In this document: positions 1 through 44,800 of the stretch, piece after piece
Layout of the letters: the number at the start of each line of letters is the position of its first letter
Position numbering within the stretch: the first letter of the stretch is position 1
Assembly (NCBI GenBank): GCA_036444275.1
Contig: JAZGAD010000043.1
Location: forward strand, 1 to 44,800
Direction of reading: 5' to 3'
Length of the DNA stretch: 44,800 nt
Origin: Candidatus Hydrothermarchaeales archaeon
Lineage (GTDB): Archaea > Hydrothermarchaeota > Hydrothermarchaeia > Hydrothermarchaeales > JAZGAD01
Notes under the pieces: model-generated
Database searches by the model: none
The model's input: only the letters and a program-made list of their open reading frames with translations
Told to the model about the DNA's origin: nothing
Program-made: the position numbers and the translations under genes

Positions 1-2
1 TC

Positions 3-530
3 CTACACAAGAATGGCTCTCTAGAGGAAAGATACGAGATATCCATGGAACCCGCCTCCTTCTCCGCGTTCTCTGCCCATGGCAGTTACGCAAAGGCGAT
101 AGGGAATGAGCTCCTGTACTACGAGAGTGGCCTCGTAGAGAAACTGGAAGAGGAAAAGCATCCCCGGGTGGTCCTCTTGGCAAACTCCGTGGACCGCCCC
201 CTCGCTCTGGATTTCATCGGTTTCTTGGAGGAGAAGGGTATCACTGTGGAACATATCGATGCTTCGGGTTTCCCCCACAAAAGGAACGCCCGCCGCATCA
301 TAATCCTAGGTGGCCAGAAGGCTCCAGAGGGGATCGGAGAAGTGGTCTCAGGACTGCTAACTGATGAGGAACAGGCGTATCTGAAGGGACCAGGGAATTC
401 CGGGGTGTTCGTGAAGAGGGATATGTGGCTCGAGGACCAAGTGGTTGTTATCATCGCAGGATCGGGAAGAGACGAGACGGCGACTGCACATCTAGCAAAT
501 AAGGCGCGGATCTTGGATGAGCTGGTCTAG
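3..530 (+). CDS. 5'-truncated protein ending in an archaeal S-layer/cell-surface-associated C-terminal domain
   Basis: The frame is open from the window edge (LHKNGSLEERYEISME...), so the ATG at 45 is probably internal. C-terminal motifs VVLLANSVD...IIILGGQKAPEGIGEVV...VIIAGSGRDET resemble the alpha/beta C-terminal module of archaeal surface proteins. Confidence 0.55.
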   Translation, partial: LHKNGSLEERYEISMEPASFSAFSAHGSYAKAIGNELLYYESGLVEKLEEEKHPRVVLLANSVDRPLALDFIGFLEEKGITVEHIDASGFPHKRNARRIIILGGQKAPEGIGEVVSGLLTDEEQAYLKGPGNSGVFVKRDMWLEDQVVVIIAGSGRDETATAHLANKARILDELV

Positions 531-698
531 GTCAAAAACCCAATGGTATTTCTGATCCATCGATGACAAACTGCATGGCCATGGCGGCGAGCACTGGGGA
601 TGTTACACTATTTTTTCATTCATTTAAGAGTATAGCCGAGTCTCAAAGGCCGAGTAATACTAAATATTTATAATGTCGTAACCACATATGACTACGCT

Positions 699-1025
699 AT
701 GGAACCCGGATATCAAAAAGCCTTTAGGACTTTCAAGAAAAATATCGAAAAAAGATTCAAAGAGCAGGTCAAAAAAGTAGTTCTATTTGGGAGTGCGGCA
801 AGGGGGGAAATGACAAGGGAATCTGATATTGATGTACTCATAGTTTTGGATAAAGTAGACGATAAAATAGAAAAAGAAATTTCGAATATTGCCTTTGATG
901 CGGGGGAATCAATACGGGTTATAATCGTGCCCATAATCTTGAGTAATAAATCCTACGAGGATATGCTCAATGAAAAATATCCTTTTATTATGAATATCGA
1001 GAGAGAGGGACTAGCAATTGCTTAA
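699..1025 (+). CDS. Minimal nucleotidyltransferase (MNT) antitoxin
   Basis: LFGSAARGE...SDIDVLIV Pol-beta NTase motif, 108 aa, overlaps the downstream HEPN gene. Confidence 0.92.
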   Translation: MEPGYQKAFRTFKKNIEKRFKEQVKKVVLFGSAARGEMTRESDIDVLIVLDKVDDKIEKEISNIAFDAGESIRVIIVPIILSNKSYEDMLNEKYPFIMNIEREGLAIA

Positions 1026-1401
1026 ATATTCTGAATTACACCTCAAGAAAGCATCAGAGTTTATTTCTGCAGCAGAGCATGATTTCCAAGATGGTTTTTA
1101 TAATGCTGCTGTAAGTCACGCTTATTATGCAATGCATCACTCGGCGAGGGCACTTCTACTTCTTATCAACGAATCTCCAAAAACTCATTCAGGGGTTATA
1201 AATGTCCTGTGGCAAAACATAGAGAAGTTGCATTTGTCCAAGGAAGAGATTCGGGCACTTTCGAGGGTTTTTGATAGAAGGATAAAAAGTGATTACGGGG
1301 TTGGTCTTGAGCCTCCAAGTGAAGAAGCCACAGGAGAGATTGTTGAGGAGGCCAAAAAGTTTCTTGATGATTCAATAGAAATCGTGGAAAATTGGAAATG
1401 A
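1018..1401 (+). CDS. HEPN domain protein (UPF0332/COG1895-like), partner of MNT
   Basis: AYYAMHHSARALL, PKTHSGVI and RIKSDY motifs; TTG start overlapping the MNT stop. Confidence 0.9.
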   Translation: MLKYSELHLKKASEFISAAEHDFQDGFYNAAVSHAYYAMHHSARALLLLINESPKTHSGVINVLWQNIEKLHLSKEEIRALSRVFDRRIKSDYGVGLEPPSEEATGEIVEEAKKFLDDSIEIVENWK

Positions 1402-1442
1402 TATTTGGTCTAAGGTAGACACCTCCTCTCTCCTCCTAATGA

Positions 1443-1610
1443 TCTGTTTCTCTAAATCTTCAAATCCTTGATAAGGCAAAGAAGATCATTAAAGCTGATA
1501 TCAATATCCCTATCGTCTCAATTGACCATCTAATAAAACTCAAGGCGATGTCGGGTCGAAAACAAGACGAAGCCGATATAGAAGCGTTAAAGAAAATAAC
1601 GCTGAGGTAG
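1443..1610 (+). pseudogene. C-terminal fragment of a DUF6036-like nucleotidyltransferase
   Basis: Manual translation ...KKIIKADINIPIVSIDHLIKLKAMSGRKQDEADIEALKKITLR*. In-frame TGA at 1440-1442, no start codon, N-terminal catalytic half absent. Confidence 0.7.
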
Positions 1611-1614
1611 GCAA

Positions 1615-1788
1615 ATGGCAAAAAAGGGATTCTATTATGAGGTCTCTGACGAGAAGCTAAAAAAATGGGCCGCTGTCCCTCCCTCAGAAAAACTTGAGTG
1701 GCTTGAAGAAATCAATACGTTCATTTTCAAATTCACCGGTAAGAAACAAAAGGAAATCATTTCAAAATTCAGGAAAGGCGAAATATAA
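1615..1788 (+). CDS. 57 aa small protein, probable partner of the adjacent DUF6036-like NTase
   Basis: Not in the ORF track (<60 aa). MAKKGFYYEVSDEKLKKWAAVPPSEKLEWLEEINTFIFKFTGKKQKEIISKFRKGEI*, with GAGGT RBS just upstream. Confidence 0.75.
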   Translation: MAKKGFYYEVSDEKLKKWAAVPPSEKLEWLEEINTFIFKFTGKKQKEIISKFRKGEI

Positions 1789-1852
1789 CCAAATGGGACC
1801 TGTCTTAATTAGTGGAATGTTGGGAAGACTTTAGCTATATTTTTTCATTTGA

Positions 1853-2311
1853 TTACAAAAATTTTGATGGAAACTCATCAATTTTTTTCAGGTGGTTTTT
1901 CAGCTGTGTCATGGCAAATTTCTTCTTTTCATCAGAGGATACGAATTCCATCAATAGGAAGTTATACACCGTGTTGATTTCAGAATATTCGAGCTTATGG
2001 GTCACTTGATAGGCGTCCTCAAGCGTCTCAATCGACTTTAATTCATCCTTAAACGAAAACTTTAGAAACTTTCTCGCTTCCTCGACAAGGGCGGGGTCTG
2101 CAGGGGCAAAAAGTTGGTCCATTGTAAGAGAGCTATGAATACTGCTAAGTTCCTGTATATGTTGTATCTCATCCCTCACCATTCCTTTCCAGAACTCTGA
2201 AACCTCATTCAACTCAGAGAATTTTTTAATCAAGTTGAGATAGAAATCCCGCACTGTTTTTTCTGCAGTAATTGCAAGTTTAAACAACTCTTCATTCCTA
2301 TCCTCGGCCAT
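1853..2311 (-). CDS. Ferritin-like/rubrerythrin-family four-helix protein
   Basis: AITAEKTVRDFY...MVRDEIQH...HKLEYSE...QLKNH carboxylate/His pattern. The ATG at 2311 is preferred over TTG 2317. Confidence 0.7.
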   Translation of the reverse strand: MAEDRNEELFKLAITAEKTVRDFYLNLIKKFSELNEVSEFWKGMVRDEIQHIQELSSIHSSLTMDQLFAPADPALVEEARKFLKFSFKDELKSIETLEDAYQVTHKLEYSEINTVYNFLLMEFVSSDEKKKFAMTQLKNHLKKIDEFPSKFL

Positions 2312-2452
2312 GATCAACTCTCATCTACTCACTCCATTATCCATTGGAGCTATATTTAAATTTTTAATTAGAAGCCCTTGTTCTCAGTCGACATTCAATC
2401 TAAATATTCTGAATGAACTCGAAGAAGATGCCTGAAAGTGCACGACAGCCCA

Positions 2453-3337
2453 TCATACCCCTCTGGTCTGGAGCAACTCCTCTTCTTTGAGGGTCCGTAT
2501 GTCAATGCCCTTCATGGCCTCGCGCAGGCCCTTTGACGCCTTCACCAGAACCTTGGGATCATCGTAGTGCGTCGTACTCAAGACTATTGCTTTGGCTCTA
2601 TCTGCCGGGTCCTCAGACTTGAAGATTCCAGAGCCAACGAATACACCCTCTGCACCGAGCTGCATCATCAGCGAAGCATCTGCAGGAGTCGCTATGCCGC
2701 CGGCTGCAAAATTCACCACAGGCAAGTGCCCGAGCTGTGCTGCCTCCTTAACGAGGGCGTACGGCGCTCCCATTTCTTTTGCCTGAGTCATGAGCTCTTC
2801 TTCAGGCAGGTTCTGCAGGCGCCTTATCTCACCCATCACGGCTCGCATGTGGCGCACTGCCTCAACTATGTTCCCGCTTCCGGCTTCTCCCTTTGTTCGG
2901 ATCATCGCTGCACCCTCGCCTATCCTGCGCAGTGCCTCCCCGAGGTTTCTAGCCCCGCATACGAAGGGTATCTTAAATTTCTCTTTAGCGATGTGATTAT
3001 GCTCGTCTGCAGGCGTAAGGACCTCGCTCTCGTCTATGAAGTCGACGCCCATCTCCTCTAATATCTGCGCCTCAACGAAGTGGCCTATCCTCACCTTTGC
3101 CATCACAGGTATGGTCACGGCCTCCATGATCTCCTGGATCTTCTGCGGGTCAGCCATGCGTGCTACGCCGCCAGCGGCACGTATATCTGCCGGCACCCTC
3201 TCTAGGGCCATTACTGCTACTGCTCCAGCTTCCTCTGATATTACTGCCTGATCAGCGTTGGTGACATCCATGATGACGCCGCCCTTGAGCATCTGTGCCA
3301 AGCCGCGCTTCACCTTATCTGTGCCTTGTTCTACCAT
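2453..3337 (-). CDS. pdxS: Pyridoxal 5'-phosphate synthase lyase subunit
   Basis: [56 protein letters not shown]. Confidence 0.99.
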
Positions 3338-3338
3338 C

Positions 3339-4688
3339 TTATCTACCTCTCAAAAGCCTAAGGGTTTCTTCCTTCTTTTCCATAGCTTTCCTCTTGGCTT
3401 CTTCTATACTCTCTTGCATAACCTTAATATCTTTCGGTGCCGCCTCTCCAACGACCTTTTTCACCTTGGTATAAGCAGCTTCCCTGAAACGCGGCTCTAA
3501 GTTCTTTTCTTTCCCCTCGGCTAGAAGCTTTACTCCCACACCTTCTTCCACTCTGCCTATCTCGTAAACATTGCTTATTCCCTCAAGCGCTGCTTTAACT
3601 TCTCTTACTTCTTCGTCAGGTAGGATGAGTAGGAGGGAATCCGTAGATATGCCCAGGGGATCGATTTCCAGCTCTCTAAGCATTTTCAACACCTTAGGGT
3701 TCACTGTCTTCTCTAATTCCCCTTCATAAAAGACCAGCTTCTTGTTTGCAGTTCTGGATATTTCGGTAGCGTCTCCTCTCAGCCCGCCGTTAGTAACGTC
3801 GCTCAATGCATGCGCGCGTAGCAGAAGCTTCTTCTTCAGCAGCTCTTCACATGCCAGCATAAACTCCATATTCAGGGTCTCCTTTACGACCTCGAAATAG
3901 CCGTTGTAGAGCGCTATCGTGGTGATCGTTCCCCCTCCGCTCCCCTCTGTCGCTAGGATAACATCTCCAGCTTCTGCTCTCCTCCTAGCTTTAGGCTTAT
4001 CTCTGGAGCTGCCAACTGCTCCAACTGCCCCTACTAATCTATCACCGAAGACCATGTCGCCTCCTATGCGGAGTGTGCTCCCAGATACCAAGGGTGCGTT
4101 CGCCATCTCGCCTGCAGTTGCAACACCCGCTGTGAAGTCGAATAACTTGCCCACGTCTCCATCGTCAGCCAGATGCAGGTCGCTGAGAAGAGCAATCGGT
4201 CTCGAACCCATAACATACACGTCCCGTAGAGTCGCCCGTGCAGCATGGAAGCCTGCCAGGAAAGGGAACTCGCTTAAACGAGAATGCATGCCATCCACAG
4301 CTAGAGTGATATATCCGCCACCTCCATCGCTTTCCCTTACCACGCCAGCGTCATCCTGTTCCCTGGAGTCCACTACGGCACCGGTTTCACCTATGATTTC
4401 AGCTAACTTGCGATGGACGAAGAAGTCCCCTACACCCCTTGAGCCTACTCCGAATTCACCCATCTTTACATTAGCTCTAGGATAGGTGATCAGGGTTTTT
4501 AAAAAAGAATCTTTGATATCGTTGGTAAGGGTAGTCCGAACTTCATCGTGGACTGCTTTTGAAAATTCTTCCCTTTTTTTCAAGTCCCATACTTTAAATT
4601 CTTTTAGAGCCTCGCTTAACTCCTTAATGATCTCTTCTTTTTTGCAGCCCTTCAGAATTCTCTGCCTAGTAAATCCTTCTAAGTCCAT
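3339..4688 (-). CDS. AIR synthase (PurM)-related protein, archaeal MJ0640/HypE-like family
   Basis: [49 protein letters not shown]. Confidence 0.85.
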
Positions 4689-4733
4689 ATACCGACAGTA
4701 TCCTTTTGATTCACTTAAACTTGATACGAATGG

Positions 4734-5252
4734 CTATCCCTTTAGAGCGTTGATGATTGCCCAACCGAACTTGTCTGCAGAGGATGGACCATCGCTAGTT
4801 ATGATATTGCCGTCCACCTCTACGCCGGCGCCTGTATAGACAGCGCCCTTCGCTTTTATGGCATCTCCCTCAGAGTGCCAGACCGTGGCCCTGCGGCCCT
4901 CAAGGAGCCCGGCATTTGCCAATGTGACCGGGGCTATACAGATTGCACAGACGAGCTTGTTGGATTCAAATGCCTTCTTTGCAATGGCATGCGCGTTTGG
5001 GTTGTTCCAGTATTCTTGCGCTCCGCCCCCGCCCACGAAGACTACTGCGTCATAGTCGTCGACATTGATGTCGTTGAGCAGTATATCTGGTTTGACCCTT
5101 GCACCGAGCATCCCTGTAGATGTTTCCAAGGAAGAGGATGCAATAGTAATTCTGACACCTTGGTCCTCCAAGATCTTTTTAGGTTTAAGAAGCTCCTCGT
5201 CCCTGAACCGTTGATGCGCAATGATCAGCACAACATTCTTATCCAGAGCCAT
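4734..5252 (-). CDS. DJ-1/PfpI family protein
   Basis: FRDEEL, AVVFVGGGG, AICIAP nucleophile elbow, VDGNIITSDGP. Confidence 0.93.
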   Translation of the reverse strand: MALDKNVVLIIAHQRFRDEELLKPKKILEDQGVRITIASSSLETSTGMLGARVKPDILLNDINVDDYDAVVFVGGGGAQEYWNNPNAHAIAKKAFESNKLVCAICIAPVTLANAGLLEGRRATVWHSEGDAIKAKGAVYTGAGVEVDGNIITSDGPSSADKFGWAIINALKG

Positions 5253-5342
5253 TTGAGACCACCTCCGTTAGATTTGAAGCATATATTAATCCCTCAGTTT
5301 ATCAATTTTACGAAGAGTAAGCTTTCAACTATTTTTCCACTA

Positions 5343-5359
5343 GGTAGGAAATTCCTACC
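5343..5359. promoter_or_regulatory. Perfect inverted repeat, probable autoregulatory operator of the AbrB-RelE module
   Basis: GGTAGGAA-A-TTCCTACC ending 5 nt before the AbrB ATG at 5365. Confidence 0.65.
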
Positions 5360-5364
5360 ACTAC

Positions 5365-5634
5365 ATGAAAGCAAAGCGTCTTGAAGTAACCCACGTTACA
5401 AAGAAGGGGCAGGTCGTCATACCGAAGGCAATAAGGGACAAGTTACATCTCGAGGAGGGCACGCCCTTGGGAGTAGAGGCCACGGAGAAAGGGGTAATCG
5501 TGATGAAAGAGATTGAGACGCCCTTTGAAGAGGGGGACTTGAGGGCTATAGACAAGTTTTGGCATGACGTAGAATCCGGCAAGCTCAAACCGGTTCCAGT
5601 GAGCAAGTTCCTAGAGGAGCTTGAAACTTGGTAA
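5365..5634 (+). CDS. AbrB/MazE/SpoVT family antitoxin
   Basis: VTKKGQVVIPKAIRDKLHLEEG motif and acidic C-terminus. Confidence 0.9.
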   Translation: MKAKRLEVTHVTKKGQVVIPKAIRDKLHLEEGTPLGVEATEKGVIVMKEIETPFEEGDLRAIDKFWHDVESGKLKPVPVSKFLEELETW

Positions 5635-5882
5635 TAAAACGAGTAATAAGGTCCAAGGAATTTGAACGGCAATTCAAGAAGATCCGGGACAAGAAATCTA
5701 AGGAGATCCTTGTAAAGCACATCAAGAAATTATGCAAAAACCCTGATTTGGGAAAGCCGCTGGAGGGGACATACAAAGGGGTTCGGTCTGAGAGGGTTGG
5801 ACCATTTAGGCTCTTGTATGCCCTGAAGGGAGAAACATTATATCTCGTGCGTTTTAGGCATAGGAAAAAAGTATACAAATAG
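5628..5882 (+). CDS. RelE/ParE family toxin
   Basis: Basic 84 aa protein, NPDLGKPLEG...RSERVGPFRLLY...FRHRKKVY; overlaps the antitoxin stop. Confidence 0.9.
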   Translation: MVIKRVIRSKEFERQFKKIRDKKSKEILVKHIKKLCKNPDLGKPLEGTYKGVRSERVGPFRLLYALKGETLYLVRFRHRKKVYK

Positions 5883-5984
5883 CTCCAAAATCGTTGTTCT
5901 TCAAGCTCATTTGCAGTCGCCCTTAGTTACGTTTTGTGTTTTGTCAAAGTATTAATACGGGTCTTTCACATAATGACGAGCGAA

Positions 5985-6743
5985 ATGAAACTCGGTGCGA
6001 TGAACAATCCTGAAAAGGATGTGCTCAAGGAACTTAAGTTCTTTGGAGAGCTAGGCTTTGACTTTTTTGAGCTTGCAGTAGAGGGCCCCAGGGCGTTTCC
6101 TGAGCTTCTCACAGAGAGGAAGAAGAAGATACTGGACCTGCTCTCAAGCTATGACATGGCATTGCTGACACATCTACCCTGGTTCTTCGAGATAGGGCAT
6201 CCCTATGAGGGTGTGAGGCGTGCATACTTGAAGGAGACACTCAAGGTAGTTGATATCGCCGTGGAGCTAGAGGCTGAGAAACTAGGGCTGCACATCAACG
6301 TACCCAAGGGAAGGTTTCCTGATAAGCTGGACTACAACCTTAACGCCTTGCGGGAAATCGAGGGCTACGCAAGTGACAAGGGCTTGCCGGTCTGCGTCGA
6401 GAATCTGGATCTTAAGGTATTTGACCTAGATGACTTCCATCGGATCCTTGATACGGGCGTGGGATTTCTCTGGGATATAGGGCATGCGAATATGGGCTTA
6501 TTGAATGAAGAAGACATCTTCCTCTTCCTTGAGCTTAAGGATCAATTGATGCACGTGCATGCCCATGACAACGATGGCAGGGATGACCTCCATCTGCCTA
6601 TAGGTGCAGGCAAGATAGACTGGAAAAAGGTGGTAAAGGAGCTTAAGAGGGTGTACGACGGCACTGTAACCCTAGAGATACACTCGCAGGACAGAGACTA
6701 TCTGAAGATAAGCAGGGAAAAATTCTTAGAGCTGTGGAAATAG
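5985..6743 (+). CDS. Sugar phosphate isomerase/epimerase (AP endonuclease 2-type TIM barrel)
   Basis: CVENL, WDIGHAN, HVHAHDN..DDLHLPIGAGKIDW, TLEI metal-binding motifs. Start at ATG 5985 (or 5973) rather than 5934. Confidence 0.88.
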   Translation: MKLGAMNNPEKDVLKELKFFGELGFDFFELAVEGPRAFPELLTERKKKILDLLSSYDMALLTHLPWFFEIGHPYEGVRRAYLKETLKVVDIAVELEAEKLGLHINVPKGRFPDKLDYNLNALREIEGYASDKGLPVCVENLDLKVFDLDDFHRILDTGVGFLWDIGHANMGLLNEEDIFLFLELKDQLMHVHAHDNDGRDDLHLPIGAGKIDWKKVVKELKRVYDGTVTLEIHSQDRDYLKISREKFLELWK

Positions 6744-6758
6744 ATAGTTTACTTTATC

Positions 6759-7361
6759 CTATTCTTTTGCGATCTCCACGAAGTTCTTTAACATTCTCAG
6801 TCCGGCATTGCCGCTCTTTTCAGGGTGGAATTGAGTTGCATATACATTGCCTTTCTCGACGACCGCTGGAATCTCTAGGCCGTATTGCGTGCTTGCAGTA
6901 GTAACCTCTTCCTCAGGCTTGGCGTAGTAGGAGTGTACAAAGTAGAAGAAGTCCCCGTCCTTGATGCCTTCCAGAAGCCTGCTCTCTCTCTTGATCTTTA
7001 TAGAGTTCCAGCCCATATGGGGTATCCTCACACCGTCTGGAAGCCTCACGATCTTACCGCGCATAAAATCCAGACCCTTATGCAGGCCGTTTTCCTCGCT
7101 CTCTGTAAAATAAAGTTGCATGCCCAGACAGATGCCAAGTACTGGTTTTTCCCTGGCGCTTCTCTTTATTACTTCCTCAAGGGGTTTTAGGTTATTTATA
7201 GCGTCGCAGAAGGCACCTACACCAGGGAGGATTACTGCGTCACACTCTTCTATCACGTCTTTGTCAGCTGTAATCAGAGCCTGCGCTCCACTGTGCTCTA
7301 GGCCCCTCTCCACGCTCCTCAGGTTTCCAACTCCATAGTCTATGACAGCTATCCCGGTCAT
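6759..7361 (-). CDS. hisH: Imidazole glycerol phosphate synthase glutaminase subunit
   Basis: IDYGVGNLRSV, LPGVGAF, GICLGMQ, PHMGWN, YFVHSY, QFHPEKSG. Confidence 0.98.
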   Translation of the reverse strand: MTGIAVIDYGVGNLRSVERGLEHSGAQALITADKDVIEECDAVILPGVGAFCDAINNLKPLEEVIKRSAREKPVLGICLGMQLYFTESEENGLHKGLDFMRGKIVRLPDGVRIPHMGWNSIKIKRESRLLEGIKDGDFFYFVHSYYAKPEEEVTTASTQYGLEIPAVVEKGNVYATQFHPEKSGNAGLRMLKNFVEIAKE

Positions 7362-7540
7362 TTTAATATTCCAATTTCATTTTCTATTGCCATTTCCTGT
7401 TTATTAATTCACCGCTGTAAGTTATAGAATTGGAAGATACACATGAAAATTTAGACTGTATTAGGAAAAATATAAGTGGACCCTCAGACAATATAATAAC
7501 GGGCGTGCTAAGGACGGGTTAAAATTTAGGGAGTGGGCAA

Positions 7541-8608
7541 GTGGAAGGGCTCGAAGATCCTGAAAGGAGATATCAGAATTCGGTGGAGAACTCCATCGAT
7601 GCCATTGTATCTGTGGATGAGCGAGGGGTTATAACGGTTTGGAATAGGGCAGCGGAAGAGATGTTCGGCTACTCCAAAGGCGAGATCTTTGGGAAGGAAG
7701 TCGTTACCATTATATCCGAGGAATACAGAGAGCAGCATAAAGAGGGATTCACGAGATTCCTGAGAACCGGTAGGGGCAAAATCATAGGGAAGATCTACGA
7801 GGGCGAGGGCTTGCGGAAGGACGGCTCGAGATTTCCTCTGGAGCTCTCACTATCAGCCCAGAGGGAGGGAAGTGGCTATTTCTTCACTAGCATAATTAGG
7901 GACGTTACAAAGCGGAAGAGCATGGAAGAGAAACTCAAACATTCCAACAAGCTCAGAGATCTATTCGTGGATATAATGCACCACGACCTAATGAATCCCA
8001 TCAGCATAATCAAGACATACGCAGAGGTCATGATGGATGAGGAGCGTGATAAAACTAAAAGACAGGAACTGCAGTCCATACTAAATATCACCGCAAGAAT
8101 GCAGGAACTGATTGAAAACGCTACTAAGTATGCAAAGCTTGGGAGTCAGAAGGAATTGGAGTTTGAAAGGGAGGATTTGGACGCGATTATTAAAGACGTA
8201 CTAGAGGAGTATGACTCACTACTCCAAGAAAAGAGAATGGAAGTTGTGTATACCTCAGGGGAATACCTCGCGGAGGTCAGCTCTTTTTTCAGAGACGTCA
8301 TTTCCAATCTCTTGTCGAATGCGATAAAATATAGCCCAAAGGAAAAGAAAGTTGTTATCGAGGTGCAGGACGAGGGCAGGGATTGGGAGATAAGGGTTAA
8401 AGATAATGGGCAGGGGATAGCAGATGACGACAAAGCAACGTTGTTTGACAGGTTCAAGCGTATAGAGAAGGGAGGCGTAAAAGGCACTGGTTTGGGTTTG
8501 GCGATAGTGAAGCGCATAGTGCGACTTCACCACGGAGAGGTCTGGATAGAGGACAATCTGGAAGGAGGGAGCATATTCTGTGTGAGGATATCCAAGCGCA
8601 GAGAATGA
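7541..8608 (+). CDS. Cytoplasmic PAS-domain sensor histidine kinase
   Basis: PAS/PAC (WNRAAEEMFGY, RKDGSRFPLEL), H-box HHDLMNP, N-box NLLSNAIKY, DNGQGI, GTGLGLAIV; no TM segment. Confidence 0.95.
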   Translation: MEGLEDPERRYQNSVENSIDAIVSVDERGVITVWNRAAEEMFGYSKGEIFGKEVVTIISEEYREQHKEGFTRFLRTGRGKIIGKIYEGEGLRKDGSRFPLELSLSAQREGSGYFFTSIIRDVTKRKSMEEKLKHSNKLRDLFVDIMHHDLMNPISIIKTYAEVMMDEERDKTKRQELQSILNITARMQELIENATKYAKLGSQKELEFEREDLDAIIKDVLEEYDSLLQEKRMEVVYTSGEYLAEVSSFFRDVISNLLSNAIKYSPKEKKVVIEVQDEGRDWEIRVKDNGQGIADDDKATLFDRFKRIEKGGVKGTGLGLAIVKRIVRLHHGEVWIEDNLEGGSIFCVRISKRRE

Positions 8609-8647
8609 GGTTTCATTATTTTCGCCCGAATGCTAGTTAGAAGATTG

Positions 8648-9529
8648 TTAATGCGTAACTTCGCAGGTCTCGCATTCGAATTGAAAGGTTGTATGGCTTA
8701 TATCAAAACTACTCATTTTGTTCTTTATCTCCTTTGACATCTCGTCTATGTCTTTCATCCTTACGTCCTCTACTATGATATGGGCGCTTGCCGCATTTAT
8801 ATGCGAGCATATGCTCCACACATGCAGATCATGCACCCCCTTTACCCCAACAATACTTGCTATTGCTTCTGAGACCTTGTTCATGTCGATGTGGGGCGGA
8901 GTTCCCTCCAAGAGGATGTGTGTAGAGTCCTTGAGGATCCTGAAGGAGCCGGCTAGGATAATCACTCCGATGAATATACTTATGATGGAGTCGGCAGCAT
9001 AGTAGCCGGTGAGCATTATTATCACTGCTCCGATGATAACACCTATGGATGCTATGGCGTCCCCTAAAGCATGGAAGAATGCGCTCCGTATATTAAGGTC
9101 GGTCTGTGCATGCTTTCTCAGCTTAAACACCACGAAGAGATTTACTATAAGCCCTATCACCGCTATGGCCAGCATTTGGGCGCTCTTCACAGGTAGGGGT
9201 GTAAGAATCCGCTCATATGCCTCTTTGAATATGAAGAGGGAGATTATAACGAGTGCTGAGCCGTTTATTACCGCTGCAAAAACTTCTGCGCGATGATAGC
9301 CGAAGGTCCTAGCTGCGCTCGGCGGCTTTGCAGCTAATTTCAGTGCAAACCAGCTGATACTCAAGGCAAAGAGATCTGAGAAGACATGTGCAGCATCGCT
9401 CAGCAGGGCCAGGCTATTAGATATTATACCTCCAAATACCTCGGCGACTAATATGAAAGCAGTAAGGATTATTACTAGCCGCAGCTCTTTTTCAGCTTTG
9501 CCAGAATCATGCTCATGCTCATGGTTCAT
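8648..9529 (-). CDS. Cation diffusion facilitator (CzcD/ZitB-like Zn/Co/Cd exporter)
   Basis: His-rich N-terminus, SLALLSDAAH.FSD, TFGYHRAE, HALGD, HDLHVW; six TM segments. Confidence 0.95.
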   Translation of the reverse strand: MNHEHEHDSGKAEKELRLVIILTAFILVAEVFGGIISNSLALLSDAAHVFSDLFALSISWFALKLAAKPPSAARTFGYHRAEVFAAVINGSALVIISLFIFKEAYERILTPLPVKSAQMLAIAVIGLIVNLFVVFKLRKHAQTDLNIRSAFFHALGDAIASIGVIIGAVIIMLTGYYAADSIISIFIGVIILAGSFRILKDSTHILLEGTPPHIDMNKVSEAIASIVGVKGVHDLHVWSICSHINAASAHIIVEDVRMKDIDEMSKEIKNKMSSFDISHTTFQFECETCEVTH

Positions 9530-9535
9530 CTTACC

Positions 9536-10336
9536 TTAGAGCCTCACTGCTACGCCTTTCTCCTTTAGATAAGCCTTGATGTCCCTGACGTCGTATTCCC
9601 TGTAGTGGAATATGGATGCAGCTAGAGCAGCGTCTGCATTACCAAAGGCAAATGCCTCGTAGATGTGCTCTAATGTGCCTGCTCCCCCAGACGCTATAAT
9701 CGGGATATTCGTCTCCTCTGATATTTTCTTTGTCAAGGGGATATCAAAGCCCATCTTCGTTCCATCTGCATCCATGCTGGTCAGCATAATCTCGCCTGCA
9801 CCCAGCTCTTCAACGCGCTTCGCCCATGCGATTGCATCTACGCCTGTAGACTTCCTTCCACCATATATGTAAACATCGAACCAGCACCTGCCCTCCTTTG
9901 TATCGAGTGTTATCCTGTCCTTTCTATCCTCGTAGACCCTCTTCGCATCTATAGCCGAGACCATACACTGCGACCCAAACTTCCCAGCTCCCTCGGTAAT
10001 GATCTTCGGATTCTTTATTGCTGCTGTATTGATTGTGACCTTATCTGCGCCTGCCTTTAGAATCCTCCTTATGTCGTCAACTGTGCTTATCCCACCGCCG
10101 ACCGTGAGAGGTATGAATACTTGATCAGCTGTAGCTTCAACGACATGCAGCATGGTCTTTCTTCCTTCTGGTGAGGCGCTTATATCCAGGTAGACGAGTT
10201 CGTCCCCACCCTGCTCGTCGTACATCTTTGCCAGTTCCACTGGGTCGCCTGCGTCGCGCAGGTTCTTGAAGTGAATCCCCTTTACTACTCTCCCATCCTT
10301 CACGTCCAGGCAAGGGATAATACGTTTTGTAAGCAT
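9536..10336 (-). CDS. hisF: Imidazole glycerol phosphate synthase cyclase subunit
   Basis: [51 protein letters not shown]. Confidence 0.99.
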
Positions 10337-10399
10337 AGTGGTTAATTGATGGAAGGGATATATATTTAAATTTGAAGAGATTAAATTTAGCCGGTAGTT

Positions 10400-11875
10400 A
10401 TGGCAAACGTAGTAGAGTCCGGAGATGGTTTTGAGATTGTAGAAGAGAACGGTGAGCTACTATATAATGTAAAGCAGGTTAAGTTCTCTGGGGGTGAGAA
10501 GGCGTTCCTCAAGGATGTTGAGGACAGGGCAATAAGGGACATAGACATAACTCCGACAGGCGCCGAGGATAAGTCAATGAGGGATGCTCTACTCAGCTCA
10601 TTGATTAAGATGATAGATGAGCTCGTAACCTTGAAGGGGAAGGAGGCAACGGGCTCCCTGAGCGATGAAAAGAAGCTTGCCATGGCTGAGCTCATAGCCA
10701 ACAACATGCTGGGCTACGGCGCCATCGATCCACTGCTCCAGGACGACGATCTTGAAGAGGTCATGATCATAGGTATTAATGTTCCAGTATACATTGCCCA
10801 TAGAAAGCACGGCACCTTACCTACCAACATCGTATTCGAAGAGGATACAGACATACAACGCATCATTGAGAGGATAGGCCGACACAGCGGCAGGAAAATA
10901 GATCTTGCGAACCCGCTTCTCGATGCCAGACTACCTGACGGCTCCCGGGTAAATGCCACACTTAGGCCAGCTTCCCTCGACGGTTCTACTGTAACCATCC
11001 GGAAGTTCCAAGCCGAGGCCTTAACCATAATTAATATCATTAAATTTGGGACGATGGGCTCGGAGGTCGGGGCATTCCTCTGGCTCGCAGTGGATGGATT
11101 CGGTGTGAAGCCGAGCAATATCATTGTATCGGGTGGCACAGGCTCTGGCAAGACCACGACGCTGAACTGTCTGGGCCTATTCGTGCCGAAAAAGGATCGG
11201 GTAATCACCATCGAGGACACTGCCGAGCTCCAGCTTCCATTGCAGCACAAGATAAGGCTCGAGACAAAACCTCCGAACCCAGAGGGAAAGGGAGCCTTGA
11301 CGTTCAACCAATTGCTCATCAATACCCTGAGGATGCGTCCAGATAGGCTCATCCTTGGTGAGGTGCGAGGGGAGGAGGCGGCGACCCTCTTCGTTGCCAT
11401 GAACACTGGTCACGACGGATGCATGGGCACAGTGCACGCGAACAGCGCTGATGAGACAATAACCAGATTGATAAATGCACCTATGAATGTGCCCATCATC
11501 ATGATGCCGGCTCTGGACCTCATCTTAATGCAGAACAGGATAACTGTGGGCGGCAAGGTTAAGAGGCGGATAACGGAGATAGCCGAGGTCTCGGGCGTAG
11601 AGATGGATAAGGTGCTATTGAACAGGGTATACACTCATGATCCGAAGACCGATGTCGTGAAGTCCACAGGCGTGCCTAGCAGGCTCATGCAGGATATAGC
11701 CGAGAAGGCCGGAGTGACTGTTAAGGATGTACATACTGAGTTGGAGAAGCGGCAGATACTCTTGGATTACTTGATCAGCAAGGATATAACAAAGCTTGAG
11801 GATGTCTACGGATGGGTGCAGGACTATTACTTAGACCCAGACAAAATTCTGGATAAGATATCGAAGGGCGTTTAA
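10400..11875 (+). CDS. CpaF/VirB11-family (type IV pilus/Tad) assembly ATPase
   Basis: [61 protein letters not shown]. Confidence 0.95.
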
Positions 11876-11881
11876 TTTAAT

Positions 11882-12649
11882 TTAGAACTCCCTGTATAGG
11901 TCTTCTGTCGGGTAGACGTTTATACCCGTTGCACCTATGTCAATGAGGCAGATCTTTTGGCTGTGCTTGGTGCCCCTCATCTTAACTATCTCCAGGCCTC
12001 TCACCCGCTCGCTTCCCTTCTTAATGTTGTACAAGGCGATGACACCTTGGCACATGAACTCCTCCACCCCGAAGCGCGATATGCCTCCCTGTCCCTCAGG
12101 CATTTCAGTGAGCAATAGGGACGTGCATCCAAGCTCGTTGAGGAGGTTGCTCAAGCCGAGCACTTCTTGACGGATCTCGTAGATGTCCTCCATCTGGAGC
12201 GACAGAGATGCAAGGGAGTCGATAACCAATCGCTTGGCATTAAGGCTCTCCACCTCTCTAGTTATTATGTCCCTCACGAGGTCTACAGAGAACTTTCGGG
12301 GTGTGAACTCAAGGAGGTTGCTATCCTTTTGTTTCTCTAGATCTTCTGGTGAGATGTATTTCGTACCCTGGGCTATGCTCGCCTTCTGAGGTATCATCCC
12401 TATTATCTTGATCTTGCTCATGTCCCAGCCATACCCTGAGAAGTTCCGCACAATGTCGCGGGGGCGTTCCTCTAGGGTAATGTATATGCCGTTCTCGTTG
12501 TAGTCTGTGAATCCCTTGTAGAGGTATTGCATGGCAAAGGTGCTCTTTCCGGCGCCCGGTCCGCCAGCCACCAGTATCGTGTAACCTTTGGGTATCCCAC
12601 CATCGAGCATCTCGTCGAAGCCAGCTATTCCAGTTAACGTCTTCTCCAT
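11882..12649 (-). CDS. Single-domain KaiC/RAD55-family ATPase
   Basis: TGIAGFDEMLDGGIP, GGPGAGKS, TLEE, VIDS, GVEEF, KMRGT. Confidence 0.93.
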   Translation of the reverse strand: MEKTLTGIAGFDEMLDGGIPKGYTILVAGGPGAGKSTFAMQYLYKGFTDYNENGIYITLEERPRDIVRNFSGYGWDMSKIKIIGMIPQKASIAQGTKYISPEDLEKQKDSNLLEFTPRKFSVDLVRDIITREVESLNAKRLVIDSLASLSLQMEDIYEIRQEVLGLSNLLNELGCTSLLLTEMPEGQGGISRFGVEEFMCQGVIALYNIKKGSERVRGLEIVKMRGTKHSQKICLIDIGATGINVYPTEDLYREF

Positions 12650-12664
12650 AATATCCTCCTCGAT

Positions 12665-15343
12665 TCAGCGTATCACTAGCTTGGCTACCAACGGCTTTGT
12701 GGCTGCCATTTGGTTATATATAGTATCCTCCTTGCTTTTAAATTCTTCCAAACCCTCATTGGCCAATGCCAGGACCTCGTCTTTGGGCTGGTTCTTGGCT
12801 GCGTCGTACCAATCATCGACGAGAGTGATCACATAGGCGAATCTCTTGACTTTCCATTTATGGGCATCGAGCACGCCTTCCTTGGGGCATTCAAGGCTGT
12901 ACCTCTTGCAGATCTCTGCCATTGACTCCTTGTAGCCCTGTATGGTTGCATAGTCGCGCACGTCATAGAAGAATGCCTCTCTGTTCACAGGCTCGGCTGT
13001 AAATGCTATAGCTTTCTCTGGCCTCTCAACGAGGATGAGAAATTGTGTGGCAACCTGGGCCCCTGCAGCGCCCAGTGAGTCGTCGAACCTGAACTTGCCT
13101 TGGGGCAGGCTGAATATAATGCCCCCGCCTAGCTTGTTGCCTACAACGATGTGGTCTGGGAACATTTTAGAGAAATCTGCGCTCCCGACATGCCACGCCT
13201 TCCTTATGCCACCTATCGTCTGCACTTGGTTCCACTCCACGTTGATAGCTTTGTTCAAACTCTCTACGTCCCCGCCCACGGCAACGCCGGAGTCGTAGTC
13301 GCCTCTAAGCACCCAGTCCTTTACGATCTCGTCTGGGTTTCTGAAGTTTATCGGCTGGGCATAGCCCTGCATTTGGAGATTGTTCACCTCAATGGCGTCT
13401 ATAAAATAAGGCTTGTCGGCAAAGATGCCGAAGAACTCCTCTCCTTCTACGTCGTAACCCTGCTTGCGGTCAGCAGTCTGGAAATCCCAACCCTCTGTAC
13501 CTAGAAGGAGGAAGCCCGTTTCCTCGTCAGCTATGATTATATGGTGCTCTAATCCGTTCTCGTCGTGGATTGCCATGCTGGAGAAGGGCACTAAATTCTC
13601 AGCGTCGTGATCGGCGTATCCGAGGGTCGAGCCGGTGAGCCAGTCGGTCTTGCTATCCACCCGGTCGTTGAATACCAAAAGGTCGTGGTCGTTGAGCTTG
13701 TCGTACAGGCGATAGTAGGAGCGGTCGAGGTTCAGATCGATTTTGTAATAGGGGTTCTCTATGATAAGCCAGCCCTTTTTTGGTGCCTTGGAATCGATCC
13801 TATTTTTCACATCTATAAACGCCTCGACTCCCTTGCCGCCCACATCCACGGTCTTAGAGAGTTTGAGGGAGTAAACATCCGTAGTTTCAGCCTCCGCGGC
13901 CCCGGCTCCTGCTCCGGCTCCTGCGCCCCCTCTCAAGAAGAAAAAACCGACTGCCGCAATGAGCAATACTAAGACCCCCATGATGGCATACTTCGACACA
14001 CCAACCTTTTTGACGACAACCTCCTCTGACACTGCAGTCGCAGCTGCGGCTACGGTTGCGGTTGCAGCGGCTTCGGCCTCGGCTAATGCTCTCTCTTCGC
14101 CTAATATCTTGAATCCCCTCTCGATATCGAAGAGGTACCATGTAGGCGTCGTCTTCATGCCCTTAGCGTGTTTCACTCTGAATTTGCGCTTGAGTGGCGG
14201 CCCCTCTTCGAATTCCATTTCTAGAACTGCATCTGCCATGGCGCGCAGGGCCATCACGGTCTGTTCGTCATGCATTTCCTCTTGCAGGGTGTAGAGCACG
14301 AAGCCGTACTCAGTCTTAGCCCTCGAGGATAGTACCCCTACGAACTTCTTTATTTCGCCAACAGGTGCATGGAGGAAGAGAGTTGAGAGAGAATCAAAGA
14401 ATATCCGCATGGGCTTGCCGATCATGCCCGCCGCTTTGGCAAGGTGGATATTTATCAGGTTGAGGTTGGCTGGGTTGTCGATGTGTAAGCCCTTATCGTA
14501 TTTCATGCCCGTGGAGTAGGAGTAAATATCTATGAAGAGGAATTGGCTCGCCTCATAGGTGTCGAGGTCAAATCCATCCTCCCTCAGCTTATCCTTGATC
14601 TCCTGGGGGCTCCGCTCAGTGGTTATGTAGACGATGCTCTCCCCCTTTTTGAGATACTCCTTCATTAGGTTCAAGCAGTATTCGTATTTTCCAACTCCGG
14701 GGGGGCCGGTGAGAAGGGCGGTATAGTTCTTAGGGAAAGGTATTTTCAATGTTACTGCCTTTGCCGGGGCTTTCTTTTTTCCAACGGGTTTTTCGACCAC
14801 GTCGACCTCTTCTTCTGGCGGAGGAAGGGCCGTTTTCTTTTCCCTAGCTTGTTCTTTGGCAGCAGTATACATCATCTCATATGTAGCGTTTCCGGGATCC
14901 AGCTTCAAGGCAGTATCAAAGCTTTCAACAGCCTTATCGAATTCTTCCAGAAGACCCAGCACCATTCCTTTATGGTACCACAGCTCGCCATTCTTAGGAT
15001 CTATTCCCAAGGATTTGTCGAAACCCTCGATAGACGCCCTTACTTTCTCATTGTCGTCAATAGCAATACCCCAATCCTTCAAGGCTAAAGCCTTGTGAAA
15101 CCACGCTTTAGGGTTTCTTGGTTCAAGCTTCAAGGCTTCGTCAAAACTCACTACAGCCTTATCGAATTTCTTTGAATTGTAGAATTCGTTCCCTTCTGCG
15201 ATTAAGGAGTCTGCGGTTTTTTCTGCCGCTTTGGGAGCCTCTTCTGGGACTTTCGTCTCAGTGGCTTCGATTTTTGAGCCGCATGTCAAACAAAATGGAG
15301 CACCTTCAGGAACTTCTTCTTTGCATTCTGGGCACTTCGCCAT
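12665..15343 (-). CDS. Membrane-anchored Zn ribbon-TPR-KaiC/RAD55-like ATPase with large C-terminal external domain
   Basis: CPEC..FCLTCG ribbon, about three TPRs, GPPGVGKY/TTE/IFFDS ATPase-like domain, TM YAIMGVLVLLIAAVGFFFL, then ~400 aa soluble domain. ATG 15343 with GGTGG RBS is preferred over 15379. Confidence 0.85.
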   Translation of the reverse strand: MAKCPECKEEVPEGAPFCLTCGSKIEATETKVPEEAPKAAEKTADSLIAEGNEFYNSKKFDKAVVSFDEALKLEPRNPKAWFHKALALKDWGIAIDDNEKVRASIEGFDKSLGIDPKNGELWYHKGMVLGLLEEFDKAVESFDTALKLDPGNATYEMMYTAAKEQAREKKTALPPPEEEVDVVEKPVGKKKAPAKAVTLKIPFPKNYTALLTGPPGVGKYEYCLNLMKEYLKKGESIVYITTERSPQEIKDKLREDGFDLDTYEASQFLFIDIYSYSTGMKYDKGLHIDNPANLNLINIHLAKAAGMIGKPMRIFFDSLSTLFLHAPVGEIKKFVGVLSSRAKTEYGFVLYTLQEEMHDEQTVMALRAMADAVLEMEFEEGPPLKRKFRVKHAKGMKTTPTWYLFDIERGFKILGEERALAEAEAAATATVAAAATAVSEEVVVKKVGVSKYAIMGVLVLLIAAVGFFFLRGGAGAGAGAGAAEAETTDVYSLKLSKTVDVGGKGVEAFIDVKNRIDSKAPKKGWLIIENPYYKIDLNLDRSYYRLYDKLNDHDLLVFNDRVDSKTDWLTGSTLGYADHDAENLVPFSSMAIHDENGLEHHIIIADEETGFLLLGTEGWDFQTADRKQGYDVEGEEFFGIFADKPYFIDAIEVNNLQMQGYAQPINFRNPDEIVKDWVLRGDYDSGVAVGGDVESLNKAINVEWNQVQTIGGIRKAWHVGSADFSKMFPDHIVVGNKLGGGIIFSLPQGKFRFDDSLGAAGAQVATQFLILVERPEKAIAFTAEPVNREAFFYDVRDYATIQGYKESMAEICKRYSLECPKEGVLDAHKWKVKRFAYVITLVDDWYDAAKNQPKDEVLALANEGLEEFKSKEDTIYNQMAATKPLVAKLVIR

Positions 15344-15458
15344 AATAATACCACCGTTATTGTTGTTTTGGGGGTCCATATTTATATAAGTTTTATTAAA
15401 GAATAAGAGAGTAAGAATAGGAAAAAATTAAATTAAAAAAAGAATGAGGAGCCGGTAT

Positions 15459-16244
15459 ATGGGTGAGTCGATTGTGGTGGCCTCTGGAAAAGGCGGCGTA
15501 GGCAAGACAAACATTTCCATCAATCTTGGAGCTGCTATGGCTCAACTCGGCAAAAGGGTTACCGTTCTAGATGCCGATATTGAGATGGCCAATGTGGAGC
15601 TGCGCCTTAGATTGGAGAAGGGGGGTAAGAGTCTCCACGATGTGCTGGCAGGGAATGCAGACATATTCGATGCGGTTTACGACGGCCCAGCTGGATTGAA
15701 GGTTGTGCCATGTGGGACATCCTTAGAAGGCCTCAGAGCCGCTGACCCGAGTAAGCTGGGTGAGGTTTTGGGTGAGTTATTGAAGACGACGGATATCCTT
15801 GTTATCGATGCCCCAGCGGGCTTAGGAACTTCTATGGGGGCGATGGCGGTAGCTCATGAGATGCTTATAGTAGTTAACCCCGAGATCGCGTCCATTGCAG
15901 ATGCCATGAAAGTGAAGCAGGTCTTCCAGGAGTTGGATGGCCACTTACTCGGGATAGTGGTGAATAGGGCCACTTACCACGAAGAGGACTTGAAGATCCA
16001 CGAGATCGAGGCGCTTCTAGATGCCGAGGTCATCTCTGTCGTACCTGAAGATAGGGCCATGAAGCAAGCTGCGGCCTACGGAAGCCCATTGGTTATATCG
16101 GCTCCATATTCCCCAGCGGCCAGGGCGATCAAAAAACTAGCTGAAAATATAATCACCAATGAATTCGGCCCGAAGGAGCCTCCAAAAGAGGACATGGTTA
16201 GCAGGATCATATTCGGCTTATTCGGGGGAAGGAGCAAGACTTAA
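15459..16244 (+). CDS. minD: Archaeal MinD-family ATPase
   Basis: SGKGGVGKT deviant Walker A, LDADIEMAN, IDAPAG, C-terminal amphipathic MVSRIIFGLF. ATG 15459 follows a GAGGAG RBS. Confidence 0.88.
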   Translation: MGESIVVASGKGGVGKTNISINLGAAMAQLGKRVTVLDADIEMANVELRLRLEKGGKSLHDVLAGNADIFDAVYDGPAGLKVVPCGTSLEGLRAADPSKLGEVLGELLKTTDILVIDAPAGLGTSMGAMAVAHEMLIVVNPEIASIADAMKVKQVFQELDGHLLGIVVNRATYHEEDLKIHEIEALLDAEVISVVPEDRAMKQAAAYGSPLVISAPYSPAARAIKKLAENIITNEFGPKEPPKEDMVSRIIFGLFGGRSKT

Positions 16245-16245
16245 T

Positions 16246-17256
16246 TCAGCCTTCGTAAAATTTACCCATGATGTTTTGGAGTTCGTCCTTCTCAAGCTCC
16301 CGGACCTTGTACTTTTCCATCAACTTCTTCCGCATCGCATCCCTTTCGGCCTTGAGTTCAGAGGAGGCATCTTTGATGCTCGCCGCTTCTTGTGGAGTTA
16401 TCTCCCCGCGGGCGATGCCTTCCTGCACCTTTAAAACGCTGGTCAAGACATCGTCGGGCATTATATAGCGCTTGTCGCCCCTGTTATCAACAGTCTCTAT
16501 CATTACATTTTTGTCAAGGAACATTTTCTCGGTTTCCAGAATCTTGTTTCGCTGCTCCTCTTGGGGGTATCTCTGATTTATCGTGTTAATCGAAATAGAT
16601 CCACTTCCCTGTTTGACTAGGTCTACGATTTCTGATATCGAGGAATCTTTCATGCTTAGAGCGCTGATTATAGCCTGCTCATTCAACATGCTGCTGATTA
16701 CTTCATTCCTCATTATCATCCTTACATGCTGAGGTACTGTACATTTTATTCCATCAGTAGAAACCACGTTTTTCTTGACCAGTTCTCCGAGGGATTGATC
16801 GAATCCGGTACCGTAAGCGGCTTTCAGGGCCTCGATTTCACCGGTTTCGCTGAACAGAATCATCTTGAGAAGCCGCAGTGTGTTCTCTGGCGCGGTCTGG
16901 AGGAATACTGAGATATGGTTGATGTCGATGGCCCTTTCAACGAGGGTGGCGTCAGGGTTCTTCACAAAGATGCTGAAGAGATTCCCTTCACTGTACTTGT
17001 AGAATTCAATCCGCGATACCTTATTCACCATTTCAGGGACCTTATCAATTACTCCCCTGCCATATTCAGGTAGTCCGAACTTCAGGGCAAGGATGGCGCC
17101 CACGGGTTTGCCGTCCCTCCAGAGGACGTGGACTGTTTTCAGGTTGAAGACGAAGTCCAATCTTCCAGTCAGATGTCCCTTCTGTATGTGATCTACGGCG
17201 TGTTTTGGGCTGTTGAATACTTGATCCAATTTAGAACCTGAGGGCAGGTTAAGCAT
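16246..17256 (-). CDS. DUF2226-like protein
   Basis: N-terminal LNLPSG...LTG.L...VLWRDGKPVGA...IEFYKYSE...NPDA and C-terminal RKKLMEKYKVRELEKDELQNIM recall DUF2226 proteins; recognised by eye only. Confidence 0.55.
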   Translation of the reverse strand: MLNLPSGSKLDQVFNSPKHAVDHIQKGHLTGRLDFVFNLKTVHVLWRDGKPVGAILALKFGLPEYGRGVIDKVPEMVNKVSRIEFYKYSEGNLFSIFVKNPDATLVERAIDINHISVFLQTAPENTLRLLKMILFSETGEIEALKAAYGTGFDQSLGELVKKNVVSTDGIKCTVPQHVRMIMRNEVISSMLNEQAIISALSMKDSSISEIVDLVKQGSGSISINTINQRYPQEEQRNKILETEKMFLDKNVMIETVDNRGDKRYIMPDDVLTSVLKVQEGIARGEITPQEAASIKDASSELKAERDAMRKKLMEKYKVRELEKDELQNIMGKFYEG

Positions 17257-17449
17257 CGTCCACCTCGATTAAATTATAACAAGATAGCATGATAAAAAGT
17301 TTTAGGTATTGACCCTACAATCGCTGGTGTTTTATACGCGGATGTTGCAGTGTTTTCATGTAACAAAAATTGTTTTTGGACATAAATATATATAGTAGCC
17401 AGAAATATCTAGGTTCGGAAATAGGTGGTGAAGCAGTGAGGAGGTATGT

Positions 17450-20400
17450 TTGGTGGCGAAGCTAGGGGTAGTGTTGAATTACAGTGTAGTTATCTTCGTC
17501 CTTGTGGCTTTTCTGGCTCTGGCGGGGAGCGTTAATGCTACAGTGACGAGTGGGACCCATGTAATACTACATCTCGATGGAGATGGGTTTGATTTCTCTA
17601 CAAATACTACTGTCGGGTTGGGGAGTGCGGATATTAGGTATGGCGAGATAGATCACCTCATACCCATTAGTGATAAAATAAAGGACCTAGGATCTGCTCC
17701 CTTTGAATCTTATACAACAATCGATTTAACTGGCAGTGTAGATCAGGTATGGGTTGAAGAAGCCGGACATACATACGGACTTGAGACAGCCGAGGGTCAT
17801 TTTGCGAAGGTTTATGTCGTGTATATTGATGCGTTTGAGGTTGAACTTAATTGGACTTATCAGGATGATGGCACCAATAACTTCGGTGGCGGTGAAGGCG
17901 GCGTTGCTGCTAACCTTGTAGTGAATAATACGCCCGACGATGCCTGCACAACCGGCGATGCCTACTATACAACTATAACCGCGGCAGTTGAAGCCTCGGC
18001 AAACGGAGGAAACATAACGGTCTGCCCAGGCACCTACATTGATAACGTTTTTATTTCAGGTATAACAGACCTGGACATCCTTTCTTACTCTCAAAATCCA
18101 TCTGATACAATTGTTACGGCTCTCGATCCGGCCATGCATGTTTTTGACATCACTAACGAGTTTGGGGCTGCTGGGGGCGTGAAAATCGCTGGGTTCACTG
18201 TGACAGGCGTAACCCAAGGACATGGGGAACCAGACCCCTCTGGCAGAAGCGCTTTTGCCCTCCTTGAGCAGGGTGATGCACACATTAATAATAACATCAT
18301 CACAGGCAACATGTATGGGATTGAACTGTACCAGTCCAATAACAACACTATAGAAAACAACACGGTCATCTCGAACACAGACCATGGGATCGAACTTGAC
18401 GAATCCACTGGAAATGATATTTATAACAACACGATCAGCTCGAATACAAACATTGGGATCGAACTTCACTTCAGTAATGACAATAACATTTATGACAACT
18501 TTATAACCTCAAGCACAGGCACTGGGATTCTCGTAGAGCTCGGTGGCAGTGATAACAGAATTTATAACAACCTCTTCAACAACCCCACCAACTTTGATGT
18601 CACTTCTGCTGGAATCAACAAATGGAACACTACGAATAGTTCGGGACCGAACATCGTTGGAGGTCCATATTTAGGTGGTAACGTCTGGGCTAAGCAGGAT
18701 GGCACCGGCTTAAGTCAGATCTGCGACGATGTGGATAGCGACAAGATATGTGATTCTCCCCACATACTGGAATCTGGGAACGTAGATTATCTACCACTGG
18801 CACTAGACTTCGATGGCGATGGCGTTTTAGATGGCTTTGATAAGTGTCCTAACACTCCCCAAGGGGCTGCAGTTGATGAGCGTGGATGTCCGGAAGGGTC
18901 CTATCACCTGGATGACAGTGATGGCGACGGCATGGATGATCAATTTGAGAAGGACTTCTGGTGCCTGGATCCTAACATCGCTGATGCGGACGCCGACCCT
19001 GACAACGACACCTTCTCGAACATCAAGGAGTTCTATGGCTACTCCGACCCGTGTTACGGGGGCAGCATCCCGACGGGAGGCATAGGTCCACCGCCTGAGT
19101 TCGGCATGGAAAACTTTTCGTGGTTCGGCAAGACGAACACCAACATCACCTTCAACGAGACTAACGTGACCATTAGTGTTTGGAACGGAACTCACAACCT
19201 GGTCGTTAACGGGACCTTAAACAACACACGCCTATGCAATGATACCGTCGGCGGCTCCAACTTTTACGTTTACCACTTCGAAGCAGAGATCCTCACTGCC
19301 TCAAACCAGAAGATAGGGGGAATGGGTGCCGGGATTATGAACTTTACGAATAAAAACAAGTCCATCTCGGAAGGCACAGACATCCTCGTGGCCTCGCCCA
19401 TGGGCCCAGGGGCACAACTTGCGTTTACGCCGTATGGCTCCATGCTGGGGATAGATCCGTCTTTCAATGGTAGCATTACAATAGATGTTTCCTCCATACC
19501 TCTAGCTCCAACGGAACCGGGTGAGAAGAATTGCACCAAAGTGGGCGATTTCAACATCACCAGTGGAAACCTTACGGGCTTCACCAATATAATAGCGGGG
19601 GGCCTCGGGTTCAACTTCTTTGGTAAGGGATTTAAATTCGGCGGCAATATGTCTTTCGACCCCAACCTAAGCATTGATGAAAGGAAAAAAATGGAGAATT
19701 GGAATACGAGTATCGTGTTCGGTGACAACGTGAACTTCGTCGGAATACCCGATTATATGCCGTTTGGCGCTATAATCCCCAATGGCTCAACCATAGGGGC
19801 CATGAAATACTTCGGCAAGATAACAGGCGGGTACGGCGGCTTCTTCGATGGCGATTTCATAGGAGACGATATCCACTTCGAACCGTTTGTCACGATGTAT
19901 AATGGCTCGAGGATATTCAACGACGTCAGAGTCGGTCAGAATGCGACTATCGGGAACTTTACAGAGATAGGCAACTTCACAGAGATCGGTCCCCTCGTCG
20001 AGTTCGACCAATTCGTCCGTGTCGGCATGTTTGCGGATATAATGGCGGGCGCCAAGATCAAGGAAAACGCGTCCATCGGTTTTGGAGCGTTAATAGGGAA
20101 CAACTCCTTTGTTGGAAAGCTCGTCAATATAATGGATAATGCGACCATTGGCAAGTCGGTCAGGATCTACGACGACGCGAACGTCGGCAAGTACACCATC
20201 ATCGAGAACTTCGCAGAGATATTCAACAACTCTATACTCGGCGAAAACGTCACTATCGGGCAGTATGCGAAGATCCGACGGGATGCGAAGATCTGGGACG
20301 GCTCTATCGTTGGCAACAAGTCCAGTGTGGGTGAAGGCTCGGAGGTATATGAGAGCAGGCTCTATGACTACGTGTCCATCGGCCCGAACATTATCTTGAA

Positions 20401-22060
20401 TAAGACGGAGGCCTGGAACAGCATCATAAACTACACGATAAACGCCGTGAACTTCTCCAACGAGGAGGTCTTCTTGAACCTGACGGTTATCGACTCTAGC
20501 GGCTACATCAGCAACAAGCCTAGCGCTAACGGGAGCATCCATCTCGCGGAGGAAGGGGTCAAAGTGAACTTCACCAATCTAAACGAGTTGCGCAGCCTCT
20601 CGAGCAACATCGTCGTCCACGATCTAATCACGGACGCCAACACTAGCACCTTCTCAGCAGTCATCAAAGATGGCAAGATGAACGTCACCAAGGATGGTGT
20701 ACTCCAGGAGCTGGATGTCAACGCTGGTATTATCACGATCTTCAGCGACACGTCCATGGGTATCGACGTGGGTATGAACTTCACCGACACTATGGACGCA
20801 AATATGGGTGTCGCCGTCATTACGATAAACCCCGGTGGAGTGGCGCTTCCGAGCAAGGCACAAGGCACCAACTTCACCCACCTCTCCGCGCCAGGTGCGA
20901 ACAAGAGCAACATGAATGCGCGCCTATGCATGAAGTTCCCATCGAACCTCGACACCAGCACCGTCAAGATACACTACTTCAACGAGACGGGTGGTGCATG
21001 GGAGGACTATACGACAGAGATCGTAGGCAGTAAGGCATGTGCCAATACCACTCACTTCTCAGTCTATGGAATAAGCGGAGCTGTACAACAGCAACAACAA
21101 CCATCTGGAGGTGGAGGTGGTGCCGCACCTGCCACAGATAAATCGGCTGATGCTACGGAGGTTACGCCTACTGATGCTGATGTAGCCGCGCAGGTGGAGG
21201 CCTCTTTCACGTCGATAGCGGCGGGTAAGAAGGGTACTATATCGGTTCCTGATACAGAGAACATGCCTTTGACGGAGATAGCGATAAAGGTGAAGAACAA
21301 GGTCTCTAATGTTAAGGTGGTGGTTAAATCCCTTACCTCGAAGCCAGCGAATATTACCACGAATGTTAGTGGCGAGGTCCTAAGGTACCTCAAGGTGGAG
21401 CACGAGAACATTGAGGATGCTGACATAGATAATGTGACTTTCAAGTTCAAGGTGGAGAAGACGTGGATGACTGAGAAGAATATAGACCCAGCTGCGGTTG
21501 TGTTGAATAGGTATAGTGAGGACACGTGGAATGCGCTGACTACGACGAAGGTGAGTGAGGATTCCAACTATACCTATTATTCGGCTGAGTCGCCTGGACT
21601 CTCGGTCTTCGCAATATCTGGATCGGTAATTGAAGCCGAGGTCACCTCAACTCCAACGCCTACGCCCACACCTACTACTGCACCTCCGGCTACTACTGCG
21701 CCTCCGGCTACTACTGCGCCTCCAGTTGTGACTACTGTTTCGCCGACTACTACGCTTCCGCCCACGACTCCAGCTCCTACACCAGTGACTACTCCTACGC
21801 CAACGCCTACGCCCAAGCCCCTGTACAAGAGGCTCGGGTTCGTCTTGCTAGTGCTCATCGTGCTGTTAGCGGGCATAGTCTATGTTCTGGATAGGCAGGG
21901 CAGGATAAGTGTACGGGAGGAGCTGGAGAAGCTTAGGGAGAAGTATGGACGTGGGGAGAAAGAAGAAAAGGAAGAGATGGAGCCAGTAGGGGAAAGGGAA
22001 GAAGAGAAGGTAGAAGAGGTAGAGCCGGAGAAGGAAGGAGAAGAAAATCCAGGAACTTAA
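17450..22060 (+). CDS. Giant cell-surface glycoprotein (NosD/CASH beta-helix, Asp-rich Ca-binding repeats, hexapeptide repeats, PGF-pre-PGF, P/T linker, TM, acidic tail)
   Basis: Signal peptide; YGIEL..SNNNTIENN repeats; DFDGDGVLDGFDKCP and DSDGDGMDD motifs; hexapeptide repeats ~19900-20430; KFKVEKTW...SPGLSVFAI; C-terminal TM; many NxS/T sequons. Start TTG 17450 or GTG 17453. Confidence 0.88.
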   Translation: MVAKLGVVLNYSVVIFVLVAFLALAGSVNATVTSGTHVILHLDGDGFDFSTNTTVGLGSADIRYGEIDHLIPISDKIKDLGSAPFESYTTIDLTGSVDQVWVEEAGHTYGLETAEGHFAKVYVVYIDAFEVELNWTYQDDGTNNFGGGEGGVAANLVVNNTPDDACTTGDAYYTTITAAVEASANGGNITVCPGTYIDNVFISGITDLDILSYSQNPSDTIVTALDPAMHVFDITNEFGAAGGVKIAGFTVTGVTQGHGEPDPSGRSAFALLEQGDAHINNNIITGNMYGIELYQSNNNTIENNTVISNTDHGIELDESTGNDIYNNTISSNTNIGIELHFSNDNNIYDNFITSSTGTGILVELGGSDNRIYNNLFNNPTNFDVTSAGINKWNTTNSSGPNIVGGPYLGGNVWAKQDGTGLSQICDDVDSDKICDSPHILESGNVDYLPLALDFDGDGVLDGFDKCPNTPQGAAVDERGCPEGSYHLDDSDGDGMDDQFEKDFWCLDPNIADADADPDNDTFSNIKEFYGYSDPCYGGSIPTGGIGPPPEFGMENFSWFGKTNTNITFNETNVTISVWNGTHNLVVNGTLNNTRLCNDTVGGSNFYVYHFEAEILTASNQKIGGMGAGIMNFTNKNKSISEGTDILVASPMGPGAQLAFTPYGSMLGIDPSFNGSITIDVSSIPLAPTEPGEKNCTKVGDFNITSGNLTGFTNIIAGGLGFNFFGKGFKFGGNMSFDPNLSIDERKKMENWNTSIVFGDNVNFVGIPDYMPFGAIIPNGSTIGAMKYFGKITGGYGGFFDGDFIGDDIHFEPFVTMYNGSRIFNDVRVGQNATIGNFTEIGNFTEIGPLVEFDQFVRVGMFADIMAGAKIKENASIGFGALIGNNSFVGKLVNIMDNATIGKSVRIYDDANVGKYTIIENFAEIFNNSILGENVTIGQYAKIRRDAKIWDGSIVGNKSSVGEGSEVYESRLYDYVSIGPNIILNKTEAWNSIINYTINAVNFSNEEVFLNLTVIDSSGYISNKPSANGSIHLAEEGVKVNFTNLNELRSLSSNIVVHDLITDANTSTFSAVIKDGKMNVTKDGVLQELDVNAGIITIFSDTSMGIDVGMNFTDTMDANMGVAVITINPGGVALPSKAQGTNFTHLSAPGANKSNMNARLCMKFPSNLDTSTVKIHYFNETGGAWEDYTTEIVGSKACANTTHFSVYGISGAVQQQQQPSGGGGGAAPATDKSADATEVTPTDADVAAQVEASFTSIAAGKKGTISVPDTENMPLTEIAIKVKNKVSNVKVVVKSLTSKPANITTNVSGEVLRYLKVEHENIEDADIDNVTFKFKVEKTWMTEKNIDPAAVVLNRYSEDTWNALTTTKVSEDSNYTYYSAESPGLSVFAISGSVIEAEVTSTPTPTPTPTTAPPATTAPPATTAPPVVTTVSPTTTLPPTTPAPTPVTTPTPTPTPKPLYKRLGFVLLVLIVLLAGIVYVLDRQGRISVREELEKLREKYGRGEKEEKEEMEPVGEREEEKVEEVEPEKEGEENPGT
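21100..21630 (+). repeat. Copy 1 of a dispersed ~0.5 kb PGF-pre-PGF coding cassette
   Basis: Identical tracts 21246-21292, 21398-21438 and 21527-21593 match copy 2 at a constant offset of 23058; outer boundaries approximate. Confidence 0.9.
21672..21725 (+). repeat. 18 bp tandem repeat x3 encoding the TTAPP(A/V) linker
   Basis: CTACTACTGC(A/G)CCTCC(G/A)G three times in tandem. Confidence 0.9.
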
Positions 22061-22207
22061 GAAGTAGAACTCCGGCGTCCGCTGTGTCCCGACTTACGCG
22101 TAACTTTCTCACAAACCTACAAGACCACCAGGGACGTCTATAAGAACAACAGCTAATGCAGTGATTCTCTATTCCTAGCCGAAGGGCAGTCTTCGTCTTA
22201 CCACATA

Positions 22208-22268
22208 TCTTTAAGTAGTTAAAGAATACATTTAAATATGATGATTTTCATTATACAATATAGTGAAA
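22208..22268. promoter_or_regulatory. TATA-like box flanked by two inverted repeats upstream of a TA-like module
   Basis: TCTTTAA-N4-TTAAAGA (22208-22225), TTTAAATA (22231-22238), TTTCATTATA-CAA-TATAGTGAAA (22246-22268, 9/10 match). Confidence 0.5.
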
Positions 22269-22272
22269 GGAA

Positions 22273-22524
22273 TTGGCTGAGTATGACATTGAAACTTGTG
22301 AGCTCTCTGCAAGCAAGCACTTCAAAAACACGTGGATGAGGAAATGGAACTGGGATTACATCGACTTGCGGAATGCAATAAAGAATGCATATAAAACTGA
22401 GAGAGTCGGGAAGAAAAAATACGAAGCATACATCCGAGGTAAAAGTGGTTCAAGGAAAATGATATTCGTTTACTACGCCGAGTTTAATGCCATATTTGTA
22501 ATAACAGGAGCTGAAGGAAAATGA
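22273..22524 (+). CDS. Small basic DUF4258/RelE-fold-like putative toxin
   Basis: SKHF near the N-terminus, beta-rich C-half ending IFVITG, ATGA overlap with the downstream Zn-finger gene. Confidence 0.6.
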   Translation: MAEYDIETCELSASKHFKNTWMRKWNWDYIDLRNAIKNAYKTERVGKKKYEAYIRGKSGSRKMIFVYYAEFNAIFVITGAEGK

Positions 22525-22865
22525 AGGAAAAAAGATGTCCTGTGTGCGAGGAAGGAAGCTTGACTCGGGTAGACGATATCCTCTCAGAAGTAGAGGGATA
22601 CATATTCATCGAGAAAGGAGAGCGTTGCACCCATTGCGGGGAGGAATTCATCTCCGAAAAAGAAGGACAGAGGATGATAAATATCGCGAAAAGGCTTAGA
22701 ATCTGGGGGAAGCCCCTTAAACTCTATAGAAAGCTGTCGAAGAGTGCTAGAGGAACAGTTTTAAGGATCCCAACCGACATCGAGAAAAACCTTGGTATAA
22801 AGGGCGACGAAAAGGTTGCAATTTCAAAGAGCGGTGAGAATAAAATAGTGATCGAGGTATTATAA
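22521..22865 (+). CDS. YgiT/MqsA-type zinc finger fused to an AbrB-like DNA-binding domain (putative antitoxin)
   Basis: CPVC...CTHCGEEF followed by KLSKSARGTVLRIPTDIEKNLGIKGDEKV. Confidence 0.8.
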   Translation: MKEKRCPVCEEGSLTRVDDILSEVEGYIFIEKGERCTHCGEEFISEKEGQRMINIAKRLRIWGKPLKLYRKLSKSARGTVLRIPTDIEKNLGIKGDEKVAISKSGENKIVIEVL

Positions 22866-22986
22866 CTTCCCTCGACAAAAATCACGGGGTTTCTCACTTC
22901 TTTACCGAGCTTGCCCTTGTGGTTAATCTCAGTAACTGAGGGCAACCCTTATATTTTAAACAATTACACTTATCCTTGGTGATAGC

Positions 22987-23223
22987 TTGCTTTGGGAAGT
23001 GCGCATAGCCTATAAGCCAGGGGTACAGGATAGTGAAGGGGAGAGCACTCTAGAAGGATTAAAGACTCTTGGCTTCACTCAAATTGAGGACGTGCATACC
23101 GCTAAAGTCTACAGGATCAAGGGCGATTACTCAAAAGAAGACATTGAGGAGATGTGCAGGCGTTTATTAGCAAACCCCATAAGCCAGGACTACGAGATCA
23201 CTAGGGTGAAAGGGGAGAAATAG
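22987..23223 (+). CDS. purS: FGAM synthase subunit PurS
   Basis: KPGVQDSEG, LKTLGF, MCRRLLANPISQDY; first gene of purSLQ. Confidence 0.95.
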   Translation: MLWEVRIAYKPGVQDSEGESTLEGLKTLGFTQIEDVHTAKVYRIKGDYSKEDIEEMCRRLLANPISQDYEITRVKGEK

Positions 23224-23225
23224 CC

Positions 23226-25553
23226 TTGGAGATCGACATCCTCAACGCAAGCGACGAGCAACTTCTAGAGATCAGTGAGAAAGGACAGCTCTCGCTCAGC
23301 CTAGAGGAGATGAAGGCGATCAAGGAGCACTTCTCCAAGCTCGGCAGAAAACCAACAGACGTTGAACTCGAGACATTTGCTCAGACATGGAGCGAGCACT
23401 GCGTCCACAAGACTTTCAGGGGCAGCATCGTAACCGAGGACGGCGAGATAGACAATCTCTTGAAGAGCACAGTAGCGAGAGCCACAGAAGAATTGAAGCC
23501 GGAGTGGTGTTTCTCTGTCTTCGAGGACAACGCAGGCATCGTCGACTTCGAGGGCGACACGGCTATAGCCTTCAAGGTGGAGACGCATAACCATCCCTCT
23601 GCTCTGGAGCCCTTCGGAGGAGCTGCGACAGGCATAGGCGGCGTCATCAGAGACATATTGGGGGTATGGGGCGAGCCCATAGCAAATACTGATGTGCTCT
23701 GCTTCGGCCCTTTAGACTATCCATATGAGAAGCTTCCAAGGGGTGTGAAGCACCCTAGGTTCATCTATACCTACGTGGTCTCAGGCATAGGCAACTACGG
23801 CAACAACATGGGTATACCAACTGTGAACGGCGCTGTAGTCTTCGACGAGGGCTACATCGGCAATCCCCTTGTATTCTGCGGGACCATCGGAATAGTGCCT
23901 AAGAGTCGGTATGCTAGGAACGTGAAGGCAGGGGATATAGTTCTGCTTGCTGGCGGAAAAACAGGTAGAGATGGGATACACGGCGTCACATTCGCATCTG
24001 CTGAGCTCCACGAGGAATCTCAGGATGTCTCAGCCACAGCTGTGCAGATAGGCGACCCGATAGAGGAGGAGAAAATAAAGCGTGCTGTCCTCCAGATAAG
24101 GGACGAAGAGCTAGGCTCAGCCATAACAGACCTGGGCGGAGGAGGCCTATCATCGGCTATGGGGGAGATGTGCCACAGCTACCACCTAGGAGCGAGGATT
24201 CACCTGGATAGGGTGTCCCTGAAGTACCCAAATATGCTTCCATGGGAGATATGGACCTCTGAATCGCAGGAGCGCATGCTCCTCTGCATACCCAAGGAAA
24301 ACCTGGATAGAGCACTAGAAATCTTTCGCAGCGAAGAAGTGGAAGCAACGCCCCTAGGGGAATTCATCGAAGAGGAAAAACTGTGGATAGAATTCGAGGG
24401 CGCGGCAGTCGCCGAGCTGGATATACCTTTTCTGTTTAACGTGCCCTGTATCAAGAGGCGGGCAGAGTGGAAGAAGCCCAGTTTTGAAGAACCAGATTTC
24501 CTACCAAAAGACCTCACTCAAGAGCTACTCTCAGTTATTGCCATGCCAAATATTGCGAGCAAAGAGGCTGTGATAAGAACATATGACCACGAGGTCAAGG
24601 CAGCAACAATCCTGAAGCCCCTTCAGGGCGTGGAATGCGATTCTCCTGGCGATGCCGCAGTATTAAAACCTCTTCCAGGTTCTTGGCGGGGTATATCGAT
24701 ATCTAACGGAATAAACACCTATGGACTGATCGATCCCTACTGGATGGCGGCCAGTGCCATCGACGAGGCGATAAGGAACAACGTCGCAGTGGGCGGGCGC
24801 AGGATAGCACTGCTGGACAACTTCTGCTGGGGCAATCCAGAGCGCAGCGACCGCCTAGGTGGGCTAGTGAGAGCTGCTGAAGCATGCTATGATATTGCAA
24901 AGAGCTATGGAACACCCTTCATATCAGGCAAAGACAGCCTGTACAACGAATCCTCTTTCGGCCCAGTGCTGCCGACACTCTTAATCTCTGCATTGGGGAT
25001 AGTGCCAGATGTCAGGAAGGCAGTATCCATGGATGTGAAGGAAGCGGGGGATTGTATATACCTCCTTGGTGAAACAAGAAATGAACTGGGAGGATCACAT
25101 TACTACCGGCTCAAAGGCTACGTCGGCAACCGCGTCCCGATAGTCAAAGCCGATGAGGCAAAGAAGATTATGGATGGGCTGCTAAAGGCTATGGACGCAG
25201 GGATTGTAAAAGCGTGCCACGACCTATCTGAAGGCGGCCTAGCGGTAGCAGCGGCAGAGATGGCGTTTGCAGGCGGGGTAGGCATGGAGATCAATATAAC
25301 TGAGGCTCCAACTGCAGGCAGGATGAGAGAGGATTACCTGCTCTTCTCTGAATCAAATAGCAGATTCCTTGTGGAAGTGGGAGATAGTAATGCAGGGGAA
25401 TTCGAGAAGTTTATGAGCGGAAGCTATGCCAAGGTAGGCACGACGATAGAGGAGGAAAAGCTCAGGATCATCATGGGTAATGGCAGACCAATTTCAGCCA
25501 GCTTATCTGAGTTGAAAAACGCCTGGAAGGGCGGATTGGAGGGAAAGAAGTGA
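23226..25553 (+). CDS. purL: FGAM synthase subunit PurL
   Basis: TWSEHC.HK, FKVETHNHPS, GRDGIHG, DLGGGG, SESQERM, HDLSEGGL. Confidence 0.99.
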   Translation: MEIDILNASDEQLLEISEKGQLSLSLEEMKAIKEHFSKLGRKPTDVELETFAQTWSEHCVHKTFRGSIVTEDGEIDNLLKSTVARATEELKPEWCFSVFEDNAGIVDFEGDTAIAFKVETHNHPSALEPFGGAATGIGGVIRDILGVWGEPIANTDVLCFGPLDYPYEKLPRGVKHPRFIYTYVVSGIGNYGNNMGIPTVNGAVVFDEGYIGNPLVFCGTIGIVPKSRYARNVKAGDIVLLAGGKTGRDGIHGVTFASAELHEESQDVSATAVQIGDPIEEEKIKRAVLQIRDEELGSAITDLGGGGLSSAMGEMCHSYHLGARIHLDRVSLKYPNMLPWEIWTSESQERMLLCIPKENLDRALEIFRSEEVEATPLGEFIEEEKLWIEFEGAAVAELDIPFLFNVPCIKRRAEWKKPSFEEPDFLPKDLTQELLSVIAMPNIASKEAVIRTYDHEVKAATILKPLQGVECDSPGDAAVLKPLPGSWRGISISNGINTYGLIDPYWMAASAIDEAIRNNVAVGGRRIALLDNFCWGNPERSDRLGGLVRAAEACYDIAKSYGTPFISGKDSLYNESSFGPVLPTLLISALGIVPDVRKAVSMDVKEAGDCIYLLGETRNELGGSHYYRLKGYVGNRVPIVKADEAKKIMDGLLKAMDAGIVKACHDLSEGGLAVAAAEMAFAGGVGMEINITEAPTAGRMREDYLLFSESNSRFLVEVGDSNAGEFEKFMSGSYAKVGTTIEEEKLRIIMGNGRPISASLSELKNAWKGGLEGKK

Positions 25554-26335
25554 GCTACGGAGACGTAGATATATGCATCATGCGTGCACCTGGAACTAAC
25601 TGTGACCTCGAAACTAAGCAGGCATTTCTAGAGCTCGGCGCCAAAGCAGATGTGGTCAGGATAGACAAACTCGCATCCCTACCAAAGTATCATGGGTTGG
25701 TCATCCCAGGGGGATTTTCCTACGGCGACCACATCCGCTCAGGTGCGATAATGGGTAAGACCATAAAGACAAAATTTGGCGAGCTACTATCCAGTTTTGC
25801 CGAGGAAGGGAAACCTATTTTGGGTATATGCAACGGCTTCCAGGTGCTAGCTGAAGCAGGGCTGCTGCCTGGACTCGACGCTGGCGAAGCTCAGATTGCC
25901 CTTGGGACGAATTCTTCTTCCAAGTTTGAGTGCAGGTGGGTCTACCTAAGGATGGAGAGCAAAGGAATATTCACCAAAGAGATGCCTAAACTGGTGAGGA
26001 TACCTGTGGCGCATGGCGAGGGGAAGGTAATATTCCAGCCTGGAAGGGAAGAGGAATACCTTGATTTGCTTGAGAAAAACAATCAAATAGCATTCAGATA
26101 CGCTACTAGAGAAGGCGATGCTGCGGGGAGGCAGTATCCTGAAAATCCAAATGGTTCAATCAGCGATATCGCTGGTATATGCAATCCAAGCGGAACCATA
26201 CTTGGAATGATGCCCCACCCGGAGAGAGCCTTCCACAGGTTCATGTATCCCAACTGGACTAGGAGTAATGCTGATGAAAAAGGCGACGGATACTACATCC
26301 TCAGGAATATGCTTGAATATGCGAAGAAGTTTTAG
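25550..26335 (+). CDS. purQ: FGAM synthase glutaminase subunit PurQ
   Basis: PGTNCD, PGGFSYGD, GICNGFQ, AHGEG, MMPHPER. Confidence 0.98.
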   Translation: MSYGDVDICIMRAPGTNCDLETKQAFLELGAKADVVRIDKLASLPKYHGLVIPGGFSYGDHIRSGAIMGKTIKTKFGELLSSFAEEGKPILGICNGFQVLAEAGLLPGLDAGEAQIALGTNSSSKFECRWVYLRMESKGIFTKEMPKLVRIPVAHGEGKVIFQPGREEEYLDLLEKNNQIAFRYATREGDAAGRQYPENPNGSISDIAGICNPSGTILGMMPHPERAFHRFMYPNWTRSNADEKGDGYYILRNMLEYAKKF

Positions 26336-26347
26336 TTCAATCAAATG

Positions 26348-27046
26348 CTAGTCGCAGACCCTCTTCCTAACTTCCCTGTAGTACTCCAACACCGAGCCCA
26401 TATCCCTTCTGAACCGATCCTTGTCCATCACTTCTTTTGTCTCAGCATCCCAGAAGCGGCAAGTGTCAGGAGACACTTCATCTGCCAGCAGTAGGTTTCC
26501 TTTGCTATCCCTACCGAATTCTAGTTTAAAATCTACCAATATGATCCCTCTCTCAACCAAGAACTCCCTAAGGATGTCGTTGATTTTTATGGTTATTTCT
26601 CTTATCTCATCCAACTCTCGTCGATCTCTAGCTGCGCCTAGCGCTATGGCGACGTCGTCATTGAGCATTGGATCGTGATACTCATCGCTCTTGTAGCCGA
26701 ACTCTACTATAGGAGGATCGAGTTCCTGTCCCTCCTTGAATGGATACCTCTTAACCAAACTGCCTGCTGCTGTGTTCCTGCATATCACCTCTAGAGGGAT
26801 AATGGATACCCTTTTTGCGATATGGCGGTTAGGTCTTTCAAAGCGCAAAAAATGAGTCTCAATACCCTTCTCTTCCAGGAGCTCAAAGAATCTAGCAGAG
26901 ATTTCAGCATTCAGGGCTCCCTTCCCCTCCATAGTCGCCAATTTCGCTCCATCGCCGGCTGTAAGATCATTCCTGAATTCGATGACTAGATTTTCGCCTT
27001 CCTGCTGGTAGACACTCTTTGCCTTTCCCTTGTATAGAAGCTCCAT
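26348..27046 (-). CDS. purC: SAICAR synthetase
   Basis: LYKGKAK, IPLEVICRN.AAGS, LVDFKLEFG, LADEVSPDTCRFWD, DKDRFR. Confidence 0.98.
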   Translation of the reverse strand: MELLYKGKAKSVYQQEGENLVIEFRNDLTAGDGAKLATMEGKGALNAEISARFFELLEEKGIETHFLRFERPNRHIAKRVSIIPLEVICRNTAAGSLVKRYPFKEGQELDPPIVEFGYKSDEYHDPMLNDDVAIALGAARDRRELDEIREITIKINDILREFLVERGIILVDFKLEFGRDSKGNLLLADEVSPDTCRFWDAETKEVMDKDRFRRDMGSVLEYYREVRKRVCD

Positions 27047-27179
27047 GCCGCAACGTTGATATCAATTCCTTAAGTTTTTTTCCATCCATCAGTCCATGGC
27101 ATGGGAGTAAGTAGTGGCCGAGTTTTATCGAATAAAACCGAAGAATAAGCATTAAATTTCAACTAGCGACATCGCAGGA

Positions 27180-27869
27180 CTAAGCTTCGTCAACGTTCAC
27201 GTTCTTAACTCTAGCTATTTCCTCTTCATCGATACCAAGCTCCTTTGACAGAAGCTCAACAGAACCTCCGGTTTGCTCCAACACTTCTTTGAGGTATCCG
27301 TCGTAGGTTATGTTGTGGCCCCAGCAGTTAGAGTAGTGCTCCTTCAATATCCTTGCAAAACCCTCCGAGGGAATTGTATAACCTTTCTTTGTGGGTTCTA
27401 CCTCCCCTACAGACTCTGGAACACCGACTATAACGAGTCTATCATCCACAACCATGGAGCGGTGATCGTTTAGGAACAGACAGTTTGTATACCTGACCTC
27501 TGCACCGGCCTTTGCGTATAGGTATCCAATGTACAGCCTGTCCGGGAATTTTGGGATTATGTACCTAACAGGTATCCCTGCCTCCGTGAGCCTTCTTATC
27601 TGTTGAGTAATGTCCTCAATTCGCTTCCTATCCTCGTCGGTTGGCGCTCTACCGGTAATACAGCCAAAGACCTCTTTCTTGGCTTCCTGAAAAGAGTTGA
27701 CGACTGAGGTGAAATACTCCTCTCTTGAGAGAATCTTCGTCGCCTTGGTCATCTCACCCAGCAACTTAGACCTTACTTTCCCCTCCCTGAGGCTATAAAC
27801 CAGGAGGGCGATAGTTACCACTAATAGCACAGACTCAAGGGATAGGAGGATGATCTCAATACTTACCAT
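27180..27869 (-). CDS. Membrane-anchored protein with a degenerate PLD/TrmB-effector-like domain and possible C-terminal HTH
   Basis: N-terminal TM; AKKEV, GIPVRYI, GAEVRY and DHRSMVVDDR match PLD-fold strands; SVELLSKELGIDEEEI is HTH-like. Confidence 0.55.
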   Translation of the reverse strand: MVSIEIILLSLESVLLVVTIALLVYSLREGKVRSKLLGEMTKATKILSREEYFTSVVNSFQEAKKEVFGCITGRAPTDEDRKRIEDITQQIRRLTEAGIPVRYIIPKFPDRLYIGYLYAKAGAEVRYTNCLFLNDHRSMVVDDRLVIVGVPESVGEVEPTKKGYTIPSEGFARILKEHYSNCWGHNITYDGYLKEVLEQTGGSVELLSKELGIDEEEIARVKNVNVDEA

Positions 27870-27951
27870 AGTGCAATGCTTGGGTAATTTAACATCGGCA
27901 AGTTTAGTTTCGGAAGGATGTTATAGCACTATTCGGGAGAGCTATTAAGCA

Positions 27952-30435
27952 TTACACATATGGTTTCTCGTCTATGTACTCATCCGTGTCCACTTCAGTC
28001 TCCACGTTATTGATAAACAATTCCAGAGATGCGATTGCCCCCTCTTTGAGCAAAGGCGAATTATTATTGCCGCACTGATAAGAGTAGGTACACGATGGGC
28101 AGCCGTCATCGCTGATACAGGGACACTCCTTTAGGATCTTCAAGGACCTAGTTACCGCCTCCTCGAAGCGGTCGTAAAGCAACTTGGAGATACCATTACC
28201 CCCTGGAGCGCTGTCGTAGACGAATATCGTCCCGGAGCCACCCATTGAAATCCCTCCTATCTCTCCGCTTCCACCTCCGACAAGCATGTTGCTGCTCTCT
28301 ATGAGCACGTGCTCCACCGCATGGAAGCTGCCTCCGAGAAGCTCTGCTTCCTTTACCCCTGGTTTGATGACGCCTTCAGGATATGGCGCTGTAAAGACCA
28401 AACCCCTGGTCTCGAAGGTGTAGCTGATGGGTCTTTCAAGAGCTTTCTGTGTGCGCCTCTTACCAGAATACACATCCTTGACCACATAGCTGTGGACTAC
28501 TTCTGTTATCCTGAGCTTGCAGTAGAGGAGCTGAGCAGAAAAGCACTTCTTGCTCTCCAGCACCTCTATGACCTCTGGTTGGGAATAGCGCAGTGCCTCT
28601 GTTCTTTCATCTACCTTTCCCGCCTTTTGCACCTGGGCAGTGCCCACTTTGTGGCTGAAGTGAAAGGATATTCCCCTGTAGACTTTTCCAGCGTGCAGGT
28701 AAAGCGCCCCTGGATGAAGCTCCCTAGCAGCCATGGGCATGCTTCTTTCCCCCATCCATCGATTTCCATCCCTTATCGACACAGTATCTCCGATCCCGCG
28801 AATGTTGTACTTCGATAAAGCCTTCTTCGCGGTATACGTAGGCACTAACCCTTGGGGAGTGCGATTGAGGAGTCCCTCTGATAATAGCTTTTCCTCGATC
28901 TCAGAAGCTCCCAGTTCACCGGATGATAAAGGCTTGTCCATTGAGCCGGCGAGAACCTGATAGTAGGCCACGACCTCGTTCTTAGGCTCTGTATACGCAG
29001 GCTCTATATCTGTGAAATAATCCCCTGAGTAGTTCCGGTAATATGTGCTTATGGGGTCACGGCCCCTTAGCGCCAAGATGGCTATGCTCTCCTGTCCCTT
29101 CCTACCGGCTCTGCCTATACGCTGTATCAAGTGTGTGAAACTCACCAGCTGCGAGACAACGGCGTCTACACTTCCAATATCTATGCCCAGCTCCAGAGTC
29201 GGAGTCGCTACCAGAACGTCCAGCTCACCTGAGCGAAAGGAATCCTCTGCTTTATGCCTGTACTCCTTGGGCAGGCCCGCACGATGAATCGCTACCCTGA
29301 GCTTGTTCTTCTGCGCTATCCTTCCTAGCACTTCAGCATTTTTATGGCTGTTAGCGAACACCAGCACCCTATACTTGTCCCATACAAGGCTCTGCAAGGC
29401 CTCTATTATTAGCGATGTATCGCTCCTCCCAAGGGGGTAGAGCATGAGGAAGTGAACCGGCCCCTTCTTACCGATGCTCTCCTCTACAACTTCTACATCG
29501 ACGTCGAAGAGCGTGCTGGCGAATTCAGCTGGATTTCCGATGGTGGCAGAAGCCCCGATCACCTGGAAATCGCAGAACCTGCGAAGCCTCTTCAGGATGA
29601 AGTGTACATTCGCTCCAAAGGCACCTGTGTATTCGTGGATCTCATCTAGCACTAGGTACTCGATGTTTAATATCAGCTCCCTGAAGGCACTGCCAGGCCT
29701 CATGAGGTGGATGTGCAGCATGTCTGGATTCGTTACTAGTACTTCGGGCGGCGAGGATATGATACGCTTCCTCTCCTCTGCAGGGGTATCGCCGTCGTAG
29801 ACCTCAAATCTAATGCCTGTCGCAGCCTCCAGCTTCTTGAATTTCTTCAACTGATCCCTGGCTAGGGCTTTCGTTGGATAGACGAGAAGCGCCCTCACTT
29901 GTCCTCTAGCATCTGATTCGAGGATCCTCTGGGCTATTGGCAGGACAAATGCCTCTGTCTTTCCGCTTGCCGTTGGAGCTACAATAGCAAGGTTTTTTCC
30001 ATCGCCTATCAGTTCTATTGCACGCTCTTGGAATTCGTAGAGGCGGTTTATTCCGCTGTTCAAGAGGAACTTTTTAAGGGCGGGATGCAGATCAAGCGCC
30101 TCTACCTTCCTACCGTATCTCGCCTCGCTCTCATGGAAGAGTCGGTACCTAACAGGATAGCTCTCCTTCTGCATCAACAGGGCCTTAACTGCCTGCGGCA
30201 GAAGCTTGAAGTCAGCGCCTTCTTTTGATACTTCTTCTTTTATATCCTTCAGGGGCCTGCTACCAACTCCAGCCTCGCCTTTTTCCAGCTCCAAGAGGAA
30301 TGCTTGATAGGCACTTTCAATGTCTTCAGCTTCTACACCGTGGCGAAGCCTGCACCTGAGGCAGACTATGCCGTAGCGATCCTTGTACTTGGTTATCAGC
30401 ACGTCGCTTCCACAGCGCGGACACGTATGAACCAT
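27952..30435 (-). CDS. SF2 DEAH helicase with DUF1998 four-Cys domain (Hrq/SftH/MrfA family)
   Basis: APTASGKTE, TNPDMLH, DEIH, SAT, LELGIDIG, QRIGRAGR, CPC..DGCPSC.....C; extra N-terminal CxxC..CxxC. Confidence 0.92.
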   Translation of the reverse strand: MVHTCPRCGSDVLITKYKDRYGIVCLRCRLRHGVEAEDIESAYQAFLLELEKGEAGVGSRPLKDIKEEVSKEGADFKLLPQAVKALLMQKESYPVRYRLFHESEARYGRKVEALDLHPALKKFLLNSGINRLYEFQERAIELIGDGKNLAIVAPTASGKTEAFVLPIAQRILESDARGQVRALLVYPTKALARDQLKKFKKLEAATGIRFEVYDGDTPAEERKRIISSPPEVLVTNPDMLHIHLMRPGSAFRELILNIEYLVLDEIHEYTGAFGANVHFILKRLRRFCDFQVIGASATIGNPAEFASTLFDVDVEVVEESIGKKGPVHFLMLYPLGRSDTSLIIEALQSLVWDKYRVLVFANSHKNAEVLGRIAQKNKLRVAIHRAGLPKEYRHKAEDSFRSGELDVLVATPTLELGIDIGSVDAVVSQLVSFTHLIQRIGRAGRKGQESIAILALRGRDPISTYYRNYSGDYFTDIEPAYTEPKNEVVAYYQVLAGSMDKPLSSGELGASEIEEKLLSEGLLNRTPQGLVPTYTAKKALSKYNIRGIGDTVSIRDGNRWMGERSMPMAARELHPGALYLHAGKVYRGISFHFSHKVGTAQVQKAGKVDERTEALRYSQPEVIEVLESKKCFSAQLLYCKLRITEVVHSYVVKDVYSGKRRTQKALERPISYTFETRGLVFTAPYPEGVIKPGVKEAELLGGSFHAVEHVLIESSNMLVGGGSGEIGGISMGGSGTIFVYDSAPGGNGISKLLYDRFEEAVTRSLKILKECPCISDDGCPSCTYSYQCGNNNSPLLKEGAIASLELFINNVETEVDTDEYIDEKPYV

Positions 30436-30472
30436 GTTAATTAATTAAACAAGTTTACGTTAAATATTATGC
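30436..30472. promoter_or_regulatory. 37 bp AT-rich bidirectional promoter region
   Basis: GTTAATTAATTAAACAAGTTTACGTTAAATATTATGC separates two divergent ATGs and contains the palindrome TTAATTAATTAA. Confidence 0.6.
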
Positions 30473-32641
30473 ATGCTCTCCATCGATGAGCTCTACGAAT
30501 ACGGCATCCCTAAAGAGGTTGTCCGGATATTAAAGGGAGAAGGCTTGAGCGAGCTATACCCACCACAGGAGGAGGCTGTTAGACAGGGATTATTGGAGCT
30601 GAAGGACTCCTTTGTGATAAGTGTACCTACTGCAAGCGGCAAGACCCTAATTGCAGAGCTGTTGATGATACGCTCTATCTTGGAGCGTGGTGGCAAGTGC
30701 CTATATATTGTTCCACTTCGCGCTCTGGCATCTGAGAAAATCCAGGAATTCAAGAAGTACGAGGAACTTGGGATAAAGTCAGCTATCTCAACCGGCGACT
30801 ATGATGCAAGGGATACATGGCTCGGTGACTACGACATCATAGTGTCGACAAGCGAGAAGGCCGATTCTTTGTTGCGCCATAAGAGTCCCTGGCTGAATGA
30901 GGTCAACGTCTTAGTGGCTGATGAGATACACCTTATCAACGACGGCTCAAGGGGGCCAACATTGGAGGTTACAATAGCCAAGATGCGCCACATCAACCCA
31001 AGGATACTGGTGCTTGGCCTCAGTGCAACAATAAATAACGCTGGCGAGATCGCCTCCTGGCTCGGAGCAAAGCTGGTTCAGAGCAAGTGGCGCCCTGTGC
31101 TCCTCCGTGAAGGGGTCTACTTTCAGGGCGATATCTTCTATAGTGATTCCGAACTCAGGCGGGTGGAACGCGTCTCTAATGGGGCACCTCTAACTCTAGC
31201 ATTGGAGACAGTTAAGGAAGGAGGCCAGAGCCTGGTCTTCGTCAATACCAGAAGGAGCGCTGAGAGGTTAGCCCTTGATGCTGTTGCACATACTAAAAAG
31301 CTCCTTTCCAGAGATGAAGAGAAGGCATTGGAAAAGCTTTCTAGAGAAGCCTTGGGTATATTTGCAGAGCCCACTGAGATATGCAAGAGACTGGGCAAGT
31401 GTCTGGAGGGTGGCGTTGCTTTTCACCATGCAGGTCTAGAAGCCAGACAGAGGAAGCTTGTAGAACAGGCATTTAAGGGGAATCTAATAAAGGTGCTGTC
31501 AGCAACGCCCACGTTAGCAGCTGGCGTGAACCTCCCGGCTAGGCGTGTCGTGGTCAGGGACTACACTAGATATGACGCCAACTTGGGTAGAATTCCAATT
31601 CCGGTGCTGGAATATAAGCAGTTTGCTGGAAGGGCAGGCCGTCCGAAATACGACGATGAGGGAGAAGCTATCATGATAGCTAAAAGCTCTGACGAGCGCT
31701 CCCGTTTACTGGACAACTACATCCTGGCAGAGCCAGAGGATATACACTCAAAGCTGGCGGTGGAGGCAGCCCTACGCACCCATGTTCTAGCGACAATCGC
31801 TATGGGCTACGCTAGCTCAGTCGAGGGATTAATGGACTTTTTCTCTCAGACATTCTTGGCGCACCAGGAACCTCCCAGCATACTGGAGGGACACATCTTC
31901 AAGATATCTAACTTCCTGGTACGGGAGGGCTTCTGTGTAGAAAAAGACGAGTCTCTAGTAGCTACTCCTCTTGGAAAGCGTGTATCAGAACTCTACATCG
32001 ACCCTATGAGCGCTGTAACCTTGAAAGGTGCCCTTTATACATCTCAGGAGAAGCTTACTAACAACGTAGCCTATCTGCACGCTATCTCCAGGACCTCTGA
32101 GCTAGGCGGGTTATACTTGCGGCAGAAGGACTACGAATGGTGCACTCTGGCCGTGTATGAGCACCAGGAATTCCTACTCTTTGACATTCCGAGTCGGGAT
32201 GCTAACTACTGGGAGTTCGAGAGCTTCCTCTCTGAGTTCAAGATGGCTTTGTTCCTGAATGACTGGATGGACGAGCGGAGTGAGAATTTTATCCTAGATA
32301 AGTATAACCTAGGGCCGGGCGATGTTAGAAGCAAGGTGGAGAGGGCCAACTGGCTACTCTATGCTGCCTCTGAGATCGGGAGGCTCCTCAAGGTGCCTAC
32401 TGGCGAGCTCGTGGAACTGAGGGAGAGGGTTAAGCGCGGTGTGAAGAAAGAGCTCTTGGAGCTTGTATCTTTGAGGGGCATAGGTCGAGCGAGGGCGAGG
32501 AGCCTGTATTCAAGTGGCTTTAAAGGCCATGAGGATATAAGGATGGCTGATGTGGCGAAGTTGGCTAGAGTGAAGCTTATAGGAAAGAAGACAGCAGAGG
32601 ACATAAAGCTGCAAGTAGGGGAAAAGCATGGAAAAAATTAG
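30473..32641 (+). CDS. hel308: Ski2-like DNA helicase Hel308/Hjm
   Basis: LYPPQ, PTASGKT, DEIH, RGPTLE, WRPV.L, AAGVNLPAR, GRAGRP, SELYIDP, GIGRARAR.LY. Confidence 0.96.
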   Translation: MLSIDELYEYGIPKEVVRILKGEGLSELYPPQEEAVRQGLLELKDSFVISVPTASGKTLIAELLMIRSILERGGKCLYIVPLRALASEKIQEFKKYEELGIKSAISTGDYDARDTWLGDYDIIVSTSEKADSLLRHKSPWLNEVNVLVADEIHLINDGSRGPTLEVTIAKMRHINPRILVLGLSATINNAGEIASWLGAKLVQSKWRPVLLREGVYFQGDIFYSDSELRRVERVSNGAPLTLALETVKEGGQSLVFVNTRRSAERLALDAVAHTKKLLSRDEEKALEKLSREALGIFAEPTEICKRLGKCLEGGVAFHHAGLEARQRKLVEQAFKGNLIKVLSATPTLAAGVNLPARRVVVRDYTRYDANLGRIPIPVLEYKQFAGRAGRPKYDDEGEAIMIAKSSDERSRLLDNYILAEPEDIHSKLAVEAALRTHVLATIAMGYASSVEGLMDFFSQTFLAHQEPPSILEGHIFKISNFLVREGFCVEKDESLVATPLGKRVSELYIDPMSAVTLKGALYTSQEKLTNNVAYLHAISRTSELGGLYLRQKDYEWCTLAVYEHQEFLLFDIPSRDANYWEFESFLSEFKMALFLNDWMDERSENFILDKYNLGPGDVRSKVERANWLLYAASEIGRLLKVPTGELVELRERVKRGVKKELLELVSLRGIGRARARSLYSSGFKGHEDIRMADVAKLARVKLIGKKTAEDIKLQVGEKHGKN

Positions 32642-32828
32642 AATTCTCGATTTCTTGTAATTATTAAGCGAGAGGGGAGTGCATTTTTCTAATAGTGTGC
32701 AATGCCCAATGGACTTGATTTTTTAACTGATTGCATCTTCATTTACATTCACTAAGTTTTAAATAGGAACATTACCAATGGTCGTAAAAGAGGTAACGAA
32801 TGTTATATGCTAAAAAGGAGGTGAGTGA

Positions 32829-33095
32829 ATGATAGATATAATTGCCTTATTGCTCGGGGCGGTATACGGCTATGTTAAACCCGGGAAAGAGGAGAAGAAG
32901 GTAATCCTGAAGAAGGGAGCCAAGATTGGGGCAGTTCTAGGTGCAGTGCTCGCTGTTGCAAACCTGCTGGTAGGCGGTGGCCTACTCATAGCGACCGCAA
33001 ACCTGTTTGGAACGGTCATAGCGATAGTGTACCTAACGGTAATGTTCGTGATTGGCACGTTGGCCGGAGATTGGCTAGAGGTCAAATTCAAGTAA
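32829..33095 (+). CDS. Small conserved archaeal membrane protein (3 TM)
   Basis: GGAGGTGA RBS; GAVYGYVKPGKEEK and FVIGTLAGDWLE; hydrophobic. Confidence 0.75.
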   Translation: MIDIIALLLGAVYGYVKPGKEEKKVILKKGAKIGAVLGAVLAVANLLVGGGLLIATANLFGTVIAIVYLTVMFVIGTLAGDWLEVKFK

Positions 33096-33113
33096 GGGAA
33101 CTTCGATGAGCCG

Positions 33114-33155
33114 GCGCTCGTGGATATTGCAGAGCGCTTTTTTTTCTTTATTTTT
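33114..33155 (+). terminator. GC hairpin plus long T tract
   Basis: GCGCTC-N12-GAGCGC followed by TTTTTTTTCTTTATTTTT, 18 nt after the stop at 33095. Confidence 0.7.
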
Positions 33156-33208
33156 CGGAACACTAGATTGCAGTCGGTACAATTCTTTATCATATCCAGG
33201 TATAAGGT

Positions 33209-33700
33209 ATGAATATAAAAACTATTGAAACACTCCTGAGAGAAGTTCAGACAAGGTACGATAAAGACCCAAAGGGCTGGAATTTCGTTGTTGGACCGGG
33301 TGAGAAGTACTTTGACATCATGATTTCAAAGGGAGCGAAGGTGTGGCAGTTGAAGCTGGACACGTTATACAAGCCCAATCCTGTCGGCTTTGGATCGCTA
33401 ATAGACAAGCGCGAGGTGCCTGCCCTAGATATAAGCGGTCCTTCCTTCGGATATCGCCCTCTCTCGGATGAACAGATTGAGGCACTCCTCACCCAGAGTC
33501 TCGATTTAGAGGAGATCATAGAGATCGAGCCGATGTCGTTGAACAAGATAAAGAGCCCAATAGTAGCACAGGGCCCGATACTTCATACCTCTAAGCCCAT
33601 GAACTATGTCTCAGAGAAGCAGAAGGCGCTTGACTTGAAATTAAGGCGGAAGATTGATGACCTCTTGGAAAAGTCAGGGGTTACGACGTCCTACGTTTAA
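33209..33700 (+). CDS. Hypothetical protein
   Basis: 163 aa ORF with protein-like composition; no recognised catalytic motif. Confidence 0.7.
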   Translation: MNIKTIETLLREVQTRYDKDPKGWNFVVGPGEKYFDIMISKGAKVWQLKLDTLYKPNPVGFGSLIDKREVPALDISGPSFGYRPLSDEQIEALLTQSLDLEEIIEIEPMSLNKIKSPIVAQGPILHTSKPMNYVSEKQKALDLKLRRKIDDLLEKSGVTTSYV

Positions 33701-33711
33701 TTGGTGATACT

Positions 33712-33930
33712 ATGAAGGCTATGGGAAGGTACTCTTTCCTTCGGCTGGGTGAGAGATGCAGACCTAGGTGTAGAGGCGCTGAAAATCCTCAAGGGCTTTA
33801 AGGGAACCAGTCTGAAAAGAGATTTTGGGATTTCAAGCAGGTCAGTGGAGCTGGGAGTTGGGGGTCATAGGTGAAGACGAGTATGCAGTGCTAGTGAGAT
33901 AACTCCATACTGCTGCCGCATTCGCCTCTT
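33712..33930 (+). pseudogene. Probable decayed Ku (NHEJ DNA end-binding) gene remnant
   Basis: GGTGA RBS and ATG. Across frameshifts it reads MKA/WEGTLSFGWV, C/DLGVEALKILKGFK and VIGEDEYAVLVR*, colinear with prokaryotic Ku motifs. 3' boundary approximate. Confidence 0.5.
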
Positions 33931-34068
33931 GGAGGGAGCTTGAGGTCCATGGCGTTGCACATACCGAGAGTCTGCTCCTTAGTGTTCAGCCTATATTGCA
34001 TTTCCAAAGATGTTGGGCAAAGGGTAAAAAAGGGGCACCTGAGATAAATGGGATATGAAGTGAGGCAG

Positions 34069-34548
34069 ATGACCGCTAGAAAACCAGCCTTGGCTACTGT
34101 TATTCTTGTAATCTCGACAACGATTCTGGCCATCAAGCTTCTTGCACCGAGGCCTATTCAGATAGTCCTGGGAGAAGAGCAGGCGATACTCTTGGAAGGT
34201 GCGATTTATTTCACTTTCACGGACGCGATATTAATAGCGATAAGCGCGTGGTTCGGTGGAACAGCAGCCTTTTATTTACTGCTCCATGAACGAGTGGAAG
34301 GGGTTCCTGCAAACAAAAAATCAGACATCGCGCCTTTAGCATTGAAGTTGCTTGGAGGGGACGAGAGAAAGCTTTATAAACACATATCGGACTCTGGCGG
34401 TGAGATACTCCAAAAAGATCTGATCCTAGAGACTGGTTTAGATAAGGCGAAGGTTACAAGACTGTTGAATAAGCTTGAGCAAAAGGGTTTAATACTCAGG
34501 ATCAAGCACGGCATGACGAACCGCATAGTGCTGAAAGACCCGCTATGA
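34069..34548 (+). CDS. Membrane-bound winged-helix (MarR-like, COG2512-type) transcriptional regulator
   Basis: Two TM segments then L.GDERKLY...GGEILQKDL...GLDKAKVTRLLNKLEQKGLI.R...GMTNRI. Start 34069 or 34048. Confidence 0.85.
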   Translation: MTARKPALATVILVISTTILAIKLLAPRPIQIVLGEEQAILLEGAIYFTFTDAILIAISAWFGGTAAFYLLLHERVEGVPANKKSDIAPLALKLLGGDERKLYKHISDSGGEILQKDLILETGLDKAKVTRLLNKLEQKGLILRIKHGMTNRIVLKDPL

Positions 34549-34585
34549 TTTCATTTTATTGAAATTGGTTTCAGATTAACTCTAT

Positions 34586-35011
34586 ATGTTGTTTCATAGA
34601 GCCTCTACCATGAACATACTCGGGGTGAAGGCCGATAAATGGAAGATATTTTGCCTAGTGATAATCGGGCTGTTAGTCCTCACCATAGTACTCGGTTATG
34701 CGCTGCATAAAGGCCGCAAGGTCCAGCTTATGGAGGAGGAAAAGCAGTTGGCAGTGGATGTGGCGACAGAGGCTCTAGCAGGGAGGATCACGGATGAATT
34801 TACCCCGAATGTTAGGGACTACGGTTGGATGGTGAAGCTGGAGTCCGGGGAAACCACTACCCTAGCATTTGTCTACTTTTCTGCAGTGACAGAGACTCGG
34901 AGATATCGGGTTGCCGTGGATTTGGAGGGGGGTAAGGCGGTACAGATCACTGAGAACAGGGGATGGATGGCTGAAGGCAGAAGAATGCGCCCAGGATTAT
35001 GGCATAGGTGA
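34586..35011 (+). CDS. Single-TM hypothetical protein, first gene of the ABC operon
   Basis: TM IFCLVIIGLLVLTIVLGYAL then a small soluble domain; alternative start 34610. Confidence 0.65.
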   Translation: MLFHRASTMNILGVKADKWKIFCLVIIGLLVLTIVLGYALHKGRKVQLMEEEKQLAVDVATEALAGRITDEFTPNVRDYGWMVKLESGETTTLAFVYFSAVTETRRYRVAVDLEGGKAVQITENRGWMAEGRRMRPGLWHR

Positions 35012-35015
35012 TATA

Positions 35016-35696
35016 ATGAGCGACGCGATCATCCAACTGGAAGAGGTTTCTAAAGTCTACCAGATGGACGAGATTAAGGTCCACGCCTTGAGGGGGGTTG
35101 ATCTATCGGTGGGCGAGGGGGAATTCGTAGCTATTATAGGACCCTCTGGCAGCGGGAAATCCACCATGCTCCACATCGTTGGGTGCCTGGACCGGCCAAC
35201 TTCAGGTAAGGTGTTCTTGGAGAAGATCGACATATCTGAGCTGGGCGACTCGGAATTGGCGAGGCTCAGGGGAAAGAGGATAGGCTTCGTCTTCCAGTCC
35301 TTCAACCTCTACCCCACTTTGAGCACCCGGGAGAACGTGGAGCTTCCCATGATGATTCAGAATGTCGGGGTGCAGGAGCGGAGGGAGAAGGGCGAGGAGT
35401 TGCTTGAATCGGTGGGATTGGTGGAGAGGAGGAATCATTTTCCCTTTCAGCTCTCCGGCGGCGAGAAACAGAGGGTCGCCATCGCTAGGGCCTTGGCGAA
35501 CGACCCTGCACTGATACTCGCGGATGAGCCCACTGGAAACTTGGACTCGGAATCAGGGAAGGAGGTACTTGAGATATTCGAAGAGTTGCATCGAGAGGGG
35601 AGGACTATAGTCGTCGTTACCCATGAGGCTTATGTAGCGGAATTGGCTGAGAGAACGGTCAGGATGAAGGATGGTTTATTGGAGGATGTGAAATGA
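35016..35696 (+). CDS. LolD/MacB-type ABC transporter ATP-binding protein
   Basis: [39 protein letters not shown]. The true start is ATG 35016 after GGTGA, not 34911. Confidence 0.96.
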
Positions 35697-37246
35697 AGAA
35701 GATGCTGCTCTTAATACTAATCGGGGCACTTATGCCCTTTGAGCTCGTTGGGGCGTCCCTTGTCCTCAGTGTAACCAGTGAGGTCACGCCGTCGCAGATG
35801 GTACCGGGGAGCGACGGATACATAAGATTGACTATAACCAACATAGGCGACGACGACCTCCCAATAGTCTATGTACAGCTGGTTTCCCTAGACAGCCCCC
35901 TGGTCCTCGAAAACGAGGCAGATCTTAAGAGCTCCTATATAGGGGGGATCACGGCCGGTGGGAGCACCGAAAAGGTCTACAAGTTCATGGTTCCGCCAGG
36001 CACGCCATCAGGAACATATGCCGCTAGATACACGGTTTCTCAGTTCGTGGCAGAAGAGGCTAGGCTGGTGGTCTCCGGGAGCGTCCTGATTCCTGTGCAA
36101 GCCCCTTCTTCTTTGATAGTCAAGTCCCTCTCGCCAGCCTCCTTCAGACCGGGGGAACGCGCCCGGGTAAACATAACCCTGTCGAACACGGGTGATGCCC
36201 GACTCAGCGACCTCGTAATATCATGGCAGACCTCGGGCGATATGATACTCCCGCTGGGCTCCGACAACAAGATCACAGTTCAGTCCATGGAACCCGGGCA
36301 GGAGATAGTTTTACCCGTGGAAGTGGTTATCAGCCCGGACATCGCGCCAGGGGTATATCCCTTCCGTATTAAGACCACGTACTACGATCAGATCGGCGTC
36401 GAAAAAACCACGAATTCCACGATTGGGATCGTCATAGAGAGGCTAGCAGGAACTGACATAAGCATGCGCTTTACCCCGAGCTCGTTCAGCCCAGGTGAAA
36501 AAGCCGAGCTGATATTTGATATAACGAATATAGGGGACTCAAATCTCAATGATATAAGCATTTCATGGCGGGTGAAGGACGACGTTATCCTCCCACTCGG
36601 TCTAGGCAATACGATGTTTGTGAAATCCCTAAAGGCTGGCGAGCACGTCCAAATACCCGTAGAGATAATCGTTGACACGGATGCGTTACCGGCCATCTAT
36701 CCCCTCAGCGTGGAGGCCACCTATTCAGACGAAAAAGGCATCCAGAAAACGGATAATTTCACACTGGGTGTCCTGATCGGGGGAGTGACCGATTTCCAGG
36801 TAGGCGTGCAGGAAGTCTCAGGTAGAACGACTTCCCTTTATATTGGTAACATCGGTGTGAATTCCGCCAGGGCCATCTCGGTAAGCATTCCACCGCAGGA
36901 AGACTTCTCGGTGATCGGGCCCTCTGAGGTGTTCGTGGGTAACCTCGATCCAGGGGATTTCACGGTGGCCAGTTTCCAATTGGTTCAGAAACAGAGGGGA
37001 AATACCTTGAGGGTACAAATTGCTTATACCGATGCCTCAGGGAATAGGGAGACATTGGAGAAAGAGCTCACACTGAGTGATGCAGCATTCCGCGGCGTGA
37101 CTTCTGAAGGCGGAACCAGGGGCACAGGCATTGCTTCGCGCAGTGGTTCTATGAGCGGCCTTCGATACGTGATGATTGGCATCCTAGGATTGGTGGGTAT
37201 AGCCGCTGTATACTTGGTCTGGTGGAGAAGAAAGAAGCAAAAATGA
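35693..37246 (+). CDS. COG1361 S-layer-domain protein with tandem Ig-like (CARDB-like) repeats and C-terminal TM anchor
   Basis: Signal peptide, repeated PG...(I/L).N.G...PG.Y modules, TM followed by RRKKQK. Confidence 0.85.
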   Translation: MKKMLLLILIGALMPFELVGASLVLSVTSEVTPSQMVPGSDGYIRLTITNIGDDDLPIVYVQLVSLDSPLVLENEADLKSSYIGGITAGGSTEKVYKFMVPPGTPSGTYAARYTVSQFVAEEARLVVSGSVLIPVQAPSSLIVKSLSPASFRPGERARVNITLSNTGDARLSDLVISWQTSGDMILPLGSDNKITVQSMEPGQEIVLPVEVVISPDIAPGVYPFRIKTTYYDQIGVEKTTNSTIGIVIERLAGTDISMRFTPSSFSPGEKAELIFDITNIGDSNLNDISISWRVKDDVILPLGLGNTMFVKSLKAGEHVQIPVEIIVDTDALPAIYPLSVEATYSDEKGIQKTDNFTLGVLIGGVTDFQVGVQEVSGRTTSLYIGNIGVNSARAISVSIPPQEDFSVIGPSEVFVGNLDPGDFTVASFQLVQKQRGNTLRVQIAYTDASGNRETLEKELTLSDAAFRGVTSEGGTRGTGIASRSGSMSGLRYVMIGILGLVGIAAVYLVWWRRKKQK

Positions 37247-38481
37247 GACTGATAGACATCATTAGGCTTGCAGTCAGCCACCTTATGAATAGGGGGTTGA
37301 GGAGTTGGCTCACAGTATTGGGTGTAGTGATAGGGGTTATGGCGGTGGTCGCCATCGTCTCCATTGGGGAGGGTCTTCAGCAGAGCGTTACCGAGCAGTT
37401 CAGCAGGCTAGGGGCCAACACCATTACTATCACCCCTGGTTTTCGCGGTGCCTTTGAAAGAAGACATAGGATGGGTGGATCCAGTGGTGGGGGCGTGAGA
37501 AGCGGGAATTTAACGGAGAAAGACATAATCTTCATCAAGACTATACCGGGAGTCGAACGGGTAAATGGAATCGTGTCCGGGAGGGTGGACATAAAGTACC
37601 TCGATGAGAGCGCATCAGTAAGCCTTGTAGGCGTCGATACCAAAGTTTGGAAGTTCATAGTCGATACTGACCTAGCGGGCGGTAGATACCTCGAGCAGGG
37701 AGACACGTTTAGCGTGGTCATCGGTAATAGAATTGCGAATGGCATCTTCAAAGGGCCTGTGCAGCTGAATAGGCAGATAAACATTGAGGGCAAGACCTTC
37801 AAGGTCGTGGGGATACTGGAGCCAGGTGTCTTTGGGGGGGAGGATTCCCAGGTCTTCATGCCCCGTGACTCAGCGAGGAAAATACTCACGGACATTGGAG
37901 GCGACCAGTTGAGCTCCATCGTCGTTCGTGTTGATGGCTCCGCGGATGTAGATGTGATCTTGGATCAGATAGAGGGCAAGCTCCTCATAAGCCATCAGGT
38001 CACCGAGGAGAAAAAGGACTTCACCGTCATGAACCCTCAGGCTTTCCAGGAGAGAGTGAGTGAAGTGACCAGCACCATCACCCTCTTTATAGGGGGGATA
38101 GCTTTGGTGTCCCTTCTCGTAGGTGGATTGGGGATAGCCAATACGATGTTCATGTCCGTGATGGAGCGAACCAGACAGATTGGGATACTAAAGGCGCTGG
38201 GGACAACAAACGGGGAGGTGACAATGATCTTCCTCATAGAGTCCGGGTTGATGGGATTCGTGGGGGGGGTATTTGGCATACTGCTTGGTTTTATAGCATC
38301 CGGCGCTATTTCCACCCTGGGGTTCAGATTGTTTGGTGGTGGAGCGGTGACGACTGTGATACCAGCCGGCTTGGTGGGGTTTGCATTGATTTTCTCTCTG
38401 TTGGTAGGGATTCTTTCAGGGATACTACCAGCGAGGAGGGCAGCCAATTTGCAGCCCGTTGAGGCACTGCGGTATGAATAA
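37243..38481 (+). CDS. MacB/FtsX-family ABC permease
   Basis: RSWLTVLGVVIGV, VGGLGIANTMFMSVMERTRQIGILKALG, PARRAANLQPVEALRYE; ATGA overlap at 37243. Confidence 0.96.
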   Translation: MRLIDIIRLAVSHLMNRGLRSWLTVLGVVIGVMAVVAIVSIGEGLQQSVTEQFSRLGANTITITPGFRGAFERRHRMGGSSGGGVRSGNLTEKDIIFIKTIPGVERVNGIVSGRVDIKYLDESASVSLVGVDTKVWKFIVDTDLAGGRYLEQGDTFSVVIGNRIANGIFKGPVQLNRQINIEGKTFKVVGILEPGVFGGEDSQVFMPRDSARKILTDIGGDQLSSIVVRVDGSADVDVILDQIEGKLLISHQVTEEKKDFTVMNPQAFQERVSEVTSTITLFIGGIALVSLLVGGLGIANTMFMSVMERTRQIGILKALGTTNGEVTMIFLIESGLMGFVGGVFGILLGFIASGAISTLGFRLFGGGAVTTVIPAGLVGFALIFSLLVGILSGILPARRAANLQPVEALRYE

Positions 38482-38643
38482 GAACTACGTTTGAAGAGTT
38501 CTGTTCTTCTTGCCTGTAAGGGTCTCCGTCATCCAAGTATCATCAATCACCATGTTTCTTCTTGAGGTTTTCAGTTTTCTATTTTTTGAATTATTAACAA
38601 TAAAAAGATAAGATATATTAATCATGGCCTCATAGCTTTCTTC

Positions 38644-39987
38644 ATGGCTATCCATCCCATTGAATTTAGATATGGAAGCGACGAGATGAAGAATATCTTC
38701 GAGGAGGGGAGCAAGCTCCAGAGGCTCTTAGATGTTGAGGCTGCCTTGGCTAGGGCACATGCAAAGGTCGGTAGTATACCAAAGAACGCTGCCGATGAGA
38801 TAGCGGGGAAGGCGAGTACGAAGTACGTGAAAGTGGAACGCGTGAAGGAGATAGAAGGAGAAGTTAAGCACGATATAATGGCTGTCGTACTAGCCTTGTC
38901 AGAGGTCTGCGATGATTCTGGGAAATACGTTCACCTAGGTGCCACGTCCTATGACATTGTGGACACTGCTAATGCCTTGCAGTTCAAAGAAGCATTAAAG
39001 ATAGTGAGGAGGGACCTCTTCGAGTTGGAGGGCATACTACTGGGGCTGGCTGAGAGGCATATCTCTACAGTAGCGGTTGGCCGTACTCATGGACAGCACG
39101 CAACATCTATTACATATGGCTTGAAGTTCGCTGTTTGGGCCAGAGAGGTCAGGAGGCACATTCAGAGGATCGAGGAGTCTGGGAAGCGGGTGTTTGTAGG
39201 TAAGATGAGCGGCGCTGTTGGCACCCAGGCTAGCTTTGGTGAGAAAGGTATTGAGATCCAGCGTTTGGTGATGGAGGATTTAGGGTTAATTCCGGCTGAG
39301 GTATCGAGTCAGGTGGTGCAGCGCGATAGGTATGCTGAACTCATATCCCTACTGGCATTGATAGCTGCTACGCTGGACAAGATTGGGAAAGAAATCCGGA
39401 ACCTAATGCGCACCGAGATAGCAGAGGTGGGCGAGCCCTTCGGCGAGAAGCAGGTAGGCAGTTCGACGATGCCTCATAAGCGGAACCCAATAAACTCCGA
39501 GAAGGTCTGTGGATTAGCGAGAGTTATTAAGTCCAACGTCTTCGTTGCTCTTGAGAACGTATCTCTAGAGCACGAGCGCGACCTTACGAATTCTTCTGCT
39601 GAGAGAGTGATAATCCCCGAGAGCTTTGTGTTGTTGGACGAGATGCTGAAGACCATGAAGCAGGTGCTGGGGGGCTTGGTACTCAACCCAGAGAACATTG
39701 AGCGCAACTTGGGCCTCGCTAAGGGACTAAACATGGCAGAAGCGGTGATGCTCGCACTTGTGGAGAAGGGCATGTCCCGGCAGAAGGCTCATGAATTACT
39801 ACGCCAGCTTTCTATGAACGCATATAAAGAGGATAAATCCTTGAAAGAGGTGCTGAAGAACTCTGAAGCAAGGGAATATCTGAGTGAGGATGAGATAGAG
39901 AAAGCCCTTGATGCACATCGATATATAGGCACAGCTGTGGAGCAAGTGAAGAAGGTTTTGGAGCTTGCGAAGAAGGAAAGAAGTTGA
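38644..39987 (+). CDS. purB: Adenylosuccinate lyase
   Basis: HLGATSYDI.DTA, GRTHGQHA, GSSTMPHKRNP, HERDL.NSS.ER. Confidence 0.98.
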   Translation: MAIHPIEFRYGSDEMKNIFEEGSKLQRLLDVEAALARAHAKVGSIPKNAADEIAGKASTKYVKVERVKEIEGEVKHDIMAVVLALSEVCDDSGKYVHLGATSYDIVDTANALQFKEALKIVRRDLFELEGILLGLAERHISTVAVGRTHGQHATSITYGLKFAVWAREVRRHIQRIEESGKRVFVGKMSGAVGTQASFGEKGIEIQRLVMEDLGLIPAEVSSQVVQRDRYAELISLLALIAATLDKIGKEIRNLMRTEIAEVGEPFGEKQVGSSTMPHKRNPINSEKVCGLARVIKSNVFVALENVSLEHERDLTNSSAERVIIPESFVLLDEMLKTMKQVLGGLVLNPENIERNLGLAKGLNMAEAVMLALVEKGMSRQKAHELLRQLSMNAYKEDKSLKEVLKNSEAREYLSEDEIEKALDAHRYIGTAVEQVKKVLELAKKERS

Positions 39988-40052
39988 AGGCGTGTCCTTT
40001 CTCGGGTTACAGGGGAGTCATCGATATAACCAAAGGTGCCAAGGTGTAAACA

Positions 40053-40589
40053 ATGAAGGGATTATTCTATCTATTAATTACATTCCTCTTGCTATCTGGA
40101 TGCATTCAAGAACCAGAGCCTAGGGTGCTCGACGTTAAGCCTGTTGTTGATCAATATTTCTTGGGAGGATACACAGGAAAGGGTGCAGAGGGGTTGTTCG
40201 TACTAGCAGGGAATACTGATGCTGTCCGAAATGGTTTGGAAGAGATATTAGGTGGGGGTTCTTCTAGGACAAGTTTCAGTGCAGACGAGGACCTTAATTT
40301 GGTGGCCTTTCGTGGCATCTTTGCTACAGGGGGGCATGGGATAAAAATAGATAAAGTGGAGCAGGTTGGCAAGGTCTTCAATATTTATGCGACTTATACT
40401 GATCCAGGCACAGGTATGATGGTCACACAGGCATTTACTCAGCCTACTGCGATAATAGCTATTGGGAAAATGGTGAAGGGAAGCTATAAAGCAAAGCTCT
40501 TAGTCACTAAGATACTGAAGACGCGTTCCGGGGATAAACTTTTAGAGACAGAGGCACCTAGTATGAGCATTAGCTTTACAGTGAAGTGA
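40053..40589 (+). CDS. Lipoprotein with PrcB C-terminal-like domain
   Basis: Lipobox LLLSGC; AFRG...TGGHGIKIDKV...PG.GMMVTQAFTQP. Confidence 0.75.
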   Translation: MKGLFYLLITFLLLSGCIQEPEPRVLDVKPVVDQYFLGGYTGKGAEGLFVLAGNTDAVRNGLEEILGGGSSRTSFSADEDLNLVAFRGIFATGGHGIKIDKVEQVGKVFNIYATYTDPGTGMMVTQAFTQPTAIIAIGKMVKGSYKAKLLVTKILKTRSGDKLLETEAPSMSISFTVK

Positions 40590-43500
40590 TGGTGCCGAAA
40601 GTGAGTGTTGGTAAAGCTCGTATTATAGTATACCTCTTATTCCTGACAATTGGCATAGTTGCAGTGCAGTCAGTGAAAGGGGAAGGTGTAAGATTAGAAC
40701 CAGCGCCGCTAGGAATTTCTAGTCAAAAACATGTAGAGATGCAGTTGAAGGGAAATGGAAAGCCCCTCCACGACGATAGAATCTTTCTGAAATCAAGGAC
40801 CTTTACTCCTTTCTCGCGAGTCGAGTTCTCGAAGCATTCTAGATCTAGAAGTGCCTTTGGAGTAGGCAAAAAGTTCCACGCTCTTATCCAGCTTGAGCGC
40901 ATACCCGACGAGGAGGATAAAAAAGCCCTCGAAGAGAATGGTATAAAACTATTATCCTATATTCCAAACAAGGCGTGGCTTGTCAGTGTATCGACGAATG
41001 CAGGTGACATCTCTTCATTGCCCCTTGTGAGATGGGCCGGAGAGCTTCTGCCCGAGGATAAGATGTCTCCCTATATCCGAGAGGGAGGTGGCGTGTGGGC
41101 TAGGAATAGAGATGGAACTGTGAATTTGACGGTTCTATTTTTTGAGGATACTTCTATAGATGAGGCAAGGCAGGTCGTTCAGAAATATGGAAAGGTAACA
41201 ATCGAACCGACAACGGGCGATGCCTGGGGGGTTGCAGTGCTAGAGTATTTGGTATCAGAGCTTGCAGGCGAGGATATCGTTAAGTGGGTTGATTATTCGC
41301 ATCCCCCATACATGTCATTCAACGACGGTTCTAGAGCTTCGATTGGAGTAGATGTTGTACAGTTGCCTCCGTATAACCTAAACGGCACAGGTGTTACTGT
41401 AGCCATGTGGGAAGAAGGGCACGCTGACAAAACACATAATGATTTTAGTGGGCGAGTGATCTACGGGGATAGTGCCAGCGTCACTGAGCACGCCACACAC
41501 GTTGCTGGTACATTGATGGGAAACGGTATTGAGAGCAACGGCTTATACCGGGGAATGGCTCCGAATGCTACTCTAATTACCTATGAATGGCCTTATATTA
41601 TTTCTAAATTGTACTCTGAGACAAATGCTTCAATTGCAAATTATAGTGCAGTCCTCTCCCAGAATTCGTGGGGCTATAATGTCCACGGCGATTGCTCCAT
41701 GATGGGGAACTACGATGACTGGTCTCAAGCCTATGATAACATAATCTATGGGAATGCAGGCTTGGCCGGTGTGATAACAATAGTTTTTGCGGCTGGCAAT
41801 GAGAGAGGCTCTGACCCGGATGGGGTGGGCGGGTTTTACTGCGGCCATTATGGTCATACGTACAATACTATTGTAGGACCGGGGGGAACCGCTAAAAATG
41901 TCATAACGGTTGGGGCAGTAAAAAAGAGCAGGGATATGTCTTCTTTTAGTAGCTGGGGGCCTACAGACGATGGAAGGATAAAGCCGGATGTCGTCGCCAT
42001 AGGCGTTAGTGTAACATCTACGTTTCCGGGAAATACATATAAAACCTTGCAGGGAACCTCGATGGCTGCTCCTGCAGTCTCTGGCGTCGTTGCTTTGATT
42101 CACGAGGACTACAGAAGACTGTATAGCGGCGGTGATCCACTGCCTTCAACTGTAAAGGCACTGCTGATACAAACAGCTGAAGACTTGAATAATACTGGTC
42201 CCGATTATACCTCTGGCTGGGGCTTAATAAATGCCACGGCGGCTATAGATTTAATCATGGAGGATAATGGAAGCAGCGATCTGGTCAGAGAGAACAGCAT
42301 ATCAAATAATCAAGTCTATACGTACCATCTCTCTGTTGCCTCCGGGCAAGACAAATTAAAAATTACCTTGGTCTGGGATGATTATCCTGGAACGGTGCTC
42401 GCTGTGAAGGAATTGATAAATGACCTTGATTTGGTGGTCCTAGCTCCAAATGGCTCTAGATTCTATCCTTGGACCCTTGATTCAAGCAATCCATCGGCTT
42501 CTGCAGTTCAAGACACAGAGGATCATACGAATAATGTAGAGCAGGTCTATGTCTTTAATCCCGTAACTGGTATTTGGACAGTAATCGTAAACGGCACAAC
42601 AGTGCCTTATGCTCCACAGAATTATTCCTTAATTAGCAACACGAAGTCTAATGTCATAAGAAACATAGACAAAGGTGTTAATTATAACACAATTCAAGAA
42701 GCAGTTAACGACGCTAACGCTGGCAATACCCTGCTTGTTCTGGCCGCAACCATAAGCGAGAACGTGAAAATCAATAAGACACTGAATCTAAAGGGGGGTG
42801 GAGTTGGTTCAACGATTGTAAAAGCAGCCAATGCCAATGAACATATTTTCGAGATAATTAATGTCAGCGTGAACATCAGCGGCTTCACAATAAAAGGAGC
42901 CAATGGATCTGAAGCAGCTGGCGTCTATCTAAACAAGAGTTCAACCAGCAATATCTCGCTTAACCGTATTTCTAATAATCAGTATGGCATCAAGTTCTAT
43001 GATTCCAACAGCGGGATCATATCCTACAATACTATTTCTGATAATAGCTACGGCATCAAACTTTATGATTCCAACAGCGGGGTCATATCCTACAACACGA
43101 TAATATCCAACAGCTATGGCATTAACTTAAGCAACACCAATGGGGCTTGGATTTATCACAATAATTTCACAAATAATAGCCTTTTGCAGGCCTATGATGC
43201 CGGTAATAACACTTGGAATAGCAGCTATCTTGGCGGCGGGAATTACTGGAGCAACCGGACGTTTCCTGACATCAAGATGGGGCCCTCTCAGAACGTCAAT
43301 GGTAGCGATGGTATAGTCGACAGCGCATATACTATCCCGGGTGGTAGCAATCAAGACAATTATCCCTTTGTCTATCAAAGCGGATGGACCTTAGTGACGA
43401 ACTACTACAATACCACCACTGTAGAGAATGGAACCACCGCAACGGTGATAGACCAGCCAACTCTAGTTGTAAAGGTCACCGCCATTCAGGATGGAAATGC

Positions 43501-44800
43501 CGGGGTCCAGATATACACGATGCTATCATCAGCTAACTACCTCTTCGGCGTCGGGGAAATCAACGCCTCAAGCGCAGGCATAGATCAAGCTTTGAGGTAT
43601 CTCAATGCTTTTAATATCAGTAGCCTGGAGAACGTGAGCAACATCACTATAAGGCTATACTATACCTCCGAGGAGATATCCGGCCTCGACAACAACAGCA
43701 TCGCCTTCCTCTACTGGAATGGCTCAGTATGGTTCAATCTAAAGGATTACATAGGCCAGAATATACCGGGTGGACCCCACGTATATGCTGCAGGCCTGAA
43801 CATGAGTAATGACTACGTCTATGCTGTAGTGGACCATCTAAGCGTCTACGCCATGGGCGGCAACAACAACGTCGCACCAAGGATTACCTTTACGGGTCTC
43901 ACGCCAGCAAATGTTGCATCCTTCGCAGCAGGTACTAGCAGCGTGACCATAAACGTGAGCATCGCCGAGGAGAACCCAGATACCTTGGTTCTCAACTGGA
44001 AGGGCATTAACACTAGTTATAGTTATTCTAGTGGGTATTGGAGCAGGACTAAGAGCGTCTCCAACGGGGAGAGTGTTACCTTTTATATCTGGGCTAACGA
44101 CACCTCTGGCAAGAGCAATCAGACCGAAACAAGGAGCTTCTCAGTTCAAAGCGGAGGCGGAGGAGGTGGTGGCGGAGGAGTGCCAGTTGCCACAGATCAA
44201 ACAGCCGAAGCTAAACTAGTGACGCCAACAGACCCCGATGTAGTCGTGCAGGTTAAGGCCACCTTCTCGTCAATCCCTAAGGATAAGACTGGGACCATAT
44301 CAATTCCTGATACAGAGAACATGCCTTTGACGGAGATAGCGATAAAGGTGCTAAACAAGGTCTCTAACGTCAAGGTAGCTGTGAAGACCCTCACCTCAAA
44401 GCCAACTGAGATCGCCCAGGAGATCGTGGGCGAGGTCTTCAAATACCTCGAGATAGAGCACGAGAACATTGAGGATGCTGACATAGATAATGTGACGATT
44501 AGGTTCAAGGTGGAGAAGACGTGGACGACGGAGAGGAATATAGACCCAGCTACGGTTGTGCTGAATAGGTTTAGTGAGGACAACTGGAATGCGCTGACTA
44601 CGACGAAGGTGAGTGAGGATTCCAACTATACCTATTATTCGGCTGAGTCGCTTGGACTCTCAGTCTTCGGCATCTCGGGATCGGTAACTCTTCCTCCACC
44701 GGCTGCTACGCCTGCTTCTACTACGCTTCCACTAGCGACTACACTTCCACCGACTACTCCTCCTCCACCAACGACACCTGCTCCTACTACGCTTCCGCCT
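40589..44800 (+). CDS. 3'-truncated giant surface S8 subtilase (propeptide, S8, C-terminal beta domain, NosD beta-helix, Ig-like, PGF-pre-PGF, P/T linker)
   Basis: Absent from the ORF track because it has no stop in the window. Manual translation is open from ATG 40589 to the edge (>1400 codons): GVTVAMWEEG, HATHVAGT, FAAGNE, SSWGPTDDGRIKPDV, GTSMAAP, NDLDL, NNVEQV. Confidence 0.92.
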   Translation, partial: MVPKVSVGKARIIVYLLFLTIGIVAVQSVKGEGVRLEPAPLGISSQKHVEMQLKGNGKPLHDDRIFLKSRTFTPFSRVEFSKHSRSRSAFGVGKKFHALIQLERIPDEEDKKALEENGIKLLSYIPNKAWLVSVSTNAGDISSLPLVRWAGELLPEDKMSPYIREGGGVWARNRDGTVNLTVLFFEDTSIDEARQVVQKYGKVTIEPTTGDAWGVAVLEYLVSELAGEDIVKWVDYSHPPYMSFNDGSRASIGVDVVQLPPYNLNGTGVTVAMWEEGHADKTHNDFSGRVIYGDSASVTEHATHVAGTLMGNGIESNGLYRGMAPNATLITYEWPYIISKLYSETNASIANYSAVLSQNSWGYNVHGDCSMMGNYDDWSQAYDNIIYGNAGLAGVITIVFAAGNERGSDPDGVGGFYCGHYGHTYNTIVGPGGTAKNVITVGAVKKSRDMSSFSSWGPTDDGRIKPDVVAIGVSVTSTFPGNTYKTLQGTSMAAPAVSGVVALIHEDYRRLYSGGDPLPSTVKALLIQTAEDLNNTGPDYTSGWGLINATAAIDLIMEDNGSSDLVRENSISNNQVYTYHLSVASGQDKLKITLVWDDYPGTVLAVKELINDLDLVVLAPNGSRFYPWTLDSSNPSASAVQDTEDHTNNVEQVYVFNPVTGIWTVIVNGTTVPYAPQNYSLISNTKSNVIRNIDKGVNYNTIQEAVNDANAGNTLLVLAATISENVKINKTLNLKGGGVGSTIVKAANANEHIFEIINVSVNISGFTIKGANGSEAAGVYLNKSSTSNISLNRISNNQYGIKFYDSNSGIISYNTISDNSYGIKLYDSNSGVISYNTIISNSYGINLSNTNGAWIYHNNFTNNSLLQAYDAGNNTWNSSYLGGGNYWSNRTFPDIKMGPSQNVNGSDGIVDSAYTIPGGSNQDNYPFVYQSGWTLVTNYYNTTTVENGTTATVIDQPTLVVKVTAIQDGNAGVQIYTMLSSANYLFGVGEINASSAGIDQALRYLNAFNISSLENVSNITIRLYYTSEEISGLDNNSIAFLYWNGSVWFNLKDYIGQNIPGGPHVYAAGLNMSNDYVYAVVDHLSVYAMGGNNNVAPRITFTGLTPANVASFAAGTSSVTINVSIAEENPDTLVLNWKGINTSYSYSSGYWSRTKSVSNGESVTFYIWANDTSGKSNQTETRSFSVQSGGGGGGGGGVPVATDQTAEAKLVTPTDPDVVVQVKATFSSIPKDKTGTISIPDTENMPLTEIAIKVLNKVSNVKVAVKTLTSKPTEIAQEIVGEVFKYLEIEHENIEDADIDNVTIRFKVEKTWTTERNIDPATVVLNRFSEDNWNALTTTKVSEDSNYTYYSAESLGLSVFGISGSVTLPPPAATPASTTLPLATTLPPTTPPPPTTPAPTTLPP
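44155..44690 (+). repeat. Copy 2 of the dispersed PGF-pre-PGF coding cassette
   Basis: Identical tracts 44304-44350, 44456-44496 and 44585-44651 match copy 1; outer boundaries approximate. Confidence 0.9.

Follow-up and report, generated by a model that had tools for sequence, protein, structure and literature searches.

A degenerate KaiC-like membrane protein linked to a soluble KaiC-like ATPase and a pilus ATPase gene in Hydrothermarchaeota

Introduction

An archaeal signalling network of KaiC proteins and degenerate KaiC-like (iKaiC) proteins was reportedly described by Makarova, Galperin and Koonin in 2017, and active/inactive pairs as well as membrane-linked iKaiC forms are said to have been discussed there already. 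The view of KaiC-like ATPases and their inactivated copies as archaeal signalling hubs is a largely untested idea. PMC4858521 links KaiC ATPases to T4P loci, and PMC5847659 tabulates iKaiC-REC and REC-DUF835 fusions; archaeal neighbourhoods are listed in the supplements of both. According to 10.1101/2021.03.19.436134, ArlH binds and regulates ArlI, shows ATP binding without measurable ATPase activity, and conserves a Ser/Thr pair before the catalytic Glu which is not conserved in KaiC. A literature search on KaiC in Hydrothermarchaeota, KaiC hetero-hexamers and iKaiC, with the 2017 work lying outside it, returned nothing specific to the three genes described here.

The locus is a variation on the proposed archaeal KaiC/iKaiC signalling, with which it shares a single-domain active KaiC and a degenerate KaiC-like domain tied to input modules. 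It differs in the fusion of the iKaiC domain, through one transmembrane (TM) helix, to a large, narrow-range ectodomain of mutarotase fold, and in the fixed trio formed with a stand-alone pilus ATPase. The ArlH-ArlI (FlaH-FlaI) system and Haloferax CirA offer a parallel for a KaiC-like protein regulating a PilB-family motor ATPase, and ArlH has the TT-E motif in common with the iKaiC domain. Unlike ArlH, both KaiC-like proteins of the locus score under the ArlH cut-off and one of them is membrane-fused; unlike in the archaellum, no ArlJ/TadC gene lies beside the pilus ATPase. The closest solved single-domain relatives of the iKaiC domain are PH0284 (2dr3) and Sulfolobus SSO2452 (2w0m), which, like PH0186, are soluble and carry no membrane fusion. 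Cyanobacterial KaiC (CI-CII) resembles the soluble KaiC of the locus in fold, Walker motifs, K/R finger and the CI-type GVEEF, but the locus has neither tandem domains nor equivalents of S431/T432, and KaiB (PF07689) was not matched in this 81%-complete genome.

Results

The features of the locus are collected in Table 1, with positions in the window, that is, the whole stretch of 44,800 nucleotides analysed. The longest open reading frame of the membrane-protein gene spans 12665-15379 and codes for 904 aa; the second Met, at 15343, is the likely start and gives the length found in database entry P0003. Alignment showed that the zinc-ribbon motif is missing from many orthologues and is thus optional. 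Homologues showed a positive-inside bias, with more Lys and Arg N-terminal of the TM helix in 51 of 61 (7 ties).

Table 1. Features of the three-gene locus and its divergent neighbour.
Feature	Position	Strand	Remarks
Type IV pilus/secretion (PilB/FlaI/TadA-like) ATPase	10400..11875	+	PF00437 E 2e-48; NF058587 below cut-off
Soluble single-domain KaiC-like ATPase	11882..12649	-	255 aa; all catalytic and finger motifs
Shine-Dalgarno-like GAGGAGG	12655..12661	-	inside the 15-nt gap, 5 nt before the soluble-KaiC ATG
Single-pass membrane protein	12665..15343	-	892 aa; zinc ribbon, TPR, degenerate KaiC-like domain, TM, ectodomain
Ectodomain, C-terminal	12668..13894	-	409 aa; galactose-mutarotase-like beta-supersandwich fold; no Pfam family
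Single TM helix	13934..13990	-	residues 464-482; hydropathy; N-in/C-out predicted
Degenerate KaiC-like (iKaiC) domain	14105..14743	-	PF06745 E 1.2e-14
TPR repeats	14870..15217	-	PF00515 E 1.2e-15, PF13414; optional in orthologues
Cys4 zinc-ribbon motif, N-terminal	15269..15343	-	read from sequence; PF13240 on homologues
Archaeal MinD/FleN-like ATPase	15444..16244	+	divergent; TIGR01969 over cut-off

The iKaiC domain scored above the cut-offs of both PF06745 (54.7 bits) and DUF7504 (40.5 bits), and its predicted structure (pLDDT 91.5) has a KaiC/RecA fold, closest to PH0284 (TM 0.82), with FlaH at rank 34 among the structural matches. The Walker A motif reads GPPGVGKY, with the Ser/Thr gone, TTE and FDS are retained, and HAKG stands in place of KMRG. 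In an alignment of 52 rows, the Walker A Ser/Thr was present in 4 rows overall and in none of the 31 ectodomain-fused rows, and the Lys finger in none of the 52, indicating that the motif changes are family-wide and not noise. The domain is therefore probably catalytically inactive or poor at ATP hydrolysis. The Walker A Lys (46/52), the catalytic Glu (51/52), the Walker B Asp (50/52) and a basic residue at the R-finger position (50/52) are retained, so that the domain may not be fully inactive, and the TT preceding the catalytic Glu is invariant (52/52). Comparison with genome G001 gave a pN of 0.087 against a pS of 0.67, which indicates strong purifying selection on the domain. Scores against KaiC were 50 bits for CI and 29 bits for CII; the S431 position holds K/R, and the T432 position after it A/H/Y, with Ser there in just 5 of the 52 rows. 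The ArlH model gave 30.1 bits (cut-off 215).

Both open reading frames lie on the minus strand, separated by 15 nt (12650-12664), and the soluble KaiC carries GGPGAGKS (residues 29-36), TLEE (58-61), VIDS (142-145), GVEEF (194-198) and KMRG (223-226). Profile searches placed it far above the PF06745 cut-off of 26.6 (218.8 bits, E 8.6e-65), and below those of NF006799 and TIGR02655, which mark circadian KaiC membership; the NCBIfam ArlH model gave 33.8 bits (cut-off 215), and ArlH membership is thus not indicated. Residues K35, S36, D144, S145, K223 and R225 are invariant in all 47 aligned homologues, and the catalytic Glu (E60) is found in 43 of them. Compared with a KaiC chain of two domains, the protein scored 157 bits for CI and 23-26 for CII, with its EEF (E197/F198) aligned at the Ser-Thr position of CII, so that the phosphosites are absent. 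These results agree with the preliminary description in the gap, in the intactness of every motif and in the CI-like character without a CII-type phosphosite. The closest solved relative is PH0186 (2zts) of Pyrococcus horikoshii (E 4e-56). This genome encodes four further active KaiC paralogues. Within the window no Rfam match was found, and a sigma-70 promoter and terminator scan of the locus, a model ill suited to archaea, performed near chance.

The AlphaFold2 model of the ectodomain (pLDDT 95.3) was compared with solved structures by VIA-align, with Z scores of 20.0 to 5cd6 and 17.9 to the putative mutarotase 3mwx; among the 50 structures listed, Z ranged from 20.0 to 13.7, with an rmsd of 3-4.6 A and up to 288 residues aligned. 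Its fold relatives are mutarotases, lyases and glycoside-hydrolase domains, and many Asp, His, Arg and Trp residues are invariant. A search of 1.84 billion proteins gave 20 cluster representatives for it, of which one is doubtful. The ectodomain is modular: of 61 homologues, 32 carry the iKaiC domain and 29 do not, and in others the part N-terminal of the TM helix holds TIR, CBS, zinc-ribbon/TPR or small domains. Conversely, four iKaiC-TM paralogues bear different ectodomains, one of which matches a 3-keto-disaccharide hydrolase.

Of the 21 soluble members of the iKaiC subfamily, 18 have a receiver (REC) gene no more than about 40 nt away, as against none of the 15 membrane-fused ones, as if the mutarotase-fold ectodomain had replaced a phospho-receiver input. 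This pattern lends indirect support to the tethered external sensor of the preliminary description, though not to the tethered part being the second half of a KaiC. An active KaiC gene lies within 2.6 kb of 7 of the 21 soluble members, and in the phylogenetic tree the iKaiC domain forms a separate clade, not sister to the active KaiC gene.

Scans of sequence collections with a single iKaiC protein were nearly empty (one metagenome locus and two genome loci, one of them an unrelated weak match), and neighbourhood counts therefore rest on 38 genomes of the phylum Hydrothermarchaeota, which are kin and in many cases incomplete. The gene for the membrane iKaiC-ectodomain protein was found in 11 of these genomes, and the same 11 hold an orthologous active KaiC, as expected from the pairing first described. 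The two genes are neighbours in nine genomes, one gene apart in one and unlinked in one; KaiC lies downstream in the same direction in seven, while in three it is inverted and directly 3' of the pilus ATPase, on the strand of the latter. The single operon of the preliminary description is thus not universal.

The third gene, absent from the preliminary description, is linked as tightly as this pair. The pilus ATPase gene is convergent with the soluble KaiC, 6 nt from its stop, and the order membrane gene, KaiC, pilus ATPase was found in 9 of 11 genomes, spanning five families and two orders. In G001 and in G013/G024 the middle gene is inverted without loss of this order; the sister genomes G000 and G020 hold the other orientation. 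Background adjacency relative to G000 was 4/14 (G005) and 0/3 (G036) for sampled convergent neighbours, and 53/75 and 11/18, respectively, for tight co-directional pairs; as the latter usually stay adjacent anyway, the operon pair alone is uninformative on binding. The genes also co-occur within one genus: G023 carries all three, whereas G002 and G019 (98% and 96% complete) have neither the ectodomain gene nor the KaiC orthologue, and the single-domain pilus ATPase matches in these two are weaker (48% identity), like the other paralogue of G023. The membrane gene of G023 is unlinked, and G018 has a frameshift in its KaiC. No TadC match was found in the window or in nine other linked loci tested, no archaellin match in this 81%-complete genome, and neither archaellin nor ArlJ in the window. 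With just 4 of 11 genomes placing it beside the membrane gene, the MinD-like gene was rejected as part of the core. In six loci the KaiC gene has no conserved inverted repeats on its flanks, and a recombinase-driven inversion switch was likewise set aside.

Distance correlations over eight genomes, in which pairs are not independent, gave Spearman values of 0.80 for iKaiC and pilus ATPase, 0.75 for ectodomain and pilus ATPase, and 0.37 for iKaiC and KaiC, so that co-phylogeny did not favour the iKaiC-KaiC pair. In structure prediction, a complex of soluble KaiC and the iKaiC domain with ATP/Mg gave a median of 0.39, with controls at 0.05, 0.22 and 0.00, which speaks neither for nor against binding.

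Discussion

Judged by its genes, the trio looks like a cell-surface signalling unit. The reading we put forward, at a probability of about 45%, is that a receptor-like inactivated KaiC feeds a KaiC which would regulate the pilus ATPase, by analogy with ArlH and ArlI. The membrane protein would be the input, its outer beta-supersandwich possibly binding a glycan or glycoconjugate, as the modelled fold suggests, and the single helix would relay the state of the ectodomain to the cytoplasmic domain. With its motif losses, that domain would probably bind nucleotide or partners but hydrolyse ATP poorly. To judge from the gene pattern, iKaiC proteins may be an adaptor family whose soluble members are fed by a phospho-receiver and whose membrane members are fed by an ectodomain. 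The simplest contact with the soluble KaiC would be a lateral one at the nucleotide interface; for want of its Mg ligand and Lys finger, the iKaiC subunit would there cap or tune the KaiC ring, and the soluble KaiC in turn would set the activity of the neighbouring pilus ATPase, as their linkage suggests. Counting against this reading are the closer distance link of iKaiC to the pilus ATPase than to the active KaiC, the unlinked membrane gene of G023, the frameshift in G018, and the presence of the ectodomain without iKaiC in 7 of the 18 ectodomain-bearing genomes.

The same distances bear on a doubtful alternative, in which iKaiC anchors the pilus ATPase at the membrane in the manner of ArlH, by direct binding, and replaces or competes with a TadC platform, with the soluble KaiC modulating this contact and the ectodomain being an adhesin or envelope tether. 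The invariant TT before the catalytic Glu, the ATP binding of ArlH without measurable ATPase and the unmatched TadC fit such an anchor, but the rank correlations may stem from common rate shifts, the ArlH model score lies far below its cut-off, PH0284 and not FlaH is the closest structure, and soluble iKaiC members adjoin REC and KaiC genes, with no pilus ATPase beside them in the neighbourhoods listed. It is unlikely that the ectodomain acts instead as an enzyme on surface glycans or as a binding protein, on exchangeable cytoplasmic tails, with the genes clustered through shared regulation or a common pathway without a KaiC-iKaiC complex or transmembrane signalling. The fold relatives, the invariant polar and aromatic residues, the many homologues without iKaiC and a protein-mannosyltransferase-like match of the gene upstream in family f5 relatives would suit an enzyme; against it speak the swapped tails, whose domains (TIR, CBS, TPR, iKaiC) are typical of signalling or interaction, the strong purifying selection on iKaiC, and a trio that outlasts inversions.

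The preliminary description had proposed a split KaiC; in the version weighed here, a CI-like soluble hexamer sits on a ring tethered to the membrane, which serves as the second half and gives a clock-like switch. The KaiC fold common to both domains and the co-directional neighbours in 7 of 11 genomes are in line with this, but the two domains are each CI-like, lack phosphosites and do not group as sister paralogues, which leaves the proposal unsupported. With KaiB also unmatched in the 81%-complete genome, and as most iKaiC subfamily members (21/36) are soluble REC neighbours, a split KaiC is very improbable.

The receptor-like reading would, if true, add a transmembrane receptor type that signals via a RecA-fold pseudo-ATPase. 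The locus names a candidate input (the ectodomain, or REC in soluble relatives), transducer (iKaiC), hub (KaiC) and output (pilus ATPase), and its three small soluble domains can be expressed and assayed; its narrow range, mostly within one uncultured phylum, limits the reach of the finding. A wider generalisation, which we consider rather speculative, would be a class of single-pass receptor pseudo-ATPases in Hydrothermarchaeota, with exchangeable carbohydrate-type ectodomains on a crippled KaiC, tuning a shared KaiC ring over a pilus motor without kinase or second messenger, and arisen by replacement of the phospho-receiver input with an ectodomain. The pilus ATPases of the clade sister to the linked ones are encoded 3' of a REC gene in five of six loci and 3' of a histidine-kinase gene in five of six.

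The KaiC gene pair and the putatively inactivated KaiC domain

The window is contig C43 of a 1.49-Mb genome (G000) that is 81% complete. Close homologues bear the source names Candidatus Hydrothermarchaeaceae/Hydrothermarchaeales, and G000 is accordingly taken to belong to the Hydrothermarchaeota. Minus-strand coordinates confirmed the 15-nt spacing between the membrane gene and the soluble KaiC-like ATPase gene. All motifs named for the soluble protein in the preliminary description were found, and the key ones show no variation across the 47 homologues that were aligned out of 70 matches. Its likeness to the KaiC CI domain was likewise upheld, as it matched CI far better than CII and carries EEF in place of the CII Ser-Thr phosphosite; GVEEF is not distinctive, since it also occurs in other active paralogues of the same genome.

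Genes and clusters discussed in the text
Feature	Location	Strand	Remark
Membrane gene	window 12665-15343	minus
Shine-Dalgarno-like GAGGAGG	gap between membrane and KaiC genes		within the 15 nt
KaiC-like ATPase, 255 aa	window 11882-12649	minus	15 nt after membrane gene
Pilus-type ATPase	window 10400-11875	plus
336-aa protein	window 16246-17256	minus	convergent with MinD
Surface protein	window 17450-22060	plus
Surface protein	window 40586-44800	plus	extends past window end
Second iKaiC-TM protein	G000:C41:11183-12670 (L046:6184-7671)	minus
KaiC/GTPase/roadblock cluster	G000:C14:13550-16670 (L125)
Double pilus ATPase cluster	G000:C28:32900-36022 (L123)
G018 KaiC orthologue	L043:8813-9493		frameshift near codon 135; contig end inside gene

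The membrane protein comprises a zinc-ribbon motif, TPRs, a KaiC-like domain (iKaiC), one transmembrane (TM) segment and a C-terminal domain of 409 aa; in the alignment, the zinc ribbon and TPRs are absent from many orthologues. Structure modelling and structural comparison showed that the iKaiC fold resembles PH0284. Among 52 aligned subfamily members, including 31 ectodomain-fused rows, the Walker A Ser/Thr position held Ser in 4 (none of the 31), the Lys-finger position held no Lys (His in 36, Phe in 10) and the Arg-finger position held Lys in 32 and Arg in 18, while the Walker A Lys (46/52), catalytic Glu (51/52) and Walker B Asp (50/52) were retained. These counts thus indicate degeneration of the Mg ligand and one trans finger, and a pseudo-ATPase may fairly be inferred from the sequence. 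The domain is under purifying selection (pN 0.087, pS 0.67, against G001).

The ectodomain and exchange of modules

The C-terminal domain probably faces outside. Its model is confident (pLDDT 95.3) and predicts a galactose-mutarotase-like beta-supersandwich (Z up to 20), a shared fold that would not in itself reveal function. The family is narrow, with 20 representatives among 1.84 billion proteins, and 18 of the 38 phylum genomes carry it. A search covering lengths of 497-1582 aa gave 61 homologues, in 29 of which the ectodomain is preceded by TIR, CBS, zinc-ribbon/TPR or small domains; it follows a TIR domain in P0018, a CBS domain in P0030 and a small domain in P0053, a Methanophagaceae protein.

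The iKaiC subfamily, found in 23 of 38 genomes, comprises 36 proteins, of which 11 carry this ectodomain, 4 carry others and 21 are soluble. Of the soluble members, 18 have a receiver-domain gene no more than about 40 nt away (Pfam confirms 7). No membrane-fused member (15 in all) has such a neighbour; the nearest receiver-domain gene is more than 6 kb away, some loci being short. Active KaiC of any clade lies within 2.6 kb of 7 of the 21 soluble members. Since kin share traits, such counts represent few independent events. iKaiC and ectodomain alike are modules that can be swapped, a property that signalling proteins would be expected to show.

G000 encodes a second iKaiC-TM protein, whose ectodomain differs and whose gene lacks a neighbouring KaiC; G001 holds a tandem pair of such genes, and G024 a single one with a match to 3-keto-disaccharide hydrolase. 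A separate G000 cluster encodes an active KaiC, an iKaiC, a fusion of a KaiC-like domain with a small GTPase and a roadblock protein, and therefore active and inactive KaiC neighbours are not rare.

Conservation of the gene trio

The iKaiC-TM-ectodomain protein is present in 11 of 38 genomes, and orthologous active KaiC occurs in the same 11; ten orthologues form one clade (SH-aLRT 94), the frameshifted G018 copy, an assembly error or pseudogene, being omitted. The proposed single operon held for linkage, KaiC lying directly downstream of the membrane gene on the same strand in 7 of 11 genomes (G000, G005, G007, G010, G018, G020 and G036; in G010 as judged from a 55-nt overlap between two contig ends). 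It did not extend to G001, G013 and G024, where KaiC is inverted, 0-20 nt after the pilus-type ATPase gene and facing the membrane gene (with one gene between in G024), nor to G023, where KaiC is unlinked from the membrane gene and two ORFs from the pilus ATPase. Since the sister genomes of G000 and of G020 carry the inverted gene, at least two inversions occurred if the trees are right; no conserved inverted repeats were found flanking KaiC.

In control samples from G005 (400 kb) and G036 (227 kb), 53 of 75 and 11 of 18 tight co-directional pairs, respectively, were still adjacent in G000, as were 4 of 14 and 0 of 3 convergent pairs. The KaiC-membrane pair thus reflects ordinary operon conservation. 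Membrane gene, KaiC and pilus ATPase keep this order in 9 of 11 genomes, a persistence that is a stronger sign than the operon pair; the trio is real, conserved and lineage-restricted. By eye, in an indirect count including G000, an active-KaiC homologue apparently from the same source accompanied 13 of 32 iKaiC-bearing ectodomain homologues versus 0 of 29 without iKaiC.

In the tree, the nine linked pilus ATPases that it includes cluster with an unlinked paralogue from G036 (98/93); REC or histidine-kinase genes precede those of the sister clade. Ten linked loci, some short, gave no TadC match to G000's own TadC proteins. Sister-clade stand-alone ATPases of family f2 (L054-L057, L059, L069) follow histidine-kinase genes, receiver genes or both, again with no TadC match nearby. 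Elsewhere in G000, a protein of 1040 aa combines two pilus-ATPase domains in tandem, and two TadC-like genes come after it; most phylum genomes encode comparable double ATPases.

Possible signalling routes

The preliminary description proposed that soluble KaiC and membrane pseudo-ATPase make up a split KaiC. A stacked, clock-like form of this now appears very improbable: the iKaiC profile scored 47-50 bits on CI versus 29-31 on CII, phosphosites are absent, iKaiC branches separately from every active KaiC as a distinct clade (in a tree with long branches), and KaiB was not found in the 81% complete G000. Direct contact between iKaiC and the pilus motor is less unlikely, though still doubtful; across eight genomes iKaiC distances track those of the pilus ATPase (rho 0.80) more than those of KaiC (0.37), and the iKaiC TT-E motif is reminiscent of ArlH. 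Both points speak against the route preferred here. We tentatively favour, at a probability of about 0.45, a chain in which a signal would pass from the ectodomain through the TM segment to iKaiC, then to active KaiC and the pilus ATPase. Anatomy, motif pattern, fold models, linkage and REC/ectodomain exclusivity were observed; the ligand, every contact and the direction of the chain are presumed.

Related systems and neighbouring genes

In published work, KaiC ATPases adjoin T4P genes and FleN/MinD regulators (PMC4858521), iKaiC-REC and REC-DUF835 fusions are tabulated (PMC5847659), ArlI is controlled by KaiC-like ArlH (10.1101/2021.03.19.436134, preprint), and CirA (PMC10983859) and KaiC homologues in general (PMC11680916) are treated. 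A literature search exclusive of Makarova 2017 found no description of the iKaiC-TM-ectodomain architecture.

The 336-aa protein has no Pfam match; an Atlas lead to DUF2226/PatA_N (score 0.84) is a lead only. Two large secreted surface proteins have beta-helix and PGF-pre-PGF-like regions, and the one at the window end reads as a possible subtilisin-type protease.

Follow-up and report, generated by a model that had tools for sequence, protein, structure and literature searches.

A membrane-anchored inactivated KaiC carrying an unnamed archaeal extracellular domain: a candidate link between the cell surface and a KaiC/ATPase module

Introduction

KaiC-family proteins have been proposed as the main signalling hubs of archaea, and how extracellular signals are passed on to them is for the most part unexplained. 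A KaiC 'signal transduction hub', together with the notion of inactivated KaiC-like (iKaiC) domains, was reportedly put forward by Makarova, Galperin and Koonin in mBio in 2017. The question is raised in a concrete form by one gene in a 44,800-nucleotide stretch of DNA from Candidatus Hydrothermarchaeales archaeon (the whole stretch is hereafter called the window), which encodes a KaiC-like domain with degenerate motifs on one side of a single transmembrane helix and a large domain of an unnamed family on the other. What such a protein may do, and with which partners, is addressed here on the basis of its domains, its relatives and its gene neighborhood.

If the explanation favored below is correct, the locus would provide an input route to the KaiC network, in which an extracellular domain is connected through a single helix with a dead KaiC, itself co-translated with a live one. 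The adjoining ATPase is of pilus type and occurs without a visible platform or filament. The family of the extracellular domain is also of interest by virtue of its neighbors, which are large beta-helix surface proteins of uncultured archaea with poorly understood envelopes.

Gene and domain architecture

The gene occupies positions 12665..15343 of the minus strand and, according to the open reading frame list and its translation, encodes 892 amino acids starting at M13. An in-frame upstream ATG at 15379 extends the frame to 12665..15379 (minus strand, 904 amino acids), and residues are numbered throughout in this 904-residue frame. The start at 15343 (M13, MAKCPEC) is the likelier one because homologues begin there, because the database entry for the protein (P0002) has 892 amino acids, and because a TATA-like box lies just upstream of 15379 and GGTGGT is found 7–12 nt before 15343. 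The order of domains is zinc ribbon, TPRs, KaiC-like domain, Ala-rich linker, one transmembrane helix, Gly-Ala hinge and an ectodomain of about 410 residues. An earlier interpretation made from the letters alone (the sequence-only reading) had proposed this architecture, and each of its elements from the zinc ribbon to the external domain was recovered with Pfam, NCBIfam, hydropathy analysis and translation.

The N-terminal four-Cys zinc ribbon (15272..15337, minus strand; residues 15–36, with Cys at 16, 19, 30, and 33) matches the Pfam families DZR, Zn_Ribbon_1, and Zn_ribbon_3 with E-values of 2.7e-4 to 1.6e-3, all scoring below cut-off, and a regular-expression search found the CxxC...CxxC motif in 15/15 relatives that combine TPRs and KaiC. 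The TPR repeats that follow (14870..15202, minus strand; residues about 60–170) are matched by TPR_1 (E 1.2e-15), TPR_2 (E 2.5e-13), and TPR_11 (E 8.3e-12).

A fusion of this kind might be suspected of being an assembly chimera or a mis-joined frame, its inner and outer halves deriving from separate genes. Nothing in favor of this was found in the genome to which the window belongs (61 contigs, 81% complete), and several observations speak against it: the reading frame is unbroken, KaiC lies upstream of the same ectodomain in 33/96 family clusters from several sources, and the order zinc ribbon-TPR-KaiC-transmembrane helix-ectodomain is repeated in 15 database clusters, one of them on a 1.9-Mb contig. 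Moreover, a 1018-nt contig of sequencing run X1 spans positions 13579–14590, from the ectodomain through the transmembrane helix into KaiC; it differs from the window by 22 letters and a 6-nt insert and so derives from a related strain, which may come from the same sample. The recurrent fusion, the open frame and the junction-spanning contig refute a chimera for practical purposes.

Membrane topology

The Ala-rich linker (14024..14098, minus strand; residues 428–452, from the translation), which in a related strain is longer by 6 nt inserted in frame at 14039, leads to the only transmembrane helix (13934..13990, minus strand; residues 464–482). No other Kyte-Doolittle peak exceeds 1.4, and that of the helix reaches 2.65. 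The helix is flanked by three Lys on its N side and one Arg on its C side and is followed by a Gly-Ala hinge, probably just outside the membrane (13889..13933, minus strand; residues 483–497, from the translation), in which residues 485–494 read GAGAGAGAGA.

The same arrangement is found across the family, a single hydrophobic segment directly preceding the ectodomain in 87/87 members with enough N-terminal sequence. Between the two flanks of this segment, Lys plus Arg predominate on the N side in 73 of the 87 proteins, are evenly split in 10 and are fewer there in 4 (means of 3.78 on the N side vs. 1.16). A PKD domain is inserted between the transmembrane segment and the ectodomain in 13/96 members and a Big_1 domain occurs inside the ectodomain in one member, and the N-terminal modules encountered in the family (KaiC, TIR, CBS, zinc ribbon) are all of cytoplasmic types. 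The assignment as a type-II single-pass protein with the N-terminus in and the C-terminus out, as the sequence-only reading had it, is thus supported by these indicators, in particular by the single hydrophobic segment and by the positive-inside bias of 73/87 members.

The inner domain is a decayed KaiC

The RecA-fold domain of the KaiC/RadA type (14117..14737, minus strand; residues 215–421) matches PF06745 with 54.7 bits (E 1.2e-14, cut-off 26.6), which places it in the superfamily, and DUF7504 with 40.5 bits (E 5.1e-10), above the cut-off of 27. Its motifs are degenerate: the Walker A motif reads GPPGVGKY, a single Glu is found in TTER, and HAKG stands at the position of the Arg finger, whereas Walker B (FFDS) is kept. 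In an active KaiC-type enzyme the Arg finger lies in the K.RG motif. These departures, which in the sequence-only reading made the ATPase look crippled, proved to be family-wide. The GK[S/T] end of Walker A required of an active enzyme is present in 0/32 fused relatives, so that the whole KaiC-fused family has lost the Walker A Ser/Thr, and in 6/32 the Walker lysine is gone as well (GxGEK). Usually the Arg finger and the second Glu of the catalytic pair are missing too, the EE pair being retained in 2/32 and most relatives having HHAKG in place of the KMRG of the neighboring KaiC.

The Walker B Asp is preserved in 32/32 fused relatives, as are the flanking blocks ITTE.SP and FDS.S.LF, and in the two relatives L025 and L029 the KaiC domain is 64–65% identical over 243–244 amino acids vs. 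52–54% for the ectodomain. The decayed domain is hence under purifying selection. A domain that has decayed in this way, yet is conserved at least as well as the ectodomain, is probably a non-hydrolysing docking or regulatory subunit, that is, an iKaiC. This term denotes a KaiC fold with decayed catalytic motifs that is under selection and fused to signalling or membrane modules; the domain described here displays decayed motifs, a domain identity of 64–65% and fusion to a zinc ribbon, TPRs, a transmembrane helix and an ectodomain.

The ectodomain defines an unnamed archaeal family

The extracytoplasmic domain (12668..13897, minus strand; residues 495–904) matched 0 Pfam families at E ≤ 10, the aldose 1-epimerase family included, and no NCBIfam model. 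Its relatives form a small group confined to archaea, in which each of about 96 clusters shares at least 45% identity with the query; they define a new, unnamed and highly conserved extracellular family of Hydrothermarchaeota-like and ANME-1-like archaea. The domain remains constant while the cytoplasmic part is swapped, being a dead KaiC, TIR, CBS, a zinc ribbon or nothing, as would be expected of a family of receptors. About 40/96 members are bare anchored ectodomains with no recognizable cytoplasmic domain, and the ectodomain must therefore do something on its own for which signal output is not required. Across 52 ectodomain sequences, 16 Asp, Asn, Glu, His, Ser, Arg, Gln, Tyr, and Trp residues are invariant; the high conservation and these invariant polar residues would be easier to reconcile with a partner that does not vary, or with catalysis, than with a ligand from the environment.

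The sequence-only reading had guessed a galactose-mutarotase-like fold from the start of the outer domain. AlphaFold2 models of the ectodomain are confident (pLDDT 94.9 and pTM 0.94; pLDDT 94.7 and pTM 0.93) and, when compared with solved structures by Foldseek, they support the guess, with best E-values of 3.7e-7 and 8.7e-7; apart from 5cd6, for which only a TPR domain is named, every match listed is a glycosidase or an epimerase that contains a mutarotase-like domain. The models show a supersandwich core (12782–13792, minus strand; residues 530–866, 337 amino acids) with a long beta-hairpin on its N-terminal side and helices at the C-terminal end. The trimmed core aligns to 3mwx with TM-scores of 0.52 (query) and 0.54 (target) and to 4bze with 0.51 and 0.53, and the predicted model thereby reaches the value of about 0.5 or more that was taken to indicate a mutarotase-type supersandwich domain.

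Glycosidases of families GH2, GH36, and GH38 and aldose epimerases hold sugars with a galactose-mutarotase-like fold, and the modelled fold predicts that the ectodomain binds sugar. Because Pfam, PDB-profile and hhalign comparisons gave no sequence link to aldose epimerases (the hhalign probability for E. coli GalM was 0.1), it is from the fold that this prediction derives.

Gene neighborhood

A canonical single-domain KaiC of 255 amino acids, the proposed partner, is encoded 15 nt downstream on the same strand (11882..12649, minus strand; PF06745, E 8.6e-65). It carries the motifs GPGAGKST, LEER, and KMRG, and GKST, EE (E60, E61), the Asp and KMRG are invariant in 9 orthologues. Convergent with it lies a gene for a PilB/ArlI-family (T2SSE) ATPase of 491 amino acids (10400..11875, plus strand; PF00437, E 2e-48), which scores 304.5 bits on the FlaI model, under the cut-off of 550. 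Neither this KaiC, which is translationally coupled, nor the PilB/ArlI-type ATPase figured in the sequence-only reading, although they are the neighbors that matter most for the mechanism.

Canonical KaiC adjoins the gene in 11/13 KaiC-fused loci, and the two genes overlap by 1–4 nt in L024, L026, L048, and L049. Both KaiC and the T2SSE ATPase are adjacent in 10/13 (the window, L022, L024, L025, L026, L029, L048, L049, L052, and L061), L052 being probably of the same species as L022 and the relatives counted being kin and not independent samples. Concerning the other three, in L023 KaiC is present and the contig then ends, in L053 no sequence is left on the contig beyond the gene, and in L028 neither partner was found within 14 kb. 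The pair occurs in 0/12 loci of members lacking KaiC. The order and strand of the partner genes vary between loci and their adjacency is preserved, and copies of the ATPase at least 59% identical are found only in genomes with the KaiC-fused form (G013–G017, G019, and G027). A type IV filament locus, in which T2SSE, T2SSF and pilins would stand together, was not recognized: the ATPase is present, no T2SSF platform gene lies in the window, and in the 81%-complete genome the only one is on contig C28.

Divergent from the gene is that of an archaeal MinD-type ATPase, a possible accessory (15444..16244, plus strand; TIGR01969, E 1.1e-90, above cut-off), a homologue of which also adjoins the gene in L026, L028, and L049. 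Further away is encoded a surface protein of 1536 amino acids with a NosD/right-handed beta-helix (17450..22060, plus strand; Pfam NosD, E 2.8e-37), whose N-terminus is signal-like and which has a Thr/Pro linker and a transmembrane segment at the C-terminus. It is a possible extracellular partner, its link to the gene being weak: beta-helix surface proteins are immediate neighbors of 10/13 members not fused to KaiC and of only one KaiC-fused member, that of the window. The genes flanking this region are housekeeping ones (hisF, a CDF transporter, and purL/purQ), and the genome contains at least 12 KaiC-family matches.

Proposed function and alternatives

The best explanation overall, to which we assign a probability of roughly 0.4 and which is accordingly tentative, is that of a membrane protein by which the cell surface is coupled to a KaiC/ATPase module in the cytoplasm. 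The ectodomain would bind a glycan that is conserved in the envelope of the cell itself and may be carried by a beta-helix surface glycoprotein. Its occupancy would be relayed inward, by way of the transmembrane helix and the Ala-rich linker, to the iKaiC. The latter may then alter its pairing with the co-translated canonical KaiC, which in turn could gate the neighboring PilB/ArlI-type ATPase, as ArlH modulates ArlI in the archaellum, and the MinD-type ATPase may position the assembly. To read the protein as a receptor is plausible but unproven. Sensing as its sole role is disfavored by the members that consist of anchor and ectodomain only, by the unusual conservation of the ectodomain and by the beta-helix surface proteins beside unfused forms, and the favored mechanism also has against it that the locus has no platform protein and that L028 lacks both partners. 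It is rather doubtful that the family represents a new class of archaeal surface receptor, in which a glycan-reading supersandwich and one helix are combined with interchangeable inner modules, and whose KaiC form directly controls a platform-free KaiC-PilB pair. If so, this would be a new machine spanning the envelope, for signalling or for generating force, that links the surface directly to the KaiC network.

The protein might instead be a passive envelope anchor or stator that tethers the KaiC/PilB-type ATPase assembly to the membrane and the surface layer with no sensing, thus uniting the roles of ArlH inside and ArlF/ArlG outside, with information or force flowing inside-out. The conserved triad with canonical KaiC and the T2SSE ATPase, the absence of a platform protein from the locus and the very high conservation of the ectodomain, which suits a fixed structural partner, are in line with such a role, as is the finding that unfused members directly adjoin beta-helix surface proteins, which carry PGF-CTERM-like tails or CWB2 domains, in 10/13 loci. 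However, a stator does not readily account for an ectodomain that is combined with TIR or CBS in place of KaiC, no filament genes were recognized nearby, and in KaiC-fused loci a beta-helix surface protein is near the gene in 1/13 (the window), 2 kb away, so that a stator is judged improbable. A membrane-anchored surface enzyme is a somewhat less probable alternative still; its supersandwich would be catalytic (epimerase-like or glycan-processing) and act on envelope glycans or beta-helix glycoproteins, the cytoplasmic modules serving to regulate or localize it. Stand-alone mutarotase-fold proteins are the closest by TM-score (3mwx, 4bze, 3nre, 3k25), the sixteen residues invariant across 52 sequences would suit an active site, and about 40/96 members consist of anchor and ectodomain alone. 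Glycosyltransferase genes adjoin some members as well (GT2 and GT4 in L028, a weak PMT_2-like gene in L022), but these neighbors are lineage-specific and the PMT_2-like gene of the window's genome is on another contig. Against an enzyme are also the lack of similarity to enzyme families by sequence (Pfam, PDB-profile and hhalign) and the fact that the fold is usually a non-catalytic sugar-holding domain in large glycosidases.

Defense was considered as well, the ectodomain acting as a sentinel that detects viruses or envelope damage and triggers TIR (in one relative) or KaiC/ATPase effectors. The member with an N-terminal TIR, nested in the KaiC+TPR clade, does match ThsB-like and other TIR defense models. 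Nevertheless, PADLOC returned for the window proteins weak P-loop matches to mad8 (21.8, 26.4, and 18.2 bits), the neighbors are the housekeeping genes named above, and the gene is vertically co-inherited with conserved synteny, outside a variable island; an antiviral role is very unlikely.

Relation to described systems

The coupling protein favored here belongs to a known kind, the inactivated-KaiC signalling proteins, and the new part that it carries is the ectodomain family. The term iKaiC is used for inactivated KaiC domains in PMC5847659. As in those proteins, a decayed KaiC domain is fused to signalling modules and canonical KaiC paralogues are nearby; in this case, however, one transmembrane helix ties the dead KaiC to a large extracellular domain whose family is unnamed and which is elsewhere combined with TIR, with CBS or with no inner module at all.

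For the ATPases of archaeal type IV pili, regulation by KaiC-family and MinD-type ATPases has been predicted (PMC4858521). In the archaellum, a single-domain KaiC-like protein, ArlH (FlaH), is likewise encoded with a T2SSE-family ATPase, ArlI (FlaI) (PMC5019145, PMC4858521). Unlike ArlH, which is soluble, the protein described here is membrane-anchored and has an ectodomain, and both KaiCs of the window fall under the cut-off of 215 of the NCBIfam ArlH model NF052589 (30.1 and 33.8 bits). The ATPase differs from ArlI in scoring 304.5 against 550 on the FlaI model and in residing at a locus devoid of ArlJ/TadC and archaellins. Identity with ArlH is not supported, the scores being far under the cut-off and arl genes and T2SSF being absent from the window. 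Another relevant case is the KaiC-like protein CirA, by which Haloferax volcanii regulates its motility and cell shape (PMC10983859). It belongs to the KaiC family, is encoded next to type IV filament ATPase genes and is a regulator, not a motor part. CirA differs from the present protein in being soluble, in having an intact and functionally important Walker A motif, in acting on arl transcript levels and in having neither anchor nor ectodomain.

The beta-supersandwich fold of the ectodomain is shared with GalM/aldose 1-epimerase and with the mutarotase-like domains of GH2, GH36, and GH38 (4bze, 3mwx, 3nre, 1dp0, 2xn0, 7uft), and particularly with Bacillus subtilis GalM-type proteins (core TM-score 0.51–0.54, Foldseek probability 1.00). 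The ectodomain differs from mutarotase-type proteins in its 8–10% identity in the Foldseek alignments, with no Pfam, PDB-profile or hhalign signal, in its extra N-terminal hairpin and C-terminal helices, and in being membrane-anchored and, by the topology indicators, extracellular. For the inner domain, the uncharacterized archaeal KaiC-like families DUF7504 and DUF7090 cover neither the transmembrane helix nor the ectodomain. Its best solved relatives by sequence are SSO2452 (2w0m, E 9.1e-10) and PH0284 (2dr3, E 6e-9), aligned from the P-loop to Walker B, in which GTGKT and EE stand against GVGKY and ER here.

Gene and Domain Organization

The subject gene encodes a protein in which a zinc ribbon, TPRs and an inactivated KaiC-like domain (the inner domain) precede one transmembrane segment (TM) and an ectodomain (residues 495-904). 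Its open reading frame occupies 12665..15379 on the minus strand and translates into 904 aa, the frame used here for residue numbers. A start at 15343 is likelier than one at 15379, since homologues begin with MA.CP.C, the database copy of the protein (P0002) has 892 aa, position 15379 is closely preceded by a TATA-like box and the motif GGTGGT is found 7-12 nt before 15343. Pfam assigns TPRs (TPR_1, E 1.2e-15), the KaiC domain PF06745 (residues 215-421, E 1.2e-14, 54.7 bits) and DUF7504 (E 5.1e-10), along with sub-threshold zinc-ribbon matches over four Cys (16, 19, 30, and 33). The sole hydropathy peak corresponds to residues 464-482, and an Ala-rich linker and a GAGAGAGAGA run are visible in the translation; the coordinates that the sequence-only reading had given for these parts were correct to within a few bases. 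The ectodomain has no Pfam match even at E<=10 and none in NCBIfam. In a related strain represented in run X1, in which about 2% of positions differ across the gene, the Ala-rich linker is 6 nt longer through an in-frame insertion at window position 14039.

Membrane Topology

The single TM and N-in/C-out topology proposed from the sequence are supported by several features of the protein family. All 87 members with enough N-terminal sequence have one hydrophobic segment directly before the ectodomain, and for Lys plus Arg among the 15 flanking residues the N side exceeds the C side in 73 of them, matches it in 10 and falls short in 4, a positive-inside bias (means of 3.78 vs. 1.16) counted over kin and therefore not a statistical test. 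The N-terminal modules of the family (KaiC, TPR, zinc ribbon, TIR, CBS) are of cytoplasmic types, a PKD domain lies between helix and ectodomain in 13 of the 96 members, and in one member (P0043, encoded at 5744-8206 of homologous locus L031) a Big_1 domain is inserted within the ectodomain, so that the match is in two parts, residues 8-316 and 323-405. Several homologues lack both Cys of the ectodomain (824 and 831), a paired loss that would be consistent with a disulfide. N-glycosylation sequons, looked for as a marker of the outside, are absent from the subject ectodomain, and their density across the family (0.41 per 100 aa in ectodomains vs. 0.34 in N-terminal parts) is uninformative on location.

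Fold of the Ectodomain

The AlphaFold2 model of the ectodomain, built with 52 homologues, is mostly beta and of high predicted quality (pLDDT 94.9, pTM 0.94). In the PDB, Foldseek matched the whole domain (best E 3.7e-7, probability 1.00) to an aldose 1-epimerase-like protein as well as to GH2 beta-galactosidases and GH38 alpha-mannosidases, with TM-scores of only 0.31-0.45 and an rmsd of up to 20 A vs. large enzymes; the list also contains 5cd6, for which a TPR domain alone is given in the description. When the core was modeled alone (337 aa, residues 530-866; pLDDT 94.7), stand-alone mutarotase-type proteins were retrieved at TM-scores of about 0.5 in both normalizations, namely 3mwx (0.52/0.54), 4bze, which is Bacillus subtilis GalM (0.51/0.53), 3nre (0.48/0.54), and 3k25 (0.47/0.54), followed by mutarotase-like domains of GH36, GH2, GH38, and GH129 enzymes. 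The sequence-only reading had guessed a mutarotase-like domain from the opening strands; at the level of the predicted fold this proposal is supported, but it found no backing at the sequence level, where a PDB search with the ectodomain profile gave just two chance-level matches (E 0.3 and 2), hhalign of the ectodomain alignment against Escherichia coli GalM a probability of 0.1, and the ESM Atlas search no usable match. Invariant residues of the ectodomain include H730 and Asp residues, which together with an E645/E647 pair are candidates for the sugar pocket or the catalytic positions of an epimerase.

The Inactivated KaiC Domain

The inner domain is 24% identical (E 5e-8) to the canonical 255-aa KaiC encoded next to the subject gene and also aligns with 2w0m and 2dr3, two solved single-domain archaeal KaiC-like proteins. 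Where these three have GxGKT/S, EE, and K.RG, the inner domain reads GPPGVGKY, TTER, and HAKG. The crippled ATPase noticed in the sequence is thus real, and the decay extends to the KaiC domains excised from 32 fused relatives and aligned: none has Ser/Thr after the Walker lysine, six have lost the lysine as well (GxGEK) and only two retain the EE pair, while the Walker B Asp and its surrounding blocks are retained in all 32. Between families the domain is, judged by sequence identity, no less conserved than the ectodomain (64-65% vs. 52-54% at loci L025 and L029). Given this family-wide combination of motif decay and conservation, a predicted pseudo-ATPase under purifying selection is a fair description. 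In nine orthologues of the neighboring KaiC the residues G-K-S-T, E-E, D, and K-M-R-G are invariant.

Distribution and Architectures of the Family

When 1.84 billion representatives were scanned in full, only 18 proteins were recovered, each 45-58% identical to the query, and word-indexed searches gave 61 and 69 clusters; pooled, these searches yielded the 96 family clusters that were aligned. The source names are Hydrothermarchaeales/-aceae, Methanophagaceae (ANME-1), "Methanomicrobia" and "Euryarchaeota" archaea. Within the phylum of the window, 18 of 38 genomes have a family match (8 of the 21 high-quality ones), and the window's own genome, which is 81% complete, has one copy.

Architectures were classed by a phmmer/regex script with the domains of this analysis as queries. 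KaiC lies upstream of the TM in 33 of the 96 clusters, 15 of which also have the zinc ribbon and TPR; 13 have PKD after the TM with a zinc ribbon, TPR or CBS inside, one has TIR, about 40 consist of a short tail and anchor only, and nine are fragments. A quick maximum-likelihood tree was computed for 93 ectodomains, omitting three rows with fewer than 330 aligned residues and the duplicate P0002. In this otherwise unrooted tree the KaiC forms make up two well-supported groups separated by the midpoint root. The PKD and anchor-only forms group together (86% support), and the TIR form branches from within the KaiC+TPR forms. The inner module has therefore been exchanged on a constant ectodomain.

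Gene Neighborhoods

In the window the subject gene is followed, 15 nt apart, by the canonical KaiC gene (11882..12649, minus strand) and then by a T2SSE ATPase gene of the PilB/ArlI type (10400..11875, plus strand). Both partners are adjacent in 10 of the 13 KaiC-fused loci (the window, L022, L024, L025, L026, L029, L048, L049, L052, and L061), although L052 looks like the same species as L022. In L023 the contig ends after KaiC and in L053 right after the homologue of the subject gene, and L028 has neither canonical KaiC nor T2SSE within 14 kb. The orientation of the three genes varies but their adjacency is kept, and in four loci the homologue and the KaiC gene overlap by 1-4 nt. A MinD-type ATPase (15444..16244, plus strand, in the window) adjoins in the window, L026, L028, and L049. 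Copies of the T2SSE ATPase at least 59% identical to that of the window occur only in genomes with the KaiC-fused form. There is no T2SSF platform gene within the window, and the only ones of this 81%-complete genome are on contig C28, beside a tandem double ATPase. This part of C28 (~31000-35900) holds a 1055-aa open reading frame with two tandem T2SSE domains adjoining the two T2SSF genes, and similar double ATPases of ~1000-1190 aa are found throughout the phylum. A soluble PAS-HisKA-HATPase histidine kinase (7541-8608, plus strand) is encoded two genes from the T2SSE ATPase of the window, and in L024 a histidine kinase also adjoins this ATPase. A PMT_2-like membrane protein encoded upstream in L022, L025, and L029 was considered as a conserved partner and rejected, being adjacent only in family f4; the PMT_2-like gene of the window's genome is on another contig.

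Among non-KaiC loci the KaiC/T2SSE pair is adjacent in 0 of 12, and the immediate neighbor in 10 of 13 (L009 included, where the homologue has one in-frame TGA within the match) encodes a large NosD/right-handed beta-helix protein with a signal-like N-terminus and a PGF-CTERM-like tail or CWB2 domains. A beta-helix surface protein is near the subject gene in one of the 13 KaiC-fused loci, the window itself, at a distance of 2 kb. This 1536-aa protein (17450-22060, plus strand) comprises NosD/beta-helix and hexapeptide repeats, a Thr/Pro-rich linker, a C-terminal TM helix and an acidic tail; as the only such case, its link to the subject gene is weak.

Proposed Function and Alternatives

The preferred reading, with a probability of about 0.4, is that the protein acts as an outside-in coupler between the cell surface and the KaiC/ATPase module. 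A conserved glycan of the envelope or a surface glycoprotein would be held by the supersandwich ectodomain, whose state would be relayed through the helix and linker to the inactivated KaiC. This domain would then pair differently with the live KaiC, which in turn would gate the PilB/ArlI-type ATPase. Such coupling would resemble ArlH working with ArlI. A general link of KaiC-family and MinD-type ATPases to archaeal type IV filament ATPases has been predicted (PMC4858521), and CirA is described as a KaiC-like regulator of a type IV filament-type system in vivo (PMC10983859). Complex prediction for the neighboring KaiC and the inner domain (residues 205-445), run without controls, scored 0.01 and 0.00 (mark 0.32) and counts neither for nor against the coupling.

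A passive anchor or stator is an unlikely alternative to the coupler but the foremost of those weighed, and a surface enzyme is somewhat less probable again. That the protein serves as a defense sentinel seems very improbable; PADLOC returned only weak P-loop matches for the window's proteins. An assembly artifact is excluded by the recurrence of the same architecture and by a related-strain contig that spans the junction.

Inactivated KaiC domains in signaling proteins, for which the term iKaiC is in use (PMC5847659), and the association of KaiC, ATPase and MinD are already known. The literature searched contained nothing specific on the subject architecture and no report of the ectodomain family or its mutarotase-like fold, of a single helix linking it to an inactivated KaiC, of the swappable inner modules or of the link of the family to beta-helix surface proteins. 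The ectodomain is regarded as a probably new domain family, although related listings may exist, joined to a known type of protein.

Other Genes of the Window

A 336-aa protein (16246-17256, minus strand), convergent with MinD, belongs to no Pfam or NCBIfam family and has no significant likeness to the ~337-aa neighbor in L027 (E 15) or to the neighbor of MinD in L028 (E 0.034); its position beside MinD is held by a 242-252-aa protein in L026, L028, and L049. The window's purL is at 23226-25553, and in two other genomes of this phylum (L027 and L031) purL/purQ are likewise found at a distance of two genes from the ectodomain gene, which suggests an old shared chromosomal position. The window also encodes a stand-alone HEPN-domain protein (1018-1401, plus strand; E 9.7e-23) and, at 40053-44800 (plus strand), two further proteins, a PrcB_C protein and, after it, one that has S8 subtilase and NosD domains, exceeds 1405 aa and runs off the window. 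A large helicase with DEAD, Helicase_C, and MrfA Zn-binding domains (27952-30435, minus strand) is back to back with a Hel308-type archaeal helicase (30473-32641, plus strand).
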